DNA from: Burkholderiales bacterium
GTDB lineage: Bacteria; Pseudomonadota; Gammaproteobacteria; Burkholderiales; Burkholderiaceae_C
NCBI GenBank assembly: GCA_028868305.1
Contig: JAGWUS010000005.1
Coordinates: 21,098 to 85,097 of the forward strand
DNA: 64,000 bases
Direction of reading: 5' to 3'
Part shown: positions 1-64,000 of the stretch, piece after piece
Layout of the letters: each line of letters opens with the position of its first letter
How positions within the stretch are numbered: the stretch's first letter is position 1
Position numbers and translations under genes: made by a program
The notes under the pieces: model-generated
Told to the model about the DNA's origin: nothing
Database searches by the model: none
The model's input: only the letters and a program-made list of their open reading frames with translations

Positions 1-2422
<2,422 letters not shown>

Positions 2423-2476
2423 GGGAATATGGGAAGCTGTTAAAAGCGCAATTTTACCGGGCTTGGACCCGGTAAT

Positions 2477-2668
2477 TCAGGACGCGAGCCACCAAATCAG
2501 CAATAAGCCGCTGGAAATGCTGACCGCGGCGATAAAGCGGATTTGCCCATCGGTCAATTGCAGCAACTGTGCGAACATGCTGCGCCAGGCCGCAGGGGAT
2601 GCAAACGGAAAAAGGCCCTCGAAAATGAGTACGAGGGCCAGGGCCAGCCAGAAGGAATCGCTGTCCAA
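2477..2668 (-). CDS. DUF2065 / YjeT-like small membrane protein
   Basis: 63 aa with two hydrophobic helices (FWLALALVLIFEGLFPFASPAAW...). It resembles E. coli YjeT and occupies the same slot after hflC. Confidence 0.75.
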   Translation of the reverse strand: MDSDSFWLALALVLIFEGLFPFASPAAWRSMFAQLLQLTDGQIRFIAAVSISSGLLLIWWLAS

Positions 2669-2671
2669 GAC

Positions 2672-3574
2672 TTACTTTTTGCCCGTGCCAACCGCGGAAC
2701 CACCATTGCGGAACACCTTGAAAAACTCGGACGAAGCGGGGTCCAGCACCATCACATCGCTCTTGTTGGCGAAGCTGGCCTTGTAAGCTTCCAGGCTGCG
2801 GTAGAACTGGGCGAACTGAGCATCGCGCCCGAAAGCTTCCGCGTAAATACGCGCTGCTTCGGCATCGCCCTCGCCCTTGATTTTCTGCGCATCGCGGTAG
2901 GCGTTGGCAATGGTGATTTCACGCTGGCGATCTGCATCGGCGCGAATCTTTTCACCCTCGGCGGCACCGGTGGATCGGAGTTCATTGGCTACCCGCTTGC
3001 GCTCGGCTTCCATGCGGCGGTAGACCGATTCTGTAATAGCCTCGACATAGTCCACACGGGTGATACGTACGTCCACCACATCCACGCCCCAGGGTTTGGC
3101 ACCGCGCACCTTGTCAAGCACTTCCTTCTTGACATCCTCCATCAGTGCTTCGCGCTTGAGCGACAGCAGTTCCTTGACAGTGCGCTTGTTGATCTCTTCC
3201 TGGAACGCATTGCGCACCACGCGGTTGAGCTGACTGGCACCAGCACTCTCGTTGAGACCCACATTGCGGATGTATTCTGTCGGCTCGGTGATGCGCCAGC
3301 GCACATACCAGTCAATCACCACCCGCTGCTTCTCCGCCGTGAGCATGGGCTCAGCGTCCGAACTGTCCAGTGTCAGGAGACGCTTGTCGATGTACGAAAC
3401 GTTCTGAAAAGGCGGGGGCAACTTGAAGTTCAAGCCCGGCTCGGTAATCACTTCCTTGATCTGCCCCAGGGCATACACCACACCAAACTGACGCTGATCC
3501 ACCACAAAGAGGGTTGAGCTTGCCAGTGCAAGCAGCACCAGCAAGGACGAAACAATCAATCCAATTCTGTTCAT
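2672..3574 (-). CDS. hflC: FtsH protease modulator HflC (SPFH/band-7)
   Basis: 300 aa with an N-terminal TM helix followed by an SPFH domain. It lies directly downstream of hflK. Confidence 0.9.
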   Translation of the reverse strand: MNRIGLIVSSLLVLLALASSTLFVVDQRQFGVVYALGQIKEVITEPGLNFKLPPPFQNVSYIDKRLLTLDSSDAEPMLTAEKQRVVIDWYVRWRITEPTEYIRNVGLNESAGASQLNRVVRNAFQEEINKRTVKELLSLKREALMEDVKKEVLDKVRGAKPWGVDVVDVRITRVDYVEAITESVYRRMEAERKRVANELRSTGAAEGEKIRADADRQREITIANAYRDAQKIKGEGDAEAARIYAEAFGRDAQFAQFYRSLEAYKASFANKSDVMVLDPASSEFFKVFRNGGSAVGTGKK

Positions 3575-3583
3575 TCGTGGCTC

Positions 3584-4966
3584 CTAGCGTGAATCGCGTT
3601 CACGCGTACGTGCGGCATCGCGGCTGCGCGCATCGCTGTTCAAACTGGTCGCAGGGGCGGCTGGTGCAGTGCTAGTGACTGGCGCTACCATGGTCTCAGT
3701 CGTTGCACTGGCGCCGCCTCCCATCTGTAGGATTTTTTCCAGCGGGAGGTACAGCAGATTGGACCCCTGACGGGACTCCACCAGCACCTTGGTCACGTTG
3801 CCATAAATCTGCTGCATGGTGTCGAGGTACATGCGGTCACGAGTGACCTGAGGTGCTTTCTGGTATTCGGTATAGACCGATCGGAAACGCTGCGCATCAC
3901 CCTGGGCCTGAGCAATCACCCGCGCCTTGTAAGCGTCAGCTTCTTCTTTCAGTCGCGACGCAGAACCCACGGCACGGGGAATTACGTCATTGGCATAAGC
4001 TTGCGCTTCGTTCTTGGTTCGCTCGCGCTCCTGTCCAGCCTTGAGCACATCGTCAAATGAGGCTTGCACCTGCTCTGGTGGACGAACTCCTCCCTGCTGA
4101 AGGTTGATGGCCACGACTTCCACGCCTACTTTGTAGCGATCCAGGATACTTTGCATTAGGGCACGCACACGGGTTGCAATCTGGTCACGCTCTTCAGACA
4201 ATGCAGCATCCATTTTCATCTTGCCCAGAACCTCCCGCACGGCGGTCTCGGCGGCTTGAACAACAGCTTCGGATGGGTTTTTGCTTTCGAAGAGAAATGC
4301 CCGCGCATCACTCAGGCGGTATTGCACTGCGAACTTGATATCCAGGATGTTTTCGTCCTCGGTCAGCATCGCGGATTCCTTCAGGCCTGTGGCCTTGAGC
4401 ACGGTATCGCGCCCAACGTCAACCGATCGGATTTGCGTAACAAAAACCAATTCATGACGTTGAATCGGATAAGGCAGCCGCCAGTTAAATCCAGCGTTGA
4501 CGGTGGACTTGTACTTGCCGAACTGGGTAATAACTGCCTGCTGGCCTTCCTGAACGATGAAAAATCCCGTTCCCAGCCAGATCAGCGCCGCGACCGCCAC
4601 AATGAGGCCAACCCCTACGCCAGCACTTTTCATGTCAGGCTGGAATCCGCCCGAACTGCTACCGCCCTGTCCGTTGCCACGCGGAGGTTGCGCGCCACCA
4701 AACAGGCCACCGAGCTTACGGTTGAAATCGCGCCACAACTCATCCAGGTCAGGCGGGCCCGCATTGACCCCAGGCTTGCGCCCCCCCTGCGGACGGCTCT
4801 CAGGCTGAGGTTTCGCTGATTCACTGTCCGGCGCTGCGCCTTCCGGTTGCGATGCATCCGAGGGTTTTTCCTCACCGCGCCCCCACCGGGAATCATTCAG
4901 GCTGAAAACGCCCAACAGCCGCTCCAGCCAAGCCGGTCGACCACCTGCATAAATGCGATATTTCAT
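3584..4966 (-). CDS. hflK: FtsH protease modulator HflK (SPFH/band-7)
   Basis: Gly/Pro-rich N-terminal region, then PPDLDELWRDFNRKL, a TM helix and an SPFH domain. I chose the ATG at 4964-4966 (MKYRIY...). The in-frame ATGs at 4981 and 5005 remain possible starts. Confidence 0.88.
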   Translation of the reverse strand: MKYRIYAGGRPAWLERLLGVFSLNDSRWGRGEEKPSDASQPEGAAPDSESAKPQPESRPQGGRKPGVNAGPPDLDELWRDFNRKLGGLFGGAQPPRGNGQGGSSSGGFQPDMKSAGVGVGLIVAVAALIWLGTGFFIVQEGQQAVITQFGKYKSTVNAGFNWRLPYPIQRHELVFVTQIRSVDVGRDTVLKATGLKESAMLTEDENILDIKFAVQYRLSDARAFLFESKNPSEAVVQAAETAVREVLGKMKMDAALSEERDQIATRVRALMQSILDRYKVGVEVVAINLQQGGVRPPEQVQASFDDVLKAGQERERTKNEAQAYANDVIPRAVGSASRLKEEADAYKARVIAQAQGDAQRFRSVYTEYQKAPQVTRDRMYLDTMQQIYGNVTKVLVESRQGSNLLYLPLEKILQMGGGASATTETMVAPVTSTAPAAPATSLNSDARSRDAARTRERDSR

Positions 4967-5005
4967 AGCGTTATTTCTCATTCTGTTTAGGCTAATTGTG
5001 CACAA

Positions 5006-6178
5006 TTAGGCACTGGCCCCAGAATTGTCAGGGGAATCGCGCCCTGCGGCCTGCGGATCGCTATTGGCACTGACGATTTCTGCGAGCCGCTGGCGCAAAA
5101 GTGGCAGCCCTTCCATGGTGTAGGCGCTGACAAATACACGCGGAGTCTGGACCCCATCAATCTCGAACTCGTCAGACATGCGCATCGGCCGTCGATCCGG
5201 TTCCAAGGCATCGATCTTGTTGAAGACCAGAAGTTGGGGGATGTCAGCAGCACCAATCTCGCGCAGTACGCGCTGAACGTGCTCGATCTGTTCCACAAAC
5301 TCAAGATTGGACGCATCGACCACATGCAGCAGCAAATCAGCATCAACAGCTTCTTGCAAGGTAGCCCGAAAGGCATCGACCAAGCCGTGCGGAAGATCAC
5401 GGATAAACCCCACCGTGTCAGACAGCGAAACCGACCGTCCGGCTTCGCCAAGGTACAACTGCCGGGTCGTAGTGTCCAGCGTGGCAAACAACTGGTCCGC
5501 TGCGTATGCACGCGCCTTGACCAGTGCGTTGAATAAAGTTGACTTACCGGCGTTGGTATAGCCAATCAGGGAAATGTTGAATGCATCTCGGCGTTCCCGC
5601 TGCCGCCGTTGCGTCTGTCGCTGCCGCTCGACCTTGGCCAGCCGTTCTTTGGTACGTTTGATCGTCTCGCTAATCATCCGGCGATCTAACTCGATCTGCT
5701 TCTCACCAGGGCCTCCACGCACTCCGGCACCGCCGGTCTGGCGCTCCAGGTGCGACCACCGACGAACAAGGCGGGTGCTGAGATATTGAAGTCGTGCCAG
5801 TTCCACCTGCAACTTGCCCTCATGGCTGCGGGCACGCTGGGCGAAAATTTCGAGAATCAGGTAGGTACGATCGTTGACAGGCAACTCGAGGTGGCGCTCC
5901 AGATTGCGCTGTTGTCCTGGACTTAAGGATTGGTCAAACAGCACCTCTGTCGCACCTGTCTGTTGCGCCAACAACTTGATTTCATCCGCTTTGCCGGAAC
6001 CGACGAAGAGCGCGGCATCAGGTGCCTTGCGCTTGCAAGTCACCCGCGCAACGGGTGTCATACCTGCGGTCTGGGCCAGCAACCCCAACTCTTCCAGTTC
6101 ACCATCGAAATTAGGCAACCCAAAATCTACCCCAACCAGTAGGGTTGGGGCGTCAGGTAGTTTGGATGGTGCGGTCAA
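5006..6178 (-). CDS. hflX: GTPase HflX
   Basis: 390 aa with G1 motif GYTNAGKST and G3 DTVGF. It sits in the hfq-hflX-hflK-hflC order. Confidence 0.9.
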   Translation of the reverse strand: MTAPSKLPDAPTLLVGVDFGLPNFDGELEELGLLAQTAGMTPVARVTCKRKAPDAALFVGSGKADEIKLLAQQTGATEVLFDQSLSPGQQRNLERHLELPVNDRTYLILEIFAQRARSHEGKLQVELARLQYLSTRLVRRWSHLERQTGGAGVRGGPGEKQIELDRRMISETIKRTKERLAKVERQRQTQRRQRERRDAFNISLIGYTNAGKSTLFNALVKARAYAADQLFATLDTTTRQLYLGEAGRSVSLSDTVGFIRDLPHGLVDAFRATLQEAVDADLLLHVVDASNLEFVEQIEHVQRVLREIGAADIPQLLVFNKIDALEPDRRPMRMSDEFEIDGVQTPRVFVSAYTMEGLPLLRQRLAEIVSANSDPQAAGRDSPDNSGASA

Positions 6179-6189
6179 GTCGTGGAAAA

Positions 6190-6204
6190 GAAAACCAGGT
6201 TTTC
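6190..6204 (-). other. short palindrome/hairpin between hfq and hflX (possible attenuator)
   Basis: GAAAACCAGGTTTTC lies 30 nt after the hfq stop. On the transcribed strand a T-rich run follows the stem. The stem is weak and short. Confidence 0.2.
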
Positions 6205-6233
6205 AAAGAAAGGGCTGCTAAAGCGGCCGAGGC

Positions 6234-6482
6234 TCAAGCTGCGGGCGACTCTTCGGTACCGTTGACGGCGAAATTGACCGCGCGTCCGGGAACAATGGTG
6301 GAAATGGCGTGCTTGTATACCATTTGGGTTACTGTATTGCGCAGTAACACCACGTATTGGTCGAAGGATTCAATCTGACCCTGCAATTTGATGCCGTTCA
6401 CCAGGTAAATGGAGACGGGGACGTGTTCCTTGCGTAATGCATTGAGGAACGGGTCTTGCAGTAACTGCCCTTTGTTGTTCAC
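6234..6482 (-). CDS. hfq: RNA chaperone Hfq
   Basis: Contains [45 protein letters not shown], the Sm1/Sm2 core. I moved the start to the GTG at 6480-6482, which is preceded by GGAGA with a 5-nt spacer. The track's upstream ATG at 6527 would add 15 non-conserved residues. Confidence 0.95.
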
Positions 6483-6539
6483 GATATTCTCCGTGTTCAG
6501 GAATTGAAGAAGAGTTGACGATACCACACCCGGCCGGCG

Positions 6540-7883
6540 TCAATCGTCGTCCTTGCCCGAGAAAGGGTTTTCGGACGTTTTCATTTGAATTCGCAAGGGT
6601 GTGCCTACGAGGTCAAATTCTTTGCGGAAACGCCCCTCCAGAAACCGTTTGTAGGCTTCGGTGACGTGCTCCAGGGAATTTCCGTGCACAACAATGATGG
6701 GAGGATTCATGCCACCCTGGTGCGCATAACGCATTTTGGGTCGGTACATACCTGTCTTCTTGGGTGTCTGGAACTGCACCGCCTCCAGCAGCAACCGCGT
6801 CAGCACCGGCGTTGACATCTTGCAGTTGGCAGCACGATGAGCCTGCGCAATCGAATCCCACAAGGGTCCAAGCCCCTGTCGCTTCTTGGCCGAGATCCAG
6901 TGCACATTGGCAAACTTCAGAAACCCCAGACGGGTTTCCATGGAACGCTTAACCAACTCACGCTGGTACTCGTCGACGGCATCCCACTTATTCACTGCAA
7001 TCACTACCGCCCGTCCGGACTCAAGGATGTAGCCCGCAATATGTGCGTCCTGGTCGGTCACTCCTTGCGTAGCATCAATCAGAAGCAGCACCACACTGGC
7101 GGACTCGATGGCCTGCAAAGTTTTGACTACCGAGAATTTCTCTATGGCTTCAAATACCTGGCCCCTGCGACGCAAGCCGGCAGTATCGACCAGTTCAAAG
7201 CTCTGGCCATTGCGCTCAAACGGCACAGAAATAGCGTCACGGGTGGTGCCCGGCATATCAAAAGCTACCAACCGCTCTTCGCCGAGCCACGTGTTTATCA
7301 GCGTTGATTTGCCCACATTCGGCCGTCCGGCAACGGCCAGCTTGATGACCGAGGGATCCTGCTCTGACGTTTCATCCTCCGGATCAGGGAGATTCAGCGG
7401 ATCCAGTGCCACTTCCACCACGGAACGTATCCCCTGTCCGTGTGCGGCCGAAACGGGAAAAACCTCGCCAAACCCCAATTCGAAAAATTCCCCCAACTGG
7501 ACACCTTGTGTCATGCCCTCGGCCTTGTTGGCCACGAGCACACAGGGTTTGGCCAGCCGACGGAGGTAATTGGCAATTTCATGGTCCTGCGCAGAAACAC
7601 CGGCACGCGCATCGACTACAAACACCACCACATCGGCCTCGGCAACTGCCTGACGCGTTTGCTTAGCCATTTCCTTGAAGATGCCACTAGTCGCATCGGG
7701 TTCAAAGCCCCCCGTGTCGATAACAATGTACTCGTACTTGCCCTGTTTCCCATGACCATAGTGGCGGTCTCGGGTAAGACCGGCAAAATCCGCAACGATG
7801 GCATCACGGCTTTTAGTCAGGCGATTAAACAGGGTCGACTTGCCGACATTGGGCCGGCCCACCAGCGCGATAACAGGTTTCAT
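6540..7883 (-). CDS. der: ribosome-associated GTPase Der/EngA (tandem G domains)
   Basis: Two P-loops ([12 protein letters not shown] and [12 protein letters not shown]) plus a KH-like C-terminus; 447 aa. Confidence 0.95.
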
Positions 7884-7900
7884 GGGTGAATATTCCGGAA

Positions 7901-9043
7901 TTACTCAGGCCGGAATCCAAACACGCCACCGCGCCGCGTTACAACAATCAGCGTCTTTCCCGACAGGACCGGTGCCCCCACAATAGCGGAGCCGTCGGTA
8001 GCAAGGCGATTCAAGGGCGCACCATCTTCCCGGGACAGGAAATGCACTAAGCCGGCATCATCACCAACGACGATGGATCGGCCGAGCAGCATGGGTGTTG
8101 ATAGTCCCCGAAATCTGAGTCGTTCAGACACCCACAAACGTTCCCCATCCGACCGCCGCCATGCAATTAATTTGCTGTCGCTTTCCGTGCCGACCAGTAA
8201 AGTGTCATCCCCGTGCAGGCCCGTGCTGCCGTTGGCAGGCTTGCTCCAGAGCAGACTGGCCCGTGCGGTATTGATACATGCGACCACCGATTGAAAAGCA
8301 CGCATGCAGGAGACATCCCCAACGCGACTCACTCCCGAAACAAGGTCCACCAGCCTCTCAACTTCATTGGTACCACGGCTGTTGGCAACAGAAACGTCCC
8401 ACCGAACAGTACCGTTCAAAGGATTCAATCCAACCAGTCGACCTCCGAGTCCAACCACCAGCGTATCCCCGACCGCATAAAGAACACCAGATTGCCCCAG
8501 TACCAGAGGATCACCCGTTCTTTGCTGCTGCCACAGCTTACGTCCAGACGCTACATCGAAAGCGGAAATAGAGCGGTCACCAGACAGGGTAAAGACACGC
8601 GCTCCGGCCACCAGTGGTGCCGTCAGCGTGACCGCACTGAGGCGCTGACGCCACAATTCCTTGCCATTTTCCAGGACAACCAATTCATTTTCACGCGTTA
8701 CAACGCTGGTGTAACGGCCATCCGAGCCAACACCCGCAGCAATGGGGGTGTTTAACGTGGTACGCCACATGTCACCACCGGTACGTGCGTCAATCGCAGC
8801 AAGTAGTCCAGTAGAGTCTGCAACCACCACCTGGTTGCCCACCACATGTATATTCAATGGGAACCCGACTGGACCCACCTTGCTCACCCATGCCTGACGT
8901 ACACCAACCAGCGCAGTGTTAGGCCCCAGTTCGGCGGGCTTAGCCTTCTCTGTTCCCGCACAGCCTGCCAGCAGTATCCCGGCCATGATCAGCATGGTAC
9001 CGAACCAACGCGAGTATCGAGAGGAAGAATTAAGTCCGCTCAC
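7901..9043 (-). CDS. bamB: outer membrane protein assembly factor BamB (beta-propeller lipoprotein)
   Basis: Lipobox LLAGC in the signal peptide and repeated PQQ-like propeller blades. The yfgM-bamB-der synteny is present. Confidence 0.85.
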
Positions 9044-9708
9044 TTCGTCGCATCTCCAGCCTGACCGCCCAGCGCATTGAGCTTAACCTCAACCAGGCGA
9101 CGGTAGTCAGATCGCTCCTCAAAAGCCTTATAAGCTTTGGCAAATTCTGCCCTTGCTTCTGTCTTCTTTCCCTGTGCCAAGAAGATGTCTCCACGAAGAT
9201 CCGCCTGAAGCGCTAGGAAGCTTTCTCCGATACCGGAATCAAGCACTTTCAGGGCTTCGTCATACGCCTTGGCATCCATCAGAATGGCTGCGAGACGCAG
9301 TCGGGCGATGGAGGCATAGCCCTTGTCAGAGGACTTCTCAGCCGCCCAGTTTAACGCCGCCTTGGCGCTTTCAATCTGCCCGGCTTTATATTGGGACTTC
9401 GCGACAAGCAATGCCGCCTGCTGGGCATACGTTGTGGAGGCGAAGCGATCTTTCATGTCACCAAACGCACGCTCCAGCTTGGCCGAATCGCCGCTGCGGG
9501 CAACTTTTTCGACTTCGTCATACATTGCAGCTGCCTGCGCTGCCTGCGTACGTTGCCAGTACTGGAATCCATTCCAGGCAGCAATTGCACCCAGCACGGC
9601 AATCAGACACCAAGTGATGGCATTGCCATACTGTTTCCAGAAATGCTTGAGTTCGTCGAGCTGCTCTTGTTCTTCGAGGTCTAAATGATTTGCCATGGCA
9701 CTATTCAA
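9040..9708 (-). CDS. YfgM-like TPR membrane protein
   Basis: 222 aa with an N-terminal EEQEQLDELKHFWKQYGN segment, one TM helix and TPR-like repeats. It overlaps bamB by 4 nt and abuts the hisS stop. Confidence 0.7.
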   Translation of the reverse strand: MNSAMANHLDLEEQEQLDELKHFWKQYGNAITWCLIAVLGAIAAWNGFQYWQRTQAAQAAAMYDEVEKVARSGDSAKLERAFGDMKDRFASTTYAQQAALLVAKSQYKAGQIESAKAALNWAAEKSSDKGYASIARLRLAAILMDAKAYDEALKVLDSGIGESFLALQADLRGDIFLAQGKKTEARAEFAKAYKAFEERSDYRRLVEVKLNALGGQAGDATK

Positions 9709-11022
9709 TTAAGCGTTGGATTGTAGGCTCTCGGCCCATTGCGCAGCGTTGTCGAGGATTTGGGTGACTTGTGCAACTCCGCCTTCCCGCAGTGCTTTGA
9801 CAGTGACAATGCCGTGGCGTATCTCTTCATCGCCAAAAATCAGGGCATACCGGGCCCCGGAGCCATCTGCTTTTTTGAATTGGGCTTTCATGCTGGCCAT
9901 ACCATCAGGACCACTGGCATGCATCAAAACGCGAACACCAGCACCCCGGAGCTGTTGAATACAGGCCATCGCCTTGGGCAGGGCAGCCACATCTGGAATC
10001 ACAGCGTAGGCATCCAACACTGAACCGCCCGACGCTACCCCCTGCTCCTTGAGCAACTCCAGAACCCGTTCCACACCCAAGGCCCAACCGACAGCGGGCG
10101 CGGGCTTTCCGCCGATTTGCTCGTTCAGATAATCGTATCTGCCACCAGCACAAATTGTCCCCTGAGAGCCAAGGCTGGTCGTAACGAATTCAAACACCGT
10201 GAGGTTGTAGTAGTCCATACCACGAACCAGGCGGGGGTTGATGCTGTACGCCACCCCATTGGCATCCAGAATGGACGTAACAGTCTCCAAGTGGGCACGC
10301 GAGATATCCCCCAGAAAATCAAGTAACCTCGGCGCGGCTTCTATGACCTCCTGCATGGCCGGATTCTTGCTGTCTAGCAAACGCAGTGGATTGAGATGCA
10401 TACGCCGTTTGGCTTCATCGTCAAGGACATCGATATTGCGCTCAAAATGCGCGATCAATGCTTGCCGGTGCTGATTGCGCTCCTTGGGCTGCCCCAAACT
10501 GTTGATTTGGAGCGCAACTTCGGAAAGTCCAATGTCTTTCCATAAAGCGCAGGCCATCAGGATCAACTCAGCATCGACTTCGCCTCCCGAAAAACCCAGT
10601 GCCTCCGCCCCAACCTGATGGAACTGCCGGTAACGGCCACGCTGTGGACGTTCGTGCCGGAACATCGGCCCCATGTAGTAAAGCCGTTTGCCTCCGTTGT
10701 AGAGCAGCGAGTGCTCTACGACCGCACGAACAACCCCCGCAGTACTCTCTGGACGCAACGTCAATTGCTCGCCGTTGAGTCGATCTTCAAAGGAGTACAT
10801 CTCCTTCTCAACAATGTCGGTCACTTCCCCGAGGCTGCGCATAAATAGCGCTGTCGGTTCCACTATGGGCGTGCGAATATTTTCATAGGCAAAACGCTGC
10901 ATGAGCAAGCGCACTTTCCCCTCAAATTGCTCCCACCGGGAAGAATCCGGGGGCAGTATGTCATTCATGCCCTTGACCGCAGAAAGCCTCTCCACTCTGC
11001 GCGATGCAATTTTCTCAACCAT
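9709..11022 (-). CDS. hisS: histidine--tRNA ligase
   Basis: 437 aa with class II motifs, including GMNDILP near the N-terminus, [16 protein letters not shown] and GGRYD. Confidence 0.95.
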
Positions 11023-11030
11023 GCAATGTC

Positions 11031-12305
11031 TTATCCAGAAATTGGAGCAGCGCCTTGCCCAAAGCGCTGCTGAATGTAGTGCTCAACTACGGACTGAAAA
11101 TCCGCTGCGATGGAGTCTCCACGCAGCGTCATTCGTTTTTCACCGTCAATGAAAACTGGTGCAGCAGGTGCCTCTCCAGTCCCGGGAAGACTGATGCCGA
11201 TATCAGCGTGCTTGCTCTCACCAGGACCATTGACGATGCACCCCATAACTGCCACTTTGAGGTTCTCCACACCCGGATAGCTTTTTCTCCAGACAGGCAT
11301 TTGGGCTCGCAGAAAATCGTCGATCTGTTTGGTAAGTTCCTGAAATGTGGTGCTGGTAGTTCGCCCACAGCCCGGACAGGCCGTTACGCTAGGAACAAAG
11401 GTCCGCAATCCAAGAGCCTGCAAAATCTCGGAGGCAATCACCACCTCCTGCGAACGCGCCTCACCAGGGGCGGGGGTCAGAGATACGCGAATGGTGTCAC
11501 CGATGCCTTCCTGCAGCAAGACGGCAAGCGCAGCAGTCGAGGCAACAGTTCCCTTGGTACCCATGCCAGCTTCGGTAAGGCCAAGGTGCAAGGGATACTC
11601 ACAACGTTGCGCCAGTTCCCTGTAAACAGCGATTAGATCCCGTACGCCACTGACTTTGCAAGACAGCATAACCTGCGCGGGATTCATCCCCATTTCCACA
11701 GCACGCTGTGCAGATCCAACAGCGGACTCAATGAGTGCCTCATACATGACGGGCTTGGCATCCCAAGGTTCTGGACGTCGGCTGTTTTGATCCATCATCA
11801 CCGCCAGCAGTTCCTGGTCCAGACTGCCCCAGTTCACACCGATGCGAACTGGCTTGTTCCAGCGCATTGCGATTTCGATCATTTGCCCAAACTGACGATC
11901 CCGCTTGTCCCCCTTACCGACGTTACCGGGATTAATACGGTACTTGGAAAGCGCCTGTGCGCAGTCCGGAAAATCCGACAACAATTTATGCCCGTTGTAA
12001 TGAAAGTCTCCAATCAAAGGGACATCTACGCCCATACGGTCAAGTTGGTCCCGCAGATAGGGAACAGCTTGCGCAGCCTCCGGGGTATTAACTGTAATTC
12101 GCACCAATTCAGACCCAGCCTGCGCCAGCTCCTTCACTTGAATTGCTGTACCCACCGCATCGGCAGTGTCCGTATTGGTCATGGATTGAACACGTACGGG
12201 CGCCCCCCCGCCAACGGTAACAATTCGGGATCCCCAAGCCACGCTGGACTGCAAGGTCTTTCGTTGCACCGGCTGCGCCAACGCGATAGGTATATCAGAA
12301 CGCAC
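11031..12305 (-). CDS. ispG: 4-hydroxy-3-methylbut-2-en-1-yl diphosphate synthase
   Basis: 424 aa containing [20 protein letters not shown] and [11 protein letters not shown], the Fe-S cysteine motifs of IspG. Confidence 0.95.
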
Positions 12306-13219
12306 TACTTCACCTCAAAACGCGCAACATTTTCTTTGGCAACCGCTTCCAGCGCGAACTGTTTTCCACGGACCTCAACCTCGGTCACATCAGCACGCCC
12401 GATCACCACAGATAAAGGTAGATCCCCGGACGCTGCCGCCTTCTCGCCAGACTGCAATGTCTTTCGCAACTGAACAACGCCTTTGGCGTCAGTCACCTCA
12501 ACCCATGAGCTGGCTCGAGCCCTGAACGTCACCAGCCCGCTTGCGGGACCCGCAATATCAGGGCCGTTGACGGACACATCTGATTTTCCAAGCACTGTCG
12601 GCTGGCTGGCGTCCGCCAAAGGCTGAGGCGCAGCTGCTACCCCGGCGAGTTGCGCGGCACCAGTCACTGCAACGGGTGTGCTAACCACGTTTCCCGCGCC
12701 GGTATCAAATGGGGCCACCACGGGTTCGCTCACCATTGGTCGACGTGGCGACACGATACGCCCAAGGCCGGATAGTGAATCCGGCATCCAAAGAAGGATT
12801 CCAGCGCCAAGAACGAGAACAAGAACGCCGATGACAGCAGGCTTGGTCAGAAATTCAGGCAAAGTAAAAGGCTTGGACTGATTTGGGACAGTAAACGGAG
12901 CGTTAACAGCCCGCTCTTGCCGATCCAGGCGCGGTATCGGAGAACGTGGCAGCTTTTCCAATATGAGTGCGGAATCAACCTTGAGTGCCCTGCAAACTCC
13001 AGATGCCAAAGCCCGCACAAAAACAGGGTCAGATAACTGGTCGAGGCGATCTGCTTCAAGCGCCTCCAATTTCTTGACGGGAACCTTCATGGCCACGGCC
13101 AGGGCGGCCACATGCAGGCCCTGAGCTTCACGCGCTGCACGCAGAAGATTACCAGCCGTGGTCGAGTGGCGATCCATGGGACTTAATGCCTCTGCCGCGT
13201 TGCTGTCGATATCACTCAT
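12305..13219 (-). CDS. rodZ: RodZ-like HTH/transmembrane cytoskeleton protein
   Basis: N-terminal XRE-type HTH ([31 protein letters not shown]), one TM helix and a C-terminal beta domain. It lies between pilF and ispG, as in Pseudomonas. Confidence 0.7.
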
Positions 13220-14039
13220 TGAACGCTCCCCTGTCCAGAGCCGAAACCTCTGGTGATTGGGGGAAGCGTTTCCTCAACTGCACAGCCAACTGGGCCATTG
13301 CCTCACGATTGTCAAGGCGACGCTCCACTTTGATACCTAACCAAAGCGACTCAGCATTGGCAAGATCACTGTTGTTGATGCGCCGAATATAGAACAGGGA
13401 ACGCACAAAATCTTCGCGCTGGTACAGCAACAATGCCAAGTTATATCCTGTCACGGGATTGGATGCGTCGAGTTCATAGGACTTCAGGAAACTGGCTTCG
13501 GCATCGCTGCGCTGTCCCAGACTCAATTGACAAGCCCCTTGTGCGGCCCAGGTATTGGCGCGGCGTCCATAACCCACCGTCTCCAGCGCGGCTCCAAACA
13601 TCCGAAACGCCTCCGGACCACGTCGCTGATCACACAAAAATACCCCGTAATTGTGCTTAACATCTGCAGATCCTGGATTGAGTGACAAGGCCTTCTGGAA
13701 GCTTGCATCAGCCAAAGCGGTGTCACCCAGACGGCGGTAAATAAGTCCGCGCATGTTGTAGGACTCAAACCAATTGGGGTCAGCGGCAATGGCCTGCTTG
13801 ACCTCATCCAGCGCAATCGTAGTCTTTCCATCTGAAAAGTAAAGCACAGCTAACCGTAGTCGATTGGTAGCACGCTTGCGACTCTCGGGTTCGTCCGAAT
13901 CGGTAAAAACATCCGGTGTGGTCGTAGCATCCGGCGCATTGGAGGCACATCCGGTCACAGCACCGGTCAGTGCAGCTGCACCAAACAACCAGACAAACAC
14001 GGTGAATGTCACCAGTAGCCCGTGCTTAAAATTACCCAT
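13212..14039 (-). CDS. pilF: type IV pilus biogenesis/stability TPR lipoprotein (PilF/PilW)
   Basis: TPR repeats and a lipobox (LTGAVTGC). I moved the start to the ATG at 14037-14039 (MGNFKHG...). The track's start is a TTG at 14078, lying 47 nt inside rlmN. Confidence 0.7.
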
Positions 14040-15189
14040 TAACAGGTTCCTCTTGATCTGTGCCCGATTCAGCGCCAACGCTTTTAATCATGACCACTCG
14101 CTGCTTTTGAATGCGCCGGTGCACCGCAGTTCTGTCCTGGACATCCCCGGCAAGCTGACCGCAGGCTGCATCGATATCATCTCCGCGCGTCTTGCGCACT
14201 GTAGTCACTATGCCTGCGTCACTCAATATTTTTGCAAACGCAAGCACACATCTCTGCGGCGACCGTACCAAGCCTGAAGCGGGAAAGGGATTGAATGGGA
14301 TGAGATTGAACTTGCACCAGGCCCCATCAGCGAGAGACTTTATCAAACCAATTATTTGCAGGGCATGGTCTGGGGAATCATTGACGCCTTCCAACATGCA
14401 ATACTCGAAAGTAATGAAATCACGCGGAGCATGGGCAAGGTACCGTTTGCAAGCCGCCAGCAGCTCCGCAAGCGGGTATTTGCGGTTCAAGGGAACCAGA
14501 TTGTCTCGTAGCGCATCGTTGGGGGCATGCAGTGAAACTGCCAGTGCCACAGGACAATCATTGCCAAGCCGGTCCATCATAGGCACAACGCCAGAAGTGG
14601 AAACCGTCACACGCCGCCGAGACAAACCGTATCCGTGGTCATCCAGCATCACCCGCAAAGACAACAGAAGGGCAGAATAGTTCTGTAACGGCTCCCCCAT
14701 GCCCATCATCACCACATTGGAGATTACACGGTCAGCAGTGCGCAAATGACCTCGCAGGAAGTGTTCCGCAAACCACAACTGCCCCACAATTTCGGCTACG
14801 GTGAGATTGCGGCTAAAACCCTGGTGCCCAGTTGAACAAAAGCGACAACCCACGGCACAACCAGCTTGGGAAGAAACGCACAGGGTGCCCCTATCGTCCT
14901 CAGGAATGAAAACCGTTTCGACCGCGTTTCCTCCCCCAACATCAAAAAGCCATTTGATGGTGCCGTCCACAGAGATATGCTGGGAAAGTACGGATGGGGC
15001 CTGAATATGGGCACAGGCTTTGAGTTTCTCGCGCAGTGATTTGGCGAGATCGCTCATCTCGTCAAATTGAGATGCACCTTTTTGGTGAATCCAGCGAAAT
15101 AGTTGGGTAGCGCGAAAACGCTTTTCCCCCAGCCGCTCACAAAAAGCGGCCAAACCCTCGAGGTCGTAATCGAGCAGATTGGCCGTCAT
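14032..15189 (-). CDS. rlmN: 23S rRNA/tRNA A2503/A37 C2-methyltransferase (radical SAM)
   Basis: 385 aa with the radical-SAM motif [12 protein letters not shown]. The N-terminus [19 protein letters not shown] is typical of RlmN. Confidence 0.95.
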
Positions 15190-15197
15190 TGCATAAA

Positions 15198-15623
15198 TTA
15201 GCGTGAGTAAACGTTCATGCCGGGGAAGAAAAACGCGACTTCCACAGCTGCGGTTTCCGCGGCATCAGACCCGTGTACAGCATTGGCATCAATGCTGTCA
15301 GCGAAGTCCGCGCGGATAGTCCCTGGAGCAGCCTTCTTTGGATCTGTAGCACCTATCAGGTCACGGTTCTTCAGAATGGCATTCTCGCCTTCCAGTGCCT
15401 GAATCATGACAGGACCAGAAATCATGAAGTCCACCAGATCCTTAAAGAAAGGGCGCGCTTTGTGCACCGCATAAAAAGCCTCTGCCTCACCACGGGATAG
15501 GTGCACCATACGTGCAGCAACGACCTTAAGACCGGCGGCTTCAAAACGTGCATAGATCTGACCAATCACGTTCTTAGCGACGGCGTCAGGCTTGATGATG
15601 GAAAGTGTGCGTTCGATTGTCAT
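15198..15623 (-). CDS. ndk: nucleoside diphosphate kinase
   Basis: 141 aa, [15 protein letters not shown]...NAVHGSD, including the active-site His motif. Confidence 0.95.
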
Positions 15624-15697
15624 TCTGGATAGTTCCTGAGCTTAAAAAATTGAATCTGTCCATGATCGGACAAAGCGTTCCATTTTAGCATTTTGAA

Positions 15698-17002
15698 TCA
15701 GCGACTACGGCCATTCCTTCTTTGGCCATTGCCACCGCCACCACGCGGTCGCTGGCCACCGTCCTGCCGCTGTCGTGTGAAGCTGTCTGCGCCGATGTAA
15801 CCAAAGGCTGTCTTCATTGGATCCGGTTGTCCCACTCCAGCCTGGCGCAGGGCACTGTAATCCGTTCGCCGGTTACTCACCTTGTTTCGCGATCGGCCCG
15901 GATGCAAGACACCCTCATCGGACAGTTGATTCGGTACACGCTGACCATTTCCACGAGGCCCGCCAGAGCTCCCGCCACGTCGATCCCCTCGTGGTCGCTG
16001 TTGCAAGCCTTCACCAGCCTCGCCTGGCTTGGAGGGCGCTTTGCGCCCCCCTGATGCCTGTACCAATGCCCGGATGTCGGCGTCGTCGAGTTCCATCCAA
16101 GTACCACGCTTGAGGCCCCGTGGCAATAACATGGCACCATAGCGGATGCGGATCAAACGGCTAACGGCATGACCCACTGCTTCAAGCATGCGCCGCACCT
16201 CCCGGTTTCGCCCCTCTGAAATCGTAACGCGGTACCAGCAGTTGGAACCTTCACCGCCACCATCCTCGATGGATCCGAACTGAGCCATACCGTCATCGAG
16301 CTTTACCCCATCCAGCAGGGTCTGCTTCTCTTCCTTGGTCAAGGCACCCAATACACGCACGGCATATTCCCGCTCAAGGCCGAAACGCGGATGCATCAGG
16401 TTGTTGGCCAACTCCCCGGAACTGGTGAACAGCAACAAACCTTCGGTATTGAGATCCAGACGCCCGACCGATTGCCACTTTCCGCTTTGAAGTTTGGGTA
16501 GCCTGCGGAATACGGTGGGCCGGTTTTGGGGATCGTCGTGGGTGACCACCTCACCAACTGGCTTGTGATAAGCAATGACCCTGGCCGGGGGAGGATCAAT
16601 TCGCAGCCGAATTGGTTTGCCGTTGACCTTGATACTGTCACCAAACTGGATTCGCTGTCCGATGTGGGCGGGCTCGTTATTCACCGAGATGCGCCCCTCA
16701 AGGATCAACTGTTCCATTTCCAGACGGGATCCCATTCCGGATTGCGCAAGCACCTTATGAAGCTTGGGTGTCTCTGCCATCGGGGCCAAAACCCGCTTGG
16801 GTGGCGCGAGATCGGTTACTTCTTCGTCTGCGTCAAATTGACCCGAAACGATATCGCCGAATCGGTTCGATTCCGTCTTTTGACTGGACACACTCACATC
16901 TTGAGCCTGAACACTCCCGCCCTCAGCAGTCTCGGGCGCAGGATCAAACATCGGCACGTTATCCGTTGCGGTCAATTCATCCGGCGAATCGTTCTGGTTC
17001 AT
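15698..17002 (-). CDS. rluB: 23S rRNA pseudouridine synthase RluB with disordered N- and RGG-rich C-terminal tails
   Basis: S4 domain plus an RsuA/RluB catalytic core (GRLDLNTEGLLL). It overlaps scpB by 4 nt, the usual scpB-rluB arrangement. Confidence 0.85.
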   Translation of the reverse strand: MNQNDSPDELTATDNVPMFDPAPETAEGGSVQAQDVSVSSQKTESNRFGDIVSGQFDADEEVTDLAPPKRVLAPMAETPKLHKVLAQSGMGSRLEMEQLILEGRISVNNEPAHIGQRIQFGDSIKVNGKPIRLRIDPPPARVIAYHKPVGEVVTHDDPQNRPTVFRRLPKLQSGKWQSVGRLDLNTEGLLLFTSSGELANNLMHPRFGLEREYAVRVLGALTKEEKQTLLDGVKLDDGMAQFGSIEDGGGEGSNCWYRVTISEGRNREVRRMLEAVGHAVSRLIRIRYGAMLLPRGLKRGTWMELDDADIRALVQASGGRKAPSKPGEAGEGLQQRPRGDRRGGSSGGPRGNGQRVPNQLSDEGVLHPGRSRNKVSNRRTDYSALRQAGVGQPDPMKTAFGYIGADSFTRQRQDGGQRPRGGGGNGQRRNGRSR

Positions 17003-17676
17003 TCTGTAGGTCCATCCAAGGGTGATGATATGTTCGGTCCGGCTACTTCCAGTGGCATGTCCATCTGCAATTCCGTCTCAGTGTTCCCAGCGTCTTCCAC
17101 GATGCCAGCAAAAAAGGTCTCATTGTTAACCTCTGCAAGGGATCCAAATACCTCGGTCACCTGTGTCGGACTCTCAAGCAAGGGCAATTGGTCCAGCGAT
17201 TCCAGCCCCATATCATCCAAAAAATGGCGGGTAGTCGCGAACAAGGCCGGGCGCCCGGGAGCCTCACGATGACCAATGACCTCCACCCAGCCGCGGTCTT
17301 CGAGCTGCTTGATCAGCAACGAACTGATAGTAACCCCCCGGATATCTTCCATATCACCGCGCGTCACCGGCTGGCGATACGCAATGATGGCCAGAGTTTC
17401 CAATGTTGCACGCGTATACCGAGGTGGTTTCTCCGGATGGAGGCGATCAAGGTACTCACGCATTTCCGGTCGACTCTGGAAACGCCAACCTGAAGCCACG
17501 CTCACCAACTCCACGCCCCTTTCGGCCCAGTCACTGCGTAGTTCGTCAAGTAAGGTCTTGAGCGTATCTGAACCCAGCGCGTCATTGAAAAGCGTGCGCA
17601 TATCGCGCACCGGCAATGGTTGCTGCGAGCAAATCAATGCGGTCTCGAGGACCCGCTTTGCGTCCGCCATATTCAT
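16999..17676 (-). CDS. scpB: segregation and condensation protein B
   Basis: 225 aa with tandem winged-helix sequence (LETLAIIAYRQPVTRGDMEDIRGV). Confidence 0.85.
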   Translation of the reverse strand: MNMADAKRVLETALICSQQPLPVRDMRTLFNDALGSDTLKTLLDELRSDWAERGVELVSVASGWRFQSRPEMREYLDRLHPEKPPRYTRATLETLAIIAYRQPVTRGDMEDIRGVTISSLLIKQLEDRGWVEVIGHREAPGRPALFATTRHFLDDMGLESLDQLPLLESPTQVTEVFGSLAEVNNETFFAGIVEDAGNTETELQMDMPLEVAGPNISSPLDGPTE

Positions 17677-17793
17677 ATTGAAGCTTGTTCCGCAAACACC
17701 ACCCGGAAGGTGTGAAATCGAAATGATTGCATCTGGAGGGCGTCAGCCATGAGAACCATGCCGCGCCTACCCATGGCAACGGGCCGGGGTATT

Positions 17794-18837
17794 TCAGGGA
17801 CCTAAAGGTCGCGTCAGTGCATTGTAACTTAGCGCAAGACTACGCAACAGATCCGTAAGGTCATCCGGCAAAGGCGCCTCGAAAACCATGTCTACACCAG
17901 TGACCGGATGCACAAAAGCAAGCCTGCAAGCATGCAATGCCTGGCGCTCCATGGGGGGCACCAGATGACCGCCATAGACCGTGTCTGCCACCAGGGGGTG
18001 TCCGATGCTCGACATATGAACCCGAATCTGATGGGTACGTCCGGTGTGCAACACACATTGGACCAGGCAGTACTCGGCCGCATTTCGCAGAAGGAAGATG
18101 TCCGTCCTGGCGTGCTTTCCGGCAGTGCTGTGCAGATCGACAACCGCCATACGTAACCGGTTACGTGGATCTCGACCAATAGGGGCATCCACCGTAATTT
18201 CCGCCTTTCCCGCCCACCGCTTGTGCGCTACGGCAAGGTACTGCCGACTCACTTCGCGGGCTGCAATTGCCCGGGCGAGGGCATCCATAGCCTTGCGACT
18301 GCGCGCAACCACCATGAGACCGCTGGTGTCCTTGTCCAGTCTGTGAACAATTCCGGCGCGCGGCATGGAGCTGCATTCGGCGTCAAAGGCCAGAAGCGCA
18401 TTCAATAAGGTTCCACTCCAGTTGCCCGGCGCCGGGTGCACCACCAAACCGGCAGGCTTGTTGATCACCAGAATATGCGCATCTTCGTAGACCACCTGCA
18501 AGGGGATCGCCTCGGCCTTAAAAGCCTGACTCTGCGGCGTGGGCCTCAACTCGACAACCAGCCTGTCTCCGGCTTTGACGCGCTGGGAGGACTTGTTTAC
18601 CATCCGGCCGTTGTAAGTTACAGCCCCCGCTTCAACGAGTTGCTGCAAATAACTTCTGGAAAACTCTGGCGCCAGTTCGACCAGAGTACGGTCAAGCCGC
18701 TGGCCGTGCTGAAGCGCAGACACTGTGCCGGGACGCAACTCAAGCTCGCCAGGCGTTTCGTCGCCCTCTTCCTCATCTGCGTCTGCAGGGGTGGTCGATA
18801 TAATCTGCTCGGTCTGGTTCAAGAAAGTTTCCCACAA
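17794..18837 (-). CDS. rluD: 23S rRNA pseudouridine(1911/1915/1917) synthase RluD
   Basis: S4 domain plus HRLDKDTSGLMVVA and HTGRTHQIRVH motifs. The track's start is a TTG sharing nt 18837 with the bamD ATG. An in-frame TTG at 18738 is an alternative start. Confidence 0.85.
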   Translation of the reverse strand: MWETFLNQTEQIISTTPADADEEEGDETPGELELRPGTVSALQHGQRLDRTLVELAPEFSRSYLQQLVEAGAVTYNGRMVNKSSQRVKAGDRLVVELRPTPQSQAFKAEAIPLQVVYEDAHILVINKPAGLVVHPAPGNWSGTLLNALLAFDAECSSMPRAGIVHRLDKDTSGLMVVARSRKAMDALARAIAAREVSRQYLAVAHKRWAGKAEITVDAPIGRDPRNRLRMAVVDLHSTAGKHARTDIFLLRNAAEYCLVQCVLHTGRTHQIRVHMSSIGHPLVADTVYGGHLVPPMERQALHACRLAFVHPVTGVDMVFEAPLPDDLTDLLRSLALSYNALTRPLGP

Positions 18838-19643
18838 TGTTGCGTGTCAAATTATCGGTCGTTTATGCCTGCATGCTGACGGCCGTTACCCTCCTGGTGA
18901 CTGGCTGTTCAACGGCGCCCGAGGACAAGACTGCGGGCATGAGTCCAAACGCCCTTTATGCGGAGGCCAAAGAAGTTATGGGCATGGGCCAGTGGGACAA
19001 GGCTGTCACGCTACTGGACAAGCTTGAGGCGCGCGCAGCAGGAACACCTTTGGCGCAGCAGGCGCAGCTTGACAAGGCCTATGCACACTACAAGGCACAG
19101 GAGTCCGCACAGGCAATCGCTACGCTTGACCGATTCATGAAGCTGCACCCCGCCAGTCCCGCACTGGACTATGCGCTGTACCTGAAGGGGATCATCAACT
19201 TCAATGACGATTTGGGAATGTTCTCGGCAGTAACACGTCAGGATCTTAGCGAACGCGACCAGAAGGCCGCAAAAGAATCCTTTGAGTCATTCAAGGAGCT
19301 CACAACCCGATTTCCGGATTCGCGCTACACGCCCGACGCACGTCAGCGTATGAATTACATTGTCAATTCACTCGCCCAGTACGAAGTGCACGTCGCGCGT
19401 TACTACTACAAGCGCGGCGCCTACCTTGCGGCTATCAACCGGGCGCAGATTACGGTGACCGACTACCGTGACGTTCCCGCCATGGAAGAGGCACTTTTCA
19501 TTCTTTATAAATCGTATGATGCTCTGGGCATGACGCAACTGCGTGACGACACAAGACGGGTTCTTGAATCCAACTACCCCCACTCCGAGTTTCTTACCAG
19601 CGGCGCGAAATCTAGCAAGGATCCGTGGTGGAAGGTCTGGTAA
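18837..19643 (+). CDS. bamD: outer membrane protein assembly factor BamD (lipoprotein, TPR)
   Basis: Signal peptide with lipobox LVTGC and a TPR-like body. It is divergent from rluD, as in E. coli. Confidence 0.9.
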   Translation: MLRVKLSVVYACMLTAVTLLVTGCSTAPEDKTAGMSPNALYAEAKEVMGMGQWDKAVTLLDKLEARAAGTPLAQQAQLDKAYAHYKAQESAQAIATLDRFMKLHPASPALDYALYLKGIINFNDDLGMFSAVTRQDLSERDQKAAKESFESFKELTTRFPDSRYTPDARQRMNYIVNSLAQYEVHVARYYYKRGAYLAAINRAQITVTDYRDVPAMEEALFILYKSYDALGMTQLRDDTRRVLESNYPHSEFLTSGAKSSKDPWWKVW

Positions 19644-21603
19644 GCGCAGACAGCGCGTCCAGCCACTGAGCCCTGGAGTTCAGCCTCTGCATATCCGGCA
19701 GGGCGGCAATCAGCTTTTTGCCATACCCCATCTGCACCAACCGGGTATCGCAGACAACCAATACGCCACAATCGGACTCGCGACGTATCAGTCGCCCCGC
19801 TCCCTGCTTGAGCGCCACAGCAGCCTGTGGAAGATGCAATTCCTTGAAAGGGCTCTTGCCGGTTGCTTCAAGCTCGTCTGCTCTGGCCCGGTGCAGCGGG
19901 TCATCAGGCGGTGTGAATGGCAACTTGTCGATAACCAGCAACTGCAACGCCTCACCGGGGATATCGATACCTTCCCAGAACGAGGCAGACGCAACCAGTA
20001 CGCATGGCAGCCCACCATTGCCAGGAGCGCTACAGAACCGCTCCACGAGTTCGCGCTTGGAGGTTTCGCCTTGCACCAAAACCTGTAGTCTCTCGCCTGA
20101 ATCTAAAGTCTCACGCAGAATACTCCCGATGTTGCGCATGGCACGAAGAGACGTGGTGAGAACCAGCGTACGCCCCCCAAGTAGTGCAGCGCCCTGCGCT
20201 GCTAACTGCGCAACGGCCATCGAATGGTTCTCGTCGCCGGGCCACGGCAAGTCGTCCGGAACGTACAGGGCTGCCTGCGTCTTGTAATTAAACGGACTGG
20301 GAACCTGCAGGACACGTGCTCCCGAAAGCCCGCAGCTGCGCACAAACCAGGACAGCGTGGCGTCATGCCCCAAAGTTGCGGAGGTGAATATCCAGGACTT
20401 CCCTTCCTGCGCCTGCATCATGACACGCGTCTGCATGGCGTGCGCAATGTCCAGCGGAGAATAGACAAGGCGCACTTGATGTCCGGTTTCCATCCAACGC
20501 ACGTATCCAGCCTCGGGGACATCCCTGAAGAACGCAAGACAATCCTCCAGGCGCTGCGCTCTTTCTTGCATGACGCCCATGTCGGGCGACACCTCGGCCA
20601 CTATGGAGAGAGCATGCTGAATCGACGCCAGTGCACCAAACATCCCGGTCAGTGTGCTCACCCATTCGTTGGGACTAACACCTTCTGGCGCCCCCCCGCG
20701 CCAACTGCGTCGCCCGGGTTGCGGTCCTGCCAGAGCCCGCAAAGCGAGCACTGAGTGAGACAGGTCAGCGGCCAGTTGATCCCAGGGCACGAGACCCCGC
20801 GCATGCAGCCGACCGACTTTCAGCAGTTCATTCACGAATGAATCCAGTTGGCCCGTGGAAAATTGTTGCCCAAGAAACTGCACGCCCACATCACTGAGTT
20901 GATGCGCCTCGTCAAAAATGACGGACCGGACTGTTGGCAATAACTCCGCAACACCAGATTCCCGGATGTTCAAATCGGCAAAAAAAAGATGATGGTTTAC
21001 CACCACCAAATCAGCTGCTAGCGCGGCGCGGCGTGCCTGATTTACATGACAGGCCTGCGCATGAGGGCAGCGCGCGCCAAGACAGTTATCACGGGTGGAG
21101 GTCACCAGCGGTATCGACGGAGACGCTTCATCCAGGTAATCCAGCTCTGCCAGGTCTCCACAGCGTGTTGAGCGCGCCCATACCTCAATCTGGGCGAGTT
21201 GCCGCGAAATTCCAGCCGCACCACCCTCGGGACCTAGCCTGGCCTCTTCAAGGCGCTGTAGGCAAAGATAACTGCTTCGTCCCTTGAGCTGGGCGACACG
21301 GGCGCTCACGCCCAGTGCTTTCTGCAGGCGGGGAATATCCCGTTTGAACAACTGATCCTGCAATGCCTTGGTCGCAGTAGAGATGAGAACCCTCTGTCCG
21401 CTCAATAAAGCAGGAATAAGGTAAGCAAATGTTTTCCCAACACCGGTACCAGCCTCCACCACGAGCACTCCACCCGTGTCCATGGTGCGCGCAATTTCAA
21501 CAGCCATTTGGGTCTGTCCAACACGCGTTGAGAACGCATCCACCGCAATGCCAAGCGGACCGCCAGACTGAAAAGTCCTTGCTACAACGTCTGGCAAATC
21601 CAT
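19612..21603 (-). CDS. DinG/YoaA-family ATP-dependent DNA helicase (XPD-like, Fe-S)
   Basis: 663 aa with Walker A (AGTGVGKT), a DEAH box (FDEAHQL), a four-Cys cluster region (CLQ...CGD...CLGARCPHAQAC) and C-terminal helicase motifs. Confidence 0.8.
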   Translation of the reverse strand: MDLPDVVARTFQSGGPLGIAVDAFSTRVGQTQMAVEIARTMDTGGVLVVEAGTGVGKTFAYLIPALLSGQRVLISTATKALQDQLFKRDIPRLQKALGVSARVAQLKGRSSYLCLQRLEEARLGPEGGAAGISRQLAQIEVWARSTRCGDLAELDYLDEASPSIPLVTSTRDNCLGARCPHAQACHVNQARRAALAADLVVVNHHLFFADLNIRESGVAELLPTVRSVIFDEAHQLSDVGVQFLGQQFSTGQLDSFVNELLKVGRLHARGLVPWDQLAADLSHSVLALRALAGPQPGRRSWRGGAPEGVSPNEWVSTLTGMFGALASIQHALSIVAEVSPDMGVMQERAQRLEDCLAFFRDVPEAGYVRWMETGHQVRLVYSPLDIAHAMQTRVMMQAQEGKSWIFTSATLGHDATLSWFVRSCGLSGARVLQVPSPFNYKTQAALYVPDDLPWPGDENHSMAVAQLAAQGAALLGGRTLVLTTSLRAMRNIGSILRETLDSGERLQVLVQGETSKRELVERFCSAPGNGGLPCVLVASASFWEGIDIPGEALQLLVIDKLPFTPPDDPLHRARADELEATGKSPFKELHLPQAAVALKQGAGRLIRRESDCGVLVVCDTRLVQMGYGKKLIAALPDMQRLNSRAQWLDALSALTRPSTTDPC

Positions 21604-21606
21604 GCG

Positions 21607-21810
21607 TCAGGCCGGCTCATCGGGTTCGATTTCTCTCTCGACACGTGCAATTTTGTCGCGCAACGCCAGGCGTTTCTTTTTCAGGCGACGCATCATGAGT
21701 TCATCAAGGGGCACGCTGGCGACGGCGCTGTCGATAAGCGCATCCAGATCGCCGTGCTCGATACGCAGTTCTATCAAGCGGCGCTCGGGGGAGTGAAGGT
21801 TGGATTCCAA
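21607..21810 (-). CDS. DUF465 (YdcH-like) small coiled-coil protein
   Basis: 67 aa; the pattern HGDLDALI...RRLKKKRLALRDKI is typical of DUF465. Confidence 0.6.
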   Translation of the reverse strand: MESNLHSPERRLIELRIEHGDLDALIDSAVASVPLDELMMRRLKKKRLALRDKIARVEREIEPDEPA

Positions 21811-21920
21811 GGACGATGGGGAAAGTGCGTGGTTAAATCGCGTTACGCTGGTTCGCGCAGGCTCGATAATACGGCCAACGCGCCACTTTGAAGAAAGTAT
21901 TGCTCAGCAATTCACCCATC

Positions 21921-22685
21921 ATGTCCATCGGCTACAAACTCACCGCGTCCACTGGCATCCACAAGGGGGATCGTGAATACCAGCAAGACCAGATTGCATT
22001 GATCAAACACCCTCGCATCAATGGATGCATTCTTGCCATTGTTGCAGACGGAATGGGCGGGCGCAGTGGTGGTCGCAAGGCATCCGATCAAGTCATGATG
22101 ACTGCACGCCAGCTTTTTGAACGCTACGACCCCGCGACCGATGATGCCTCCGCCACACTCGGCCAAATTGTGCAGGAGGCCCACATCGTCATTAAGTTGA
22201 CGGCTATTTCGTCAGAAGAAGAGCCCCACAGCACCATGGCTGCGTTCCTGATCAATCCGGGGGGCGACTGTCACTGGGCCCACACAGGAGACTCGCGGAT
22301 ATACCAATACCATGGCGGTCGCTTTATCAAGCGCACGATGGACCACTCCTATGTGCAGGCCCTGGTGAATCGCGGAGAAATCACCGAAGAAGAGGCCGCA
22401 GTGCACCCGCAGTCCAACATCCTTATGGGCTGCCTGGGTACAGACAATGACCCGCCGGTCGATTTCCACTTCATCTCACAACTGCGCCCAGGTGATGTCC
22501 TGATGGCCTGCAGCGACGGGATCTGGCACTATTTCAACACCAATGAAATTGGTTCGGTGCTTGCAACGCTGTCAGCACGGGAAGCCACTGAGTTTCTGAT
22601 TGAAAAAGCGCGCTCCCGCGCGCATGGTGGTGGAGACAATCTGTCCGTCGTGATTGTCAAGTTCGAACCACTCGACAAGCACTAA
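21921..22685 (+). CDS. PP2C-family Ser/Thr protein phosphatase
   Basis: Metal-binding motifs IVADGMGGRSGG and ACSDGIW plus GGGDNLSVVIV. I preferred the ATG at 21921 over the track's TTG at 21888, but neither has a clear SD. Confidence 0.8.
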   Translation: MSIGYKLTASTGIHKGDREYQQDQIALIKHPRINGCILAIVADGMGGRSGGRKASDQVMMTARQLFERYDPATDDASATLGQIVQEAHIVIKLTAISSEEEPHSTMAAFLINPGGDCHWAHTGDSRIYQYHGGRFIKRTMDHSYVQALVNRGEITEEEAAVHPQSNILMGCLGTDNDPPVDFHFISQLRPGDVLMACSDGIWHYFNTNEIGSVLATLSAREATEFLIEKARSRAHGGGDNLSVVIVKFEPLDKH

Positions 22686-23299
22686 GGTGCTGATGGCAGG
22701 GGGACTGTCGGCTTGCCGGCGGCTTTTTCCTTCAAGCGCTTGTCACGTTCCTGGCGCTTTAATTCGGCGTCCTGCAACTTGCGCTCGTACGCCTGCCGAT
22801 TGCCTGTTGCCCCCTGCTCCACTGCCGCCTGCTTGCTTTGGCGCGAAGACTCCAAGGACTTGCCAGATTCAACAACTGGCAACGGCAGCCGCTGTGCATC
22901 CCGCTGCTTCGGGGCCGGTACTGCACTGGCTTCCGGGCCTGGATTTGCGCCTGCGTCACGCAGCTTCTGCGTGTGTTCGAGTTTTTTTTCTTCCTGGCGA
23001 CGGGATTGCTCCTCGCCCCGCTGTTTGCGTTGCAGGTCATGCAGGCTTTCCTGCTGGCGCCTAATACTGGTTAATTTTTCGCGATCGCGCGCCCGTGCAG
23101 CCTTGACACAGTCATTGACCGCAAATTTTTCCTGGCATGCACGTTCCTCTTCCCTGCCCTGTTGAATGATCTGCTGACGCAATGCGTCCAGTCTTTGCTG
23201 CTGCACGGCAATGCTGGAATCGACCGTCGCACCCACCGGCTGGGCGCTCGCCGGCACCAGGGAAAGAACGCCCAACAGGATCACCACCTGGCGCTTCAT
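22682..23299 (-). CDS. secreted, highly charged coiled-coil protein of unknown function
   Basis: Signal peptide MKRQVVILLGVLSLVPASA followed by Q/R/E/K-rich heptad-like sequence. The start overlaps the zapE stop by 4 nt. Confidence 0.5.
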   Translation of the reverse strand: MKRQVVILLGVLSLVPASAQPVGATVDSSIAVQQQRLDALRQQIIQQGREEERACQEKFAVNDCVKAARARDREKLTSIRRQQESLHDLQRKQRGEEQSRRQEEKKLEHTQKLRDAGANPGPEASAVPAPKQRDAQRLPLPVVESGKSLESSRQSKQAAVEQGATGNRQAYERKLQDAELKRQERDKRLKEKAAGKPTVPLPSAP

Positions 23300-24399
23300 G
23301 TCAGTGTGGTGTCCACCGTGCGCCGCTCCAGAGCAAGAAATTCCTTGGACTGCATTTCATTGAGCCGGGACACGGTGCGCGGAAACTCATGGGACATGGG
23401 TCCCTCGGTGTACAACTCTTCGGGCTGGACTGCGGCCGAAATGATCAACTTGACCCGGCGGTCATACAGCACATCCACCAGCCAGGTAAAACGCCGTGCT
23501 TCTGACGCCATGCGCACCGGCATATGGGGAACATTGCTCAGGAAAACCGTGTGAAAGCGGGAAGCAATTTCCAGGTAATCGTTTTGAGACCGGGGCCCAC
23601 CGCAAAGGGTTTTGAAATCAAACCAGACCAAGCCGCCCGCCTTGCGCAAAGCGTGAATCTGGCGTGATTCAATGTGCAACACCGGATCCTCGTCATACGA
23701 CTCTGCCAGCGCGTTGAAGGCCTGCTTCATCGCCGCATCGGCTTGCTCCCCTAGGGGTACGTGGTACATCTGCAGGGCTTCCAGCGTGCGCTGGCGGTAA
23801 TCGGTGCCATTGTCGACATTGAGCACCTCCAGCTTCGCATTGAGCAGTGCAATCGCCGGAAGAATGCGGTCCCGGTGCAGGCCGTTCGGGTACAGGTCGT
23901 TTGGTTTGAAATTGGACGTCGTCACGAAGCCGACACCATTCTCGAACAACGCAGCCAGCAGGCGGTGCAGGATCATGGCATCGGTGATGTCTGCTACATG
24001 GAATTCATCAAAGCAGATCAACTTGTAACGCAGCGCCATGCGTTTGGCCAGCACATCCAGCGGATTGACAGTTCCTTTCAGATCGGACAACTCGCGGTGC
24101 ACCTCACGCATGAATTCATGAAAGTGCAACCGGGTCTTACGCTTCAGCGGTACCGCGTTGTAGAAGCAGTCCATCAAAAAGCTCTTACCCCGTCCAACCC
24201 CACCGTACATGTACACGCCGCGGGGGATATCTGGCCGGTTGATGAGCTTCTTGATCGCGTTGGACCGTTTTTCCTTGTAGCCAGCCCATTCCTGCGCGCA
24301 ACGCTCCAGAGCATCGACCGCCCGCAACTGCGCCGGGTCTGCGGTGTAGCCCCTGGCCTTGAGTTCAGCCTCGTAGGTTTGTTTTACGCTGACTGACAC
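23296..24399 (-). CDS. zapE: AFG1-family ATPase / cell division protein ZapE
   Basis: 367 aa with Walker A GGVGRGKSFLMD and Walker B ICFDEFHV. It lies downstream of lpd, as in Burkholderiales 2-oxoglutarate dehydrogenase operons. Confidence 0.8.
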   Translation of the reverse strand: MSVSVKQTYEAELKARGYTADPAQLRAVDALERCAQEWAGYKEKRSNAIKKLINRPDIPRGVYMYGGVGRGKSFLMDCFYNAVPLKRKTRLHFHEFMREVHRELSDLKGTVNPLDVLAKRMALRYKLICFDEFHVADITDAMILHRLLAALFENGVGFVTTSNFKPNDLYPNGLHRDRILPAIALLNAKLEVLNVDNGTDYRQRTLEALQMYHVPLGEQADAAMKQAFNALAESYDEDPVLHIESRQIHALRKAGGLVWFDFKTLCGGPRSQNDYLEIASRFHTVFLSNVPHMPVRMASEARRFTWLVDVLYDRRVKLIISAAVQPEELYTEGPMSHEFPRTVSRLNEMQSKEFLALERRTVDTTLT

Positions 24400-24464
24400 C
24401 GCTCTAATTCGCTATCAAAAAAATAGCTGATCGTGCAATATCCACGGGGGCTAAAGGCAGATTT

Positions 24465-24487
24465 GACACTGAATCAAAAATTCAGTG
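24465..24487 (-). terminator. perfect 9-bp hairpin with the lpd stop codon in its loop (terminator-like, no U-tract)
   Basis: ACACTGAAT-CAAAA-ATTCAGTGT. The lpd stop codon (24474-24476) lies inside the 5-nt loop. Confidence 0.3.
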
Positions 24488-25901
24488 TGCGCTTGTCGAC
24501 TGCCAATGCGGCTTCTTTGGTAGCTTCGCTCAAGCTAGGGTGTGCATGGCAAATGCGCGCGATGTCTTCGGCACTGGCCTTGAATTCCATAGCCACTACA
24601 GCCTCGGAAATCAATTCGCTGGCCTGGGGCCCCACGATGTGAACGCCCAGGATTTCGTCAGTCTTGGCATCGGCCAGGAACTTCACGAAGCCGGTGGTGT
24701 CACCCAGCGCGCGCGCACGACCGTTGGCCAGGAAGGGGAACTGGCCGGCCTTGTAGGCCACTCCGTCCGCCTTGAGTTGCTGCTCCGTGCGACCCACCCA
24801 AGCGATCTCGGGGCTGGTATAGATGACCCAGGGAATGGTATTGAAGTTGACATGTCCATGCTGGCCCGCAATGCGTTCAGCGACGGCAACGCCCTCGTCT
24901 TCCGCCTTGTGCGCCAGCATGGGGCCGCGCACCACATCACCCACCGCCCACACACCGGGCAAATTGGTCTTGCAATCGCCATCCACCACAATTGCGCCGC
25001 GCTCGTCCAGTGCCAGACCAACTGCCTCGGTGTTCAGGCCAACGGTATTGGGCACGCGGCCGATGGAAACGATGAGCTTGTCCACGTCCAGCGTCTGGGC
25101 TTCGCCCTTCGCGTTGGTGTACGCCACGGAAACGCCCTTCTTGCCGTTCTTGATCTCGCCGACCTTGACGCCCAGTTCAATCTTCAGACCCTGCTTGGTG
25201 AACGCTTTGTGCGCCTCCTTGGCAACACCTTCATCCACGGCGCCCAAGAACGCGGGCAGGCCTTCAAGAATGGTGACCTCGGAACCCAGACGCTTCCAGA
25301 CGGAACCCATTTCCAAGCCAATCACACCGGAACCGATCAGGCCCAGCTTCTTGGGCACGGCGCCAATGTTCAGTGCGCCGTCGTTAGACAGCACATTCAC
25401 TTCATCAAACGGCGTGCCGGGCAAGGCGCGCGCGCTGGAGCCGGTGGCGATGATGATTTGTTTGCCAGTAATAGTTTCCTCAGTGGCGCCTGACACCTTG
25501 ATTTCATAACCACCCTCGGCGGCCTTCAAGAACGAACCACGGCCGTGGAAAAACGCAATCTTGTTCTTTTTGAACAAGTACAAGATACCGTCGTTGTTTT
25601 GCTTCACGACGGTGTTCTTGCGAGCAATCATCTTGGCCACATCCATGCTCACACCCTTCACCTCAATACCGTGCTCGGCAAAGTGGTGATTCGCGTGGTT
25701 GAAGTGCTCGGACGACTGCAGCAGCGCCTTGGAGGGAATGCAGCCCACGTTGGTGCAGGTACCACCGGGAGCAGGACCGCCCGCGGCGTTCTTCCACTCG
25801 TCGATACAGGCCACGTTGAAGCCCAACTGGGCCGCGCGAATGGCGGCAATATAGCCACCGGGGCCGCCACCGATGACGACCACGTCAAATTGTTTGCTCA
25901 T
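24474..25901 (-). CDS. lpdA: dihydrolipoyl dehydrogenase (E3)
   Basis: 475 aa with GGGPGGY, the redox-active [10 protein letters not shown] motif and the C-terminal HAHPSLSE interface motif. Confidence 0.95.
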
Positions 25902-25910
25902 GGCGATTCC

Positions 25911-27182
25911 TTAGATATCAAACAACAGACGTGCCGGATCTTCCAGCGCTTCTTTCATCGCGACCAGGCCCAGGACCGCTTCGCGGCCGTCGATGATGCG
26001 GTGGTCGTAGGACATGGCGAAGTAGTTCATGGGGCGAACCACGACCTGGCCGTTTTCCACCATGGCACGGTCTTTGGTCGCGTGCACGCCCAGAATTGCA
26101 GACTGGGGCGGGTTGATGATGGGCGTCGACATCATTGAGCCGAAGGTACCGCCATTAGAGATGGAGAAAGTACCGCCGGTCATTTCTTCAATGCCCAGCT
26201 TGCCGTCCTTGGCCTTTTGACCAAACTCAGCAATCTTCTTTTCGATATCGGCAAAGCTCATCTGGTCCGCATTGCGTAGGATAGGCACCACCAAGCCGCG
26301 GGGTGAACCCACGGCGATACCAATGTCAAAGTAGCCGTGGTAAACGATGTCGTTGCCATCCACCGATGCGTTCAACACGGGGAATTTCTTCAGCGCGTGT
26401 ACTGCGGCCTTGACGAAGAAGCTCATGAAGCCCAGCTTCACGCCGTGTTCTTTCTCGAAACGGTCCTGCATGCGCTTGCGCATTTCCATGACCGGAGCCA
26501 TGTTGATTTCGTTGAAAGTGGTCAGGATCGCATTGCTGCTTTGCGATTGCAGCAGACGCTCGGCCACACGGGCACGCAGTCGGCTCATGGGCACGCGCTG
26601 CTCGGGACGGTCACCCTGGTTCACGCTGGGCCCTGTGACTTGCGGCAAGGAAGATGTCTTGACCCCCGTGGGGATTGCAGAAGCAGCTACAACTTTAGGA
26701 GCAGCTGCACCACTGGCAACAGCACCCAGAACATCACCCTTGGTCACGCGACCGTCTTTGCCGGTACCAGCGACAGAACCTGCCGCCATGCTGTTGTCTG
26801 CCATCAGCTTTGCAGCTGCAGGCATGGCAACACCTGCCTTGGAGTTGCCGCCAGCAGGTGCCGAAGTAGCCGCACTCGCAGCCACCAGGGCGGCGGAAGC
26901 TGCCACCACAGGCGCTACAGGAGCTGCTGCACCCGCATTGGCTTCGGTATCAATGCGGGCGATCAGCTGTTCGGCAGCCACGGTAGTACCGTCAGCCACC
27001 ACCAGTTCCACCAGCACGCCGGCTGCAGGTGCTGGAACTTCCATCACCACTTTGTCGGTTTCGACTTCGATCAAGATCTCGTCGACAGCGACTGCTTCAC
27101 CGATTTTTTTCTTCCACTGCAAGAGGGTTGCTTCGGCCACAGATTCAGAGAGCTGCGGCACTTTTACTTCTACGATAGCCAT
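25911..27182 (-). CDS. sucB: dihydrolipoyllysine-residue succinyltransferase (E2 of 2-oxoglutarate dehydrogenase)
   Basis: Single lipoyl domain (ETDKVVMEV), an Ala/Pro linker and a catalytic domain with the DHRIIDG motif. Confidence 0.9.
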
Positions 27183-27195
27183 TTGAATTTCTTCC

Positions 27196-30087
27196 TTATT
27201 TGGTCAGGACAAAGCCTTTGAGTTTTCCGAACGCACCTTCCACCAGGGCTTTTTGCTGCTCCTGGTGCAGGTGGGAATAGCCCACTGCGGGTGACGCCGA
27301 AGCGGCGCGGCCGGAGTAACCCAGCTTCTGGCCTTCCAACATGTTCTCGTGAATGTAGTGCTGCACGAAGAACCAGGCGCCCTGGTTCTGTGGCTCGTCC
27401 TGGCACCAAACCACGTCCGTCGCGTTGGGGTACTTCTTGAGTTCGGCGGCGAAGGCCTTGTGCGGGAACGGATAAAGCTGTTCCACACGCAGAATGGCCA
27501 CGTCATCCTGACCTTTTTCATCACGCTTCTTGACCAGGTCGTAGTACACCTTGCCAGAGCAGGTGATGACGCGTTTGACCTTGTCGGCCTTGAGTTCCTT
27601 GTTCTCGGGGATAACCGTCTGAAACGCGCCCTTGGTGAACTCGGACAATGGCGATGTAGCATCCTTGTTACGCAGCAGGGACTTGGGCGTAAAGATCACC
27701 AGCGGCTTGCGCAGGTTACGCACCATCTGGCGACGCAACACATGGAAGATCTGGCTGGCCGTGGTGGGCTGCACGATCTGCATATTGGTGTCCGCTGCCA
27801 GCTGCATGAAGCGCTCCACACGGGCCGAGCTGTGCTCAGGGCCCTGGCCTTCGTAGCCATGCGGCAACATCAGGGTGATGCCGTTCACGCGGCCCCACTT
27901 CACTTCGCCTGAGGCGATGAACTGGTCGATCACCACTTGCGCGCCATTGGCAAAGTCGCCGAACTGGGCTTCCCAGATCACCAGGGTATTGGGATCGTTG
28001 GAAGCATAGCCGTATTCAAAGCCCAGCACCGCCTCTTCGGACAGGATGGAGTCGATGACCACGAACGGAGCCTGGTTCTCGGCCACGTTCTGCAATGGCA
28101 CGTAGGTACCCACGTCCCACTTTTCGCGATTCTGGTCGTGAATCACAGCGTGGCGGTGGGTGAAGGTTCCGCGTCCGCAGTCTTCGCCGGACAGGCGCAC
28201 GGGATAGCCGCTGGCCACCAAGGAGGCAAACGCCATGTGCTCGCCCATGCCCCAGTCCACATTGATCTCGCCACGGCCCATGGCTGCGCGGTCGTCATAC
28301 ACCTTTTTCACCAGTTGGTGGGGAGAAACACTGGCCGGGAGTGTAGTCAGCTTTTCCGACAGGCGCTTCCACTCCGTCAGCGGAATGGCAGTGTCACCTG
28401 CATCGGTCCACTTCTTGCCTAGGAACGGAGACCAGTCCACCGCATACTTGCTCTTGAAGTTAGTCAGCACCGGGTCAACCGTGTGCTTGCCGGCATCCAT
28501 GGCGGTGCGGTAGGCCTTGACCATGTCGTCACCCAGCGTGGCACCCAAGCCCTGGGTTGTAAGCTTGTCGGCGTACAGCCTGCGGGTACCAGGGTGGGCC
28601 GCAATTTTCTTGTACATCAGCGGCTGGGTCAGGCTGGGGGTGTCCTGCTCGTTGTGGCCCAGCTTGCGGAAGCAGGTGATGTCCACCACCACGTCCTGGC
28701 GGAATTCCATGCGGAATTCGAGGGCCAACTGGGTAGCCAGCACCACAGCTTCCGGATCATCGCCATTGACGTGCAACACAGGCGCTTCCACCATCTTGAC
28801 GATGTCGGTGCAGAACGCACTGGAGCGCATGTCGCGGGGGTCGGACGTGGTGAAACCGATCTGGTTGTTGATGATGAGGTGCACTGTGCCACCGGTGGTG
28901 TAGCCACGGGTTTGCGCCAGACACAGGGTTTCCTGGTTGACGCCCTGGCCACCGAAAGCAGCATCGCCGTGCACCAGCACAGGCAGCACCTGGCTACCCT
29001 TGGGGTCGTCACGGCGGTCCATGCGGGCACGTACCGAACCTTCCACCACCGGATTCACAATTTCCAGGTGCGAGGGGTTGAACGCCAGTGACAGGTGCAC
29101 CGGACCACCCGCGGTGGACACGTCCGAGCTGAAACCCTGGTGGTATTTCACGTCACCGGCTGGCAATTCTTCAGGGGCTGTGTGATCGAACTCGGCAAAC
29201 AGGTCGCCAGGCATCTTGCCCAGCGTGTTGACCAGCACGTTCAGGCGGCCACGGTGGGCCATACCGATAACGATTTCCTGCACACCCTTGGCTCCGGCCT
29301 GCTGGATCAGTTCATCCATTGCGGCGATAAAGCTCTCGCCACCTTCCAGCGAGAAGCGTTTCTGGCCCACATACTTGGTGTGCAGGAAACGCTCGAGACC
29401 TTCTGCTGCGGTCAGACGATCGAGAATCGCCTTTTTCTTGTCCGCGCTGAAGTTGGGCTTGCTGCGAATGGATTCGAGCTTTTGCTGCCACCAGCGCTTC
29501 TGGTTCTGGTCGGTGGTGTACATGTACTCGGCACCGATGGTGCCGCAGTAGGTTTCACGCAGCGCATTCATCAACTCACGCAGGCTCATCGACTCTTTGC
29601 CGAAGAAGGTGTTGCTGATGTTGAACACCGTTTCCTGGTCAGCATCATTGAAGCCGTAGAAGGACAGTTCCAGTTCAGGAATCTTGTCGCGCTCGGTGCG
29701 CTTGAGCGGATCGAGATCAGCCCAGCGTGCGCCCACATTGCGGTAGGCCGCAATCAACTGCTGCACGGCAGTGCGCTTGCGGCCCATTTCGGAGTCGGCC
29801 CCGGTGGCCATCACCACGCGGCTGACACCCTGCTTGGCACGCTCGGCAAATGCATTGATAACCGGGAGATGGGCTACGTCCTTGGCGCTGCTGCCGTCCA
29901 CTGCGGGAACGTGCTGCAAGGCGTCAAAGTAATCGCGCCAGGAATCTGGAACACTGCCCGGGTTATTCAGGTAGTTTTCGTACATCTCTTCGACGTACGG
30001 GGCATTGCCCCCAAAAAGATAGGTATTGCTCTGGTACGTTTCGTACACAGACGAAGGGTTCGCCCCTGGGGACGTTGTCTCACTCAT
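27196..30087 (-). CDS. sucA: 2-oxoglutarate dehydrogenase E1 component
   Basis: 963 aa with N-terminus [18 protein letters not shown] and a ThDP-binding region. It sits in the sucA-sucB-lpd order. Confidence 0.95.
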
Positions 30088-30279
30088 ATTCCGCTGACCT
30101 CCGTTCCCCTTGAGGGAACATAAGCTGGTTAAAGCTGTTGATTAACCTTCCGCGACACGGCTGAACCGTTTGGCGGATGCGACTGTGGCATGGGAAGGGC
30201 CTAAATTGCAATGCGAATTGTGCCACCGAATCATGCAAAGCCAAAGACTCAACACAACCCGGTGTACCAAAACCACACG

Positions 30280-32175
30280 TCAGGGTGTTGTCAGATCCTT
30301 GATTTGCTGCAAGGCAGCTGGATCTTCCATCGTCGTCAAATCGCCGGGGTCGCGGCCCTCGCACACCGCCTGAATAGCACGGCGCAAGAGTTTTCCGCTA
30401 CGCGTTTTGGGTAGCACCGCGACAAAGCGCACACGTGCTGGACGCCCCACGGCACCGATCGTGTTGTCCACGACCTTCATGACCTCGCCTTCCAGTTTGA
30501 GGCGGGCTGCGTCATCCACCAACACCGAGGCGTCCTTGACGACGGCAAAGGCCATGGCGACCTGGCCTTTGAGCTGGTCAGCAACCCCCACCACGGCCAC
30601 TTCGGAAATATTGGGGTGGCTGGAAATAGCCTCCTCAATCTCGCGGGTCCCCAGACGGTGCCCAGCCACGTTGATCACGTCATCGGTACGGCCCAGGATG
30701 AAAAAATAGCCGTCGTCGTCGCGAATGCCCCAGTCAAAGGTGCTGTACACCATACGGCCCGGTACGCTGGACCAGTAGGTTTTGACAAACCGCTCATCAT
30801 CACGCCACACGGTTTGCATACAACCCGGAGGCAAGGGCCCTTCAATCGCCACCACACCCTTCTGGTTGGGGCCGGTCAACTCTTCACCCGTCTGGTCGTC
30901 CAGCAGCTTGACGTTGTAGCCATAAACGGCCTTGCCTGGAGAGCCAAACTTGCTGTCTGCCTGCTCGACACCGTTGCACAGTGACAGAATGGGCCAACCG
31001 GTCTCTGTCTGCCAGTAGTTGTCGATGATGGGTTTTTTCAGGCTGCTACTGATCCATTGCGCGGTAGGCTCATCCAGTGGTTCACCTGCCAGGAACAGGG
31101 CCCGCAGGCTCGACAAATCGTATTTGGTGAGCAAGGCCGGGTCTTGTTTCTTGAGCACACGCACCGCCGTGGGTGCGCTGAACATCACAGTCACCTTGTA
31201 TTTCTCGACCAGGCTCCACCAGATGCCGCCGTCGGGACGCGTAGGCAGTCCTTCGTACATGATGGTGGCCATACCGGCAATCAGCGGGCCATAAATGATG
31301 TAGCTATGCCCCACCACCCAGCCGATGTCGCTGGTGGAGAAATAGGTTTCGCCGGCGTTGCCGCAGTAGATGTGTTTCATGCTGGCGGCCAACGCCACGG
31401 CATAACCACCGGTATCGCGCTGCACACCCTTGGGCTTGCCGGTCGTACCACTGGTGTAGAGCGTGTAGCTCGGGTGAGTGGCATCCACCCACTCGCAGGG
31501 CACCAATGCACGCATGTGCTTTTCGCGCAGCGCCCCCCATAGATGGTCACGATCTGCTACCAAATTCATAGCAGCCAGCTTGCGATCCACCATCAGTACG
31601 CCACTGGGCTTGTGGCTGGATGTCGCAATGGCCTCGTCCAGCAAAGGCTTGTACTCCACCACCTTGCCACCGCGCGAACCGGCATCCGCGCTGACAATCA
31701 GCGTGGGCGACGCATCTTCGATACGGGACGCCAGCGACCCCGCTGCAAAACCACCAAAGACCACCGAGTGAATGGCACCAATGCGCGTACAGGCCAGCAT
31801 GGCAAATGCCGCCTCGGCAATCATGGGCATGTAGATCAGGACGCGGTCACCCTTTTTGACGCCCAAATCCAGCAAAGCCGCAGCCATGCGTTGCACTTCC
31901 GCATGCAGTTCGGTGAAGGAATAGACTTTCTCCGTGTTGGTTTCGGTGGAAACCGCAATCAGGGCCGCCTGATCCGCACGGTCTTTCAGGTGCCGGTCCA
32001 CCGCGTTGTGGCACAGATTGGTAGTACCCCCGACAAACCAGCGCGCAAAGGGAGGGTTGCTGTAGTCGCAGACCTGCTGGGGTGGGGTTTTCCAGTCGAT
32101 GAGCTGGGCTTGTTCAGACCAGAAACCATCACGGTCCTGGATTGAACGACGATGAAATTCTGCGTACGCGGTCAT
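30280..32175 (-). CDS. prpE: propionate--CoA ligase (acyl-CoA synthetase family)
   Basis: 631 aa. The N-terminus FHRRSIQDRDGFWSEQAQLIDWKTPPQQVCDYSNPPFARWFVGGTTNLCHNAVDRHL closely parallels enterobacterial PrpE. The AMP-binding motif YTSGTTGKPKG is present. Confidence 0.8.
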   Translation of the reverse strand: MTAYAEFHRRSIQDRDGFWSEQAQLIDWKTPPQQVCDYSNPPFARWFVGGTTNLCHNAVDRHLKDRADQAALIAVSTETNTEKVYSFTELHAEVQRMAAALLDLGVKKGDRVLIYMPMIAEAAFAMLACTRIGAIHSVVFGGFAAGSLASRIEDASPTLIVSADAGSRGGKVVEYKPLLDEAIATSSHKPSGVLMVDRKLAAMNLVADRDHLWGALREKHMRALVPCEWVDATHPSYTLYTSGTTGKPKGVQRDTGGYAVALAASMKHIYCGNAGETYFSTSDIGWVVGHSYIIYGPLIAGMATIMYEGLPTRPDGGIWWSLVEKYKVTVMFSAPTAVRVLKKQDPALLTKYDLSSLRALFLAGEPLDEPTAQWISSSLKKPIIDNYWQTETGWPILSLCNGVEQADSKFGSPGKAVYGYNVKLLDDQTGEELTGPNQKGVVAIEGPLPPGCMQTVWRDDERFVKTYWSSVPGRMVYSTFDWGIRDDDGYFFILGRTDDVINVAGHRLGTREIEEAISSHPNISEVAVVGVADQLKGQVAMAFAVVKDASVLVDDAARLKLEGEVMKVVDNTIGAVGRPARVRFVAVLPKTRSGKLLRRAIQAVCEGRDPGDLTTMEDPAALQQIKDLTTP

Positions 32176-32206
32176 TGGGTGTCTCCGTTCGGGCCGATAA
32201 AACTGA

Positions 32207-32222
32207 ATTCATAATTATGAAT
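32207..32222. promoter_or_regulatory. perfect 16-bp palindrome upstream of prpE (candidate operator)
   Basis: ATTCATAATTATGAAT lies 32-47 nt upstream of the prpE start codon (32173-32175). Confidence 0.35.
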
Positions 32223-32273
32223 AAGCAACTTGCTGCAAGCTGACTTGCGCTATCCCGATGTGCGGCGGGCAGC

Positions 32274-32984
32274 TTAGTGGATCTGGCCGTACACGCTGCT
32301 GGCCAGCGCCATCAATGTGGCCTTGTCCACCAGACCGGAAAGTGCATAGCCAAAGCCACCTTCCACCCAGTAAAAACTCGGCACCGCACCACCCGGTTCA
32401 AACCGGAACTGTGCGGACTGGCTGTCCATGTGCGCTGATGCGGTTTCCAAAGCGCCCATGTAGAGCGTCAGACGCCTTCCCTGGGTATCCTGAAACATGA
32501 ATTGCGCCCGTGCGCCGGTTTCACCAGGCAGCAATCGACCACCCACCAGCTCAAAACCCTGCGCACTCAGTTTTGGAATCTGCAGCGGTTTACCCAGCCG
32601 TTTGGACAGCCATAGCACCAGATGCTCGTGCTCTGCCGCGGTGACCTCTACCGGATGGCGCTTTTCCGGCAGGTATACGTCATACGCAAAGCTGGCCTGG
32701 CGCACAAACTCCCGTTCGACAGAAACCTTTGCCTGGCTGCCAGCGGTACTGTGCTGCAGCATGAAACCGTGCGAAAACCATCCCACTCCCACGGACAAGA
32801 CAAAACTTGCGGCCATGGTCCCCCAGCGGCGGTTGCTGGCAGCGTCCCGCTGCGCCTGCTCCAAACGCAGTGCTGCATCGCGCAAACTGGGTGGGACAGG
32901 CTCCGCCAACACTTCGCGGTGGAGCTCACGCAGTGATGCATCCAATGCGGCTTCCAGAGGCTCAGATTCGTTGGGGTATGTCAT
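32274..32984 (-). CDS. anti-sigma factor (single-pass membrane protein)
   Basis: 236 aa with a short cytoplasmic N-domain, one TM helix (WGTMAASFVLSVGVGWF) and a periplasmic domain. It overlaps the ECF sigma gene by 4 nt. Confidence 0.6.
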   Translation of the reverse strand: MTYPNESEPLEAALDASLRELHREVLAEPVPPSLRDAALRLEQAQRDAASNRRWGTMAASFVLSVGVGWFSHGFMLQHSTAGSQAKVSVEREFVRQASFAYDVYLPEKRHPVEVTAAEHEHLVLWLSKRLGKPLQIPKLSAQGFELVGGRLLPGETGARAQFMFQDTQGRRLTLYMGALETASAHMDSQSAQFRFEPGGAVPSFYWVEGGFGYALSGLVDKATLMALASSVYGQIH

Positions 32985-33529
32985 TTCAATCGCCGCAATT
33001 GCGCTGTTGCCTTGGTGGCATGGGGAGTTTGCGCAGCATCTGTCCGGACATTGTTGGGTTGATGCATAAGCTCACGCATTCTGTCCCTCGCACGGGACAG
33101 GCGGGACATGACCGTGCCTATCGGAACGCCTGTCACTTTGGCAACCTCGGCATAGGACATGTCTTCCAACGTCACCAGCAACAGGACAAACCGCTGGTCT
33201 ACCGGCAACCGTAGCAGGCAGCGCTGCAAATCAATATGCAGATCAGCAGTGTGAGACGGTGCCTGCAATTCGTGAACCGCGTCCTCCAGATCAACTGCGA
33301 GATACGAAGGTGCACGCCGCTGCCGCCGCACGTCACTGATAAACAGGTTGTGCATCACGGTAAACAGCCAGGCGCGCAGGTCGGTACCCGCGAGCCATAA
33401 ACGCCACCGAGAGCAGGCCCGCTCCAGCGTATCCTGCACCAAATCATCAGCCGCCCACACATCACCGGTCAGCGAGCGCGCATAGCGTCGCAAGGCCGGA
33501 ATGTGTTCAACAATGGACTGACGACCCAT
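32981..33529 (-). CDS. ECF-type RNA polymerase sigma factor
   Basis: 182 aa with region 2 (DLVQDTLERA...WLFTVMHNLFISDVRR) and region 4 (SYAEVAKVTGVPIGTVMSRLSRAR). Confidence 0.85.
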   Translation of the reverse strand: MGRQSIVEHIPALRRYARSLTGDVWAADDLVQDTLERACSRWRLWLAGTDLRAWLFTVMHNLFISDVRRQRRAPSYLAVDLEDAVHELQAPSHTADLHIDLQRCLLRLPVDQRFVLLLVTLEDMSYAEVAKVTGVPIGTVMSRLSRARDRMRELMHQPNNVRTDAAQTPHATKATAQLRRLK

Positions 33530-33563
33530 AGGTCCCAGCCATCAGTTGCAGGACTGGGACATA

Positions 33564-33962
33564 TCAAGGCCTGGCAACTTGCCAAACCTTGTTGAAACCA
33601 TCACCGGTCTTGTCGCCGGGCTTGGCATCCTTCACCCAATAGTACAGCGGCTTGCCCTTCATCGCCCATTGCTTCTTGCCATCGTCGCGGGTAATGACGG
33701 TGAAATCGCCGGCCGCTGCATCCATGTCAGTTGCCATCAATGGTGGCCAGTTGGTGGCGCAAGGGCCATTGCATGTTGATTTGCCAGATCCGGCAAGGTC
33801 TTTATCAAAGGTATACAGCGTCATGCCGTTGGGGCCTGTCAGTACGCCATCAGCCACCTTGGCAGGTGCATTCCCCATGGACGCGCAGCCGCCCAGCAAT
33901 GTCGCAGTCAAGGCGGCAGCAATGGTGACATGTCGGGTGAGGCTGGAAAAGTAGGAATTCAT
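33564..33962 (-). CDS. small periplasmic lipoprotein (COG4315-like, tandem Y-x-F/W-x-x-D repeats)
   Basis: The start is the ATG at 33960-33962, preceded by GGAGA. It has the lipobox LLGGC and repeats LYTFDKD and LYYWVKD. The track's longer N-terminus lacks support. Confidence 0.6.
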   Translation of the reverse strand: MNSYFSSLTRHVTIAAALTATLLGGCASMGNAPAKVADGVLTGPNGMTLYTFDKDLAGSGKSTCNGPCATNWPPLMATDMDAAAGDFTVITRDDGKKQWAMKGKPLYYWVKDAKPGDKTGDGFNKVWQVARP

Positions 33963-34006
33963 AGAGTTCTCCGTGAAGGTGCGCATCAAAGTGTGTGCAA
34001 ACGGAT

Positions 34007-34033
34007 GAACGCTGTAGAGCCCGACTTTATTCC
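34007..34033 (-). promoter_or_regulatory. candidate ECF-type promoter (GGAAT-N17-CGTTC) for the lipoprotein/sigma/anti-sigma operon
   Basis: The minus strand reads GGAATAAAGTCGGGCTCTACAGCGTTC about 45 nt upstream of the lipoprotein ATG. It approximates the common ECF GGAAC-N16/17-CGT pattern. Confidence 0.3.
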
Positions 34034-34106
34034 ACTGCCATAAAAAAATATTTTGGGCCTGTGGATAAAACCCGGACGACCATGCCCTCAAGCGGCAACC
34101 GCAGCA

Positions 34107-34721
34107 CTACTTGATGAGCGCCTGAATATCGCGAAACTGGGGATGCTCAGCGCTACGCAACCATTCAAACGCCACCATTTCTGTCGTGACCAGTTCAACG
34201 CCAGCCCCCGCAAGACGGTCAAATGCGGCATCGCGGTTACGTTCCGTGCGCGAGCTGCAGGCGTCGGTCACCACCCAGACATCGAACTCGTCTTCCAGCA
34301 GGTCCAGCGCGGTTTGCAGCAGACAGATATGCGCCTCGCAACCCGCAAGAACTATCGTATCTCTGGTTGACGCGCCCGCTGCAGGCTTCTGCAGGTGTTT
34401 GGGCAGACTTCGGGCATTGCCCTGAACAGGCTTGGCAGGCGGACGCAACCACTCCCCTAGCCCCTCCTCGACCGCGCTGAACTGCATCTTTGCCAGGACA
34501 CGCGCCCTGGCCTCCAGCATGGCGTCTTTCAACTCCGCCACGCTCTCGCCCAGCTTGGCGGGGTTCTGCTCGGTCACAAAAGTTGGCACCTGCAAAGCTG
34601 CAGCCATGCGCGCCAACCGTACCGCATTGGACAGAGCGGCGACCTGGTCGTGCATCGCCGGCATCAGACGCGACTGGTAATCCACAAGCACCAACTGCGA
34701 TGCATCCAATTCAAGCAACAT
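34107..34721 (-). CDS. isochorismatase-family hydrolase
   Basis: Contains LVLVDYQ, a catalytic-Cys context (IVLAGCEAHICLLQTALDL) and VVTDACSS. I preferred the ATG at 34721 over the one at 34748. Confidence 0.7.
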   Translation of the reverse strand: MLLELDASQLVLVDYQSRLMPAMHDQVAALSNAVRLARMAAALQVPTFVTEQNPAKLGESVAELKDAMLEARARVLAKMQFSAVEEGLGEWLRPPAKPVQGNARSLPKHLQKPAAGASTRDTIVLAGCEAHICLLQTALDLLEDEFDVWVVTDACSSRTERNRDAAFDRLAGAGVELVTTEMVAFEWLRSAEHPQFRDIQALIK

Positions 34722-34784
34722 GACTTTTTCCCCGGAAGAGTTAAGCAAGCATAACCAATTCGTCCTCTGGGCACGCCTGCGTGC

Positions 34785-35465
34785 TCAGCGGAACAAATCG
34801 ACTTGCGGAGCGGCAGCTTTATCCGCAGCACCTGTGACCGAAGCTTGTACTTCCGCCTGGTAGCGATTGAGCAGATCCTGCAAATAGCGGGCAAATAATG
34901 CCTCTGGCGACTGCTCAGGTGCTTGCAGCCGATTGGTATCCTGCGCCATCAAGAGGCCGACGCCCTGCGCCAGCAAGGCCTCAAGTTCGCCATCCAGCTG
35001 CCCGGGGGTTGCCCCTGATGCCAACAAGGCTTCCCCCATGGGCTCCAGCGTCTTGCGTATCTGGCTGTGCACGCGCCTGCCAATGTCCGCCTGCGCGCGC
35101 TGGGTTCCTATCCCTGCCAATAGGTAAAGCATCAGCTCCATATCGTGAGGCTGGGAAATAAAGAACGTCAGCCAGGCCTGGCCCCTGGCCAGCAACATGT
35201 GCTCCGGATGGCCTTTAGGCGGCCTGGCGGCGAGCACCGCTGTCTGCAAACGCCCGGTCATCTCCTCCAGAAGCGCGGAAAGCAATTCCTGTTTGCTGGA
35301 AAAGTAAGCGTACAAGGCCCCAACGGTGTAACCCGCCTGCTTGGCAATTTCCCGCATGCTTGTGCGTTCCAGCCCCAATCTGGAAAACGCCACCCTGGCG
35401 GCATCCAGAATTAGTCCTTTGCGCGCATCCGCCATGGCCAATTGGCGTCGAATTTTTGCTTCCAT
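34785..35465 (-). CDS. TetR-family transcriptional regulator
   Basis: N-terminal HTH (FSRLGLERTSMREIAKQAGYTVGALYAYFSSKQELL); 226 aa. Confidence 0.85.
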   Translation of the reverse strand: MEAKIRRQLAMADARKGLILDAARVAFSRLGLERTSMREIAKQAGYTVGALYAYFSSKQELLSALLEEMTGRLQTAVLAARPPKGHPEHMLLARGQAWLTFFISQPHDMELMLYLLAGIGTQRAQADIGRRVHSQIRKTLEPMGEALLASGATPGQLDGELEALLAQGVGLLMAQDTNRLQAPEQSPEALFARYLQDLLNRYQAEVQASVTGAADKAAAPQVDLFR

Positions 35466-35542
35466 AACAAAACTATTACTAAGTTCTGGCTAATTATATT
35501 TTAAAGACAATGAAGATATTTTTAAACGATATATGTTCATTA

Positions 35543-35555
35543 TAAACATTGTTTA
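35543..35555. promoter_or_regulatory. palindrome TAAACA-T-TGTTTA nested in TTTAAAC...GTTTAAA (candidate TetR operator)
   Basis: TAAACATTGTTTA spans 35543-35555, with an outer inverted repeat TTTAAAC (35521-35527) / GTTTAAA (35551-35557). A perfect TATAAT on the minus strand (35493-35498) lies 27 nt upstream of the tetR ATG. Confidence 0.3.
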
Positions 35556-35665
35556 AATTCATCAACAACAGATCCCCATCCGAGAATGCATGCATCACAC
35601 TGAAACATTCTGTAAAATCGTTAAAAATCAATATGTTATGGAAACTTTGTAATGTTTTTTCGAGA

Positions 35666-35694
35666 TTGACATCGGTAGGCAACGCCGATACACT
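35666..35694 (+). promoter_or_regulatory. sigma70-like promoter TTGACA-N17-TACACT for the NlpC/P60 gene (would give a leaderless or near-leaderless mRNA)
   Basis: TTGACA spans 35666-35671, followed by a 17-nt spacer and TACACT at 35689-35694. The ATG is at 35702, only 7 nt after the -10, and there is no SD. Confidence 0.4.
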
Positions 35695-35701
35695 TCTCTG
35701 A

Positions 35702-36256
35702 ATGCGTTTTATATTCTTTTTGATTGCCGCCCTGCTCGCGGTGGCAGTTCATGCTGCGCCCCAGACTTCGTCCGGGGACGAGATGCCACGCATTATTTCT
35801 GACCGCGGTTTGATGGAGCGCATTGGAGAAGTGGGCCTGCGGGTCGAAAGTAAGGCGTCGGAATATGTCGTGAGCGCCATGACATTTCTGGGCGTACCTT
35901 ACAAACGCGGCGGAACAAGCGCTGAGACCGGCTTTGATTGCAGCGGTTTCGTAAAAACCATTTACGAACAGACGGCTGGCCTCATCCTGCCGCGTCGGGC
36001 TGAACAGCAGGCAGCGGCCACCCAACGGATTGACAAAAGTGACCTGCAACCCGGCGACCTGGTGTTTTTCAACACCATGCGCCGCGCGTTTAGCCACGTG
36101 GGCATCTACGTTGGCAACGGCAAGTTCATCCACGCGCCCAAACCTGGAGCGGAAGTTCGCGTAGAAGACATGGGCGTTGCCTACTGGAAGCGTCGCTTTG
36201 ATGGCGCACGCCGCGTCACTGTTGAGCAATCGACCTCCAGCAGCGTCCAGCCTTGA
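35702..36256 (+). CDS. NlpC/P60 (C40) peptidoglycan endopeptidase
   Basis: Signal peptide, catalytic Cys context GFDCSGFV, and the His context HVGIYVGNGKFIHAP. Confidence 0.85.
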   Translation: MRFIFFLIAALLAVAVHAAPQTSSGDEMPRIISDRGLMERIGEVGLRVESKASEYVVSAMTFLGVPYKRGGTSAETGFDCSGFVKTIYEQTAGLILPRRAEQQAAATQRIDKSDLQPGDLVFFNTMRRAFSHVGIYVGNGKFIHAPKPGAEVRVEDMGVAYWKRRFDGARRVTVEQSTSSSVQP

Positions 36257-36276
36257 GCAAGGCGCCCGTGCCGCCC

Positions 36277-37530
36277 ATGCTTTTCACCGATCTGGGGCTC
36301 TGCCCTGCCCTGCTGAATGCCGTAACCAGCAACGGCTTTACAGCACCTACTGCAGTTCAGAGTGCCGCCATTCCGCCAGCCATTGCCGGACAGGACGTTC
36401 TTGCAAAAGCACAAACCGGCTCCGGCAAGACCTTCGCATTTGCACTGCCGCTGTTGCAAACCCTGACGCAAACGAATAGCGCGAGAACCCGATTCCCCAG
36501 AGCACTGGTATTGGTCCCAACCCGTGAACTGGCAGTCCAGGTAGGCGAAGCATTGCATCTCCTGTCGAAGACCATGCCTGAATCCATCAAGGTGAGCGTG
36601 GTGTTTGGCGGCGTGTCCATCAACCCCCAGATGATGGCGCTGCGTGGGGGGACAGACATTGTGGTTGCCACCACCGGACGATTGCTCGACCTACTGGATC
36701 GCAACGCCCTCACCCTTTCATCGGTCAGTATGCTCGTTCTCGACGAGGCTGATCGCATGCTGGATCTGGGCTTTTCTGAAGAACTGCAACGCATCCTGGC
36801 GTTACTACCCGCCAAGCGCCAAAACCTGTTTTTCTCTGCCACCTACCCCGCTGGCGTGGAGGCGTTGGCCAACACGATTCTACAAAACCCTGCGCGGGTG
36901 GATGTCCTTCAGAAAGCCATCGGGCAGCCGGACATTACACAACGCGCCATTGCGGTGGATGCGGCACGCAGGACGCAACTCCTGCGCCATCTGATCACCA
37001 CCGAAACCTGGCCGCGTGTCCTTGTCTTTGTAGCAACCAAACACGCCGCCGAAATCGTGGCAGACAAACTCAGACGCGTGCATATTGACGCCGAGCCATT
37101 TCACGGCGAACTCAGCCAGGGCAAACGCACCCAGGTACTTCACGACTTCAAGGCTTCACGCATCCGGGTTGTCGTAGCTACCGATATGGCTGCGCGTGGT
37201 CTGGACATCACGCAGTTGCCAGCAGTGGTGAATTTCGACCTGCCCCGCTCTTCCGCAGACTACACCCACCGCATTGGCAGAACCGGCCGCGCCGGCGAGG
37301 CTGGCATCGCCATCAGTTTTGTAAGCGCAGTCACCGAGCCGCACTTCCAGTTGATCGAGCGACGCCAGGGGCATGCCGTTCCCCGTGAAGTCATCGCTGG
37401 TTTCGAACGGACCGAAGCTGCGCCGGTATCAGCAGACTCCGCCCATGGTGGCATCAAGGGCAAGCGCCCGAGCAAGAAGGACAAACTGCGCGCTGCCCAG
37501 GCAGCCCAAACAGACCCGTCCAGCGCCTGA
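36277..37530 (+). CDS. rhlE: DEAD-box ATP-dependent RNA helicase (RhlE-like)
   Basis: Q-motif region, AQTGSGKTFAF, DEAD, SAT, HRIGRTGRAG and a basic C-terminal tail. I preferred the ATG at 36277 over the track's TTG at 36253. Confidence 0.85.
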   Translation: MLFTDLGLCPALLNAVTSNGFTAPTAVQSAAIPPAIAGQDVLAKAQTGSGKTFAFALPLLQTLTQTNSARTRFPRALVLVPTRELAVQVGEALHLLSKTMPESIKVSVVFGGVSINPQMMALRGGTDIVVATTGRLLDLLDRNALTLSSVSMLVLDEADRMLDLGFSEELQRILALLPAKRQNLFFSATYPAGVEALANTILQNPARVDVLQKAIGQPDITQRAIAVDAARRTQLLRHLITTETWPRVLVFVATKHAAEIVADKLRRVHIDAEPFHGELSQGKRTQVLHDFKASRIRVVVATDMAARGLDITQLPAVVNFDLPRSSADYTHRIGRTGRAGEAGIAISFVSAVTEPHFQLIERRQGHAVPREVIAGFERTEAAPVSADSAHGGIKGKRPSKKDKLRAAQAAQTDPSSA

Positions 37531-37573
37531 TGCAATTCACGGGGAGTGGCCGCAAGGCCTACCTCCGCCCGGA

Positions 37574-39787
37574 TTACTTTGCAGCTTTGGCTGCGGCCTT
37601 CTTTGCAACCGCTTTCTTCACCGCAACTTTTGGACTTGCCACCTTTTTGGTGGCAATCGTTTTGGCGAGAGCTTTGACTGGCGCATTTGCTGTGACAGCT
37701 TTCTTCGCTGGCGCTTTTTTGGCTGCCGGCTTATCGACTTTTACAGATTCGTTGGTCTTCCAGGTCAGCCGCGCCTTCTTTGCAAGCTTCACGACCTTGG
37801 CAATATCTTCATCACTGAAGACACCATTGACCCCTGAAATGGCGGCCAGCTTCATGCCGTGCTTGAGACCCAGCTTGTAGATTTCCTTGACCTTTTCCCA
37901 CTCGGTATCGCGGCCCACGGTGAACACTTCAAAGCGCCCCTCCAGAGCGAGGACGATGGTTTCAGCCAGACATGCGTAAATCACGTTCGGCGGCAGGCCA
38001 ATGCTCTTGAGGCCCTTGACCTTGGTCGGCAGATCAATCTCGCCAGACTCAATTACTAGCACGTCGGGCCGCTTGGCCACATCTTCTGCTGGCAAATCCA
38101 GCGGACGTGCCACGTCGGTGATCACACAGCCTGGCTTGACCTTCATGATGTCCAGAATTTCTTTGCCTGCACCGGATGTGGAGGTCACGATCATGTCCAT
38201 GTCGGAGAGCAGATCGTTGTAGTCGATGGTGGTAAACACCTTGGCATCCGGCGTCTCCTTCAGGATCGACGCCTTGAGTTCATCCAGCTTGCTCAGCGTG
38301 CGGCCCGCCAGGTAGACCTCGTCAAACGACATCGCCAGCAAACGTGCACTAACCGAGCCAATGGAGCCGGAGGCGCCAATCACCATGGTTTTGGCAGCAA
38401 CTTTCTTGTTGTGCTTGTTGATTGTCAGAAGGCCCATGCGGCGCATGGCATCGGCAGCAGCCCACAGCGCACCGGACGCCGAGTAACTGTTGCCCGTGGT
38501 AATGGGCAAACTGGAACGGCGCGCCACGGTAACACCCGCGTCTCCCACCACTTTGGTAAAAGCCCCCAGGCCCATGATCTGGGCCCCCATTTTTTCGGCA
38601 ATTTTGGAAGCGTGCAACAGACGCCGGTAGGTGAACTCCGGACTGCGCGAGAGCATTTCCTTGGGTGTACCACCCACCGAGATCAGCCACCCCTCTGCTT
38701 CCGCTCCCGTGGGAGAAATGATGTTCTCCATCTTGCAATACACCATGGGAGGCATATGCGCCGCCAGTGTCTCGACCTTGTCCATGACGAACTTGGGCGT
38801 GGACTTCGGGATGGGAAAGGCGTTACGGATGTAGTTCTGACTCAGCGGGTGAATCACAAAAGCAAAGCGGCGAATATTGCGGAATTTGCCCGTGGGGTGC
38901 AGCAATCGCGGCGCGATCGCGAGTTCATCCAGTATTTCTTCAAAGTCGTCATCCGACACTTCGTCGGTCCCCTTCTCCAGCGCCGCAAGAATCATGGCCT
39001 CGATGGTGTTGACACCCACTACCTTGTCGAACAACTTGGGGGAAACGTCCACCACCAGATTGACTTTGCACTTGGCGAAGAATGCCATGCGCTCATCATC
39101 CACCGCAGAGGTAATCAGCGTCTTGCCTTCCAGATTGGACGGATTGCCCACTGCCTTGATCTCGGCGAAGGTACCCACAATCACATGGGACTTGGCCACC
39201 ACGCCGGCAATGCGCTTGCCCTTGAAACCCGACATGGAGGCTTCCAGCATCTCGCCCGATTTTCCCGACAGCATCCATTCACTGCCCTTGGCAAACAGTT
39301 CCAGTTGCTCCAGCGAGGTCAGCATGGCTGGGGCACCGGTCTGGAATAGCGCATCGGCAAAACTCAGGTTCTTGCTGTAGTCCGACAGGGCCACCGCCAT
39401 GTCGTAATTGCGCATGCCCGAGAGGAACAGGATGAGGTTGTTGTTGAAATAGTTGCCCAGCTCTTTTTGCACATACCGCACCGCGCGCACCTGCAAAAGG
39501 CGCCGCAATGTGGCGCCGGTGGTTGCCGGAATACGCGTCACCACGTTGAGCAGGCGCTGTGTCTCCTTATTCACGACGGTGCGCAAACCCACCTGGTAAT
39601 GGTCGCCGATTTCCCCCAGACCGATGGCGTCCACTGTGGCCTGCTGGCGACGCATCAGTTCCCATGCCTTACCCGTATCGTTGTCCGCACCCATGCGCTT
39701 GACCGAAAACGATTGCCCCAGAAAATCGGTCTTGAATTCGAAATCCTGTTTGGACGAACCCAGCGTCACTGTCACTACTTTTTTCAT
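37574..39787 (-). CDS. three-part fusion: unknown N-terminal domain (about 290 aa) + acyl-ACP-reductase-like (COG5322) Rossmann dehydrogenase + Lys/Ala-rich histone-H1-like tail
   Basis: The middle and C-terminal part aligns by eye with cyanobacterial acyl-ACP reductase: GLGAFTKVVGD, ITTGNSYSA, the Rossmann motif VIGASGSIGSVSARLL and IYACLAETIVLALEG. The last 54 residues contain 17 Lys (...KKAVAKKAAAKAAK). Confidence 0.6.
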   Translation of the reverse strand: MKKVVTVTLGSSKQDFEFKTDFLGQSFSVKRMGADNDTGKAWELMRRQQATVDAIGLGEIGDHYQVGLRTVVNKETQRLLNVVTRIPATTGATLRRLLQVRAVRYVQKELGNYFNNNLILFLSGMRNYDMAVALSDYSKNLSFADALFQTGAPAMLTSLEQLELFAKGSEWMLSGKSGEMLEASMSGFKGKRIAGVVAKSHVIVGTFAEIKAVGNPSNLEGKTLITSAVDDERMAFFAKCKVNLVVDVSPKLFDKVVGVNTIEAMILAALEKGTDEVSDDDFEEILDELAIAPRLLHPTGKFRNIRRFAFVIHPLSQNYIRNAFPIPKSTPKFVMDKVETLAAHMPPMVYCKMENIISPTGAEAEGWLISVGGTPKEMLSRSPEFTYRRLLHASKIAEKMGAQIMGLGAFTKVVGDAGVTVARRSSLPITTGNSYSASGALWAAADAMRRMGLLTINKHNKKVAAKTMVIGASGSIGSVSARLLAMSFDEVYLAGRTLSKLDELKASILKETPDAKVFTTIDYNDLLSDMDMIVTSTSGAGKEILDIMKVKPGCVITDVARPLDLPAEDVAKRPDVLVIESGEIDLPTKVKGLKSIGLPPNVIYACLAETIVLALEGRFEVFTVGRDTEWEKVKEIYKLGLKHGMKLAAISGVNGVFSDEDIAKVVKLAKKARLTWKTNESVKVDKPAAKKAPAKKAVTANAPVKALAKTIATKKVASPKVAVKKAVAKKAAAKAAK

Positions 39788-39818
39788 TGCATTGCTCCTC
39801 TTTGTTGTTGTCGCTGCA

Positions 39819-41114
39819 TCACGCTGGCTTGCGGGTGGTCTTGCGCGCGGACTTGGTTGCTGGCTTCGTGGCGGCCCCGGGCGCGGCCTTGGGCGGCAGG
39901 GCCTGGCGAATCAGATCTTCACACACCGCCTGGGACATATACCGTGGCACCGGGTAACCGGTGTGCGCCTCATGGCATGCGGCTTTGGCCAGTGCAGGGA
40001 TATCCGATTCTTTCAAAGCCTCCAGATACAGAGGAATCCCCAGATCATGGTTCAGTGCATCCACGGCGTCGAGAAACTTCTGTGCCAGCACGTCCGTATC
40101 TTCGCCTTCCACGCCGACGCGTGCGCGCACCGCCAGAAGCGCTAGGCGACGGGTAATTGCGGGACTGGAATACTTCAACACCAGCGGCAGCATGATGGCA
40201 TTGGCCAACCCATGGGGCGTGTGGTACCTGCCGCCAAACTGGTGTGCAATGGCGTGCACATAACCCACATTGGCACGGGTAAAAGCAAAGCCGGCGTAGG
40301 TAGAGGCCAGGGCCATTTTTTCCCGTGCTTCCAGGTTCTTGCCATCGCGGTAAGCCGTGCGCAGGTTTTCAAAAATCAGGCCTACGGCCGACAGCGCCAT
40401 GCCATCGGAATACGGCGTGCACCAGTTGCCAACAAAGGCTTCAATTGCATGCGTCAGGGCATCAATGCCGGTGGCGGCGGTGATATGCGGCGGCAACCCG
40501 GTCATCAGGTTGGGGTCCAGCGCCGCCATCTTGGGCACCATCCGAGGATCGACGATCACCAGCTTGGCCTGTCGCTCGGGGTCGGAAATTACGGCTGCCA
40601 CGGTCACTTCAGATCCGGTGCCGGCAGTAGTGGGCACCGCATAAATCTTGATTGGGGAATTGAGTCCCTTGAGGTAGCCCGCCAGCTTGCGCAAAGGCTT
40701 GGGGTTGGCAATGGAAACCGCAATCGCCTTGGACGCGTCCATGGAAGAGCCCCCCCCAAAAGCCACAATCGCGTCGCAGTCATGCTCCTTGTAAAACGCA
40801 ATGCCTTTCTCAATGAGCGGAATGGGTGCGTCGGGCGTGATTTCATCGAACACCACGTACTCGGCGCCCCCGGCAGACAGTGCATCGGTCAGGTCCTTGA
40901 GCAAGCCCAGTTTGGAGATGATGCTGTCCGTCACGATGAGGATTTTGGAGTGCCCCATTCCTGCCACCGCCTGCCCCAGACGCCCGCTGGAGCCAGGCCC
41001 GATCAGTAGCGTTGGCTGCGGGATGGGAATGAACCGCGTCACCAGACCGGCACCTTTCATCAGCGCCCCCAGTCCCGCAGCGCGCATGGAATCGGACATC
41101 AAATCGGAAATCAT
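39819..41114 (-). CDS. iron-containing (group III) alcohol dehydrogenase with a basic Pro/Lys/Thr-rich C-terminal tail
   Basis: Contains the GGGSSMDASKA motif and metal-binding His residues (HAIEAF, HAIAHQFGGRYHTPHG). The start is the ATG at 41112-41114, after GGGGGAGAG. The tail is ...PPKAAPGAATKPATKSARKTTRKPA. Confidence 0.85.
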   Translation of the reverse strand: MISDLMSDSMRAAGLGALMKGAGLVTRFIPIPQPTLLIGPGSSGRLGQAVAGMGHSKILIVTDSIISKLGLLKDLTDALSAGGAEYVVFDEITPDAPIPLIEKGIAFYKEHDCDAIVAFGGGSSMDASKAIAVSIANPKPLRKLAGYLKGLNSPIKIYAVPTTAGTGSEVTVAAVISDPERQAKLVIVDPRMVPKMAALDPNLMTGLPPHITAATGIDALTHAIEAFVGNWCTPYSDGMALSAVGLIFENLRTAYRDGKNLEAREKMALASTYAGFAFTRANVGYVHAIAHQFGGRYHTPHGLANAIMLPLVLKYSSPAITRRLALLAVRARVGVEGEDTDVLAQKFLDAVDALNHDLGIPLYLEALKESDIPALAKAACHEAHTGYPVPRYMSQAVCEDLIRQALPPKAAPGAATKPATKSARKTTRKPA

Positions 41115-41240
41115 CACAACTCTCCCCCTACAAATCAGGACCAAACCTACGGAACACCCCACCGGGATATTCCTACGCGTCCATTCTGCATGATCCCGGG
41201 TGGAGTGCGCTACCTACTTGGGCTAGGGCAAACCCCGCCT

Positions 41241-42053
41241 TCAGTCCTTGAAAGCTGGCTTTCGTCTGGAAGCGTTAGCGGCCATGGCCTCGCCAAGGTC
41301 TTTGCTCATCAGCATGGCAGCATTCCAGGTGGCGATGTAGTTCAGGCCGTCCGCTACCGTGTGATCCCGCGCGTAAGTGATCATTTCCTTGGTGCCACGG
41401 ATCGACAACGGCGATTTGGCGGCGATGGTCGCCGCAATCTCACGCACACCAGCGTAGAGTTCCTCACGGCTTGCAAAGACCCGGTTCACAAGATGCATTT
41501 CGCGGGCCTCCTCGGCCGTGAAATTGCGCCCGGTATAGGCCAACTCGCGCGCCATGCCATCGCCAATCAGGCGCGGCAAACGCTGCAGGGTGCCCACATC
41601 GGCCGTCATGCCGATATCGATTTCCTTGATGGTGAAATACGCGTCCGCACTGGCGTAGCGCATGTCGGCGCAGGTGATCATGTCGATGCCGCCACCCACG
41701 CAGGCACCATGAATGGCCACCATCACCGGTTTGCGGCAGCGCTCCATGCTGGTCAGGGTGTCCTGCAGGTCCAAAATGACACGGCGCAGGCCTTCGCGGG
41801 TACGGCCATCACAGTCGTTCTGGATCTGCGCATTCAGACCCATCAGCATCGTCAGGTCGATGCCGGCAGTAAAGAGCTTGCCCTCGCCCTGCAGAATGGC
41901 CACGCGTGCCTCGGGCGTTTCATCCACCCAGCGAAAGGCCTTGCGGATCTCTTCCCACATGGTGGCGTTCATGGCATTGGCCTTTTCGGGCCGGTTCAGG
42001 CGCAAGGTGGCGATGTGGTCTTCCAGCGTGACGCTGAGGGTTTCAAACTGCAT
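41241..42053 (-). CDS. crotonase-fold enoyl-CoA hydratase/isomerase (dienoyl-CoA-isomerase-like)
   Basis: N-terminus LRLNRPEKANAMN...FTAGIDL. The start is the ATG at 42051-42053, after AAGGAGA. Confidence 0.75.
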   Translation of the reverse strand: MQFETLSVTLEDHIATLRLNRPEKANAMNATMWEEIRKAFRWVDETPEARVAILQGEGKLFTAGIDLTMLMGLNAQIQNDCDGRTREGLRRVILDLQDTLTSMERCRKPVMVAIHGACVGGGIDMITCADMRYASADAYFTIKEIDIGMTADVGTLQRLPRLIGDGMARELAYTGRNFTAEEAREMHLVNRVFASREELYAGVREIAATIAAKSPLSIRGTKEMITYARDHTVADGLNYIATWNAAMLMSKDLGEAMAANASRRKPAFKD

Positions 42054-42071
42054 AGTGTCTCCTTGTAGCAA

Positions 42072-44609
<2,538 letters not shown>

Positions 44610-44612
44610 CTA

Positions 44613-44626
44613 TGCAACCAGTTGCA
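44613..44626. promoter_or_regulatory. operator-like palindrome copy 1 (TGCAAC-CA-GTTGCA) in the fadH/padR divergent region
   Basis: This is the core of the 15-nt repeat ATGCAACCAGTTGCA. It lies 46 nt upstream of the fadH start. Confidence 0.45.
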
Positions 44627-44652
44627 ATAGTTTAGGAGAAGCGCCAAACTAA

Positions 44653-44666
44653 TGCAACCAGTTGCA
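44653..44666. promoter_or_regulatory. operator-like palindrome copy 2 (TGCAAC-CA-GTTGCA)
   Basis: An identical 15-nt ATGCAACCAGTTGCA lies 40 bp from copy 1 and 32 nt upstream of the padR ATG. Confidence 0.45.
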
Positions 44667-44697
44667 TAGTTGCAGTGCAGCACGTAGACTGGCGCCC

Positions 44698-45234
44698 ATG
44701 TCGCTCGCCCACGCAGTTTTGACCTCGCTGATGGAAAAGTCGTCTTCCGGCTACGACCTGGCACGCCGGTTTGACAAGTCCATTGGCTATTTCTGGCACG
44801 CCACCCACCAGCAGATTTACCGTGAACTCGCCCGCATGGAAGCAGCAGGCTGGATTGAATCCAGCTCGGCCCCCGACGCGGGCAAGACCCGCAAACGCGA
44901 GTACCGGGTGCTGCCCGCCGGGCGCACCGAACTGGCGCGCTGGGCCTGCGCACCTTCGCCTCCCCCAGATTTGCGCGACGAGTTCATGGTGAAGCTACGG
45001 GCCGATGCGGCCCTGGGCGAGGTGGACCTGCGCGATGAATTGCGCCGGCACATCGCGTTGCACCAGGACAAGCTGACCCAGTACCGCGCTATCGAACTGC
45101 GCGACTTTGCGCAAGGCAAGCCCCTGACCCGCCACGCGCGCATCCAGCACATGATTCTCAAGAAAGGCATCCTGTACGAGGAAGGCTCGATTTCCTGGGG
45201 CCAGGAATTGCTGGGAATACTGGGTGGCGCCTGA
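44698..45234 (+). CDS. PadR-family transcriptional regulator
   Basis: Winged HTH (AVLTSLMEKSSSGYDLARRFDKSIGYFWHATHQQIYRELARMEAAGW). I preferred the ATG at 44698 over the one at 44662. Confidence 0.8.
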   Translation: MSLAHAVLTSLMEKSSSGYDLARRFDKSIGYFWHATHQQIYRELARMEAAGWIESSSAPDAGKTRKREYRVLPAGRTELARWACAPSPPPDLRDEFMVKLRADAALGEVDLRDELRRHIALHQDKLTQYRAIELRDFAQGKPLTRHARIQHMILKKGILYEEGSISWGQELLGILGGA

Positions 45235-45339
45235 CCCGGATTGTGAGCCAAATCGGGCTCCAGCCCCCGGATAGCATGCACAAGTAGCTACAACTTTTGT
45301 AGCAAATGCAGCTGCTGCATGAAGACCTGGTCCGGCCTG

Positions 45340-46116
45340 TCAGGGGCGCTGTGTGTACTTGGGCGGGCGTTTTTCCAGAAACGCTTGGATGCCTTCCTGC
45401 GCATCGGGTGTCATGGCCGCGGTGGCCATGCGCTCTACCGCAAAGGCATAAGCCTGGTCTTGCGGCAACTCCATCTGGCGGTAAAAAGCCTGTTTGCCCA
45501 ATGCCTTGGAGGCAGCGCTGCCGCGCGTTGCGCGCTGGATCAGATCCAGCGTGGCAGCCTCCAGCTGGTCTGGAGGCACCGCCTTGTTGATCAGCCCCCA
45601 CTGGGCTGCCGTTGCGGCATCAACGGCGTCGCCGGTCATGGCCATTTCAAGCGCACGCTTGCGTCCGATATTGCGCGCCACGGCCACCACCGGCGTGTGG
45701 CAGAACAGCCCCGCCTTGCCACCCGGAATCGCAAAGCTGGCAGTATCCGCCGCGACCGCCAGATCGCAGGTGGCCACCAGTTGGCAACCGGCCGCGGTGG
45801 CCAGCGCATGCACCCGCGCCACCACCGGCTGGGGCATGGACTGCACTGCGTTCATCATGTCGGTGCACACCGCAAACAGCTCCCGAGCCTGCTCCAGGCT
45901 GGCACCGGCCATATCCGCAAAATTGTGCCCCGCACTGAACACCGGCCCGTTGGCTGCCAGGATCACACCCAGCGCATCGGACTGCGCTATGGCATGCAGC
46001 GCCTGCGTCAGCTCCTGCATGACGCTCAAAGCCAGTGCATTGCGCTTTTCGGGCCGGTTCAGCGTGATCGTGGTAATGGGGCCATCGGTGGTGACCAGAA
46101 TATTTTCGAACGGCAT
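45340..46116 (-). CDS. enoyl-CoA hydratase/isomerase family protein
   Basis: N-terminus ITLNRPEKRNALA...VFSAGHNF, a crotonase fold. The start is the ATG at 46114-46116. Confidence 0.8.
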   Translation of the reverse strand: MPFENILVTTDGPITTITLNRPEKRNALALSVMQELTQALHAIAQSDALGVILAANGPVFSAGHNFADMAGASLEQARELFAVCTDMMNAVQSMPQPVVARVHALATAAGCQLVATCDLAVAADTASFAIPGGKAGLFCHTPVVAVARNIGRKRALEMAMTGDAVDAATAAQWGLINKAVPPDQLEAATLDLIQRATRGSAASKALGKQAFYRQMELPQDQAYAFAVERMATAAMTPDAQEGIQAFLEKRPPKYTQRP

Positions 46117-46117
46117 A

Positions 46118-46672
46118 TCAGCTCCCTTTTGCATTGGCAGGTGGCTTGAAAAACATTGGATGGTGGCGCGCCACCACCGGTCCGGCCAGATCCCAGGCCA
46201 GGCAACGGCCCAGGTGGTGGGGTGGCTTGGTGGGGTCGCTGGCCGACGCGTCTTCCGGCAGGGTCTGGTACGCGGCGGTCGCCATGTTGTACAGAAGCTC
46301 CCTCAGATGGGCGCAGCCCTGAATGCCCCCCAGATGCTGCTCGATGGCCCGGCGCCATCCGGGCCCCATGGTGCTGCCCACCATGCGGTGCATGGGCGCC
46401 TGCGCCTGGGGACATTCGCGGTGTGGCACATCGTCCATGCTCACCGCAATGTCACGCACCACCAGCGCGTCATCAATGGTCACGCGGATCGACATGCCGT
46501 GGATAGGCTCGCCGGGCTGCCATACACCGTCGCCGGGTATCTCAAACACCTGGTCTTTGGTGTCGCGCAATTCCCCTTCAATGTCCCACAGACCGTCCTC
46601 CCGGCGGTAACCGCGGTAAACCGTGGTGCGGGTATGTTGGGCGGTGCGCGGTGCGGGCTGTGGCAATGGCAA
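46118..46672 (-). CDS. DUF2889-like protein
   Basis: 184 aa. The GCAHLRELL motif and overall length match my recollection of DUF2889. Its stop is 1 nt from the hydratase start. Confidence 0.5.
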   Translation of the reverse strand: MPLPQPAPRTAQHTRTTVYRGYRREDGLWDIEGELRDTKDQVFEIPGDGVWQPGEPIHGMSIRVTIDDALVVRDIAVSMDDVPHRECPQAQAPMHRMVGSTMGPGWRRAIEQHLGGIQGCAHLRELLYNMATAAYQTLPEDASASDPTKPPHHLGRCLAWDLAGPVVARHHPMFFKPPANAKGS

Positions 46673-46724
46673 TTCGGGACTCCTTGTAATGGTCTAGCTA
46701 AGATCTGCGAATCAGGAGCCAGGG

Positions 46725-47894
46725 TCATACTTTAAAAGAGATACTGACACTGGCGCAGGCCTTGCCAATCCGCCGGGCCAGCAGGCCGCCCGCCACACAC
46801 AGGGTCACCGTCACCAGCCAGGTCCATTGCCAGCCCCCGGTGCCCGCCGCCACCCATGCCACCAACGGGGGCCCGGCGAACTGGCCGAAGGCTGACCACT
46901 GCTGCATATAGCCCACTGTCGTGGACACCGTATCCTCACTCGGCGCCAGCCGCACAGCCGAAGCAAACAGGGTGCCCGGTATCTGGCCACCCACTGCCGA
47001 AAAAAGCACCACCTCCACAAACCGCAGCGGCAGGGGCAAGCCCTGCCCGTGCCATTGCGCAAACGCCCCCACTGCGCCCAGTGCCATGCAGGCAAAGCCG
47101 ATTTGCAGCAGGCGCTCGGCCCGCCATCCGCGCTGCAGCAAGCGCCCCGAGAGAATGTTGCCACTGACATTGGCCAGCGCAACACAGGCCGTCAGCACAC
47201 CGGTCATGCCACTGGCCAGACCCGCCTGCGCATACACCGTTGGTAGAAAACCAATGACGGCAATCCACTGCGAGGAATACACCATGAAGCTCAGCGACAC
47301 CAACCAGGGCCCGGGGCTGCGCAGGGTCAAACCCAAACGCTGCGCCCAGCCCGCACCGGATGCCGCCGGGGCGCCCACTGCCAGAACCACGGCTGCAGCG
47401 GGCCCCAGCACCGGCACACACCACCACACGGCCAGCCAGGCCAGAACTGACGCAGCGCCCAGCAACCACCACCACACCTGCCAGGGAAAGTGCATCAGCA
47501 CCAGGGGCCCCAGCAGCAATGCCATGGCGCTGCCCAGGGGCATGTAGGTTCCCCACCACCCCATGCGCGCGTTCAGTTGTGCCAGCGCCACCGTGCGCCG
47601 GATCATGGCCGGGGCCGGCATCACCACCAGCAGAAAACCCAGCCCCTCCAGGGCGCGCAACACCAGCAAACCACCCACCGTATCGGCAAACCCGCCCAGC
47701 CCGCTGGCCAGCGCCAGCAAGCCCAGCCCGGTCAGCATGGTGCGGCGCAGACCCAGCGCGTCTGCCCCCAGCCCCACTGCCAGGCCCAGCGTCATGCCCG
47801 CCAGTTGCACCATCGACAACAGGAACCCGGCCTGCACCAGCGTCACCCCCAGTTGCTGCTGCAACACAGGCATTGCGGGGGGCAGCTTGCCCAC
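46725..47894 (-). CDS. MFS transporter (5' end unresolved; see findings)
   Basis: Multiple TM helices and MFS motif A (GLGADALGLRRT). The track's start is a GTG that falls after what looks like TM1. Confidence 0.7.
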   Translation of the reverse strand: MGKLPPAMPVLQQQLGVTLVQAGFLLSMVQLAGMTLGLAVGLGADALGLRRTMLTGLGLLALASGLGGFADTVGGLLVLRALEGLGFLLVVMPAPAMIRRTVALAQLNARMGWWGTYMPLGSAMALLLGPLVLMHFPWQVWWWLLGAASVLAWLAVWWCVPVLGPAAAVVLAVGAPAASGAGWAQRLGLTLRSPGPWLVSLSFMVYSSQWIAVIGFLPTVYAQAGLASGMTGVLTACVALANVSGNILSGRLLQRGWRAERLLQIGFACMALGAVGAFAQWHGQGLPLPLRFVEVVLFSAVGGQIPGTLFASAVRLAPSEDTVSTTVGYMQQWSAFGQFAGPPLVAWVAAGTGGWQWTWLVTVTLCVAGGLLARRIGKACASVSISFKV

Positions 47895-48014
47895 ATGCGA
47901 CGCCGCACTGACGCCGGCCAGAACGATTATCCAGGACGGATGGACGCCTCGGGTCCGAGATTTCAGTTTATGAATAAAATCAGCTTCCAGCCCTTATGTA
48001 ACATGCACAAACAG

Positions 48015-48543
48015 CTATTGTTTTGATAGCATTTTCAGGAAAACATCGGTAGGCATCGGCTTGCTGAAGTAATGCCCCTGGACTTCATTGCAGCCCTGCC
48101 CGTGCAGATGATCTAATTATTCGCGCGTCTCGACGCCCTCGGCAATGGTGAGTATGCCCGGCTCTTCGCTATGGAAATAATGGCGCCGACATTGGCTCGG
48201 TCGTACAGGTCTACGGCAATGTCGCGTACAAAGGACTGGTCGATCTTGACCTTGGACACCTTGAATTTCTTGAAGTAATTCAGCGATGAATAACCGGTGC
48301 CAAAGTCGTCAATGGCAGCGTTCGGGTCGACCATGGCGACACCTTCAGTCTGCTCCAGTTCCAGCAGGTGTGCGGGCGGCCGGGCTTCTTCCAGGATGCC
48401 AGCCACCAGCTGTGGCAGGTCTGCTTGGCGAAACTGGGCCGCCGACAGGATACCTGCCTGCAAGGCGCCCTGGAACACGCAGCGCAAGGTGCTGACCTGC
48501 TCGCGTGTGCGCCGGTACGCGGCTTCGTCCGAGGCGGCTTCTA
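48015..48543 (-). pseudogene. degraded EAL-domain (c-di-GMP phosphodiesterase) gene remnant
   Basis: EAL motifs are split over two frames. One frame reads ...LELEQTEG...IDDFGTGYSSLNYFKKFKVSKVKIDQSFVRDI...IISIAK. The other reads EEPGILTIAEGVETRE, then a TAA stop, then LDHLHGQGCNEVQGHYFSKPMP. The domain's N-terminal third is missing and there is an internal gap before IDDFGTG. Confidence 0.65.
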
Positions 48544-48544
48544 C

Positions 48545-48763
48545 TCACTCGTCGCCCGAGGGTCCGGGTTCGCGCACCTGAAGCAGCAGATCTTCGGCCC
48601 GCAATTCGGTATCGGCAAAGATGACCTTGATCTTGCCTACGGTGCCGGTCTGCTGGGCGAGGCGCAAGAATTTGGCCTGCGCCGAGGCCTGTGCAAAGGC
48701 ACCGTGCTCGGCCAGCTTTTCCAGTTGCGCAAAAGGTTTGACCCGGAAAATGTAGTACGGCAC
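48545..48763 (-). CDS. small hypothetical protein (72 aa from the GTG)
   Basis: The ORF reads VPYYIFRVKPFAQLEKLAEHGAFAQASAQAKFLRLAQ... The GTG at 48761-48763 follows GAGGA with a 5-nt spacer, 8 nt after the S24 gene stop. I recognise no family. Confidence 0.35.
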   Translation of the reverse strand: MPYYIFRVKPFAQLEKLAEHGAFAQASAQAKFLRLAQQTGTVGKIKVIFADTELRAEDLLLQVREPGPSGDE

Positions 48764-48771
48764 GTTATTCC

Positions 48772-49089
48772 TCAAAGGTAGCTTTTACTGGCGCGGCGGC
48801 GCCCGGGCAAGGATTTCTGGATGATGACGCCGCGCACGGCCGAGAGATCGGCCAGCGGGATGTCGGAAAAGGCTGGGTTGAGGGCGTGCAGTCGCCAGCC
48901 CGATGCGTTGCGACAGAGCTGGCGAAAGATCCATTCGCCCCGGTGTTGGGCCAGTACATAGGCGCCATCGCGCAGCAGGCCATCGGGCTCGATAACGATG
49001 ATTTCACCTTCGTTGAATTCGGGCTCCATGCTGGTGCCGAGCACCCGCAGCACAAAGGATTCGCTGCCACTGCAGGCGCTCTCTTGCAT
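48772..49089 (-). CDS. stand-alone S24 (LexA/UmuD-type) peptidase domain, no HTH
   Basis: Contains VLGTSMEPEF (the Ser nucleophile motif G-x-S-M) and then GAYVLAQHRGEWIFRQL. The start is the ATG at 49087-49089, 11 nt after the upstream stop. Confidence 0.55.
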   Translation of the reverse strand: MQESACSGSESFVLRVLGTSMEPEFNEGEIIVIEPDGLLRDGAYVLAQHRGEWIFRQLCRNASGWRLHALNPAFSDIPLADLSAVRGVIIQKSLPGRRRASKSYL

Positions 49090-49100
49090 ATCCACCGTGC

Positions 49101-50600
49101 TCACACCAGCACTCCCACCGGCCGCGCCAGCACATTCGTGAAAATCTGAGCGGCGGGGATGCCGACCGCACGCAGCTCGGCATCCAGAGTGCAGACGAAT
49201 TGCTCGGGGCCGGCCAGGTAAAAATCGCACTCAATGTCGAACAGGTCGGTCCGCATGGCGCGCGCCATTTGCAGGGTGCCGAAGGTGATGTCGGTCTCAC
49301 TCAGCAACTCGTACTCGAACGGGTCCAGGGCTTCAGACCAGGCGCGGCACTGGTTGGCCAGGAAGTGGCCGTCGGGCTGGGTCGACAACCAGAACAGCGA
49401 CAGGGAGGGAGCTGACTCCAGCGCCAGGGCGTGTTCGATCAGGCTCTTGATGGGAGCGAAGCCCGCATCGCAGGCGGCAAACACCAGTGGCCGGTGGCCT
49501 TCGGCCAGCACGAACTCACCACAGGGCCCCCACACCGTGACCGCATCGCCGGCCTTGATGTTGCCGGAAAAAAGTTGCTGGGCGAACGGATCCTGTGCGT
49601 TGCGCGGGATGAAGAAGTGCAGGTTGCGGTCGTCGCAGGGGCAACTGGCCACCGGGTAGAGGGCGTGCAGATCGCTGCCGCCGGGCCCGGTCAGGCCCAG
49701 CGTGACGGACTGCCCGGCGAGAAAGCGCAAACGGTGGCTCCGTGGTGTCTGCAGGTGCAGCAATCGCGTGTCGGGTGCCAGGCTGCTTACGCCGCGCACC
49801 TGGGTCACTATCTGCTGCTGCGGGATGTCCTGCGGTCCGCTGGCTTCGAGCAATTCCAGGGTGAGTTCGCTACTGGCCGCCGTATGGGCGCACATGAGGG
49901 TGTAGCCCTGGCTTTTTTCGGCCTCGGACAGGGGGTAGTCGAAGGTCTGGGTCCTGGCGACCTGCCCCGAGATCACGCGCACCTTGCACATGCCACAGGT
50001 GCCGTTGCCGCAACCGTAGTTGAGCTTGAGGCCTGCCCGCAAGCCGGCCTGCAACAAGGTGTCGTGCCCCTCCACCGAGAACTCGTGTCCGCTGGGGCGA
50101 ACCATGACCTGTGCCGTCATGACTTTGAGCATATCGTCCATCACCGTGAGCAAATCGGCCTGTTCGGTGGCCAGCGCCTGGGCCAGCCCCTGATCGACAA
50201 AATCCTGCAACCCAGACAGCACCAGCGGGGTGGCTCCCTGGGCCTGCAGGGCATAGATGCGCTCCTGCAGGGCCACCACCAGGGCGTGGTAGCGCTGCAG
50301 GCAGCGCCGCACATCGGCCAGTTCCTGGGTCTGGTTAAACAGACGCTGCGCCAGCACTTCCTGGCTGGGCAGCAGGCGCTCACGGACGCGCTTGCCAAAG
50401 GCTTCGTCCTTGATACTGGCCACCCGCTCCAGCAGGCCGGATTCCTCGAGCTGGGTCGCCGGGTACAGGCGCAGTAACTCGTCGGTGGAGAGCAGCCCTT
50501 CGGTCAGCACCAGCGCGCCGTCACGCACCTGCTGCTGCAACGCACCGCGAGACACCCCCACCAACTGGGCGGCGCGCCAGACGGTCAGCCAATGCGTCAT
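49101..50600 (-). CDS. HTH (excisionase/MerR-like) + coiled-coil + plant-type [2Fe-2S] ferredoxin + FNR-like oxidoreductase fusion
   Basis: N-terminus WLTVWRAAQLVGVSRGALQQQVRDGAL. The [2Fe-2S] motif is CGNGTCGMCKV...C, and an FNR-like FAD/NAD module follows. The ATG at 50598-50600 overlaps the upstream TGA (ATGA). Confidence 0.7.
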   Translation of the reverse strand: MTHWLTVWRAAQLVGVSRGALQQQVRDGALVLTEGLLSTDELLRLYPATQLEESGLLERVASIKDEAFGKRVRERLLPSQEVLAQRLFNQTQELADVRRCLQRYHALVVALQERIYALQAQGATPLVLSGLQDFVDQGLAQALATEQADLLTVMDDMLKVMTAQVMVRPSGHEFSVEGHDTLLQAGLRAGLKLNYGCGNGTCGMCKVRVISGQVARTQTFDYPLSEAEKSQGYTLMCAHTAASSELTLELLEASGPQDIPQQQIVTQVRGVSSLAPDTRLLHLQTPRSHRLRFLAGQSVTLGLTGPGGSDLHALYPVASCPCDDRNLHFFIPRNAQDPFAQQLFSGNIKAGDAVTVWGPCGEFVLAEGHRPLVFAACDAGFAPIKSLIEHALALESAPSLSLFWLSTQPDGHFLANQCRAWSEALDPFEYELLSETDITFGTLQMARAMRTDLFDIECDFYLAGPEQFVCTLDAELRAVGIPAAQIFTNVLARPVGVLV

Positions 50601-51541
50601 AGCGAATCCTCCGCGCAATGCACTTCGACTTTGGGTGGCGTCACGCGCTCGTCGTGCACGTGGTCGAGATAGCGCGCCCGGTAGAGCAGGCGCGGGCACA
50701 CTGGGTCGTCAGTGAAACCGGTGCGGTCGTGCGGCACATTGTTGGCCACGATGCCCATGCCGGGCTGCATGAGCAGGCGGAACACCCAGGGCGGGTTGGA
50801 GGCCAGCAATTGCTCGATGAAAGCCACCGCCGCACGCGTGGGCGTGTCGTTCCTCCACTCAATGCTGCGGATGCGCGCGGTGTAGCGCATCTGCAGCCCG
50901 CCGTCAGCGCGCAGGTAGAACACCGGACCACTTTGCGCGGGGCGCGCCACGCCACATTCATCGGTGCGCTCGGGGATGGTCATGGCATCAGGCGCCATAA
51001 GTGCGCGCACCCAATCGGGGTTGGCGTCGCGCAAGGCCATGTAGATCATCTCGTGGTCGGCCAGGCCACTCACGCCGCCCTCGCCCGCGCTGCGCACGCA
51101 GTGCAGGATCATGCCCTCGATGCGCCGCGCCTGCGGGTGGTAGTAGCCATCGGTGTGCCATTTGATGGGTTTGTTGGTGTAGGGGATGAAGTCGGCGCGT
51201 GGTCCGCCCTCATCATCCCCGGAAACAGCAATGGACGAAACACCGTCCTCGTCGGCCAGCCAGTTGGTGTCGAGTCGGCGCAGGCCGAGTTGGGCACCAA
51301 GGAGGCGCGGCAGTTCCTTGTCTTCAGCCGTCACCGGGCTGCGATAAAGCGACATGTTGGTTCGCGCGCACATCGCAAGGATGGCCGCTCGCTCTGTCGC
51401 GGTGAGCGCGCGCGGATCGGCAACATCCACGATCAGTTCCTCCACCCGCGCCGGATGCGCAGCCCGCTTGGCGACGCGCCAAGCGGCGTAGAGATCAGGC
51501 CGATTGAGGTCAAAGGAACTGTCACTGGCACGCATATTCAT
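50597..51541 (-). CDS. TauD/TfdA-fold (Fe(II)/2-oxoglutarate dioxygenase-like) protein
   Basis: An HxD motif in KWHTDGYYH, GEGGVSGLADHEMIY, and a distal His in VANNVPHDRTGF. The start is the ATG at 51539-51541, after GGAGG with a 7-nt spacer. Confidence 0.65.
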   Translation of the reverse strand: MNMRASDSSFDLNRPDLYAAWRVAKRAAHPARVEELIVDVADPRALTATERAAILAMCARTNMSLYRSPVTAEDKELPRLLGAQLGLRRLDTNWLADEDGVSSIAVSGDDEGGPRADFIPYTNKPIKWHTDGYYHPQARRIEGMILHCVRSAGEGGVSGLADHEMIYMALRDANPDWVRALMAPDAMTIPERTDECGVARPAQSGPVFYLRADGGLQMRYTARIRSIEWRNDTPTRAAVAFIEQLLASNPPWVFRLLMQPGMGIVANNVPHDRTGFTDDPVCPRLLYRARYLDHVHDERVTPPKVEVHCAEDSL

Positions 51542-51594
51542 TTCGTCGCCTCCAAACACATTGGCGCTGCGAAGCCGACACAGGAGGGGCATCT

Positions 51595-52203
51595 CTACTC
51601 TCCACTCATGCTGCTGCGTCGGACCGGGCGTGGCTCAATGGAAAACACCCCCTCCATGCCGCGCTGCACCATCTGCAGCGCCTCGGGCGCCTCGATCGCC
51701 ATGATCTGGTCGATCACCCAACGCTGGTCCTTGGCCGGCATCAGGGTCTCGATGCGGTGCCCCAAGTAGCGCACGAAGCCAAAGTCCGGACCTTCCGGGC
51801 CATGGGAAAAATCAGCGTAGGCATCGGCCTGCTCGTTGCACAGGTCGATGAACTGGTCACGCCGGCTTTCCTCGCCCGGCGCTGGTGGAGGCAACCATTC
51901 GACTTCGCTTTCCTCCAGGATTTCGGCGACGCGCCGCACCAGAGCAGTGGTGAACTCAATCCGCAGTTCGGAGGACATGCGTTCGTAGGCCATGCGGTCC
52001 TCCACCTGAACCAGGAACACAAGCACCTCGCGCATGAAGGCGAAGTACTGCGGCCCGACATCGATGTCGAACTTGGCCTCGCGCATCTGCTTGAGCATGT
52101 TCTGCGTCACGCGCCAGGTGATGAAGGCCATGGCGCTGGCGGTTTGCTGCGCGGTCTTGGGCGCCTCGGTCTGGAACCACTGGCTCTTGATGCGTATGGC
52201 CAT
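51595..52203 (-). CDS. hypothetical protein, predicted helical, no family recognised
   Basis: 202-aa ORF with normal-looking composition, co-oriented with and 53 nt upstream of the TauD-like gene. Confidence 0.5.
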   Translation of the reverse strand: MAIRIKSQWFQTEAPKTAQQTASAMAFITWRVTQNMLKQMREAKFDIDVGPQYFAFMREVLVFLVQVEDRMAYERMSSELRIEFTTALVRRVAEILEESEVEWLPPPAPGEESRRDQFIDLCNEQADAYADFSHGPEGPDFGFVRYLGHRIETLMPAKDQRWVIDQIMAIEAPEALQMVQRGMEGVFSIEPRPVRRSSMSGE

Positions 52204-52281
52204 GGCAGTTTCTCAGTTCTCTTGCGTCAGGCTACCGCAGGCTACAGAGCCGCAGATGATGCGGTCCAAGCCAGGAACGCC

Positions 52282-52305
52282 GTGGAACCGGCTTCGCCGG
52301 GCCAC
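52282..52305 (-). other. GC-rich bipartite hairpin in the 155-nt spacer between the DsrC paralogue and the 202-aa gene
   Basis: In GTGGAACCGGCTTCGCCGGGCCAC, CCGGC pairs with GCCGG (loop TTC) and GTGG pairs with CCAC. There is no U-tract. Confidence 0.3.
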
Positions 52306-52358
52306 TGGCGTTGCCTCCTTGAGGGGGAGACGGCGACAGCCGGCACAGGGGTGCTTCA

Positions 52359-52688
52359 TCAATACCCGCCTTTGCCCAGCGGCTGCGGTAGCCCTGCCAC
52401 CTTGGCCGCCTGCTTGGCCGGCCCCAGCGGGAACAGGTCGTACAGGTACTTGCTTTCCACGTCAGGTCTTATTTCCGCGAAACCCTTGAGCATGTTGCGA
52501 AAGTTGGGGGTATGGCCGTGCTCGCGGTACTGATCGCGCATGTAGTTGATGACTTCCCAGTGTGCATCCGTCAGCGTGATGCCTTCGGCTTCGGCAATCA
52601 CTTGCACAGCCTCTTCGCTCAGCTCGGGTTCCAGTAAATAGCCCTCGGCATCGGTGTGTAGTTCAACGCCATTGATGTTGTAGCCCAT
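52359..52688 (-). CDS. DsrC/TusE-family protein lacking both conserved C-terminal cysteines (regulatory-type paralogue)
   Basis: 109 aa, alignable over its whole length with the true DsrC at 57394 (TDAEGYL, LTDAHWEVINYMR, SKYLYDLFP.GPAKQA). It ends ...AAKVAGLPQPLGKGGY, where DsrC ends ...ACKIAGLPKPTGCV. The start is the ATG at 52686-52688, after GGAGA. Confidence 0.8.
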   Translation of the reverse strand: MGYNINGVELHTDAEGYLLEPELSEEAVQVIAEAEGITLTDAHWEVINYMRDQYREHGHTPNFRNMLKGFAEIRPDVESKYLYDLFPLGPAKQAAKVAGLPQPLGKGGY

Positions 52689-52722
52689 TGTCCGGTCTCC
52701 ATGTTTTGAGTGATGAAAAAAC

Positions 52723-53313
52723 TCAGCTGCCCACGGCAGCGGCCGATTTGTGCGGCACAAAGATGCCGCAGCCCAGCAGCCGGTGGGGCCCCAGCCCTTG
52801 CTCCTGCAGGCGCCGCGAATCCGCCAGGGACAGTGCATGCAGCATCAGGCTGAAGGTGGTCAGCACCTGCCCTGGTAGCTTTTGGCTGCCGCGCTTGCCG
52901 CACACCGTCTGCGCACGCACCGCCAGAGCCTGCAACTCGCCGGCCACGGCCTCCATGAATATCCCTTCGTCGACACCGGCCGCGGCCACGCCTGGGGCAT
53001 ACAGTGTGGTGTGCGGCAGCAGTTCGCGCAGATGGGGAGCTCCCAGTTGCAGGGTACTGCCGTCCACTTCGATCGTCCGCCCGGCCAGGGTCTGCGCCAG
53101 GGCCACCCGCGCGCGCGGCAGGCGCAGCAGCAAGCGGGTGCGCTGCGACAGCAGTGCCTGACTTTCGCCGCCGGACACCAGCTTCAACGGATGTATACCG
53201 GCTAGTGGCTCCTCCGGCAGCCAGGGCAGGGCCTGCTGCAAGGCCTGTTGCAGGGCCTGGGCATGGTCACGCGGCAGGCTGTGCCCGGCCAGTGGAAAGA
53301 CCATATCAACCAT
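52723..53313 (-). CDS. orphan Cas6-like (RAMP) protein, possibly Cas6/Cmx6 family
   Basis: The C-terminal GLGPHRLLGCG fits the Cas6 glycine-rich loop G-h-G-x5-G-h-G exactly. The N-terminus (VDMVFPLAGHSLPRDHAQAL...LPWL...GIHPL) matches my recollection of Cmx6-type proteins. No CRISPR array or other cas gene is in the window. The start is taken at the ATG at 53313. Confidence 0.45.
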   Translation of the reverse strand: MVDMVFPLAGHSLPRDHAQALQQALQQALPWLPEEPLAGIHPLKLVSGGESQALLSQRTRLLLRLPRARVALAQTLAGRTIEVDGSTLQLGAPHLRELLPHTTLYAPGVAAAGVDEGIFMEAVAGELQALAVRAQTVCGKRGSQKLPGQVLTTFSLMLHALSLADSRRLQEQGLGPHRLLGCGIFVPHKSAAAVGS

Positions 53314-53339
53314 GGTGGCTTCATCCGGATCATCCTGGC

Positions 53340-53564
53340 TCACGGGCGCTCCTGATCCTGTTGCGATTGGGCCCAGCGCAGTAGCGCCTGTCCCCACAGT
53401 TCTGCCGTCTGGGGATCGATATCGAAAATGGTGAAACGGCTCTTTTCGCGGATACGGGTGCGCAGGAAACTCATCCCGCCGGTGTCGAAATCGACCTGCT
53501 GCAATTCGATCTCTTGCCCGCCAAGCGGCACCCTGAAGTTGTCGAGCGAGGTGATCTGGGTCAT
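53340..53564 (-). CDS. small hypothetical protein (74 aa), first gene of the block divergent from dsrA
   Basis: The ORF reads MTQITSLDNFRVPLGGQEIELQQVDFDTGGMSFLRTRIREKSRFTIFDIDPQTAELWGQALL... I preferred the ATG at 53564 over the track's TTG at 53594. Confidence 0.4.
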   Translation of the reverse strand: MTQITSLDNFRVPLGGQEIELQQVDFDTGGMSFLRTRIREKSRFTIFDIDPQTAELWGQALLRWAQSQQDQERP

Positions 53565-53826
53565 GTCTGGGCCTGCTTTTGTTCGGTCCGGCAATGCAAA
53601 GGAATGCTATTGACGCAATTCCGCGCTGGCCCGTCTATAACCGGGACGGGTGGTGACACATAACCCTTTTGGGTAGCTTCACATACTCAACGAGGGGGAT
53701 AGCGAATCAAAGGCAACGCCGCCTACGATGCTCTTCATAGATAAAAAAAGAGCCGCATAAGCGCTCGAGACCCGTCAGTACAGCATTCCCGCCGTCTCAA
53801 AAACGGCATTCCGACAGGAGACAAAA

Positions 53827-55131
53827 ATGGCCAAAAAAATGCATGACACCCCCATGCTCGACCAGCTCGAGAGTGGGCCATGGCCGAGCTTCGTGACCGG
53901 TCTGAAGCGACTGGCCAAGGACAAGGACTACATGGTTGACCTCATGGGTCAGCTCGAAACCTCGTACAAAACCCGCAAGGGCTATTGGAAAGGCGGCACG
54001 GTCGGCGTGTTCGGTTACGGTGGCGGCGTGATTCCGCGCTTCACTGAACTCAAGGATGCCGACGGCAAACCCCAGTTTCCGGATGCCGCTGAATTTCACA
54101 CCCTGCGCGTGCAGCCACCGGCTGGCATGCACTACAACACGGACATACTTCGCAAGTTCTGCGACATCTGGGAAAGGCATGGCTCGGGCCTGATCGCCTT
54201 CCACGGCCAGTCGGGTGACATCATGTTCCAGGGCGCGAAGACCGACAAGGTGCAGGATGCCTTCGATGAGCTCAACGAATTGGGGTTCGATCTCGGCGGA
54301 GCCGGCCCGGCGGTCCGTACCTCCATGTCCTGCGTCGGCGCTGCGCGCTGCGAGCAGTCCTGCTACGACGAAGCCCGGGCCCATCGCCAGGTACTCAACA
54401 CATTCCTGGACGACATCCACCGCCCAGCCCTGCCCTACAAATTCAAGTTCAAATTTTCTGGCTGCCCGAACGACTGCATGAACTCGATCCAGCGCTCGGA
54501 CATGGCCGTGATCGGCACCTGGCGCGACAACATTCGTACCGACGAAACGCTGGCGCGCAAATGGTTTGCCAAGCACGGTATGAACGAACTGGTCAACGAC
54601 GTGGTCAGCCGCTGCCCGACCAAGACCATCATGTTGAAGGAAATCAAGGACGTCGCCAAAGGTCCGAAGATTTCCAGCGTCAAGATAAACGACACGCAGT
54701 GCCTGGAGATCGACAACAGCAACTGCGTGCGCTGCATGCACTGCATCAATGTGATGACGGGCGCCCTAGCCCACGGCACCGACACCGGAGCCACTGTCCT
54801 GGTGGGTGGCAAGCGCACGCTCAAGATCGGCGATCTGATGGGCACCGTAGTGGTGCCCTTTATGCCCCTGAAGACCGAAGAGGACTACAAAGCCCTGGTC
54901 GAGCTGGGCCAGAAAACCATCGACTTCTTCGCCGAAAACGCGTTGGAGCACGAGCGTACCGGCGAGATGATCGAGCGTATCGGCCTGGTCAACTTCCTCG
55001 AAGGCATCGGCCTCGAAATCGACCCGAACATGGTCTCCACACCGCGCACCAATCCCTATGTGCGCGCCGATGGCTGGGACGATGAAGTGGCCAAGATCAA
55101 TGCCCGCAAGCAAGCCGCTGCTGGCGGCTGA
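53827..55131 (+). CDS. dsrA: dissimilatory sulfite reductase alpha subunit
   Basis: 434 aa with siroheme/Fe-S motifs SMSCVGAARCEQSC and KFKFSGCPNDC plus a ferredoxin insert (CPTK...CVRCMHC). An SD (AGGAGA) precedes the ATG. Confidence 0.95.
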   Translation: MAKKMHDTPMLDQLESGPWPSFVTGLKRLAKDKDYMVDLMGQLETSYKTRKGYWKGGTVGVFGYGGGVIPRFTELKDADGKPQFPDAAEFHTLRVQPPAGMHYNTDILRKFCDIWERHGSGLIAFHGQSGDIMFQGAKTDKVQDAFDELNELGFDLGGAGPAVRTSMSCVGAARCEQSCYDEARAHRQVLNTFLDDIHRPALPYKFKFKFSGCPNDCMNSIQRSDMAVIGTWRDNIRTDETLARKWFAKHGMNELVNDVVSRCPTKTIMLKEIKDVAKGPKISSVKINDTQCLEIDNSNCVRCMHCINVMTGALAHGTDTGATVLVGGKRTLKIGDLMGTVVVPFMPLKTEEDYKALVELGQKTIDFFAENALEHERTGEMIERIGLVNFLEGIGLEIDPNMVSTPRTNPYVRADGWDDEVAKINARKQAAAGG

Positions 55132-55194
55132 TCCTGGGCTGACTGGTTTACCCCCAACTCTTCAAGCTGACAGACGACCACTGGAAGGCAAGAC

Positions 55195-56265
55195 ATGGCC
55201 CAAATGCGCACCCCCATCGAGAGCGGCGTACCGGACAACAAACAGTACCTGCACCCCACGCTGCTGAAAAACTACGGCAACTGGAAATACCACGACCGGC
55301 CCCGCCCCGGCGTGCTGCACCACGTTGCACACAATGGCGACGAGGTCTGGTCGGTGCGTGCCGGCACGCAGCGCCAAATGGACGTCTACACCATTCGCAA
55401 GCTGTGCGACATCGCCGACACCTATGCCGAAGGGCATGTGCGGTTCACGATCCGCTCCAACATCGAGTTCATGGTGTCGGACCCGAACAAGGTGGCACCG
55501 TTAATCGAGTCGCTCACCAGTAACGGATTCCCGGTCGGCGGTACCGGCAATTCGGTATCGATGATTGCCCACACCCAGGGCTGGCTGCACTGCGATATTC
55601 CCGGCACCGATGCCTCGGGCGCGGTGAAGGCGCTGATGGACGACCTGCATGCGGAATTCATCAAGGAAGAAATGCCCAACCGGGTGCACCTGTCCACCTC
55701 CTGCTGCGAAATCAATTGCGGCGGCCAGGCGGATATCGCCATCATCGTGCAGCACACCAAGCCGCCCAAGATCAACCACGACCTGGTGGCCAATGCCTGT
55801 GAGCGTCCGGCGGTGGTGGCGCGCTGCCCGGTGGCGGCCATTCGCCCCGCATTGGTCAATGGCAAGCCCTCGCTTGAAGTAGACGAGAAAAAGTGCATTT
55901 GCTGCGGCGCCTGCTACCCACCCTGCCCGCCCATGCAGATCAACGATCCCGAGCACTCCAAGCTGGCCATCTGGGTAGGCGGGAAGAACTCGAACGCACG
56001 CGGCAAGCCCACGTTCATGAAGATGGTGGCTTCCGGTCTGCCCAACAACCCGCCGCGGTGGCCCGAAGTCTCCGCCATGGTGAAGAAAATTCTCTACACC
56101 TACAAGGAAGACGCCCGCCCGTGGGAGCGTTTGTCCGACTGGATCGAACGCATCGGCTGGCCGCAGTTTTTCGAGAAGTGCGACCTGCCCTTCACCAAGT
56201 ACCTGATCGACGACTGGCGCGGTTCCCGTGCCAGCCTGAACGCCTCGACCCATATCCGCTTCTGA
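55195..56265 (+). CDS. dsrB: dissimilatory sulfite reductase beta subunit
   Basis: 356 aa with GWLHCDIPG, STSCCEINCGG and a ferredoxin domain (CPVAAIRP...CICCGACYPPCP). Confidence 0.95.
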   Translation: MAQMRTPIESGVPDNKQYLHPTLLKNYGNWKYHDRPRPGVLHHVAHNGDEVWSVRAGTQRQMDVYTIRKLCDIADTYAEGHVRFTIRSNIEFMVSDPNKVAPLIESLTSNGFPVGGTGNSVSMIAHTQGWLHCDIPGTDASGAVKALMDDLHAEFIKEEMPNRVHLSTSCCEINCGGQADIAIIVQHTKPPKINHDLVANACERPAVVARCPVAAIRPALVNGKPSLEVDEKKCICCGACYPPCPPMQINDPEHSKLAIWVGGKNSNARGKPTFMKMVASGLPNNPPRWPEVSAMVKKILYTYKEDARPWERLSDWIERIGWPQFFEKCDLPFTKYLIDDWRGSRASLNASTHIRF

Positions 56266-56274
56266 TACAGCACC

Positions 56275-56634
56275 ATGAAATTCGGTTTACTCGTCAGTGA
56301 AGGGCCCTATACCCACCAGGCCTCCGACAGCGCCTACCAGTTCGCCGTTGCGGCACTGGGCAAGGGGCATGAAATCCAGCGCGTCTTTTTCTATCACGAT
56401 GGCGTGAACAACGCCACGCGACTGACCGAGCCGCCGCAGGATGACCGGCACATTGTGAACCGCTGGTCGGAGTTGGCTGCCAAGCACAAGGTGGACCTGG
56501 TGGTGTGCGTAGCGGCCGCCCTGCGCCGGGGCATCAAGGAAGAGGTGCTGGCACCAGGCTTCCGCATCTCGGGCCTGGGCCAGCTGGTGGACAGCGGCAT
56601 CAAGGCCGACCGCCTCGTGACCTTCGGCGACTGA
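56275..56634 (+). CDS. dsrE: sulfurtransferase complex subunit DsrE (TusD-like)
   Basis: 119 aa of the DsrE/F/H fold with an active-site Cys context (DLVVCVAAALRRG), in the expected position after dsrB. Confidence 0.9.
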   Translation: MKFGLLVSEGPYTHQASDSAYQFAVAALGKGHEIQRVFFYHDGVNNATRLTEPPQDDRHIVNRWSELAAKHKVDLVVCVAAALRRGIKEEVLAPGFRISGLGQLVDSGIKADRLVTFGD

Positions 56635-56651
56635 ACAGGAAAGACCTCATC

Positions 56652-57041
56652 ATGAGTGAAGCACAAGTTGGTAGCGCCGGCAAAGTCAAGAAGTTCATGT
56701 TTGTGAACCGCAAGGCGCCCTACGGAACCATCTACGCGCTGGAGAGCCTAGAGGTGGTTCTGATCACCGCCACCTTCGACCAGGACGTGAGCCTGGTCTT
56801 CATGGACGACGGCGTGTTCGAACTGGTCAAGGGCCAGCAGACCAAGGACATTGGCATCAAGAATTTCTCGCCCAGCTACCGCGCGCTGGATGGCTATGAC
56901 GTGGAAAAACTCTACGTCGACCAGGAGTCGCTCAGCGCACGGGGCTTGAGCGAAAAAGACCTGCTGGTCCCGGTCGAGGTGCTGAATGCCGAGCAGATGG
57001 GCCAGCTGATGCAGCAGCAGGACGTGATCCTAAGCTTTTGA
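56652..57041 (+). CDS. dsrF: sulfurtransferase complex subunit DsrF (TusC-like)
   Basis: 129 aa from the ATG at 56652. The track's longer form overlaps dsrE. It has the DsrE/F/H fold and sits between dsrE and dsrH. Confidence 0.85.
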   Translation: MSEAQVGSAGKVKKFMFVNRKAPYGTIYALESLEVVLITATFDQDVSLVFMDDGVFELVKGQQTKDIGIKNFSPSYRALDGYDVEKLYVDQESLSARGLSEKDLLVPVEVLNAEQMGQLMQQQDVILSF

Positions 57042-57053
57042 AGAGAACCCACT

Positions 57054-57353
57054 ATGTTGCACATCATTAACAAGTCACCGTTCCAGACCAGCACCCTGAC
57101 AAGTTGCCTGCGCATGGCGCAGGCCGGCCATACCGTGCTGCTGATCGAGGATGGCATCTATGCCGCCACCGCCGGCAGTAGCACCGAGGGCCAGGTTCGG
57201 GAAGCCAGCAGCCGGCTCAAGTTCTATGCCCTCAAGCCCGACACCGAGGCGCGCGGCATGACCGCCAAGCTCATCGACGGCGTGACGCTGGTGGACTACG
57301 GCGGCTTTGTCGACCTGGTCGCCGGGTACAGCACCTCGCATTCCTGGCTTTGA
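57054..57353 (+). CDS. dsrH: sulfurtransferase complex subunit DsrH (TusB-like)
   Basis: 99 aa, MLHIINKSPF...LTSCLRMA, with the conserved N-terminal Cys. Confidence 0.85.
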   Translation: MLHIINKSPFQTSTLTSCLRMAQAGHTVLLIEDGIYAATAGSSTEGQVREASSRLKFYALKPDTEARGMTAKLIDGVTLVDYGGFVDLVAGYSTSHSWL

Positions 57354-57393
57354 CAGCTGACTAATTTTTGACCCCTTCAATCTGGAGAGCACC

Positions 57394-57726
57394 ATGAGCT
57401 TCGAAATCAACGGCAAAACCTACGAAACCGATGAAGAGGGCTACCTCGTCAACCTGGCCGAATGGGACACCGACGCGGCCGCCCACATCGCCGAGGAAGA
57501 AAAAGTACCGCTCACCGACAACCACTGGGAAGTCATCAACTTCTTGCGTGAGTACTACAACGAGTACCAGATCGCCCCGGCTGTACGCGTGCTGACCAAG
57601 GCCATCGGCAAGCAGTTCGGCGAGGAAAAGGGCAACAGCAAGTACCTGTATGACCTGTTCCCCTACGGTCCGGCCAAACAGGCCTGCAAGATCGCCGGTC
57701 TGCCCAAGCCGACGGGTTGCGTCTGA
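57394..57726 (+). CDS. dsrC: DsrC, sulfite reductase-associated sulfur carrier (both redox cysteines present)
   Basis: 110 aa ending PAKQACKIAGLPKPTGCV. Both the penultimate Cys and the Cys 11 residues upstream of it are present. Confidence 0.95.
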   Translation: MSFEINGKTYETDEEGYLVNLAEWDTDAAAHIAEEEKVPLTDNHWEVINFLREYYNEYQIAPAVRVLTKAIGKQFGEEKGNSKYLYDLFPYGPAKQACKIAGLPKPTGCV

Positions 57727-57770
57727 TCCAGCCGCTCAGCCCCTGATGCCCCTTGTCGCCTGAAGCACCC

Positions 57771-58499
57771 ATGTCTGTTCTGACGATCACTTATGCAGTC
57801 CTGTTTTATGTCGCCACAGGGGTGTTTGTTCTGGGGCTGGCGTTCAAAATCCGCCAATACGCCCGCACACCTGCGCCGCTGAAAATTGCCCTCACCCCCG
57901 CCCCCCTCACTCAAACGGGTGTGGGCTGGCGGTTAACGCGTGAGGTGGTTTTTTTCGAGAGCCTGTTCCGTTCCAGCAAGTGGACCTGGTTGTTCGGCTG
58001 GATGTTCCATGCCACTTTGCTGCTGGTGGTGCTGCGCCATCTGCGTTACTTCCAGGACCCGGTCTGGCTTGCGGTGCAACTGATCCAGCCTTTTGGCACC
58101 TATGCCGGCTTTGTCATGGTGGCCGGCTTGGCCGGCTTGTGGGCACGGCGTTTTCTGGTCGACCGGGTGCGCTACATCTCTACCCCGTCCGATCACCTGA
58201 TGCTGGCGCTCCTGATCGCCATCGGCCTAACAGGCCTGGGCATGCGCTTCGTCGCGCACACCGACATTGTGGCCGTCAAAGCATTCATGCTGGGACTGAT
58301 GCGCCTGGACATCCAGCCGATGCCGACTGATCGGGTGTTGCTGGTGCATCTGACCCTGGTGGCGCTGCTGATGATCATTTTCCCCATCAGCAAGCTGCTG
58401 CACGCCCCGGGCCTGTTCTTCAGCCCCACCCGCAACCAGACCGACAATCCGCGTGAAGCCCGGCATCTGGCCGCCTGGGCCGCCGCGCTGGACAAGTGA
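57771..58499 (+). CDS. dsrM: DsrM, NarI-like dihaem b membrane subunit of DsrMKJOP
   Basis: Polytopic membrane protein with conserved His residues, located directly before dsrK. I preferred the ATG at 57771 over the TTG at 57753. Confidence 0.85.
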   Translation: MSVLTITYAVLFYVATGVFVLGLAFKIRQYARTPAPLKIALTPAPLTQTGVGWRLTREVVFFESLFRSSKWTWLFGWMFHATLLLVVLRHLRYFQDPVWLAVQLIQPFGTYAGFVMVAGLAGLWARRFLVDRVRYISTPSDHLMLALLIAIGLTGLGMRFVAHTDIVAVKAFMLGLMRLDIQPMPTDRVLLVHLTLVALLMIIFPISKLLHAPGLFFSPTRNQTDNPREARHLAAWAAALDK

Positions 58500-58514
58500 A
58501 CGGAGCCCACCGCC

Positions 58515-60044
58515 ATGGCCACCGCTGCATTTGAAGTCCCCCAGCTTAAGGAATACCCGGTCATTCCGATGGTGCAGGTCGGTGCGATGTCGCACCTCAA
58601 GCCTTTCGTCGCCTCTGAGGCCATCCAGAAGAACCTGGGCTTCCCCGGCGAGTTGGCGGAAGACTGGCAAGCCAAGGCCATCGAAAAGATGGGCGACCTG
58701 CTGGGCAAGTACCGCTCGCTGCGGGTGTACATGGACGCCTGCGTGCACTGCGGCGCCTGCTCCGACAAGTGCCATTACTTCCTGGGCACCGCCGATCCGA
58801 AAAACATGCCGGTAGCGCGCCAGGATCTGATGCGCAAAGTGTATCGCCGCTACTTCACCTTTGCAGGCAAGTTTTTCCCCAAGCTGGTGGGCGCCGTGGA
58901 CTTAACACGCGAGGTTCTGGACGACTGGTACAGCTATTACCACCAGTGTTCGGAATGCCGACGCTGCTCGGTGTTCTGCCCCTATGGCATCGACACCGCT
59001 GAGGTGACCATGGCTGCGCGCGAGATCATGGACTCGATCGGCATGGGTCAGAAGTACTCCAACGAGATCATCGGCAAGGTCCACCGCATCGGCAACAACC
59101 TGGGCATCCCGGGGCCGGCGCTGGAGGACACCCTGCTCGGGCTGGAAGAGGACACGAAGGACGAGACCGGCGTTGACGTGCGCTTCCCCCTCGACGTCAA
59201 GGGCGCCGAGGTGCTGCTGGTCACGCCGTCGGCCGACTTCTTCAGCGAGCCGCATGTCGACAGCCTGATCGGCTACGCCAAAGTCTTCCATGCAGCAGGC
59301 GTCAGCTGGACGCTGTCGGCCAAGGCCAGCGAGGCCGGAAACTTCGGCATGTTCATCGGCAATTACGACCAGTTACACAAGATCGCGCTGCGCATTCGCG
59401 AGGCAGCGCTGGAGCTGGGCGTCAAGCGCATCGTGGTCGGCGAGTGTGGGCACGCCTGGCGGGTAGCCTACAACTTCTGGAATACGCTGGTGGGGATCGG
59501 CGCCGGCGGCAAGGATCCGTTCGCGATCGAGTTGCAGAACCAGCTCGATGGCCGCTACAAGCAGCCCATGCATATCTGCGAGTTCACACACGACCTGATC
59601 CTGCGCGGCGCGTTGAAGTTTGACAAGGAAAAGAACGACAGCCGCATCATCACCTTCCACGACTCGTGCAACGTGGCGCGCGGCTCGCGCATGGGCGATT
59701 TCGCCGGCGGCCAGTTCACGATTCCGCGCGACATCATCAAGGCGGTGGCAAACAACTTCCACGACATGGCACCCGAGACCATCTGCGACAGCACCTTCTG
59801 CTGCGGTGGTGGCGGCGGCCTGCTGACCGACGACCTTCTGGAGTTGCGCGTCAAGGGTGCGCTGCCCCGCATGGAATCGCTCAAAAACGTGGCGGACGAG
59901 CACGGCGTGAACTTCATGGCCACGATCTGCGCCATCTGCAAGGCCCAGTTCACCAAGGTATTGCCCCAGTACGGCTTTGACATGAGCATGGTGGGTGGCG
60001 TCCATCAGCTCGTCAGTAAGGCCATCCGGCTGGGTGACAAATAG
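58515..60044 (+). CDS. dsrK: DsrK, HdrD-like Fe-S (CCG-domain) subunit
   Basis: Contains CVHCGACSDKCH and CSECRRCSVFCPYG plus a CCG motif (CDSTFCCGGGGG). Confidence 0.9.
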   Translation: MATAAFEVPQLKEYPVIPMVQVGAMSHLKPFVASEAIQKNLGFPGELAEDWQAKAIEKMGDLLGKYRSLRVYMDACVHCGACSDKCHYFLGTADPKNMPVARQDLMRKVYRRYFTFAGKFFPKLVGAVDLTREVLDDWYSYYHQCSECRRCSVFCPYGIDTAEVTMAAREIMDSIGMGQKYSNEIIGKVHRIGNNLGIPGPALEDTLLGLEEDTKDETGVDVRFPLDVKGAEVLLVTPSADFFSEPHVDSLIGYAKVFHAAGVSWTLSAKASEAGNFGMFIGNYDQLHKIALRIREAALELGVKRIVVGECGHAWRVAYNFWNTLVGIGAGGKDPFAIELQNQLDGRYKQPMHICEFTHDLILRGALKFDKEKNDSRIITFHDSCNVARGSRMGDFAGGQFTIPRDIIKAVANNFHDMAPETICDSTFCCGGGGGLLTDDLLELRVKGALPRMESLKNVADEHGVNFMATICAICKAQFTKVLPQYGFDMSMVGGVHQLVSKAIRLGDK

Positions 60045-60108
60045 CGCCGGGGCTGCCAGCAGACCTGTCCAGCGACCGACATCAGAACGATTACAGGAGA
60101 CCCCGCAT

Positions 60109-62067
60109 ATGTCAGGCCCCACCGAAACCGTCAGTGTCAAGCCCCTTAACTTCCGGCGCTACAAGGATGGCGACAGCAAGCCGGACTCGTGGCAAAAGAA
60201 GATCTTCAATGCCGATCACTCGCACAAGTGCCCGACATACATCCAGAGTACGCCCCCCTGCCAGGGCAGCTGCCCGGCCGGCGAGGACATCCGGGGTTAC
60301 CTCAACATCGTGCGCGGCGTGGAAAAACCACCCACCGGCATGCCGTGGCAGGAATACGCCTTTCGGCGCCTGACCGAAGCCAATCCCTTCCCCTCCGTGA
60401 TGGGCCGGGTGTGCCCGGCACCCTGCGAGTCCGGCTGCAACCGCAACCAGGTGGAGGATTTTGTCGGCATCAATTCGGTCGAGCACTTCCTCGGCGAATA
60501 CGGTATTGCTAACCAGATCGCCTACCCCAAGCCGACCACGCTGACCGGCAAGACCGTGGCCGTGATCGGTGGTGGGCCAGCCGGCATGTCGGCAGCCTAC
60601 CAGCTCGCGCTCAAGGGCCACGATGTGACGATTTTCGACGAGCGCGCGGAGCTCGGCGGCATGATGCGCTACGGCATTCCGGGTTTCCGCACACCGCGCC
60701 AAGTGCTTGACGCCGAGATCCAGCGCATTCTCGACTTGGGCGTCAAGGCCCGCATGAATTGCCGCATCGGCACCGACATCAGCATGGCGCAAATTCGTGC
60801 CGAATTCGATGCGGTCTTCCTCGGACTGGGCGCCCAGTCCGGCCGGCCGCTGCCGGTGGAGGGATCGGATGCCCCCAACTGCGTGACGGCCACCGCCTTC
60901 CTCAAGGCCTTCAACGATGGCCGACTGCGCCATGTCGGCAAGCGCGTGGTGGTGGTGGGCGGCGGTGATACGTCGATCGACGTGGCCACGGTGGCGCGCC
61001 GCCTAGGCCACATCGACAAGATCAATCCGAGCGACCGGCCCGAGCACGCGATTGCCGGCCATGTGGCGCACGACGTCGCCTCGGTTTCGGCCAAGCAGGG
61101 CGCCGAAGTGACGCTGACCTCTATCTTCGCGGTGGACAAGATGCAGGCTTCCAAACACGAGGTTGAGCATGCGCTGTCCGAAGGCATTGCCATTCGTGGC
61201 GGCATGGCGCCGGTGGCCGTGGTGCGCGGGCCTGACGGCCGTGCGGTGGCCTTGCGCGTCATCCGCTGCGAGGCCAAGATTGTCGGCGGCAAGCTGGAGA
61301 TCAAGAACGTCGAAGGCAGCGAGGAAGACATTCCCGCCGACCTGATCGTCTCGGCCATCGGCCAGGCCGTCGATTTCACCGGCCTGGAGGAATTCAACAA
61401 CGGCAAGGGCGCCGTGCCGGCCGACAAGAACTACCAGGTACAGGGACAGCCCGGCATTTTCGTTGGCGGCGACGTGGTGCGCCCGCATCTGCTGACCACC
61501 GCCATCGGCCACGGGGCGATCGCCGCCGATGGTATCGACCGTTTCCTGGCCGGCGAGACCCTGGACAAGCGCCCCAAGATCGACGTGCATGCCTTTGATC
61601 TGAAGCGCAAGATGGTCGAAAAGGGCCTGACCCTCAGTGAGGTGCACGAGCCGATTCGCGGCACAGACGCCAGCAATGTGGCCATTCACAACTACGACAA
61701 CCGCTCCGATCGCTATGTGATCTCGCACAAGGAGTTGTTCCTCGGTCATTTCCCGTACACGGCACGCAACCGGCGCACCATCGTCAACCTCACGGCCGAA
61801 GAGGCACTAGGAAACTTCGACGAGCGACTGCAAGCCCTCGTCGAATCCCAGGCCCAGGCCGAGGCCAAGCGCTGCATGAGCTGCGGCCAGTGCTTCGAGT
61901 GCGACAACTGCGTGGTGTACTGCCCACAGACCGCGGTGTTCAAGGTGCCCAAGGCCAAGTCGACCACCGGGCGCTATGTGGACACTGACTACAACAAGTG
62001 CATCGGTTGCCACATCTGTTCCGATGTCTGCCCGACCGGCTATATCCAGATGGGCCTGGGAGAGTAA
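60109..62067 (+). CDS. dsrL: DsrL, GltD-like NAD(P)H:acceptor oxidoreductase with a C-terminal ferredoxin domain
   Basis: N-terminal Cys cluster (CPTYIQSTPPCQGSCPAGEDI), dinucleotide folds (VIGGGPAGMSAAY, VVVGGGDTSIDVA) and C-terminal CMSCGQCFECDNCVVYCP / CIGCHICSDVCP. The start is the ATG at 60109, after AGGAGA. Confidence 0.85.
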   Translation: MSGPTETVSVKPLNFRRYKDGDSKPDSWQKKIFNADHSHKCPTYIQSTPPCQGSCPAGEDIRGYLNIVRGVEKPPTGMPWQEYAFRRLTEANPFPSVMGRVCPAPCESGCNRNQVEDFVGINSVEHFLGEYGIANQIAYPKPTTLTGKTVAVIGGGPAGMSAAYQLALKGHDVTIFDERAELGGMMRYGIPGFRTPRQVLDAEIQRILDLGVKARMNCRIGTDISMAQIRAEFDAVFLGLGAQSGRPLPVEGSDAPNCVTATAFLKAFNDGRLRHVGKRVVVVGGGDTSIDVATVARRLGHIDKINPSDRPEHAIAGHVAHDVASVSAKQGAEVTLTSIFAVDKMQASKHEVEHALSEGIAIRGGMAPVAVVRGPDGRAVALRVIRCEAKIVGGKLEIKNVEGSEEDIPADLIVSAIGQAVDFTGLEEFNNGKGAVPADKNYQVQGQPGIFVGGDVVRPHLLTTAIGHGAIAADGIDRFLAGETLDKRPKIDVHAFDLKRKMVEKGLTLSEVHEPIRGTDASNVAIHNYDNRSDRYVISHKELFLGHFPYTARNRRTIVNLTAEEALGNFDERLQALVESQAQAEAKRCMSCGQCFECDNCVVYCPQTAVFKVPKAKSTTGRYVDTDYNKCIGCHICSDVCPTGYIQMGLGE

Positions 62068-62069
62068 AG

Positions 62070-62633
62070 GTGGCTCACCCCCAGGCAACGCGCTCTGCGT
62101 GCGCATCGCCCACCCCTTTGCAGGCGGCGACACCAGCGGCCCGGCAAAGCCGGTTCCGCGGTGTCCCGCGACTTGGTGTCTTCGTCCTCCTGTTTGGTCT
62201 GCTATGCGGCGCAGTGGTGCACGCAATCGAACCGGACAAAGGCCGTGTACCCAAACCGGTGATCGAGGCGGCGCGCGGTGGCCAGTGCGTCGAAGACCCC
62301 GCATTCATGCGGCGCAACCACATGGAGTTGCTCAAGCACCAGCGTGACGACACGATGCGCGGCGGCGTCCGCGGCGCCAAGTACAGCCTGAAAACCTGCA
62401 TCGAATGCCATGCGAGCCAGGCCACGAACAGCGTAGCGGCGACGCCGACCAACTTCTGCGTGAGCTGCCACAGCTATGCTGCGGTCAAGATCGACTGCTT
62501 TGAATGCCACGCCACCCAGCCGCAAAAAGCCTCGTCATTCCACCCGCTCGTACCAACCGCCGCCTCAGGCAACGCGACCCCGCTGGGCATGCAGTTGCGC
62601 CAGCAAGTGGTCCAGCAACAGGTCAAGCCATGA
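62070..62633 (+). CDS. dsrJ: DsrJ, periplasmic trihaem cytochrome c
   Basis: Three CxxCH motifs (CIECH, CVSCH, CFECH) and a hydrophobic signal/anchor (LGVFVLLFGLLCGAVVHA). The proposed start is the GTG at 62070, 3 nt after the dsrL stop and behind GGGAGAG. Confidence 0.8.
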   Translation: MAHPQATRSACASPTPLQAATPAARQSRFRGVPRLGVFVLLFGLLCGAVVHAIEPDKGRVPKPVIEAARGGQCVEDPAFMRRNHMELLKHQRDDTMRGGVRGAKYSLKTCIECHASQATNSVAATPTNFCVSCHSYAAVKIDCFECHATQPQKASSFHPLVPTAASGNATPLGMQLRQQVVQQQVKP

Positions 62634-63403
62634 AACCGGTGAATCTGACTCCCACGTTCCCAAGCTCCTCCGCCAAGGCAGACCGCCGGGGTTTTCTGGG
62701 GGTGGCTGCGGCCGGCCTGGCCGGCATCCTGCTGGCGCCCGGTGTGCGCCTGATCGAGATTGCCCAGGCCGCTCCCGGCCAGGCAACGGCCGGCGCCAGT
62801 GCCAAGGTGCGCTGGGGCATGCTGATCGACAGCACGAAATGCGCCAGCGGCTGCACCGACTGTGTCACCGCCTGCAACACCGAAAACGGCTTGTCCGGCG
62901 GCACCAAATCGACGGACTCGCAGTGGATCCGCAAGATTGAGATCAAGGAAATCCGGACCGGCAAGACGCAGTCGCTGCCCATGATGTGCCAGCACTGCGC
63001 CGAGCCGCCGTGTGTGGATGTGTGCCCGACTGGCGCATCCTTCAAGCGCGCCGATGGCATCGTGCTGGTGGACAAGCACATCTGCATCGGCTGCCGCTAC
63101 TGCGTGATGGCCTGCCCCTACAAGGCGCGCTCCTTCGTGCATGAACCCCTGTCCAACCAGAAGCCCGATGTCCCACGCGGCATGGGCACGGTGGAAGGTT
63201 GCACGATGTGCGTACACAAGGTCGATCGCGGCGAACAGCCGGCCTGTGTACAGGCCTGTAGCGCGGCAGGTCATGGCGCCATTGTCTTCGGTGACCTGAA
63301 TGATCCCAATAGCGAAATCTCCAAACGGGTGGCCAGCTACGCGACCCGCCAGGTGCGCGAGGACCTGAACCTCAACACTGGCGTACGCTACATCGGAATC
63401 TGA
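62630..63403 (+). CDS. dsrO: DsrO, Tat-exported 4x[4Fe-4S] ferredoxin subunit
   Basis: Twin-arginine signal (DRRGFLGVAAAGLAG) and four Cys clusters (CTDCVTAC, CQHCAEPPCVDVCP, CIGCRYCVMACP, CTMC...CVQAC). The ATG overlaps the dsrJ stop (ATGA). Confidence 0.85.
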   Translation: MKPVNLTPTFPSSSAKADRRGFLGVAAAGLAGILLAPGVRLIEIAQAAPGQATAGASAKVRWGMLIDSTKCASGCTDCVTACNTENGLSGGTKSTDSQWIRKIEIKEIRTGKTQSLPMMCQHCAEPPCVDVCPTGASFKRADGIVLVDKHICIGCRYCVMACPYKARSFVHEPLSNQKPDVPRGMGTVEGCTMCVHKVDRGEQPACVQACSAAGHGAIVFGDLNDPNSEISKRVASYATRQVREDLNLNTGVRYIGI

Positions 63404-63405
63404 AA

Positions 63406-64000
63406 ATGAAGATCACGTTGCGCCAATTGAAAGGCCGAAGCGCCGGTTACTACGGACTGCTCGGTACCTTGGCTTTGATCACCGGCATCGGTCTGGCGGC
63501 CGCCTGGTACATGGAGCACCATGGCCACATCGTGACCGGCATGAATAACCAGATCGTCTGGGGCCTGCCACATGTGTTTGCGGTGTTCCTGGTGGTGGCG
63601 GCTTCGGGCGCTCTAAATGTGGCTTCAATGGCCTCGGTCTTCGGCAAGAAAGTTTACAAACCGCTGGCGCCGCTGTCGGGCCTGCTGGCGATGGCGCTGC
63701 TGGTCAGCGGCCTGGCCGTGCTGATGCTTGACTTGGGCCGGCCTGACCGGCTCATCGTCGCGATGACACACTACAACTTCAAGTCGGTCTTCGCCTGGAA
63801 CGTGATCCTGTACTCGGGTTTCATGGGACTGGTCGTCACCTATCTGTGGACCATGATGGAGCGGCGCATGAATCCCTGGTCCAGCTACGCCGGATTGGCA
63901 GCCTTCGTCTGGCGTCTGCTGCTGACCACCGGCACCGGTTCGATCTTCGGCTTCCTCATCGGTCGTCAGGCCTTCGGCTCAGCCCTGATGGGCCCCATGT
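63406..64000 (+). CDS. dsrP: DsrP, NrfD/PsrC-like integral membrane subunit (truncated by the window end)
   Basis: The ATG at 63406 lies 3 nt after the dsrO stop. Translation reads MKITLRQLKGRSAGYYGLLGTLALITGIGLAAAWYMEHHGH..., with successive TM helices. The frame is open to position 64000. Confidence 0.8.
   Translation, partial: MKITLRQLKGRSAGYYGLLGTLALITGIGLAAAWYMEHHGHIVTGMNNQIVWGLPHVFAVFLVVAASGALNVASMASVFGKKVYKPLAPLSGLLAMALLVSGLAVLMLDLGRPDRLIVAMTHYNFKSVFAWNVILYSGFMGLVVTYLWTMMERRMNPWSSYAGLAAFVWRLLLTTGTGSIFGFLIGRQAFGSALMGPM

Follow-up and report, generated by a model that had tools for sequence, protein, structure and literature searches.

The target protein and its reductase module

The DNA analysed here is a window of 64,000 nt from contig JAGWUS010000005.1 of assembly GCA_028868305.1. 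An ORF on its minus strand (37574..39787), starting with ATG, encodes the target protein of 737 aa, and the three-part architecture proposed for this protein in an initial annotation of the DNA was confirmed. The N-terminal domain (residues 1–300; 38888..39787) is followed by an AAR/PigE-type acyl-thioester reductase module (residues 303–676; 37760..38881) and by a disordered polycationic tail rich in Ala, Lys and Pro (residues 677–737 with the stop codon; 37574..37759), all on the minus strand. Every motif quoted in that annotation was present: the protein carries FAFVIHP at 308–314, GLGAFTKVVGD at 406–416, PITTGNS at 428–434, GASGSIG at 471–477 and YACLAET at 604–610.

The core of the protein had been likened to cyanobacterial acyl-ACP reductase (AAR) by eye, and domain profile searches and structure prediction returned matches far above chance. 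The PigE N-half profile NF053554 (NCBIfam) matched residues 308–680 with an E-value of 6.1e-54 and 183.6 bits, through profile positions 2–368 of 837 only, and the full-length cutoff of 850 bits was not reached. The AAR profile TIGR04058 (NCBIfam) gave an E-value of 7.6e-18 with 64.9 bits against an equivalog cutoff of 449.7 bits, and thus the target is a relative within the AAR superfamily and not an AAR orthologue. Sequence matches in the PDB included PigE (4ppm; E = 5.7e-29) and AAR (6jzq; E = 3.2e-14). The AlphaFold (AF2) model of the target (pLDDT 82, pTM 0.80) found AAR (6jzy) as its best Foldseek match, with an E-value of 9.2e-20 and a TM of 0.71–0.72 on the target, followed by the carmabin TAD (E = 3.5e-18), and the model contains the two-subdomain fold made of an alpha/beta substrate domain and a Rossmann domain. 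By sequence and by model, residues 303–676 clearly appear to be an AAR/PigE-type thioester-reductase module, for which NAD(P)H-dependent activity is predicted.

The residues expected for such chemistry are in place. Cys606 (codon TGT, 37970..37972, minus strand) lies in YAC606LAET at a helix start equivalent to those of AAR Cys294, PigE Cys296 and TAD Cys2238, and shares an alignment column with AAR Cys294 and PigE Cys296 (PMC8341465); it is the predicted acyl-accepting catalytic Cys, in agreement with the initial proposal. The nucleotide-binding loop G471-A-S-G474-S-I-G477 (GxxGxxG; 38357..38377, minus strand) was recognised by PDB-sequence alignment and motif check, and it is followed by YLAGR496T, the Arg of which takes the position of the Arg in AAR 'TAR'. 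The P-I-T-T-G-N-S stretch (residues 428–434; 38486..38506, minus strand) lies at the junction between the two subdomains, and an equivalent invariant T-T-G has been reported for TAD and AAR (bioRxiv 10.1101/2024.10.28.620694). Among the related proteins in alignment A1, T430 and G432 were invariant and G471, A472, G474 and G477 were invariant or nearly so. The Cys, GxxGxxG and TTG motifs were retained in 79/80 related loci and in 119/120 close homologues; Y/FACLAET and a PITTGNS-type motif were each kept in 79 of the loci, the remaining locus being truncated at Y/FACLAET, and YACLAET in 119 of the homologues.

Source names such as 'predicted amino acid dehydrogenase' and two Pfam matches, Sacchrp_dh_NADP at E = 2.8e-7 and Shikimate_DH at E = 1.7e-6, would make the protein an amino-acid dehydrogenase, for instance one for saccharopine, shikimate or quinate. 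However, these matches span 60–100 residues of generic Rossmann fold (463–565), Pfam detected neither Sacchrp_dh_C nor Shikimate_dh_N, and the PigE/AAR matches extend over the entire module and are stronger by 10 to 45 orders of magnitude. The database annotation is effectively refuted by these results. The minimum consequence is that several thousand database entries, which go by the name 'saccharopine dehydrogenase NADP-binding domain-containing protein' or 'predicted amino acid dehydrogenase', carry a wrong annotation. NCBIfam matches to SDR families (E = 1e-3 to 1e-6) were similarly confined to the Rossmann stretch, and the Pfam matches of the target at E ≤ 0.01 included no NAD_binding_4/SDR or HMG-CoA reductase domain.

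The N-terminal domain

The N-terminal domain is predicted with high confidence (AF2 pLDDT 92.6) as a two-lobed alpha/beta structure without a Pfam family, and the N-terminal 302 aa of the protein gave no Pfam match even at E ≤ 10. Its own family comprises 584 clusters at 50% identity, with both fused and standalone (~300 aa) members, and one of the standalone members is named 'quinate 5-dehydrogenase', which bears out the earlier suggestion that the domain belongs to a family mis-annotated in this way. Foldseek found no close structural homologue of the domain; the best E-value was 4.5e-6, to sugar-binding proteins with a TM of ~0.3, and the highest TM values (0.45–0.51) were those to AAR (0.51) and TAD (0.49), among matches that were weak overall. 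When the domain was compared with the core by hhalign, the two profiles aligned with an E-value of 3.2e-4, pairing PATTG with PITTG, LSGMRNYDMAVAL with GASGSIGSVSARLL, and GVNTIEAMILAALE with YACLAETIVLALE. On this moderate evidence, the N-terminal domain is probably a degenerate copy of the AAR module, made by internal duplication and devoid of the Cys and of the glycine loop. The 300 residues would then be a catalytically dead copy of the reductase fold, most likely serving as a scaffold, as a docking surface for a carrier protein or for the alcohol dehydrogenase described below, or itself as the partner in a pseudo-dimer. An internal duplication that led to a pseudo-enzyme half fused to a half predicted to be active would also be of wider interest.

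Split versions, with a standalone N-terminal domain beside a separate AAR-like core, were not found among the contexts examined. The 403-aa neighbour in one locus (L087) was considered as such a core and was found to be unrelated (BLASTP E = 2.7). The standalone genes sit elsewhere, beside NTP_transf_3, PAP2 and an Agl23-like protein.

Conserved neighbours and the direction of the pathway

The gene 31 bp upstream of the target, on the same minus strand (39819..41162), encodes an iron-containing (group III) alcohol dehydrogenase, hereafter Fe-ADH, with Pfam matches to Fe-ADH and ADH_Fe_C at E-values of 1e-49 to 1e-51. The Fe-ADH sequence, read by eye, shows a nucleotide motif (GGGSSMD) and metal ligands of the pattern D-x-x-x-H plus H...H; translation probably begins at Met17 (41114), and the protein ends in a basic C-terminal tail of its own (39819–39899). 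Its closest PDB entries are a methanol dehydrogenase (8zrl; E = 5.7e-81) and FucO (E = 3e-73), and methanol, lactaldehyde and 1,3-propanediol, all of them short, are the substrates of its nearest solved relatives. Farther upstream lie the genes for a crotonase-family protein (ECH; 41241–42071) and for an OYE/Pyr_redox_2 protein of FadH architecture (42072–44609), and thus all three neighbours are what the initial annotation had taken them to be. Scanning of 37300–45000 for promoters and terminators gave counts equal to or below those of shuffled sequence.

The conservation of this neighbourhood was surveyed across 80 related loci, 75 of which had assessable upstream DNA, with every window neighbour as a tblastn query. 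The co-occurrence with the adjacent alcohol dehydrogenase was complete: Fe-ADH was upstream on the same strand in 75/75 assessable betaproteobacterial loci with 69–91% identity, and this supports it as the true functional partner of the target. Cultured carriers of the pair include Inhella crocodyli CCP-18, Inhella gelatinilytica 4Y10 and Rhodoferax strains. The target protein itself is 76–96% identical across Burkholderiales and Rhodocyclales, which exceeds the conservation of any neighbouring gene. Storage-lipid enzymes are not usually so strongly conserved, which hints at a different and more central function. The ECH and FadH genes, which had been offered as supporting context, were adjacent in only 2/80 loci (L001 and L002, the closest relatives); they are therefore accidental neighbours and not part of the unit. 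An ADO-like gene was not seen in any flank examined.

The second recurrent neighbour is on the other side. A WS/DGAT wax-ester synthase gene was found directly downstream of the target homologue in 18 loci from several genera, among them the Rubrivivax or Ideonella loci L076 and L077, with a gap of −4 to +29 bp in the four loci measured, and the linked WS/DGAT scores 452 bits against the TIGR02946 cutoff of 310. This linkage strengthened the route from acyl thioester through aldehyde to alcohol that the initial annotation had suggested. WS/DGAT was not adjacent in 57/75 loci, and the 64-kb window contains none detectable by tblastn at E ≤ 1e-10. Among the more distant fusions, P0183 keeps the Cys, and after a gap of 17 bp comes an extended-SDR reductase, placed where an aldehyde reductase is expected; another is coupled to a DGAT2-type acyltransferase. 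Downstream of a further distant fusion, present on one contig of 4 kb, lie phasin and PhaR genes. The contexts of P0141, P0153 and P0148 were uninformative, the contigs being short or no lipid genes lying close by. The catalytic Cys is missing in 7/11 distant fusions, and therefore the wider family also does something for which this residue is not needed.

The gene order, with the dehydrogenase first and the AAR-like enzyme second, is also that of an oxidative pathway, and the FadH-like and crotonase genes immediately precede the pair, in the same orientation, in the window and in the two loci closest to it. A catabolic pair was therefore considered, in which Fe-ADH would form the aldehyde by oxidising an alcohol, for example one set free from wax esters or produced during alkane oxidation, and the AAR-like enzyme would act as a CoA- or ACP-acylating aldehyde dehydrogenase feeding beta-oxidation. 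Consistent with this are an IVTD motif in Fe-ADH, typical, as judged by FucO, of NADH-type group III enzymes, an alpha/beta hydrolase (Hydrolase_4) that recurs nearby in Rhodoferax-type loci and an ALDH upstream in L063. However, the beta-oxidation neighbours are not conserved beyond the two loci named above, and the tight operon link is to a synthase, WS/DGAT, and not to lipases or beta-oxidation genes. Furthermore, the relatives with an assigned reaction, AAR, PigE and TamH, are all reductive (PMC8341465, PMC9594044). Oxidation as the physiological direction is thus considered unlikely.

The same reductive chemistry might instead act on a non-fatty substrate, for instance a PHA-related thioester with a short or hydroxy-acyl chain, or some other specialised acyl compound, giving a diol or small alcohol. 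The nearest relatives of Fe-ADH are short-chain alcohol and diol enzymes, the host genera are PHA accumulators, one distant fusion precedes phasin and PhaR genes, and most loci have no adjacent WS/DGAT. In addition, H1-like tails are known on the granule-associated proteins PhaM and AlgP (PMC3556143, PMC9239181). On the other hand, the recurrent specific neighbours are WS/DGAT or DGAT2-type acyltransferases in two independent lineages, the characterised relatives use C8–C18 acyl chains and the phasin link comes from that one 4-kb contig only. A short-chain or PHA-linked substrate was judged improbable, to about the same degree as the oxidative pair.

A proposed fatty alcohol route and its known relatives

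The preferred reading, to which we give a probability of roughly 55%, is that the target belongs to the AAR/PigE superfamily and is an NAD(P)H-dependent reductase of acyl thioesters acting together with Fe-ADH, so that a thioester would be converted to an aldehyde and then to an alcohol, feeding wax or neutral lipid. An uncharacterised AAR relative that is constantly beside Fe-ADH and sometimes beside WS/DGAT makes a good candidate for an undescribed fatty alcohol or wax route. The acyl group would be moved from acyl-ACP or acyl-CoA onto Cys606, and the resulting acyl-enzyme thioester would receive a hydride from the nicotinamide held at the G471xxG474xxG477 Rossmann fold, with release of the aldehyde. 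Fe-ADH would then convert the aldehyde to the alcohol, and in the relatives with WS/DGAT directly downstream the alcohol would be esterified to a wax ester. Medium- or long-chain acyl groups are the presumed substrates. This agrees with AAR, PigE (PMC8341465) and TamH, the last shown on C12-ACP (PMC9594044), which turn medium- and long-chain acyl thioesters into aldehydes that are passed to a fused or docked enzyme.

AAR (6JZQ/6JZY; TIGR04058) shares with the target the two-subdomain fold, the catalytic Cys, the GxxGxxG loop, the Arg after beta-2, the TTGN motif and the F/YAC-x-AE helix, and presumably also a ping-pong acyl-enzyme reduction, at an identity of only ~22%. It is a single module of ~340 aa that docks aldehyde-deformylating oxygenase (ADO) to yield alkanes, whereas the target has an extra pseudo-module of 300 aa, a polycationic tail and Fe-ADH as a partner instead of ADO. 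The closest characterised sequence relatives of the target are PigE of Serratia (prodigiosin) and TamH of Pseudoalteromonas (tambjamine), in which the AAR-like module is fused to another domain and the aldehyde is handed directly onward (PMC8341465, PMC9594044). The initial annotation knew of no characterised route of this kind in non-cyanobacterial lineages, but AAR-type reductases have been characterised there: the PigE N-domain (PMC8341465) and the TamH TR domain (PMC9594044) have already been shown to convert thioesters to aldehydes, which go onward to a transaminase and not to an alcohol dehydrogenase. In these proteins the module is joined to a class III PLP aminotransferase, and an amine for pigment synthesis is formed. 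In contrast, Pfam did not find an aminotransferase domain in the target, the next enzyme is the separate Fe-ADH, and the gene is a conserved betaproteobacterial chromosomal gene rather than a member of a biosynthetic gene cluster. The TAD of the carmabin/vatiamide NRPS (PDB 9E4U) has an AAR-like fold with an invariant Cys, TTG and NAD(H) binding; it lies at the C-terminal end of NRPS modules, and its reaction has not yet been established, product amidation having been proposed (bioRxiv 10.1101/2024.10.28.620694). Its sequence similarity to the target is marginal (phmmer E about 0.1).

The known fatty alcohol routes are those of FarA and AcrB (NAD_binding_4 SDR type), of Acr1 with an unassigned aldehyde reductase, and of FcrA (HMG-CoA-reductase-like). 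The target resembles these enzymes in its proposed role, the supply of fatty alcohol for WS/DGAT, and its WS/DGAT linkage resembles that of some FcrA and AcrB genes (PMC11948995, PMC10351704). Its protein family is unrelated to all of them, and the proposed route would consist of an AAR-type step followed by an Fe-ADH step. The haloarchaeal 'alternative FAR' was considered as a related system and rejected, being HMGR-like and unrelated. The literature on COG5322, on AAR homologues and host genera with wax esters, and on the annotation names of the family did not describe the fusion or the pathway. Thus, despite PigE and TamH, we found no description of an AAR-like reductase in the present architecture or pathway.

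Of the bacteria with WS/DGAT, about 40% possess neither FarA nor AcrB nor FcrA, and no enzyme has yet been assigned to the aldehyde reduction in the two-step route (PMC11948995). If the preferred reading holds, the AAR-like enzyme would be a fifth, unrelated bacterial enzymatic solution for fatty alcohols beside FarA, AcrB, Acr1 and FcrA, and Fe-ADH would be a concrete candidate for the long-sought fatty aldehyde reductase. The route would also account for a part of that ~40% without a known fatty acyl reductase. In freshwater, groundwater and activated sludge, Betaproteobacteria with WS/DGAT are abundant, and for some of them the source of the alcohol moiety would be explained. The two genes would, in addition, form a compact cassette for oleochemical production.

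Polycationic tails of the linked enzymes

Residues 679–737 of the target are predicted to be disordered in the AF2 model, with a pLDDT of ~34 for the tail, and the final 25 residues have a net charge of +9 and consist of Ala, Lys and Pro to 76%. The tail was present in 79/79 related loci, with a length of 42–158 aa and a net charge of +5 to +29 (median +18), and its sequence was not conserved among them. The basic C-terminal tail of Fe-ADH was found in 80/80 sequences (the window and 79 related loci), and the linked WS/DGAT carried a polycationic tail in all 14 complete cases; in the window such tails occur on only 2 of ~45 ORFs. PhaM of Ralstonia eutropha and AlgP of Pseudomonas aeruginosa likewise have C-terminal disordered polycationic tails rich in Ala, Lys and Pro, which are known to anchor granules of PHB or polyphosphate at the nucleoid (PMC3556143, PMC9239181). 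Unlike in those proteins, the tails described here are on putative metabolic enzymes, namely the dehydrogenase, the reductase and WS/DGAT. They would probably gather the enzymes on polyanionic structures, for example the nucleoid, polyphosphate or an anionic lipid surface, and may be a simple means of co-localisation for a toxic aldehyde intermediate. More tentatively, the reductase, Fe-ADH as the second enzyme and, where present, WS/DGAT as the third might form a three-enzyme metabolon joined through their matching tails on a polyanionic surface, be it the nucleoid, polyphosphate or a nascent lipid body.

The H1-like tail, the apparently dead duplicate in the N-terminal half, the Cys-less members of the family and the very high sequence conservation of the target would also suit a mainly non-catalytic, nucleoid- or granule-associated scaffold or regulator, in which the reductase fold served only as a ligand or redox sensor. 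Such a function is considered very unlikely, since the retention of all catalytic motifs in 79/80 loci is not expected of a pseudo-enzyme and the constant partner is a complete Fe-ADH with its nucleotide motif and, as read by eye, its metal ligands.

The tail of the target had been called histone-H1-like, and in composition it is; no Pfam H1/HC2 match to it was obtained at E ≤ 0.01. One close homologue, P0120, has a precomputed match to PF07382.

The predicted reductase core of the fusion protein

The ORF at 37574..39787 (-) starts with ATG and encodes a 737-aa protein in which each of the motifs quoted in the initial annotation was found, namely FAFVIHP at residues 308-314, GLGAFTKVVGD at 406-416, PITTGNS at 428-434, GASGSIG at 471-477 and YACLAET at 604-610, the last of which includes the predicted catalytic Cys606 (codon TGT at 37970-37972 (-)). 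Pfam covers only a generic Rossmann stretch of this protein (463-565, through Sacchrp_dh_NADP and Shikimate_DH), and because of this its more than 4,600 homologues are named as [quoted passage not shown] and “predicted amino acid dehydrogenase”. The Rossmann stretch is thus what these names rest on, and an amino-acid dehydrogenase function as annotated was considered extremely improbable.

The core (residues about 303-676) matched the N-terminal half of PigE in NCBIfam (profile positions 2-368 of 837, E 6.1e-54) and TIGR04058, the cyanobacterial acyl-ACP reductase (AAR) family (E 7.6e-18). Both scores were far below the equivalog cutoffs, and the protein was therefore excluded as an orthologue of AAR or PigE. 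The top matches among PDB sequences were PigE (4ppm, E 5.7e-29) and AAR (6jzq, E 3.2e-14), and in these alignments Cys606 shares a column with FAC294FAEA of AAR and NGC296MAET of PigE. The full-length AlphaFold model, made from an input of 17 diverse sequences (pLDDT 82, pTM 0.80), had AAR as its top PDB match by Foldseek (E 9.2e-20, TM 0.71-0.72 on the target) and also matched the “TAD” domain of the carmabin NRPS (E 3.5e-18). These matches together support the earlier proposal of an AAR-like module with an acyl-accepting Cys. Furthermore, the Cys, nucleotide-loop and TTG motifs were kept in 79 of 80 related loci, the remaining one being truncated, and in 119 of 120 close homologues. As all the AAR-type motifs are present and conserved, membership of the AAR superfamily, as judged from sequence and modelled fold, was taken as secure.

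In AAR, PigE and TamH, the acyl group is transferred to this Cys, NAD(P)H then reduces the acyl-enzyme to the aldehyde, and the aldehyde is passed on to a docked or fused next enzyme (PMC8341465; PMC9594044). TAD has the invariant Cys and the T-T-G junction motif in common (bioRxiv 10.1101/2024.10.28.620694). The fusion protein shares the reductase module, and presumably the chemistry, with AAR, which works with aldehyde-deformylating oxygenase to give alkanes, and with PigE and TamH, which carry a fused aminotransferase and give amines. It differs from all three in its architecture (putative pseudo-module, predicted active module and polycationic tail), in its iron alcohol dehydrogenase (Fe-ADH) partner, in its WS/DGAT pathway context and in its status as a conserved chromosomal gene.

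Operon partners and the proposed route to wax esters

The 80 related loci, in which all window neighbours were compared by tblastn, belong without exception to Betaproteobacteria (Rhodoferax, Hydrogenophaga, Inhella, Rubrivivax, Ideonella, Variovorax, Brachymonas, Dechloromonas, Azonexus and Ca. Aalborgicola), and residues 1-676 are 76-96% identical across them. The Fe-ADH gene (39819-41162 (-)), which lies 31 bp from the target in the window, was found directly upstream and in the same orientation in 75 loci with 69-91% identity, and the other five loci have no upstream DNA; the suggested partnership of the two genes was thus borne out. The crotonase (41241-42071) and FadH-like (42072-44609 (-)) genes adjoin the target only in the two closest relatives, L001 and L002, and therefore lie outside the unit, so that the beta-oxidation context proposed initially fails.

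The downstream partners were found by clustering all the flanking ORFs and annotating the recurrent ones. In 18 loci (L045, L047, L050-L052, L054, L055, L057, L058, L061, L063, L067, L071, L074-L077 and L079), which come from Rubrivivax, Ideonella and a number of Burkholderiales/Betaproteobacteria MAGs, the target is immediately followed, in the same orientation, by a gene for the wax-ester synthase WS/DGAT. This gene lies about 200-300 bp past the conserved core and just after the stop codon, with a gap of -4 to +29 bp in the four loci measured. The linked WS/DGAT contains PF03007 and PF06974 and scored 452 bits with TIGR02946 against a cutoff of 310. In these loci the Fe-ADH, the AAR-like reductase and WS/DGAT thus make up an operon of three genes; the genes around it are locus-dependent, and none of the known fatty acyl reductase types was found among them. 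The Rhodoferax-type loci carry MFS transporter, Hydrolase_4 alpha/beta hydrolase and M20 peptidase genes downstream, and in two of them a divergent WS/DGAT lies at a distance of about 6 kb; the window contains no WS/DGAT.

Bacteria are known to obtain the fatty alcohol of wax esters through FarA, through AcrB, through Acr1 acting with an unidentified aldehyde reductase, or through FcrA, which is HMGR-like. FarA, AcrB and FcrA occur in only 1%, 31% and 26% of WS/DGAT-bearing bacteria, respectively (PMC11948995), which leaves room for a further route. A literature search returned no paper on this fusion or this pathway, and the two-enzyme route of AAR-like reductase and Fe-ADH is a well-supported and directly testable hypothesis. 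The acyl group would move from acyl-ACP or acyl-CoA onto Cys606, and the thioester would be reduced to the aldehyde by NAD(P)H held at G471xxG474xxG477; NADPH is weakly suggested as the cofactor because Arg496 occupies the position of the Arg in the “TAR” of AAR. The partner Fe-ADH would convert the aldehyde into alcohol, which in loci with WS/DGAT would end in wax ester. The homology, the motifs, the operon partnership, the WS/DGAT linkage and the conserved tails are observed features of this scheme, for which the activity, its direction, the chain length and the carrier are predicted, and we put its probability at slightly better than even (about 0.55). It sits less easily with this scheme that the closest solved relatives of the ADH have short alcohols as substrates. 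The same pair might instead run oxidatively, from alcohol to acyl thioester, which was regarded as unlikely.

The N-terminal domain and the polycationic tails

The N-terminal domain (residues 1-300) matched no Pfam family even at a threshold relaxed to E<=10. When 1.84 billion representatives were searched exhaustively with phmmer, 584 clusters were obtained, some being the N-terminal halves of 640-830-aa fusions and many being standalone proteins of ~300 aa with 24-29% identity, and none of the standalone proteins sampled had a Pfam match. One cluster member is named “quinate 5-dehydrogenase”, as the initial annotation had suggested, and another “dehydrogenase”. The domain-only AlphaFold model was very confident (pLDDT 92.6), and Foldseek found no close structural relative of it; the lowest E values (about 5e-6) were for periplasmic sugar-binding proteins with TM of about 0.3, and the top TM scores were for AAR (0.51) and TAD (0.49), ahead of glutamate dehydrogenase and malic enzyme. 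Profile-profile comparison of the domain with the protein's own core was weak (E 3.2e-4, 39% probability; E 0.11 with a second profile), although the alignment stays in register at the diagnostic motifs, with P87ATTG91 against P428ITTG432 at the T-T-G motif, FLSGMRNYDMAVAL against GASGSIGSVSARLL at the nucleotide loop and GVNTIEAMILAALE against YAC606LAETIVLALE at the catalytic-Cys helix. With moderate confidence, the domain appears to be an ancient, degenerate duplicate of the AAR module in which neither the glycine loop nor the Cys survives, and so a pseudo-reductase. It could serve as a scaffold, as a surface on which the carrier protein or the ADH docks, or as a pseudo-dimer partner. In L088 (6001-9813) and L089 (1041-4139), standalone homologues share an operon with genes for a nucleotidyltransferase (NTP_transf_3), a phosphatase (PAP2) and a membrane protein resembling Agl23, a context quite unlike that of the fusion.

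The tail (677-737) is predicted to be disordered (pLDDT about 34) and is rich in Ala, Lys, Pro and Val, with a net charge of +9 in the last 25 residues. Such a tail, of 42-158 aa and net +5 to +29 (median +18), is present in each of the 79 related loci whose DNA extends to the stop codon; the property is conserved and the sequence is not. The tail, described initially as histone-H1-like, appears to be H1-like by composition only, since the protein has no match with Pfam H1/HC2 at E<=0.01. A basic tail was also found in the Fe-ADH in 80/80 sequences reaching the stop codon (window and 79 related loci; 15-79 aa, net +4 to +17), in 14/14 complete linked WS/DGATs (26-89 aa, net +4 to +21) and in the distant WS/DGATs of L009 and L013; the WS/DGAT of L057, which is only 33% identical, has no tail. 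Among about 45 candidate ORFs in the window, such a tail is confined to the target and its ADH neighbour. Because the comparable H1-like tails of PhaM and AlgP tether PHB and polyphosphate granules to the nucleoid (PMC3556143; PMC9239181), we infer that these tails may gather the pathway enzymes on a polyanionic surface. The tail in L053 (Dechloromonas sp. SSD3) is Arg/Pro-rich (…RPRRRPRQRPRWSRRPHRPGRPRR…) and not Ala/Lys/Pro-rich; it looks as if the same GC-rich repeat DNA were read in a shifted frame, with the charge retained and the sequence not.

Distant fusions and the surroundings of the locus

Among the distant fusions (29-52% identity), P0140 shows translational coupling with an acyltransferase of the DGAT2 type (PF03982) on three independent contigs (L083-L085), where the fusion gene (6001-8136) overlaps the start of its neighbour (8136-8960). 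Gly replaces the catalytic Cys in P0140, which may be a pseudo-reductase partnered with the acyltransferase. P0183, in which the Cys is kept, has an extended-SDR reductase of the Epimerase/NAD_binding_4 type 17 bp downstream, a plausible alternative aldehyde reductase. Behind P0179 lie phasin and PhaR-like genes; a non-fatty, for example PHA-related, substrate is in keeping with this neighbourhood and was regarded as unlikely for the target, whose relatives are linked to WS/DGAT in 18 loci. These three contexts are independent hints, and the remaining ones were uninformative. The catalytic Cys is replaced by T, E, G, A or S in 7/11 distant fusions, including one Desulfobacterales protein and the DGAT2-coupled one, and therefore part of the family must work in another way. 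For the target, which keeps Cys606, a mainly structural or regulatory role was considered very unlikely. The Cys-less P0163 and P0155 each adjoin a ~335-aa SH3_3-domain protein, a recurrent partner (L082 4925-5926; L095 6090-7097).

The target is the most conserved gene of its neighbourhood, being 96% and 95% identical in L001 and L002, where the neighbouring genes are 59-91% identical, and it keeps about 84% identity from Burkholderiales to Rhodocyclales (Dechloromonas, Azonexus). Such conservation is unusual in a storage-lipid enzyme. The slow evolution of the target, seen when L001, L002, L048, L049 and L053 are set against the window, suggests that it is under very strong constraint or was transferred recently.

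The window represents ordinary chromosomal DNA of a Rhodoferax-like betaproteobacterium, with hflX/K, der, bamB, hisS, ispG, rodZ, rlmN, sucAB-lpd and acyl-CoA synthetase genes. The FadH-architecture protein (42072-44609 (-)) has, beyond Oxidored_FMN and Pyr_redox_2, a C-terminal SnoaL_2 domain (residues 715-811), an unusual extra on a 2,4-dienoyl-CoA-reductase-like enzyme. Divergent from this gene is a PadR-family regulator, and beyond it come genes for a second crotonase, a DUF2889 protein and an MFS transporter (44662-47894), which may form a separate acyl-CoA-related cluster beside the target locus. Weaker basic C-termini (net +5 per last 25 aa) were seen in the convergent DEAD-box helicase (36253-37530 (+)) and in a 205-aa ORF with zero Pfam matches (22682-23299 (-)), the only further window ORFs with any such tendency. 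The GC content is about 0.54-0.58 in 1-22000, the part with the housekeeping genes (hflX/K, der, bamB, hisS, ispG, rodZ, rlmN), as against 0.60-0.65 in 42000-64000.

Follow-up and report, generated by a model that had tools for sequence, protein, structure and literature searches.

Why is a Cas6-type protein, together with seven companions, encoded back to back with dsrAB? In the 64,000-nucleotide stretch of Burkholderiales DNA analysed here (the window), dsrAB are followed by dsrEFHCMKL..O, an oxidative-type operon as judged from its open reading frames and Pfam matches, and on the other side of dsrA, in divergent orientation, lie the genes g1 to g8 (Table 1). A preliminary description of this DNA had reported eight co-oriented ORFs with operon-like spacing, and an ORF check bore out both the ORFs and the gaps, which in the order g1 to g8 are 26, 34, 155, 53, −4 (ATGA), 11 and 8 nt. 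The end given there for the block, 53594, is that of an upstream TTG, whereas homologs support the ATG at 53564. The domain assignments were confirmed with Pfam, NCBIfam and PADLOC, with the addition that g1, then listed without a family, matches Pfam PF22295 (DUF6967, E 1.2e-30) and is therefore not family-less. The third codon position of g1, g4, g7 and g8 is two to three times more variable than the second, as is typical of coding genes.

Table 1. Coordinates of the block, its flanks and the shared control region in the window.
Feature	Position	Strand	Description
Fusion ORF	48113-48487		carries the ninth-gene remnant and an EAL-domain fragment (Pfam)
Ninth-gene remnant	48449..48529	−	about 30 codons, no start codon; fused to EAL-domain fragment
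Block	48545-53564	−	eight ORFs, g1-g8
g8	48545-48763	−	72 aa; GTG start; without family
g7	48772-49089	−	105 aa; stand-alone S24 (LexA/UmuD-type) Ser/Lys peptidase core
g6	49101-50600	−	499 aa; HTH, coiled coil, [2Fe-2S], FNR-like
g5	50597-51541	−	314 aa; TauD/TfdA-family Fe(II)/2-oxoglutarate dioxygenase; alternative ATG at 51592
g4	51595-52203	−	202 aa; all-helical; unnamed broad family
g3	52359-52688	−	109 aa; cysteine-less DsrC/TusE paralogue (RspA class)
g2	52723-53313	−	196 aa; Cas6/Cmx6-family RAMP protein
g1	53340-53564	−	74 aa; DUF6967 protein; first gene of block
Conserved intergenic core	53600..53740		about 130 nt; between dsrA and g1
Dyad in intergenic core	53661-53676		
dsrA	53827-55131	+	divergent from block
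dsrB	55195-56265	+	divergent from block

In all 80 of the 80 Comamonadaceae-type genomes fetched (the best 80 loci) the eight genes are colinear and divergent from dsrAB, and since these loci belong to a single group of family rank, the DsrAB of which are 81-96% identical, the synteny alone could be inherited. dsrAB adjoins the block in each of the 61 loci whose contig reaches that far, and the median identity of the window's DsrAB to the block-adjacent DsrAB of relatives is 87-92%. A g1 gene was found in 70/70 related loci that reach its position and g8 in 61 of 71 related loci; a 69-aa g8 homolog also follows the S24 gene in locus L091, and a g1-type gene precedes the Cas6-like gene in loci L083 and L088/L090 as well.

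Beyond this group the core set, made up of a TauD-like dioxygenase, a Cas6/Cmx6 protein, a cysteine-less DsrC paralogue with KGGY at its end, a helical protein of 200 aa and an S24 peptidase core, occurs in at least three further gene orders beside dsrA, in distant lineages and in metagenomes. The set adjoins dsrA in other orders in L081, L088/L090, L096 and L098, and the same set is present in L083 and L091/L092, the contigs of which stop short of dsrA. In the distant lineages identity falls to 69% for DsrA and to 36-47% for the Cas6-like protein. Among 80 metagenome loci retrieved via the Cas6-like protein, a TauD-like gene lies upstream of the Cas6-like gene (38/40), dsrA is divergent (24/26) and a DsrC-like gene lies downstream (47/60), its product ending in RKGGY in 46 of 47. 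The commonest version (type B) has the TauD-like gene first beside dsrA, lacks g6 and carries two extra prolyl-hydroxylase-type 2-oxoglutarate (2OG) oxygenases next to the S24 gene. In some versions a double TusA with intact CPxP cysteines replaces or joins the DsrC-like gene.

Relatives thus retain the genes together, and together with dsrAB, which was the co-occurrence that the preliminary description had proposed to look for. Very probably the block is the form taken in Comamonadaceae-type genomes by a widespread accessory operon of the oxidative (reverse) Dsr system, an operon always divergent from dsrA. Its recurrent core comprises three proteins, the TauD-like dioxygenase (DsrQ), the Cas6/Cmx6 RAMP protein and the cysteine-less KGGY DsrC paralogue; recurrent companions are the S24 core with a small protein, the g4 family, DUF6967 or a 65-aa protein, and further DUF6866, double TusA and extra 2OG oxygenases. 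g6 is restricted to some lineages. The cluster is a conserved companion of sulfur-oxidising dsrAB and no accidental neighbour, and it includes a Cas6-type protein with no CRISPR nearby.

That g2 belongs to the Cas6/Cmx6 sequence family of type I-MYXAN (I-B) CRISPR-Cas is indicated by Pfam (PF09559, E 6e-56), by TIGR02807 (141.5 bits, cut-off 98.9), by the PADLOC Cas6 models and by PDB entry 8fcj_B, a type I-B Cas6 (E 2.5e-14). The protein is 29-36% identical to cyanobacterial Cmx6 and retains the G-rich loop, in which G173, G175, G181-C-G183, F185 and H188 are invariant among orthologs. Unlike the type I-MYXAN Cas6, for which Synechocystis pSYLB provides the true context, g2 has no cas3, cmx8, cas7, cas5, cas1 or cas2 nearby; there is no CRISPR array in the window and no repeat array in 2 Mb of related loci. 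Its neighbours are instead the DsrC-like gene, the TauD-like gene and dsrA, and the candidate catalytic histidine is not conserved (the putative His17 is kept in 49/71 orthologs).

The next gene product, g3 (DsrC, PF04358, E 7e-33), shares 50% of its residues with the true DsrC of the window as far as GLPxPxG and contains no cysteine at all, both conserved cysteines having been replaced. Cysteine-less DsrC proteins have been classed as RspA (2014 work, as cited in PMC8477390 and PMC9371685); they are regarded as regulatory, and their occurrence beside DsrQ has been mentioned (PMC9371685). g3 shares with the RspA class the DsrC fold signature but differs in being genetically fixed to a Cas6-like gene and in its flexible C-terminal (G/R)KGGY arm, which is two residues longer than the PTGCV of DsrC. 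The ending PLGKGGY is invariant across 76 orthologs, and the KGGY tail is present in every other gene order; in the searchable literature we found no mention of this tail or of the link to a Cas6-like gene. For g4 no Pfam or NCBIfam family was detected even at E<=5. Its own family is broad (966 clusters at 90% identity, 399 representatives at 50%), the AlphaFold2 model predicts six helices (pLDDT 85), and no fold match was obtained in the PDB (best E 0.24).

g5 is a member of the TauD family (PF02668, E 5.5e-16) with H129-x-D131, H271 and Arg273/288/290, which at least 72 of 74 orthologs retain, and with no sequence relative in the PDB at E<=0.01. The name dsrQ goes back to Lenk et al. (2012), who, according to PMC7596348, gave it to a TauD-like gene that lies upstream of dsrA and points away from it, and DsrQ and DsrU are listed among the sulfur-oxidiser genes of unknown function (PMC6018796). 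By position and family g5 is the equivalent of this dsrQ: it too belongs to an oxidative-type dsr cluster and is read in the direction opposite to dsrA, and in type B the TauD-like gene sits beside dsrA exactly as published. The literature, however, treats dsrQ on its own and speculates that it cleaves sulfonates, whereas g5 is the fifth of eight in a conserved multi-gene set. The earlier statement that no described system combines these genes therefore goes too far: dsrQ and RspA are already in the literature, yet no paper was found on the cluster as a unit, nor any discussion of its Cas6-like member or of a fusion of a MerR-like HTH with [2Fe-2S] and a flavin-motif-less FNR.

This fusion, g6, has the domain order of BenC/MmoC-type reductases (Fer2, E 4e-15; FAD_binding_6, E 2e-5; an NAD-binding-like part) and matches the NCBIfam model of BenC with E 6e-33, yet all its scores lie well under the equivalog cut-offs (114 bits against 430). 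It keeps the plant-type [2Fe-2S] cysteines (CX4CX2C...C) and has five invariant cysteines in the FNR-like half, but the flavin and NAD(P)H motifs of the reductases are gone (RxYS has become A-x-Y-P and GGxGxxP has become ACDAGFAP) and 170 residues of HTH and coiled coil have been added. Pfam finds no HTH in g6. In the AlphaFold model (pLDDT 65) the N-terminus forms a beta-alpha-alpha-beta-beta-alpha domain followed by long helices, and its Foldseek list, not significant (best E 0.27), consists mostly of MerR-family regulators including SoxR (2zhh among the top matches), plus BldC, RacA and Xis, which weakly suggests a MerR/excisionase-like winged HTH. The predicted layout would then be that of SoxR: N-terminal MerR-type winged HTH, long coiled coil and [2Fe-2S]. 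SoxR differs in that its cluster is bound by a short C-terminal CX2CXCX5C, that of g6 by a whole plant-type ferredoxin domain with an FNR-like shell; g6 also lacks a MerR Pfam match, and its promoter architecture is putative.

g7 (Peptidase_S24, PF00717, E 3e-17) shares with LexA, UmuD and lambda CI the S24 fold, the Ser nucleophile (Ser20, invariant in 70/70 orthologs) and the Lys general base (Lys92, in 69 of 70), but has no DNA-binding domain. Because only about 12 residues precede its FxLRVxGxSM strand, the Ala/Cys-Gly cleavage-site region of these proteins is absent, and with only 105 aa g7 resembles an already-processed, UmuD'-like core. Behind an S24 core of this type there is always a small protein of no named function, here g8, for which no family match was obtained even at E<=5.

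Between dsrA and g1, alignments of 28, 69 and 53 intergenic regions define the conserved core, the blocks of which on the minus strand are GCTATCCCCCTCGTTGAGTA, the dyad CTACCCAAAAGGGTTA, CCCGTCCCGGTTATAGACG and ATTGCGTCAATAGC. The dyad is conserved and operator-like. Equal blocks in the same order occur in the distant L088/L090, both with a g6 homolog, and are missing from L081, L096 and L098, all without one; this link between dyad and g6 is drawn from five lineages only, and relatedness confounds it. A promoter of the sigma-70 type was not detected. Hexamer pairs with 20-22-nt spacers were picked out by eye, and a MerR-type promoter is therefore not established.

What could such a set do beside dsrA? 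Our tentative preference is that the module tunes reverse Dsr to O2, redox state and sulfur supply, and we infer that the block controls dsr expression. g6 would dimerise by its coiled coil and bind the dyad in the control region shared by dsrA and g1, while redox or sulfane-sulfur state would be sensed, in the manner of SoxR, by its [2Fe-2S] cluster and by an FNR shell rich in cysteine and free of flavin. g3 would be a DsrC mimic that docks on DsrAB, DsrEFH, DsrMK or DNA and carries no sulfur, with g2 and g1 as its fixed partners; the g5 dioxygenase would render the response O2-dependent, and the S24 core with the small protein would provide an irreversible proteolytic step. That several members resemble sensing or binding modules more than enzymes, as the preliminary description had pointed out, agrees with the retained cluster cysteines and lost cofactor motifs of g6 and with the missing redox cysteines of g3. 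The link to O2 is provided by the conserved catalytic residues of g5 and the extra 2OG oxygenases of other versions. Co-conservation with dsrAB, the dyad in a core devoid of RNA structure and the Foldseek list of g6 favour the model too, as does the regulatory view of cysteine-less DsrC paralogues (PMC9371685). Against it count the non-significance of that list and the missing Pfam HTH of g6, the negative promoter result and the five-lineage basis of the dyad link. On the same side, g6 cannot be a universal regulator since type B lacks it, the model gives the Cas6-like protein no specific role, and the intact catalytic residues of g5 and g7 suit an enzymatic pathway equally well.

Such a pathway could be the modification, maturation or repair of Dsr under oxic conditions, which we hold to be unlikely. 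The 2OG dioxygenase(s) would hydroxylate a protein, for example at the invariant Lys of the KGGY arm of the DsrC paralogue, or strip off a sulfur adduct that had been oxidised, the S24 core would trim a partner, and the Cas6-like protein, DUF6967 and g4 would be scaffolds. The near-complete conservation of the catalytic residues of g5 and g7, the KGGY arm kept through all gene orders and the additional oxygenases of type B all point this way, and action of the S24 core in trans is plausible because it has no cleavage-site region of its own. Among NCBIfam models, g5 fits those for trimethyllysine and gamma-butyrobetaine dioxygenases best, but with scores far under the cut-offs (28 against 268 bits), and the adenylating, E1-like enzyme that a GG-type carrier needs is absent. 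Rather improbable is a sulfonate-to-sulfite cluster, in which the TauD-like protein would free sulfite oxygenolytically from a sulfonate, intracellular or ambient, to feed or relieve Dsr, with g6 as electron partner, although the HxD...H triad and Arg of g5 are intact and the ATGA overlap of g5 and g6 suggests translational coupling. TauD-type enzymes run on 2-oxoglutarate without a reductase, motifs for FAD and NAD(P)H are missing from the FNR half of g6, g5 is remote from TauD itself, the conserved set holds no sulfonate transporter, and the fixed Cas6-like, KGGY-DsrC and S24 partners are left unexplained. A sulfonate role for DsrQ has been the subject of speculation (PMC7596348; PMC9371685).

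Control at the RNA level is quite improbable. The Cas6-like protein would bind or cleave a hairpin in dsr, its own or another RNA, with the DsrC-like protein as partner in the way of TusE with MnmA-tRNA; TusE acts on a tRNA-enzyme complex. The score of g2 above the curated Cas6/Cmx6 cut-off, its glycine-rich loop, typical of RNA-binding RAMPs, and the double TusA of some versions argue for it. Against it, the intergenic region has no Rfam match, neither the intergenic core nor the dsrA leader has a consensus RNA structure, the hairpin at the stop codon of g2 lacks conservation, only part of the orthologs keep His17, and repeat arrays are absent from the related loci, as described above; the RNA-processing idea of the preliminary description is thus not supported. 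That the genes are unrelated and kept by dsrAB through shared descent only is disfavoured and highly improbable: the close relatedness of the best loci and the g4-like genes that also stand alone in unrelated contexts would fit, but the core stays by dsrA after repeated rearrangement (at least four gene orders), the genes lie close together or overlap, and the region past g8 in relatives is not conserved with the window.

After g8, 34 of 58 relatives encode a 147-aa Cys-rich protein, to which the ninth-gene remnant is 60% identical over 30 aa (tblastn); the block in the window is truncated at its 3' end.

Downstream of dsrB in the window come genes for proteins with DsrE, DsrE, DsrH, DsrC, DsrM-like, DsrK-like, DsrL-like and DsrO-like domains, in that order, which identifies the operon as one of the oxidative (reverse) type. 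Eight genes, g1 (nearest dsrA) to g8, lie divergent from dsrA; the preliminary description had reported them as co-oriented open reading frames on the minus strand with gaps of 26, 34, 155, 53, −4 (ATGA overlap), 11 and 8 nt, and these spacings were reproduced exactly. Its assignments of Cas6, DsrC, TauD, Fer2/FNR-like and S24 domains were matched by profile searches. A g3-g4 spacer of 155 nt is particular to this genome, the median in 75 relatives being 35 nt.

Coordinates in the window of the gene block, dsrAB and the features discussed in the text
Feature	Position	Strand	Family or description
g1	53340-53564	minus	Pfam DUF6967
g2	52723-53313	minus	Cas6 PF09559 and NCBIfam TIGR02807, the latter above curated cut-off
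g3	52359-52688	minus	DsrC PF04358
g4	51595-52203	minus	family-less even at E<=5
g5	50597-51541	minus	TauD PF02668
g6	49101-50600	minus	Fer2 and FAD_binding_6
g7	48772-49089	minus	Peptidase_S24
g8	48545-48763	minus	family-less even at E<=5
dsrA	53827-55131	opposite to g1-g8
dsrB	55195-56265	opposite to g1-g8
Conserved core, dsrA/g1 region	53600-53740		130-nt core with near-invariant blocks
Dyad in core	53661-53676		putative protein-binding DNA
Hairpin at g2 stop codon	52726-52740	minus	terminator-like, GC hairpin and T-run
g3-g4 spacer	52204-52358
Ninth-gene remnant	48449-48529	minus	about 30 codons
Remnant plus EAL half	48113-48529	minus	in-frame fusion

A scan of one genome per species with an alignment of g4 homologs yielded 218 relatives, and the best 80 of the 218 loci, from Hydrogenophaga, Curvibacter, Hylemonella, Rhodoferax, Polaromonas and other Burkholderiales, were compared using the window proteins as tblastn queries. 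The block genes are present and colinear in all 80, g8 being absent from 10 of the 71 loci whose contig covers its position; among the same 80, dsrA is divergent in 61/61 and dsrB in 59/59 of the loci that reach them. The co-occurrence with dsrAB, for which the preliminary description had proposed a comparative search, is thus strongly supported. Median identity to the window is 58-77% for the block proteins vs 87-92% for DsrAB. Judged by similarity, the window probably derives from a Comamonadaceae-type bacterium. The gaps between the genes are short in the relatives (medians 10-79 nt), and codon position 3 of the small open reading frames g1 and g8, and likewise of g4 and g7, varies 2-3 times as much as position 2. 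Colinearity, short gaps and codon pattern together indicate that the open reading frames are real genes and form a conserved operon-like unit.

Clustering at 50% leaves 399 representatives of the broad g4 family, whose more distant loci have other gene orders. In L081 the genes divergent from dsrA (69% identical) encode a TauD-like protein, proteins of 65 and 236 aa, a Cas6-like, a DsrC-like, in brackets a DUF6866, and a g4-like protein; in L088 and L090 they encode DUF6967, Cas6-like, double-TusA, g4-like, g6-like and DUF6866 proteins. L083 has the order DUF6967, Cas6-like, double TusA, DsrC-like, DsrC-like, g4-like, TauD-like, and L091 and L092 have DsrC-like, g4-like, TauD-like, g6-like, S24, 69 aa and 150 aa, with YeeE-like, DsrE2 and TusA on the other strand. 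In type B (L096, L098), in which the TauD-like gene comes first beside dsrA, dsrMCHFEBA is divergent from genes for TauD-like, 211-240-aa, Cas6-like and DsrC-like proteins; the opposite strand carries S24, 97 aa, two P4H-type 2OG oxygenases and 107 aa, followed by g4-like and DUF6866.

A second scan, in which an alignment of the Cas6-like protein was run against metagenome contigs, gave at least 588 relatives, of which the best 80 loci were analyzed. There the TauD-like gene is upstream of the Cas6-like gene in 38/40 and dsrA is divergent in 24/26 loci; a DsrC-like gene directly follows the Cas6-like one in 47/60, and 46 of these 47 products end in RKGGY. That the core stays beside dsrA despite repeated rearrangement favors a functional link over inherited synteny, and we regard mere synteny as highly improbable. 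The genes g1 to g8 make up an accessory operon that is conserved and genetically linked to reverse Dsr.

Part of this operon has a name. Lenk et al. 2012, as reported by Löffler et al. 2020 (PMC7596348), gave the name dsrQ to the tauD-like gene that lies upstream of dsrA and is divergent from it; for its product the release of sulfite from sulfonates has been speculated (PMC7596348, PMC9371685), and an entry 'DsrQ/DsrU (unknown functions)' is given by Hausmann et al. 2018 (PMC6018796). In Methylovirgula thiovorans HY1 the TauD/DsrQ gene MHY1_00078 adjoins dsrAB (00079-80), and MHY1_00075 encodes a DsrC-like protein without CysA that was viewed as regulatory (Gwak et al. 2022, PMC9371685). Genes 00076-77 are not mentioned there; from the type B pattern they would be the Cas6-like and ~240-aa genes. 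Full-text literature searches, which reached Lenk et al. 2012 via citing papers, found no paper on the cluster as a unit and no discussion of the Cas6-like gene, the KGGY tail, g4, g6 or the S24 core. The earlier opinion that no described system combines these genes therefore holds for the cluster as a unit, but dsrQ had already been named and a Cys-less DsrC was known. The genes belong with the dsrQ-type accessory genes already known from aerobic sulfur oxidizers with reverse Dsr; new is that the conserved membership is broader than recorded in the literature searched. What had been a lone remark on dsrQ upstream of dsrA becomes a defined gene set conserved across many lineages.

Up to GLPxPxG, the protein encoded by g3 (109 aa; PF04358, E 7e-33) shares 50% identity with the DsrC of the operon itself. 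It contains no Cys and lacks the CysB-X10-CysA motif, CysB being replaced by Ala and the ...PTGCV end by ...PLGKGGY. The PLGKGGY tail is invariant among 76 orthologs, and a KGGY tail is present in every other gene order. In Thiobacillus denitrificans there is presumably a dsrC-like gene, Tbd2488, near dsrA. With its DsrC fold signature and both cysteines missing, g3 has the features by which the RspA class is defined, as cited in PMC8477390 and PMC9371685. The double-TusA proteins of L083 (1022-1570) and L088 (2475-2963), whose genes take the place of the DsrC-like gene or adjoin it, have both CPxP cysteines intact and an extra conserved (D/N)CPG motif per domain.

The g2 protein scores 141.5 bits with TIGR02807 (type I-MYXAN Cas6/Cmx6; cut-off 98.85) and E 6e-56 with PF09559, and Cas6 models were the sole matches in the PADLOC search for defense systems. 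A glycine-rich loop, as in RNA-binding RAMPs, is invariant, and a candidate catalytic His17 is found in 49/71 orthologs. TRF and repeat searches found no CRISPR array in the 64-kb window; in 179 related records (2 Mb in total) nothing resembling such an array adjoins the block, and the neighbors of g2 were all identified as non-cas genes. Membership of g2 in a CRISPR-cas system was rejected, since an array and neighboring cas3, cmx8, cas7, cas5, cas1 and cas2 are missing. In a plasmid-collection search g2 matched cyanobacterial CRISPR Cmx6 alone; these plasmid proteins are 29-36% identical to g2, but their own context is cas3, cmx8, cas5, cas4/cas1 and cas2. At the g2 stop codon there is a terminator-like hairpin which is not conserved in relatives, though a T-run is frequent there.

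The g5 protein (PF02668, 59.7 bits, cut-off 27) has the HxD...H triad plus Arg of its family, each of H129, D131, H271, R273, R288 and R290 being shared by at least 72/74 orthologs. Searches of NCBIfam and PDB sequences found no close characterized or solved relative of g5, and PDB sequence searches with g1, g5 and DUF6866 gave nothing useful. The g7 protein has an invariant Ser20 (70/70 orthologs) and Lys92 in 69/70. LexA/UmuD-type proteins have an N-terminal effector domain and, some 35 residues ahead of the Ser, an internal Ala/Cys-Gly site, whereas g7 has only 19 residues before Ser20 and neither a DNA-binding domain (HTH) nor a cleavage-site region; its residues 6-8 form a conserved C-x-G, which is too near Ser20 for a canonical cleavage site. 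The g4 protein was modeled as six helices (pLDDT 85); a fold search against the PDB gave no match, and the plasmid collection contained no homolog.

In g6 the CX4CX2C...C ligands, the four Cys in GCGNGTCGMCKV...LMC, are fully or almost fully conserved, at 90% or more, in the alignments (PF00111, E 4e-15). Neither the RxYS motif for FAD binding nor the GGxGxxP motif for NAD(P)H binding is present; in their place stand (A/T)xYP and ACD(A/T/G)GFAP, degenerate forms which are conserved in 73 orthologs. The FNR-like half contains five invariant Cys, in SCPCDD, AACD, NQCRAW and CDFY. For the first 170 residues no Pfam match was found, HTH included. AlphaFold, with 27 homologs, predicted a beta-alpha-alpha-beta-beta-alpha unit with long helices after it (mean pLDDT 65), and in the Foldseek ranking (best E 0.27, non-significant) MerR-family regulators including SoxR, together with the winged HTH proteins BldC, RacA and Xis, dominate. 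The HTH that the preliminary description had seen in g6 is therefore plausible from model and ranking, but neither the Pfam nor the Foldseek search gave a significant match.

The dsrA/g1 intergenic region is 262 nt long (median 289 nt in relatives), and alignments of the relatives' intergenic regions revealed in it the conserved core, which contains the dyad CTACCCAAAAGGGTTA (CTACCCAnnnGGGyTA). RNAalifold found no consensus structure in the core or in the dsrA leader, and Rfam gave nothing at E<=1; the simplest reading of a conserved core without RNA structure is that it is protein-binding DNA. The ordered core blocks are also found in the distant L088 and L090, which have a g6 homolog, and are absent in L081, L096 and L098, which have none, so that block presence tracks g6 presence; this is suggestive, the lineages being few and related. 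MerR regulators have a winged HTH followed by a long helix and bind a dyad between promoter hexamers 19-20 bp apart, and the g6 model resembles them in order of secondary structure and long helices, with a dyad at hand in the dsrA/g1 region. A simple sigma-70 scan found no promoter in this region, and hexamer pairs read by eye had 20-22-nt spacers; a MerR-type promoter is therefore not claimed.

Reverse Dsr is a main route of microbial sulfur oxidation. We tentatively propose that the operon is a control module through which reverse Dsr responds to O2, to the redox state and to sulfur status. In such a module g6 would be a SoxR-like DNA-binding [2Fe-2S] sensor at the shared dyad, and g3 a DsrC mimic that docks and cannot carry sulfur, with g2 and g1 as its obligate partners; the dioxygenase g5 could be the O2-dependent element, and the S24 core g7 with a small protein a proteolytic switch. 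The preliminary description had suggested a redox- or sulfur-responsive regulatory or RNA-processing module controlling dsr expression. Its regulatory part is plausible and the tie to dsrAB is strong, but the RNA part finds no support in Rfam, in RNAalifold or in the comparison of the g2 hairpin, and His17 is incompletely kept. Since no RNA was found, control at the RNA level by the Cas6-like protein is very unlikely.

Two further readings give the genes an enzymatic task. The system might modify or repair proteins, with the KGGY arm or Dsr proteins as its targets, which we consider unlikely. The sulfonate-to-sulfite enzyme cluster, the literature's idea for DsrQ, is quite unlikely, weakened by the fact that g6 cannot be a normal reductase and by the fixed partner genes, which it leaves unexplained. 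A Cas6-family RAMP may have been exapted outside CRISPR to become the constant partner of a KGGY-tailed, Cys-less DsrC/TusE-type protein and an O2-dependent dioxygenase, the three forming an uncharacterized system that controls or modifies reverse Dsr in aerobic sulfur oxidizers. We put this forward as a possibility at less than even confidence; if true, it would be the first non-defense role for the Cas6 family and would give dsrQ a function. A Cas6-like protein acting in sulfur metabolism would also be of interest for CRISPR evolution. The gene set offers candidates for a DNA operator and a [2Fe-2S] sensor, as well as a DsrC mimic with a diagnostic KGGY tail and a Cas6 homolog without CRISPR. 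In genomes, reverse Dsr of this type could be recognized with the KGGY tail and the Cas6-like gene as markers.

Relatives usually continue past g8, with a gene for a Cys-rich protein of about 147 aa in 34/58 loci, often accompanied by a DUF6866 gene. Of this ninth gene the window retains a remnant without start codon, in frame with the C-terminal half of an EAL domain; a deletion or rearrangement has cut the 3' end of the block. YeeE-like, DsrE2 and TusA genes, which relatives carry on the other strand, are missing from the 64-kb window.

Some loci carry additional features. About 3 kb past the block, L023 (16393-17178), L027 (16628-17821) and L039 (16376-17163) contain 75-nt tandem repeats in 10-16 copies; as CRISPR these were rejected because whole units are repeated in tandem, and they are probably coding. 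In type B the two oxygenases after the S24 gene are of the prolyl-hydroxylase/YbiX 2OG-Fe(II) type and are accompanied by three small proteins (L096:7238-9149, L098:7320-9231) and by a Sel1-repeat protein as well. An AT-rich metagenome contig (L169:7445-8687; also L168) has genes for a 62-aa and a Cas6-like protein as an isolated pair whose neighbors are groEL and a HicAB-like pair; dsr genes are absent within 8 kb, and the isolated pair can thus exist without dsr. Genes of the g4 family occur singly in unrelated neighborhoods in L094, L095, L097 and L087, one of these contigs being labeled Thiomargarita, and in L087 beside DUF6866, YaeQ and ArsR-type genes, which indicates that the family extends beyond the cluster linked to dsr.

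Follow-up and report, generated by a model that had tools for sequence, protein, structure and literature searches.

Why should a gene for a TauD-fold protein run directly into a gene for a protein that appears to join a DNA-binding head to a ferredoxin-reductase chain? The pair lies in a 64,000-nucleotide stretch of DNA from a Burkholderiales bacterium (contig JAGWUS010000005.1), hereafter the window. The original prediction, made from the letters of this DNA, regarded the tight coupling of the two genes as unexpected and suggested that the second protein is a redox-sensing transcription factor rather than a plain electron-transfer component.

The gene pair and its place in the dsr locus

Both genes are on the minus strand. 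The TauD-fold gene (50597..51541; 314 aa), assigned from its Pfam TauD match and invariant ligands, starts at MNMRAS with a GGAGG 7 nt upstream, and its TGA shares letters with the ATG of the gene for a 499-aa protein (P0001; 49101..50600). The latter comprises an HTH-like head, a helical linker, a [2Fe-2S] ferredoxin domain and an FNR-fold module predicted to be flavin-less. The ATGA overlap (50597..50600, minus strand) was read directly, the junction reading ...GCTATGACG. The predicted overlap is thus real in the window, but among 74 related loci only about 15 share a 4-nt ATGA overlap, the remainder having gaps of 3-112 nt. The two genes are adjacent in all 74 of these Comamonadaceae-type loci, and both adjacency and translational coupling of the pair are specific to this lineage.

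The TauD-fold gene is one that has already been named. In PMC7596348, the name dsrQ is credited to Lenk et al. 2012 (ISME J 6:2178), who gave it to a tauD-like gene located upstream of dsrA and divergent from it; the same paper describes dsrQ as linked to dsrA in aerobic chemotrophic sulfur oxidizers and reports Lenk's speculation that its role is sulfonate desulfonation. The window gene is likewise of the TauD fold, linked to dsrA (53827, plus strand) and transcribed away from it, at a distance of 2.3 kb. Unlike dsrQ as originally named, it is separated from dsrA by four genes, encoding a DUF6967 protein (53340-53594), a Cas6/Cmx6-like protein (52723-53397 as an ORF), a Cys-less DsrC-like protein (52359-52688) and a 202-aa protein (51595-52203), all on the minus strand, and has the 499-aa gene and then an S24 gene downstream of it. 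Orthologs of dsrQ that are 38-54% identical are directly divergent from dsrA in at least 11 loci, in most of them at 350-600 nt.

The pair does not form a free-standing two-gene unit but belongs to a larger dsr accessory set. It sits within a seven- to eight-gene cassette that is divergent from dsrA in 57/57 loci, and the gene order of the cassette is identical in three related loci (L011, L013 and L015) and in all 57 loci with room for it. The 499-aa gene is followed after 11 nt by a stand-alone S24 (LexA/UmuD-like) peptidase domain gene (48772..49089, minus strand; Pfam Peptidase_S24, E 3e-17), and 66 of 80 loci have an S24 gene in this place. The idea that S24 is a constant companion of the 499-aa family was rejected, since it goes with the family only in this lineage and in locus L154, and the flanks of 29 distant full-length loci contain none. 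Three parts of the cassette have a regulator-like appearance, namely the Cys-less DsrC-like protein, the S24 domain and the Cas6-like protein.

The linkage to dsr extends across the class. In a sample of 400 of its genomes, dsrQ was present in 118 of the 124 dsrA-positive genomes, as a rule at 350-600 nt from dsrA, and the 499-aa family was present in 80, of which 77 also carry dsrQ and 73 also carry dsrA. The two genes are thus co-conserved, a point on which the original prediction depended. Outside the Comamonadaceae-type loci the family member is usually not adjacent to dsrQ and often has no HTH, and in distant lineages it is found at the 3' end of dsrABEFHCMKLJOPNRS or in strings of the form S24-dsrQ-Cas6L-Fer2/FNR. 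Literature searches returned nothing on this Fer2/FNR family in a dsr context.

Family and active site of DsrQ

The predicted TauD-like ORF with an HxD motif and a distal His holds up well. Its product matches Pfam TauD (PF02668) over residues 54-306 of the 331-aa ORF (E 5.5e-16, 59.7 bits against a cut-off of 27), and with TauD, the type member of this family, it shares the superfamily fold and the iron-binding triad. The HxD motif is found in IKWHTDGYYH (H129/D131; 51137-51166, minus strand), and the distal His, H271 in VPHDR, is part of a His and Arg cluster encoded at 50669-50743 on the minus strand (NNVPHDRTGFTDDPVCPRLLYRARY). R284, 13 residues past H271, is the candidate for the Arg that binds 2-oxoglutarate (2OG). 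H129, D131, H271, R273, R284, R288 and R290 show no variation among 36 diverse sequences sharing 34-77% identity; the facial triad and the 2OG-binding Arg, which the original prediction had singled out for checking, thus appear intact.

A comparison with solved structures places DsrQ (AF2 model, pLDDT 91.8) closest to the Fe(II)/2OG hydroxylases TmpA (6NPB) and BBOX1 (3O2G), with a profile E of 1.8e-6, a Foldseek E of 1.7e-13 and a TM of about 0.6. The HxD, the distal His and the Arg 13 residues later align with those of both enzymes, the iron triad residues falling on HtD and vlHaR in TmpA. Identity to these enzymes is 18-20%, and DsrQ differs from them in being about 70 residues shorter and lacking their N-terminal domain. 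TauD structures are not among the closest, coming no higher than about 42nd in the fold search and sharing 14-19% identity. Among the NCBIfam equivalog models DsrQ remains below the cut-offs for TMLD (28 bits/268), BBOX (21.8/415) and TmpA (18.1/400), and no match to a TauD or AtsK equivalog was obtained. We therefore reject the reading of DsrQ as a standard taurine dioxygenase, in agreement with the original prediction. DsrQ has the appearance of an active Fe(II)/2OG- and O2-dependent oxygenase of a TmpA/BBOX-like branch.

Architecture of the 499-aa protein

The [2Fe-2S] domain of the 499-aa protein was correctly recognized. Residues 162-250 (49851..50117, minus strand) match Pfam Fer2 (E 3.9e-15) as a plant-type ferredoxin domain containing CGNGTCGMC, and the ligands C197, C202, C205 and C237 are invariant in 77/77 family members. 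The domain is followed by an FNR-fold module at residues 262-490 (49131..49817, minus strand), defined from a BenC alignment, column counts, controls and fold matches. A [2Fe-2S] domain followed by a two-domain FNR fold is also the arrangement in BenC (1KRH), T4moF (4WQM), CarAd (7C3A), GcoB (5OGX) and AscD/E3, the last of which is the origin of the usual annotation "CDP-6-deoxy-delta-3,4-glucoseen reductase", and BenC, T4moF, CarAd and GcoB were recovered as fold matches of the model (pLDDT 90). The best NCBIfam match is BenC, at 115 bits against a cut-off of 430, and FAD_binding_6 matches weakly in Pfam.

The module differs from class-IB reductases in the loss of RxYS, GGxGxxP and YxCGP and the gain of a CPC. 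In the window the FAD motif RxYS aligns with ALYP, and across the family the Arg is kept in 5/77 members while the Ser position is Pro in 44/77. Where BenC has GGTGIAP the window has FAACDAGFAP, and among the 77 members the first Gly of the pair is replaced by C, Y, F, L or W and the second position is D in 40, G in 17 and E in 9, making it acidic in 49/77. YxCGP has become YLAGP, with Ala in place of Cys in 63/77. The CPC (C320-P-C322; codons 49635-49643, minus strand) sits just past the former flavin strand of the FNR fold and is invariant in 77/77, and a further Cys, C418 (within 49338-49355, minus strand), is kept in 69/77. The controls, canonical reductases from related genomes (L004-L010) scoring E 1e-38 to 1e-42, retain RRSYS or RRSFS and SGTGFAP, and have A-P-H at the position of the CPC. 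The degenerate FAACDAGFAP is therefore as predicted, but degeneration has also reached the FAD motif, so that the FNR module cannot be called complete. The protein has lost the FAD- and NAD(P)H-binding residues and gained a CPC, and with three FNR motifs lost family-wide and kept in canonical reductases, the prediction that it is no plain NAD(P)H-dependent reductase stands. This loss of canonical motifs may be compatible with an unusual flavin or another cofactor. The family can be recognized by the signature ASCPC[DN] in combination with the absence of RxYS and of GxG.

Long forms such as that of the window differ further from class-IB reductases in an extra HTH-like and helical extension of 160 residues. 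Residues 56-161 (50118..50435, minus strand) are predicted to be helical, as had been expected of the linker, DSSP on the AF2 model giving helices at 56-75, 80-121, 125-143 and 150-161, of which 80-121 is a 42-residue helix (pLDDT about 67-87 here). The head (residues 1-45; 50466..50600, minus strand) is a putative excisionase/MerR-like, HTH_17-like DNA-binding unit, assigned from sub-threshold HTH_17 matches and the model. With the whole protein, no Pfam HTH matched at E<0.01. With the first 60 residues, HTH_17 matched below threshold in 5/8 family members (best E 2.4e-4), the window head giving E 0.042 and 14.6 bits against a gathering cut-off of 27. Residues 4-45 are modelled as beta-alpha-alpha-beta-alpha, which is compatible with an HTH_17-like unit. 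The predicted HTH thus resembles the excisionase type only weakly, and neither the whole protein nor its first 60 residues matched a MerR profile in Pfam. The head is conserved across lineages, with R18, G35 and P47 invariant and A10, A11, L13, G15, L21, Q22 and G28 nearly invariant in 77 sequences.

Roughly half of the 499-aa family consists of short forms without HTH and linker that are equally dsr-associated, and no separate HTH genes were found beside them. DNA binding therefore cannot be the core function of the family. The proposal of a redox-sensing transcription factor was right in setting the protein apart from a plain reductase, but it cannot be extended to the half of the family that lacks an HTH; for the long form, the architecture suggests such a role.

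The DNA between dsrA and the cassette (53565-53826) was searched for corresponding signals. It contains a conserved block of 95 nt at about 53620-53715, and this block and the palindromes are also present in lineages without the long form. No sigma-70-like promoter was found there, no sigma-54 or MerR-type spacing fitted by eye, and no operator for the 499-aa protein could be assigned within this intergenic DNA. A generic palindrome, TAYCC-N4-6-GGRTA, was rejected as a candidate site, as it failed to match the site in the window itself, is rarer in the genome than its control (17 vs 33) and gave no evidence of a regulon.

Possible roles of the pair in the dsr pathway

The reading we favor tentatively, at something short of an even chance, is that the two genes encode co-regulated dsr accessory proteins, an oxygenase and an Fe-S/thiol sensor-regulator, and not an oxygenase-reductase couple. 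Both would be co-transcribed within the dsr accessory set of sulfur-oxidizing bacteria, with DsrQ acting as an Fe(II)/2OG oxygenase. In the long form of its neighbor, a DNA-binding head, a dimerizing helix and a C-terminal sensor would form a layout like that of MerR-family metal and redox sensors such as SoxR, with an N-terminal HTH, a long helix and a sensor at the C-terminus. From this layout we infer a redox- and/or sulfane-sulfur-sensing regulator, whose [2Fe-2S] cluster and CPC thiols would report the redox or sulfur state of the cell and which may set transcription from the divergent dsr and cassette promoters. As in SoxR, the [2Fe-2S] cluster is the candidate sensing element. Unlike in SoxR, where it is held in a short Cys loop, it is expected here in a whole ferredoxin domain; with no MerR match in Pfam and no long-spacer promoter identified, the likeness to MerR proteins is one of architecture only. 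A bolder form of this proposal, which we consider a long shot, makes the dsr accessory set (DsrQ and the Fer2/pseudo-FNR, Cys-less DsrC-like, S24, Cas6-like and 202-aa proteins) an oxygen-, redox- and sulfur-responsive circuit. DsrQ would be an O2-sensing hydroxylase of a cassette protein, following the logic of PHD/FIH enzymes, and the 499-aa protein would integrate the redox or persulfide state of its [2Fe-2S] cluster and CPC and bind the conserved dsrA-proximal DNA. If true, this would be the first case of a transcription factor whose scaffold is a ferredoxin-reductase fold without flavin.

The pairing itself could instead mean that the 499-aa protein is a dedicated redox partner of DsrQ that works without NAD(P)H, its [2Fe-2S] cluster being fed by the CPC dithiol or another donor and restoring the Fe(II) of DsrQ after uncoupled turnover, or powering a non-canonical reaction. 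The intact cluster ligands and the adjacency in 74/74 loci, about 15 of them with the ATGA overlap, are consistent with this, as are the near confinement of the family to dsrQ-positive genomes (77/80) and its occurrence in just one of six genomes with dsrA but without dsrQ. Yet 48 of the 125 dsrQ-positive genomes have no family member, the genes are mostly far apart outside the Comamonadaceae-type cassette and adjoin in 0/29 distant full-length loci, and the HTH-like head would have no role. To our knowledge, moreover, 2OG oxygenases do not need a protein reductase. With the flavin and NAD(P)H sites lost, a sensor with a DNA-binding head is likelier than a supplier of electrons to DsrQ; we have accordingly downgraded the oxygenase-reductase couple, for which the cofactor motifs are absent and the adjacency is lineage-specific, and regard the redox-partner role as unlikely. 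Still less can be said for a pair of ordinary enzymes, a sulfite-yielding taurine/sulfonate dioxygenase with a standard class-IB monooxygenase reductase. The Pfam TauD match, the choice of BenC as best NCBIfam match and the desulfonation speculated for DsrQ in PMC7596348 point that way, but the BenC score is far below its cut-off, the FAD and NAD motifs are gone, DsrQ is nearest TmpA and BBOX rather than TauD and matches no TauD or AtsK equivalog model, and the strict dsr linkage is without a counterpart in sulfonate-assimilation genes; class-IB reductases have an oxygenase operon context, unlike the dsr context of this family. We consider the ordinary pair highly improbable.

Closer to sulfur metabolism, the 499-aa protein may itself belong to the rDsr pathway and transfer sulfur or electrons within it. 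It would then act through its CPC as a ferredoxin-linked oxidoreductase of disulfides, persulfides or trisulfides on carriers of the DsrC, TusA or DsrE type, and the N-terminal extension would serve dimerization or partner binding rather than DNA binding. Three genomes (G059, G164 and G420) encode a short form immediately behind dsrS, where dsrABEFHCMKLJOPNRS ends, and a fourth (G192) has a long form in that position. The conserved CPC and C418 accompany a redox cluster, and in relatives tusA-dsrE2-yeeE is directly downstream of the cassette. Against these observations, the head is conserved in the manner of a nucleic-acid-binding unit, and the family is absent from 51 of the 124 dsrA-positive genomes, so that it is not a core step of the pathway. 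Nor are we aware of any FNR fold with a CxC active site. On balance, a direct part in the pathway seems doubtful to us.

In sediments, groundwater and wastewater, the oxidative Dsr pathway is one of the main routes by which bacteria oxidize sulfur. Its regulation and accessory functions are poorly understood, and the name dsrQ has remained an orphan since 2012. Across an entire bacterial class the gene follows dsrA nearly one to one, and its catalytic residues are intact. The family that travels with it was previously unnamed, and its members usually carry the annotation "2Fe-2S cluster-binding protein" or, wrongly, "CDP-6-deoxy-glucoseen reductase". The results presented here correct this annotation and offer both proteins as candidates for a part in the oxygen, redox or sulfane-sulfur control of dsr.

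The dsrQ gene and its product

The TauD-fold gene of the window (51541->50597, minus strand) encodes a 314-aa protein beginning at MNMRAS, and GGAGG precedes this start by 7 nt; an alternative start at 51592 would give a longer protein and is possible, but homologues give it no support. The protein matches Pfam TauD (PF02668, E 5.5e-16) and scores far under the cut-off of the NCBIfam TMLD, BBOX, and TmpA models. As described in PMC7596348, Lenk et al. (2012) gave the name dsrQ to a tauD-like gene whose transcription runs away from dsrA, located it in the majority of aerobic chemotrophic sulfur oxidisers, and speculated that its product frees sulfite from sulfonates. The gene of the window is dsrQ, already known, but by name only.

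A comparison of 36 DsrQ sequences (34-77% identity) shows W128-H-T-D-G-Y-Y, H271, R273, R284, R288, and R290 to be invariant. R284 lies 13 residues past the distal His, the same spacing at which BBOX-type enzymes carry their 2OG-binding Arg. The iron ligands noted in the original prediction and a candidate 2OG-binding Arg are thus intact in DsrQ, which also yields a confident AF2 model (pLDDT 91.8). By profile and fold, the nearest solved relatives are TmpA (6NPB) and BBOX1 (3O2G), at 18-20% identity and TM ~0.6, whereas taurine dioxygenases rank ~42nd or lower among structural relatives. From the invariant ligands, the predicted structure, and this kinship, DsrQ appears to be a functional Fe(II)/2OG oxygenase; it is a separate subfamily and not a taurine dioxygenase. 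Two dsrQ paralogues occur in many dsr-positive genomes (fetched loci L129-L133 and L135-L141), and those closest to DsrQ of the window (50-54%) are often away from dsrA and any other cassette gene.

A Fer2/pseudo-FNR family and its cysteine motif

The last dsrQ codons are GAT TCG CTA TGA, and the ATG of the next gene (50600->49101, minus strand) overlaps this stop, so that the ATGA overlap described earlier is real. Only ~15 of 74 loci have the 4-nt overlap; elsewhere the genes are separated by 3-112 nt. The 499-aa product matches Pfam Fer2 (E 3.9e-15) and weakly FAD_binding_6, with no NAD_binding domain and no HTH detected by Pfam at E<0.01; BenC is its best NCBIfam model, with a score of 115 bits where the cut-off is 430. 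In its AF2 model (pLDDT 90), a beta-alpha-alpha-beta-alpha unit (residues 4-45) is followed by helices at residues 56-75, 80-121, 125-143, and 150-161, then by a ferredoxin domain and the FNR two-domain fold. Foldseek groups the C-terminal 340 residues with BenC, T4moF, CarAd, and GcoB.

Alignment to BenC and residue counts by column in 77 family members (32-83% identity) show that the four [2Fe-2S] cluster cysteines are present in all 77. The Arg of RxYS is kept in five, and its Ser is Pro in 44; the Gly-Gly of GGxGxxP is replaced by C/Y/F/L/W followed by Asp (40), Gly (17), or Glu (9); and 63 have Ala in place of the YxCGP Cys. Directly past the former flavin strand, every member carries Cys-Pro-Cys (ASCPC[D/N]), and Cys418 (N-x-C-R-x-W) is found in 69. 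In contrast, the controls, which are the Fer2-FNR proteins ranking next in related genomes (E 1e-38 to 1e-42), retain RRSYS or RRSFS and SGTGFAP and have A-P-H at the site of the C-P-C. By these counts all cofactor motifs are gone from the family and a new cysteine motif is fixed; therefore the original remark that FAACDAGFAP is a degenerate dinucleotide motif was right but understated. Judged from the sequence, FAD or NAD(P)H binding by the 499-aa protein is implausible, and it would not be a reductase in the usual sense. The family would be an FNR-superfamily protein turned flavin-less, cysteine-bearing module, fused to a putative HTH in half the cases. A search of the literature, which was not exhaustive, found no description of this CPC-type family or its dsr linkage.

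The excisionase/MerR-like HTH proposed for the N-terminus is likely but not proven: the first 60 residues are conserved across lineages and match HTH_17 in five of eight family members, all below threshold (best E 2.4e-4). The gene seems 5'-truncated in two relatives, L036 (7646-8641, 331 aa) and L094 (11764-12492, 242 aa), and L036 also lacks the DsrC-like gene in its usual place; these oddities may be decay or assembly errors.

Role of the pair

2OG oxygenases are not known to need a reductase. Since cofactor binding is also implausible in the 499-aa protein, and 48 of 125 dsrQ-positive genomes lack a family member, an oxygenase and its reductase is not how we interpret the pair. Two ordinary enzymes are close to excluded. 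A flavin-independent redox partner of DsrQ would draw on the retained cluster and is unlikely. The fixed CPC might instead serve in sulfur or electron transfer within the rDsr pathway, which we regard as an improbable role for the 499-aa protein. The most economical reading, held tentatively, is that the long form is a sensor-regulator in MerR-like layout, in which a DNA-binding head and long helix would carry a sensor formed by the [2Fe-2S] domain and the cysteine-bearing pseudo-FNR module; such a sensor might respond to redox state or sulfane sulfur in a sulfur-oxidising cell. The redox-sensing transcription factor of the original prediction agrees in part with this reading, which stays conjectural because short forms (~330 aa) lack the head and no operator is assigned.

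A conserved block of ~95 nt (53620-53715) lies between dsrA and the divergent DUF6967 gene and is strongly conserved across 57 distinct sequences from L017-L096. Its sequence on the cassette strand is GCTATCaCCCTCGTTGAGTAT-N6-GCTACCCAtttGGGCTATAt-N6-CACCCGTcCCGGTtATAGACGG, within which ACCC-N4-GGGT and CCCGTC-N9-GACGGG form short inverted repeats. The block could be an operator, promoter, or RNA hairpin; a search of the intergenic region gave no sigma-70-like promoter. A palindrome of the type TA(T/C)CCC-N3-5-GGGATA recurs between dsrA and dsrQ in loci of distant lineages, namely L142, L144, L148, L149, L150, L151, L152, and L155 (e.g., TTATCCCGAATGGGATAA in L152 and TATCCCCTTTGGGATAT in L155), in genomes with and without a long-form Fer2/FNR protein alike. 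A conserved dsr regulator might bind there, or the palindrome might be a hairpin on which the Cas6-like protein acts; searching a genome for a loose version of the pattern was uninformative.

A dispersed dsr accessory set

Divergent from dsrA, the cassette runs DUF6967, Cas6/Cmx6-like, Cys-less DsrC-like, the 202-aa gene, dsrQ, the 499-aa gene, a stand-alone S24 peptidase domain, and a 76-aa ORF. The same cassette, followed by a convergent tusA-dsrE2-yeeE group, is present in Serpentinimonas, Rhodoferax, and one further assembly of 3.2 Mb. A search with DsrQ recovered 80 species-level loci, nearly all of which bear a Burkholderiales or Betaproteobacteria label, Curvibacter and Hylemonella being closest. 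In these loci the two genes are co-conserved: the 499-aa gene follows dsrQ at 74/74 loci with room for it, and dsrA is divergent at 57/57 with room. The 202-aa gene (51595-52203, minus strand), without Pfam or NCBIfam match, is upstream of dsrQ in 79 of the 80; homologues (31-34% identity) are found a few kb away from the accessory set in L148, L149, and L155, in the last convergent with a short Fer2/FNR gene. The 76-aa ORF (48545-48775, minus strand), directly past the S24 gene, matches in position 72-aa genes called in L011 and L013; a 148-aa gene comes next in L011, which the window seems to lack, its place being taken by a decayed EAL gene.

Across 400 genomes sampled evenly from the class to which the window belongs, dsrA occurs in 124 and a DsrQ homologue in 125, together in 118 (dsrQ alone in seven, dsrA alone in six); in most of them dsrQ is on the strand opposite dsrA, at a distance of 350-600 nt. 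Family members (E<=1e-50) were identified in 80 genomes, 77 with dsrQ, 73 with dsrA, and 78 with at least one; Fisher p-values for this co-occurrence are extreme, but ignore phylogeny. The full-length form is found in 38 genomes, and clustering at 50% gives dozens of full-length representatives down to ~33% identity; many members are ~330 aa, lacking HTH and linker and keeping the CPC.

No cassette gene lies inside 1.5 kb at any of 29 distant full-length loci, and two further ones neighbor MMPL or kdsB/hrcA genes; family-dsrQ adjacency is limited to this cassette type. Other arrangements recur in distant lineages, among them dsrA<>dsrQ-Cas6L-DsrCL in sampled genomes G240, G153, G311, and G355. 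In G059, dsrABEFHCMKLJOP-dsrN-dsrR-dsrS (dsrN and dsrR confirmed by Pfam) precedes a short form, and in G164, G420, and G192 (long form) a member stands at this same point downstream of dsrP. In the fetched loci, CPC-type genes lie on the dsr strand a few kb past dsrP in L151 (16210-17187), L150 (2681-3688), L152 (17874-18869), and L153 (2169-3608); in L151 the gene comes right after dsrN, dsrR, and dsrS, like a final gene of the dsr operon, and in the other three unannotated genes lie in between. One distant genome (G139; L154, 2776-7752) has a cysG-S24-dsrQ-Cas6L-short form string on one strand, which links the set to sirohaem synthesis, cysG being sirohaem synthase. These recurring arrangements thus show that the six protein types (DsrQ, Fer2/pseudo-FNR, Cys-less DsrC-like, S24, Cas6-like, and the 202-aa protein) form a dispersed dsr accessory set, which the Comamonadaceae have gathered into one operon.

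Follow-up and report, generated by a model that had tools for sequence, protein, structure and literature searches.

Cas6 enzymes normally cut CRISPR RNA, which raises the question of what a Cas6-like gene does beside the oxidative dsr cluster of a Burkholderiales bacterium. The gene lies on the minus strand at 52723..53343 of the window (the whole 64,000-nucleotide stretch of DNA analysed here), inside an enclosing open reading frame of 52723..53397, and codes for 206 amino acids from a GTG at 53343, the same length as in public gene calls. The C terminus that the original prediction quoted, QEQGLGPHRLLGCGIFVPHK, as well as its N-terminal strings, are found in the frame as written. It had taken an alternative start codon, an ATG at 53313 that gives a product of 196 amino acids; the GTG is the start in the public gene calls and in nearly all homologues. 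This GTG overlaps the stop codon of the upstream DUF6967 gene by 4 nt.

The protein is a genuine member of the Cas6/Cmx6 family and has the Cas6 fold. The Pfam profile PF09559 (Cas6) matches it from end to end (profile positions 1-191 of 191, E = 3.9e-56, 190.5 bits against a cutoff of 26.7), the NCBIfam model TIGR02807 (cas6_cmx6) gives 140.6 bits, above its curated cutoff of 98.85, and six Cas6 models of PADLOC match as well, the best with an E value of 3.1e-55; chance cannot account for the assignment, which lies far beyond it. A sequence search of the PDB returned a sole real match, the type I-B Cas6 8fcj_B (E = 1.4e-14). The AF2 model (pLDDT 95.2, pTM 0.90) contains two tandem ferredoxin-like/RRM domains and in Foldseek most resembles 8fcu_B and 8fcj_B (TM 0.86), followed by P. 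furiosus Cas6 (TM 0.6-0.69) and Cas6e. The Cas6 call first made from the letters of the sequence has thus withstood both the profile search and the structure prediction. We place the gene in a dsr-linked, 'beta-type' clade of PF09559/Cmx6.

The glycine-rich loop on which that call was based, GLGPHRLLGCG, spans residues 183-193 and follows the pattern G-h-G-x5-G-h-G. Its G183, G191 and G193 are invariant among 65 sequences and, together with G185, R188, R74 (itself invariant) and a D26-H27 motif, are common to the dsr clade and CRISPR-type Cmx6; R68, R70, R79 and R106 are further conserved basic positions in the clade. The loop is also structural, and its conservation is therefore no proof of RNA binding. 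His27 follows Asp26 at the N terminus of helix 1, the usual catalytic position of Cas6, and by analogy we assume that it would act as the catalytic general base for RNA cleavage. The window protein has it, as do 51% of beta-type, 93% of gamma-type and 4 of 5 CRISPR-type sequences; roughly every second beta-type representative has Tyr instead, and cleavage may therefore not extend to the whole clade. W41, E126, G149, H198-K199 and a tail KSxAAVG set the dsr clade apart; the full C-terminal tail, HKSxAAVG, is conserved, predicted to be disordered and absent from CRISPR-type Cmx6. We considered whether a hairpin at the conserved C-terminal AAVG codons might be a target of Cas6 and rejected it as a general element, as the codons vary and the predicted structures are out of register; the conservation of the AAVG tail is at the protein level. 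In the window, the hairpin at these codons looks like a terminator. A consensus scan places a terminator-like hairpin at 52726..52740 (minus strand), overlapping the Cas6 stop codon and followed by a T-run, and a T-run past the stop codon is found in several Comamonadaceae loci without being universal.

No CRISPR array was found in the 64-kb window by TRF or by a k-mer array detector, and a direct-repeat search yielded only one two-copy pair. The same k-mer detector, which finds arrays in its positive controls (four cyanobacterial loci), found none in approximately 1.9 Mb from approximately 170 related loci. PADLOC, run on all 101 window ORFs of at least 170 aa (a size limit above that of, e.g., a cas2), reported Cas6 as the only cas family. 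Its 'type IV DinG/Csf4' match at 19612-21603 was discarded as the housekeeping helicase YoaA, which has housekeeping genes on both sides. The Pfam-annotated neighbourhoods of relatives, covering flanks of 8-10 kb, hold no cas families, and cas3, cmx8/cas8, cas7, cas5, cas1 and cas2 were not found among these window ORFs or in the annotated relatives. These searches agree with the original prediction, which had seen neither an array nor another cas gene in the 64 kb.

Across 80 species-level betaproteobacterial genomes and 80 metagenome loci, the Cas6-like gene is held in one conserved cassette that is divergent from dsrAB. Relatives occur in 204 GTDB species genomes, Sulfurisoma sediminicola BSN1, Hydrogenophaga aromaticivorans D2P1 and Hydrogenophaga sp. 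ZJX-1 are among the organisms that carry the gene, the dsr-flanking cassette is conserved in more than 150 loci from two proteobacterial classes, down to 35-41% identity, and the sampled contexts of the 150 best representatives at 50% identity are all linked to dsr or TauD. Because the gene is a member of this cassette, its functional tie to dsr is much stronger than the original prediction, which had proposed such a tie, could see. In beta-type loci, the order is DUF6967, Cas6, RspA, a 202-aa protein, a TauD-like protein, often a ferredoxin-reductase and, in those inspected, an S24 peptidase.

The DUF6967 gene of the window (53340..53564, minus strand) encodes 74 aa (PF22295, E = 1.2e-30) and precedes Cas6 in 78 of 79 beta-type loci; given the 4-nt overlap between its stop codon and the Cas6 GTG, the two genes are probably translationally coupled. 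Its product is Arg-rich, with four invariant arginines, and has no sequence match in the PDB. An AF2 model built on an alignment of database homologues (pLDDT 91) shows four strands and one helix, the best structural matches being PUR-alpha repeats at a TM of 0.59-0.65 and non-significant E values of 0.3-1. Downstream of Cas6, after a 34-nt gap that had been given correctly before, comes a DsrC/TusE-family protein of the RspA type at 52359..52688 (minus strand; PF04358, E = 2.2e-33; TIGR03342), which is found in this position in 63 of 71 beta-type and 31 of 33 gamma-type loci. It is without the C-terminal cysteines, its end reading ...AGLPQPLGKGGY; the name RspA denotes a family in which both cysteines are missing (PMC8477390). 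Next on the same strand are p202 (51595..52203), a conserved 202-aa protein that has no match in Pfam, NCBIfam or the PDB and is present in 64 of 64 beta-type loci, and a TauD/TfdA-family Fe(II)/2-oxoglutarate dioxygenase-like gene (50597..51592; PF02668, E = 5.5e-16), present in 57 of 61. The RNA of the spacer between RspA and p202 (52204-52358), which had been put forward as a target, does not stand out: it folds with a z-score of -1.64, and the spacing at this position ranges from 3 nt to approximately 900 nt among relatives.

The operon continues on the minus strand with a 2Fe-2S ferredoxin and FNR-type reductase at 49101..50699 (Fer2, FAD_binding_6 and NAD_binding_1; BenC-like in NCBIfam), present in 33 of 54 beta-type loci. 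Its N-terminal region of approximately 190 aa is without family assignment, and its true start likely lies near 50600. The 4-nt overlap at its stop codon leads into a stand-alone S24 (LexA/UmuD-type) peptidase-like gene (48772..49104; PF00717, E = 2.1e-17), with an identical gene order in loci L004, L090 and L091, and the last gene, a 72-aa ORF at 48545..48763 read from the sequence and without a family match, has an equivalent in the same place in L004. On the plus strand, dsrA (53827-55131) and dsrB (55195-56265), together 53827..56265, diverge from the module as the first genes of an rDsr cluster that runs from dsrA to the end of the window; in relatives, the dsr gene order is dsrABEFHCMKL... 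A divergent dsrA is found in 64 of 64 beta-type and 22 of 26 gamma-type loci. The original prediction had mentioned neither the coupled DUF6967 gene, nor the operon's genes for the TauD-like protein, the reductase and the S24 peptidase, nor the dsrA-proximal palindromes described below.

Gamma-type loci carry the TauD-like gene upstream of Cas6 (33 of 36) and a 62-aa protein (50 of 51). Three of them (L137, L141 and L153) have no divergent dsrAB and show a DsrR-like gene directly upstream of TauD; in L153, dsrO-dsrP-dsrN-dsrR precede the module on the same strand. In some lineages the cassette contains inserted sulfur-relay genes: L055 has TusA genes in tandem, and L126 has a rhodanese gene. 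A search of the locus for tRNAs and other Rfam RNAs found none. Linkage to dsrAB and to four partner families of the Cas6-like gene (DUF6967 or the 62-aa protein, the cysteine-less RspA and the TauD-like dioxygenase) is near-obligate. The protein is probably a CRISPR-independent family member, not a stray cas gene, and because it combines the absence of a CRISPR partner with fixed membership of a dsr-adjoining gene set, part of the CRISPR machinery appears to have been put to a cellular use here.

The region upstream of dsrA contains two conserved palindromic elements. Palindrome 1 (53661..53677) reads CTACCC-AAAA-GGGTTAT in operon sense and is conserved in approximately 79 beta-type intergenic regions; a palindrome-like second copy at 53682..53703, GCTATCCCCCTCGTTGAGTATG in operon sense, is also conserved. 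Gamma-type loci have the related TATCCC-N4-GGGATA, in two copies approximately 31 nt (three helical turns) apart. The palindromes overlap the probable divergent promoter, and in the dsrA-sense RNA fold copy 2 pairs with copy 1, with a z-score of -2.73 against shuffled sequence. Many lineages have weak hairpins of 4 bp, and conservation is at the level of sequence, without clear covariation. Strand asymmetry of the hairpins, a discriminator between RNA and DNA, showed no clear bias, and stem-flank covariation measured against cross-locus chimeras was null for duplex energies (p = 0.24) and null to marginal in the hairpin context (p = 0.57 for pair counts, p = 0.047 for energy). Upstream of TauD in L137, L141 and L153, a search with a narrow pattern did not find the palindromes. 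Altogether, these elements suit a DNA operator for RspA or for the N-terminal region of the reductase at least as well as an RNA element.

From these observations, we infer that the Cas6-like protein most likely serves a dsr-linked module, regulatory or accessory, as a subunit that binds or processes RNA. Our preferred reading, to which we would give about an even chance, is that a Cas6/Cmx6 member has been taken over, independently of CRISPR, as a fixed subunit of a module that sulfur-oxidising Beta- and Gammaproteobacteria carry beside their oxidative dsr cluster. The protein would bind a short stem-loop RNA via the glycine-rich loop and the conserved arginines, might use the conserved His27 at the N terminus of helix 1 to cut the bound RNA, and would probably work alongside the DUF6967 protein, which is Arg-rich and encoded by the coupled gene. 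A dsr-related transcript may be the target, the best candidate being the conserved palindrome pair 125-250 nt upstream of dsrA, in which case the module would set dsr expression post-transcriptionally. The sensing or DNA-binding side could be supplied by RspA and, in beta-type loci, by the reductase and S24 proteins. A more specific proposal is that Cas6 has been domesticated as a gene regulator which, with the PUR-like DUF6967 protein, recognises a stem-loop pair in the dsrA leader and processes or stabilises dsr mRNA, thereby coupling sulfur oxidation to signals from the TauD-like protein, RspA and the reductase; in this full form we regard it as unlikely.

A competing explanation, which we consider possible if somewhat doubtful, is that the protein works independently of RNA and keeps the Cas6 fold as a scaffold, e.g., as an adaptor or chaperone that gives the RspA tail or a sulfur-relay protein to the TauD-like enzyme, or as a subunit of a complex that senses sulfur, oxygen or redox state. 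The constant partners are all sulfur-relay or redox proteins (RspA and the TauD-like protein and, in some lineages, TusA-TusA, rhodanese or the ferredoxin-reductase), the tail HKSxAAVG gained in the clade resembles a docking peptide, His27 is not universal and no convincing RNA element was found. However, the residues in common with CRISPR-type Cmx6 cluster in the loop and at R74 and R188 and are joined by R68, R70, R79 and R106, a pattern that is hard to account for without a nucleic-acid ligand, and the coupled DUF6967 protein is Arg-rich with a topology like that of nucleic-acid-binding proteins.

That ligand might be DNA, double- or single-stranded, and the Cas6-like protein a transcriptional regulator acting on the palindromes of the dsrA promoter region, which strikes us as distinctly improbable. 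Two sequence-conserved palindromes, approximately 31 nt apart in gamma-type loci, over a probable divergent promoter do resemble operators, and the fold of the DUF6967 protein hints at a likeness to PUR proteins, which bind single-stranded DNA and RNA. On the other side, we know of no Cas6 that acts as a dsDNA-binding regulator, the module itself contains better DNA-binding candidates in RspA (with the helix-turn-helix of DsrC) and the reductase N-terminal region, and where the module follows dsrR the narrow-pattern search found no palindromes with it.

We consider it very improbable that the module is an RNA-modification machine for thiolation or hydroxylation of tRNA or rRNA, with Cas6 recognising the RNA that the TauD-like enzyme would modify. 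The model for such a machine is the TusA-TusBCD-TusE-MnmA relay, where an RNA-modifying enzyme receives its sulfur from a protein of the DsrC family; that TusE takes part in tRNA 2-thiolation is established. The module here does bring together a 2-oxoglutarate dioxygenase, a fold of RNA-binding type, a TusE/DsrC-family protein and, in some cases, TusA. Yet RspA is without both cysteines (by sequence and PMC8477390) and therefore cannot carry a persulfide, the strict linkage is to dsrAB and not to translation genes, and the locus has no tRNA or other Rfam RNA.

Finally, the idea of an ordinary, displaced cas6 whose product continues to process crRNA for a type I-MYXAN/I-B system at another genomic site is largely refuted and has next to nothing left in its favour: the NCBI equivalog model does name the protein Cas6/Cmx6, the array and cas evidence spans the window and flanks of 8-10 kb, and Cas6 is supplied in trans to some type III systems (PMC12669027), but the non-CRISPR neighbourhood is kept to 35-41% identity across two proteobacterial classes and over 150 loci, the flanks of 8-10 kb at all sampled loci are free of arrays and cas genes, true Cmx6 forms a separate, far more distant group that is always in cas operons, and the clade has a residue signature of its own. 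The conserved non-CRISPR synteny and the subfamily-specific residues thus argue against a merely displaced cas gene, the outcome that the original prediction had set against its own proposal.

In the literature, we found no published description of a dsr-linked Cas6 clade. For CRISPR evolution, the clade would represent a large group of a core Cas RNA-processing enzyme wholly outside CRISPR and defence, comprising 150 best clusters at 50% identity and 204 species-level genomes, with all sampled contexts non-CRISPR. For sulfur microbiology, it reveals an undescribed, near-universal companion module of oxidative dsr in Burkholderiales, Rhodocyclales, Hydrogenophilales and marine-sediment Gammaproteobacteria. 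To our knowledge, the control of rDsr expression outside Allochromatium is essentially unknown, and the module supplies concrete candidates and a conserved cis-element for it. The TIGR02807 label 'type I-MYXAN CRISPR-associated' is misleading for these proteins and inflates CRISPR-Cas counts in genomes and MAGs of sulfur oxidisers. Were the domesticated-regulator proposal true, Cas6 would here have been exapted for the first time as a single, CRISPR-free protein in core energy metabolism, in a form widespread among environmental sulfur oxidisers.

Among known systems, the closest likeness is to Cmx6 of type I-MYXAN (I-B), which belongs to the same Pfam and NCBIfam family, has the dual-RRM fold and is similar in length; the solved I-B example is the Cas6 of the type I-B CAST Cascade (PDB 8FCJ/8FCU, chain B), at a TM of 0.86 to our model. 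True Cmx6 and the Cas6-like protein have in common the loop GxGxxRxxGCG, Arg74 and the D-H motif that starts helix 1, whereas their sequence identity is only 27-31%. True Cmx6 always heads a cas6-cas3-cmx8-cas7-cas5-cas1-cas2 operon, arrays were detected beside 3 of 4 bona fide Cmx6 loci, and a cognate repeat of one true Cmx6 forms a short GC stem with a tetraloop; the Cas6-like gene has no such operon or array and differs in its constant neighbours, its clade-specific residues and its conserved tail. The general fold is also common to the stand-alone Cas6 enzymes (P. furiosus Cas6, Cas6e/Cse3 and Cas6f) according to Foldseek. These bind short RNA in a sequence- and structure-specific manner and cleave it independently of metal with a His near helix 1, a mode of action that would be expected of the Cas6-like protein too. 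They act on CRISPR repeats, whereas the Cas6-like locus has no repeat and many members of the clade carry Tyr27.

A parallel from sulfur metabolism is provided by DsrR and DsrS of Allochromatium vinosum, small proteins implicated in controlling dsr expression which, like the Cas6 module, are encoded by non-catalytic accessory genes attached to the oxidative dsr cluster. The module lies directly after dsrR in some gamma-type loci (L153), the place which we take to be that of dsrS in A. vinosum, and work by Grimm, Dahl and colleagues reportedly has DsrR and DsrS acting post-transcriptionally. DsrR, which has an IscA-like fold, and the Cas6-like protein are unrelated in fold and have no sequence relationship. 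A part of DsrR in regulating sulfur oxidation is attributed to Grimm et al. (2010) in PMC11406059. Exapted Cas modules without arrays have been described, e.g., cas5-6-7-8 with STAND in Streptomyces, type IV-B and CAST (PMC8730458, PMC3150331), and like them the Cas6-like protein is a Cas component outside canonical adaptive immunity. Those modules are multi-subunit, Cascade-like effectors in defence or mobile-element contexts, whereas here a single Cas6 is placed inside an energy-metabolism cluster.

The gene at 52723..53343 of the minus strand encodes a Cas6-family protein, which we regard as firmly established. Its open reading frame (52723..53397, minus strand) contains all the protein strings quoted in the original prediction, which had placed the start at the ATG at 53313. 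That frame is real and yields 196 aa, but public gene calls, made for an identical protein, and nearly all homologues start at the GTG at 53343, giving 206 aa and overlapping the stop codon of the upstream DUF6967 gene by 4 nt. The protein covers the whole Pfam Cas6 profile PF09559 (E = 3.9e-56) and scores 140.6 bits against NCBIfam TIGR02807 (type I-MYXAN Cas6/Cmx6; curated cutoff 98.85), and its sole meaningful match in a PDB sequence search is 8fcj_B, the Cas6 subunit of a type I-B CRISPR-associated-transposon Cascade (E = 1.4e-14). An AlphaFold2 model built from 65 homologues (pLDDT 95.2, pTM 0.90) superimposes best on 8fcu_B and 8fcj_B (TM 0.86, rmsd 1.8-1.9 Å), followed by Pyrococcus Cas6, Cas6e/Cse3 and other Cas6 structures. 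Together, the family profiles, the PDB match and the structural matches identify a real Cas6-fold protein that has the glycine-rich loop GLGPHRLLGCG, and bear out the initial call.

The Cas6-like gene is the second in a tightly packed, co-directional minus-strand set, headed by DUF6967 (PF22295, 53564..53340). Downstream lie a DsrC/TusE-family protein of the RspA type, lacking the C-terminal cysteines and ending in ...GKGGY (52688..52359), a 202-aa protein without a family match (p202, 52203..51595), a TauD/TfdA-type dioxygenase (PF02668, 51592..50597), a 2Fe-2S ferredoxin/FNR reductase with Fer2, FAD_binding_6 and NAD_binding_1 domains (about 50600..49101, within ORF 49101-50699), an S24 peptidase (PF00717, 49104..48772) and a 72-aa ORF read from the sequence (48763..48545), all on the minus strand. 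An oxidative dsr cluster runs divergently, opening with dsrA (53827) and then dsrB. The name RspA has been used for a cysteine-less DsrC-like family (PMC8477390).

Several features of this set deserve mention in their own right. The RspA tail follows the consensus ...AGLP-x3-4-(K/R)KGGY or GKGGY with both cysteines absent (52359-52688, minus strand; 10780-11118 in the related locus L087), and the nearest NCBIfam models of the TauD-like enzyme are trimethyllysine and gamma-butyrobetaine dioxygenases; the conserved cysteine-less tail beside such an enzyme raises the idea of a putative hydroxylation of the RspA tail. The reductase carries an N-terminal region of ~190 aa without a Pfam match, which by eye reads as a helix-turn-helix followed by a coiled coil, and the reductase stop codon overlaps the start codon of the stand-alone S24 (LexA/UmuD-type) peptidase (48772-49104, minus strand) that comes next. 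This uncommon combination points to a possible redox-sensing regulatory device. A terminator-like GC hairpin (52726-52740, minus strand) covers the stop codon of Cas6 and has a T-run behind it; T-runs after this stop codon also occur in several Comamonadaceae relatives. The hairpin may uncouple DUF6967 and Cas6 expression from the downstream genes; we dropped it as a lead, as it looks like a lineage-restricted terminator. The spacer RNA at 52204-52358, put forward in the original prediction, did not hold up, with a folding z-score of -1.64 and a spacer length that varies among relatives.

A scan of GTDB at one genome per species found a Cas6-like relative in 204 genomes, from which 80 loci were kept. 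These are labelled betaproteobacterial or unclassified Proteobacteria, with the exception of L054, a contig binned as Streptomycetaceae; named carrier genera include Hydrogenophaga, Rhodoferax, Rubrivivax, Sulfurisoma, Sulfuritalea, Sulfuricella and Hydrogenophilus, alongside Rhodocyclaceae, Hydrogenophilales and many MAGs. Among beta-type loci long enough to judge each neighbour, DUF6967 lies immediately upstream of Cas6 in 78 of 79, divergent dsrA is present in 64/64, dsrB in 59/59, RspA in 63/71, p202 in 64/64, the TauD-like gene in 57/61 and the reductase in 33/54. A tblastn search with the window proteins recovered this cassette in relatives whose Cas6 is as little as 41% identical, and it is still present at 35% (L090-L092). 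In Rhodocyclaceae locus L055, a tandem TusA, a sulfur-relay gene insertion, separates Cas6 from RspA (10614-11096).

When 1.8 billion cluster representatives were searched exhaustively with HMMER, 1156 clusters passed E<=1e-3 and 107 passed E<=1e-30; the best 150 of the 1156 comprise 103 beta-type (about 200-210 aa) and 47 gamma-type proteins (about 220-233 aa), and all contexts checked for distant representatives were of the dsr/TauD-linked kind. In the gamma-type locus L087 dsrBA diverges from TauD, a 62-aa protein, Cas6 and RspA, in that order. A metagenome scan with a gamma-type profile returned >554 relatives, and in the 80 loci kept the 62-aa gene was found in 50/51, TauD in 33/36, divergent dsrA in 22/26 and RspA in 31/33. 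Three of them (L137, L141 and L153) have no divergent dsrAB, and the gene immediately 5' of TauD is instead DsrR-like. In L153 the genes that precede the module, co-directional with it, are dsrO, dsrP, dsrN and an IscA-like dsrR; the module there occupies the place of dsrS in Allochromatium. Locus L126 carries two insertions, an unassigned 242-aa protein that separates the 62-aa gene from Cas6 and, downstream of RspA, a rhodanese, again a sulfur-relay gene (7153-7881, 9201-10049). In L089 (5081-10690) TauD, a 64-aa protein and Cas6 stand alone, free of dsr genes and RspA, with transposase genes of the IS21 and Mutator types alongside, an indication that this three-gene core can move on its own. 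It is firmly established that the dsr-linked Cas6-like proteins form a large, distinct clade and a near-constant member of a dsr-linked module in two proteobacterial classes.

It is equally firmly established that the Cas6-like gene lies outside any CRISPR-Cas locus. No tandem or CRISPR-like repeats were found across the 64-kb window, and a simple k-mer array detector, which recovered the arrays of four cyanobacterial control loci, returned none in the window and none in ~170 related loci (1.95 Mb in total, controls included). A PADLOC scan of all 101 window ORFs >=170 aa, a size above that of short genes such as cas2, matched Cas6 models at the Cas6-like gene and helicase models, and no other cas gene among these ORFs; the Pfam-annotated neighbourhoods of the relatives likewise contained no cas family. 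The early observation of a Cas6 gene with neither array nor other cas genes in 64 kb therefore holds for these searches. The helicase matches have other identities: the 'type IV DinG/Csf4' match (E = 2e-123; 19612-21603, minus strand) can mislead scans for defence systems but belongs to YoaA, a housekeeping helicase of DNA repair, by NCBIfam (729.9 bits, cutoff 680; Csf4 93.5, cutoff 400), with RluD, BamD, a PP2C phosphatase and ZapE as neighbours, and the remainder is the RNA helicase RhlE. PADLOC models for LeoA and LeoBC (dynamin-like GTPase) each had hits on two ORFs of the window, the best at E 9e-20 and 7e-16. An Rfam scan of the window returned the sucA motif alone (RF01070, 80.8 bits; 30092-30182, minus strand), directly 5' of a 963-aa ORF (27196-30087) that, from this position, is probably the 2-oxoglutarate dehydrogenase E1 gene.

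We infer that the Cas6-like protein most likely still binds, and perhaps cleaves, structured RNA, and that it would act with DUF6967 as a post-transcriptional arm of the module tuning dsr expression. The leading alternative is a role without RNA, as scaffold or adaptor in a sulfur-relay or hydroxylase complex. A displaced cas6 still serving CRISPR is essentially excluded, as synteny at the locus level contradicts it. The partner DUF6967 has 1413 database homologues, and the one locus whose context was looked up adjoins dsrA; we found no published description of it in the full-text literature. Its AlphaFold2 model (pLDDT 91) has a long helix after four beta strands, with four invariant arginines in strands 3-4. 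The best Foldseek superpositions are PUR-alpha repeats (TM 0.59-0.65, rmsd about 3 Å), at non-significant E-values, and other entries, also without a significant E-value, are Whirly, SAS-6 and WGR domains. PUR and Whirly repeats bind single-stranded nucleic acid. The model thus provides a hint, not proof, that the coupled DUF6967/Cas6-like pair may handle nucleic acid.

The dsrA-proximal intergenic region of the window contains two copies of a palindrome of the TACCC-N4-GGGTA type, reading in operon sense CTACCCAAAAGGGTTAT (53677..53661) and GCTATCCCCCTCGTTGAGTATG (53703..53682), and both copies are preserved across about 79 separate loci of the beta type. The gamma-type counterpart, 125-250 nt ahead of the dsrA start codon, consists of CTACCC with TATCCC-N4-GGGATA at a distance of ~31 nt (for example L087 8497-8545). 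Where the module comes after dsrR, a search for the pattern upstream of TauD was negative, and the palindromes therefore go with dsrA. In dsrA sense the leader of the window folds with a z-score of -2.73 versus shuffled sequences, the two copies pairing with each other. The stems are conserved at the sequence level; in many lineages the hairpins are weak, and they show no strand asymmetry. Some lineages extend the stem with differing sequences, as in the 13-bp perfect stem of L048, and cross-locus chimera controls were null or marginal (p 0.24, 0.57 and 0.047). The palindromes may serve the divergent promoters as an operator or form a structure in the leader RNA, and a putative RspA operator is no less likely than an RNA element targeted by Cas6. 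A helix-turn-helix is part of the DsrC fold, and the DsrC of Allochromatium reportedly binds dsr promoter DNA.

Databases name these dsr-linked proteins 'type I-MYXAN CRISPR-associated Cas6/Cmx6'. No account of a Cas6 clade that is solitary or linked to dsr turned up in the literature, including the 2011 Cas unification, the 2022 exaptation review, the 2024 dsr-evolution study and the 2025 CRISPR classification; fold and family are known, and what is new is the non-defence, metabolic context. Relatives carried on plasmids are all cyanobacterial proteins annotated as Cas6/Cmx6, 27-31% identical over full-length matches. In contrast to the dsr-linked genes, true Cmx6 heads a cas6-cas3-cmx8(cas8)-cas7-cas5-cas1-cas2 operon in all four cases inspected, with arrays beside three of the four; the repeat of the Synechocystis 6714 locus is GTGTCCAAACCATTGATGCCGTAAGGCGTTGAGCAC. 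In a joint alignment, both groups share D13, F16, G20, D26, L86, G88, F129, S176 and Q180, the invariant R74 and the loop residues G183/G185/R188/G191/C192/G193/F195. The residue after D26, at the start of helix 1, is His in the window protein, in 4/5 CRISPR-type sequences, in 93% of gamma-type and in 51% of beta-type sequences, with Tyr in the rest; by analogy with the general base of Cas6e, this is presumably the catalytic position. W41, E126, G149, H198-K199 and a conserved C-terminal tail, KSxAAVG, modelled with low confidence, are confined to the dsr clade. This combination of a shared loop and arginine set with dsr-specific residues marks the dsr-linked proteins as a distinct subfamily, which retains the parts expected to hold RNA and has acquired features of its own.
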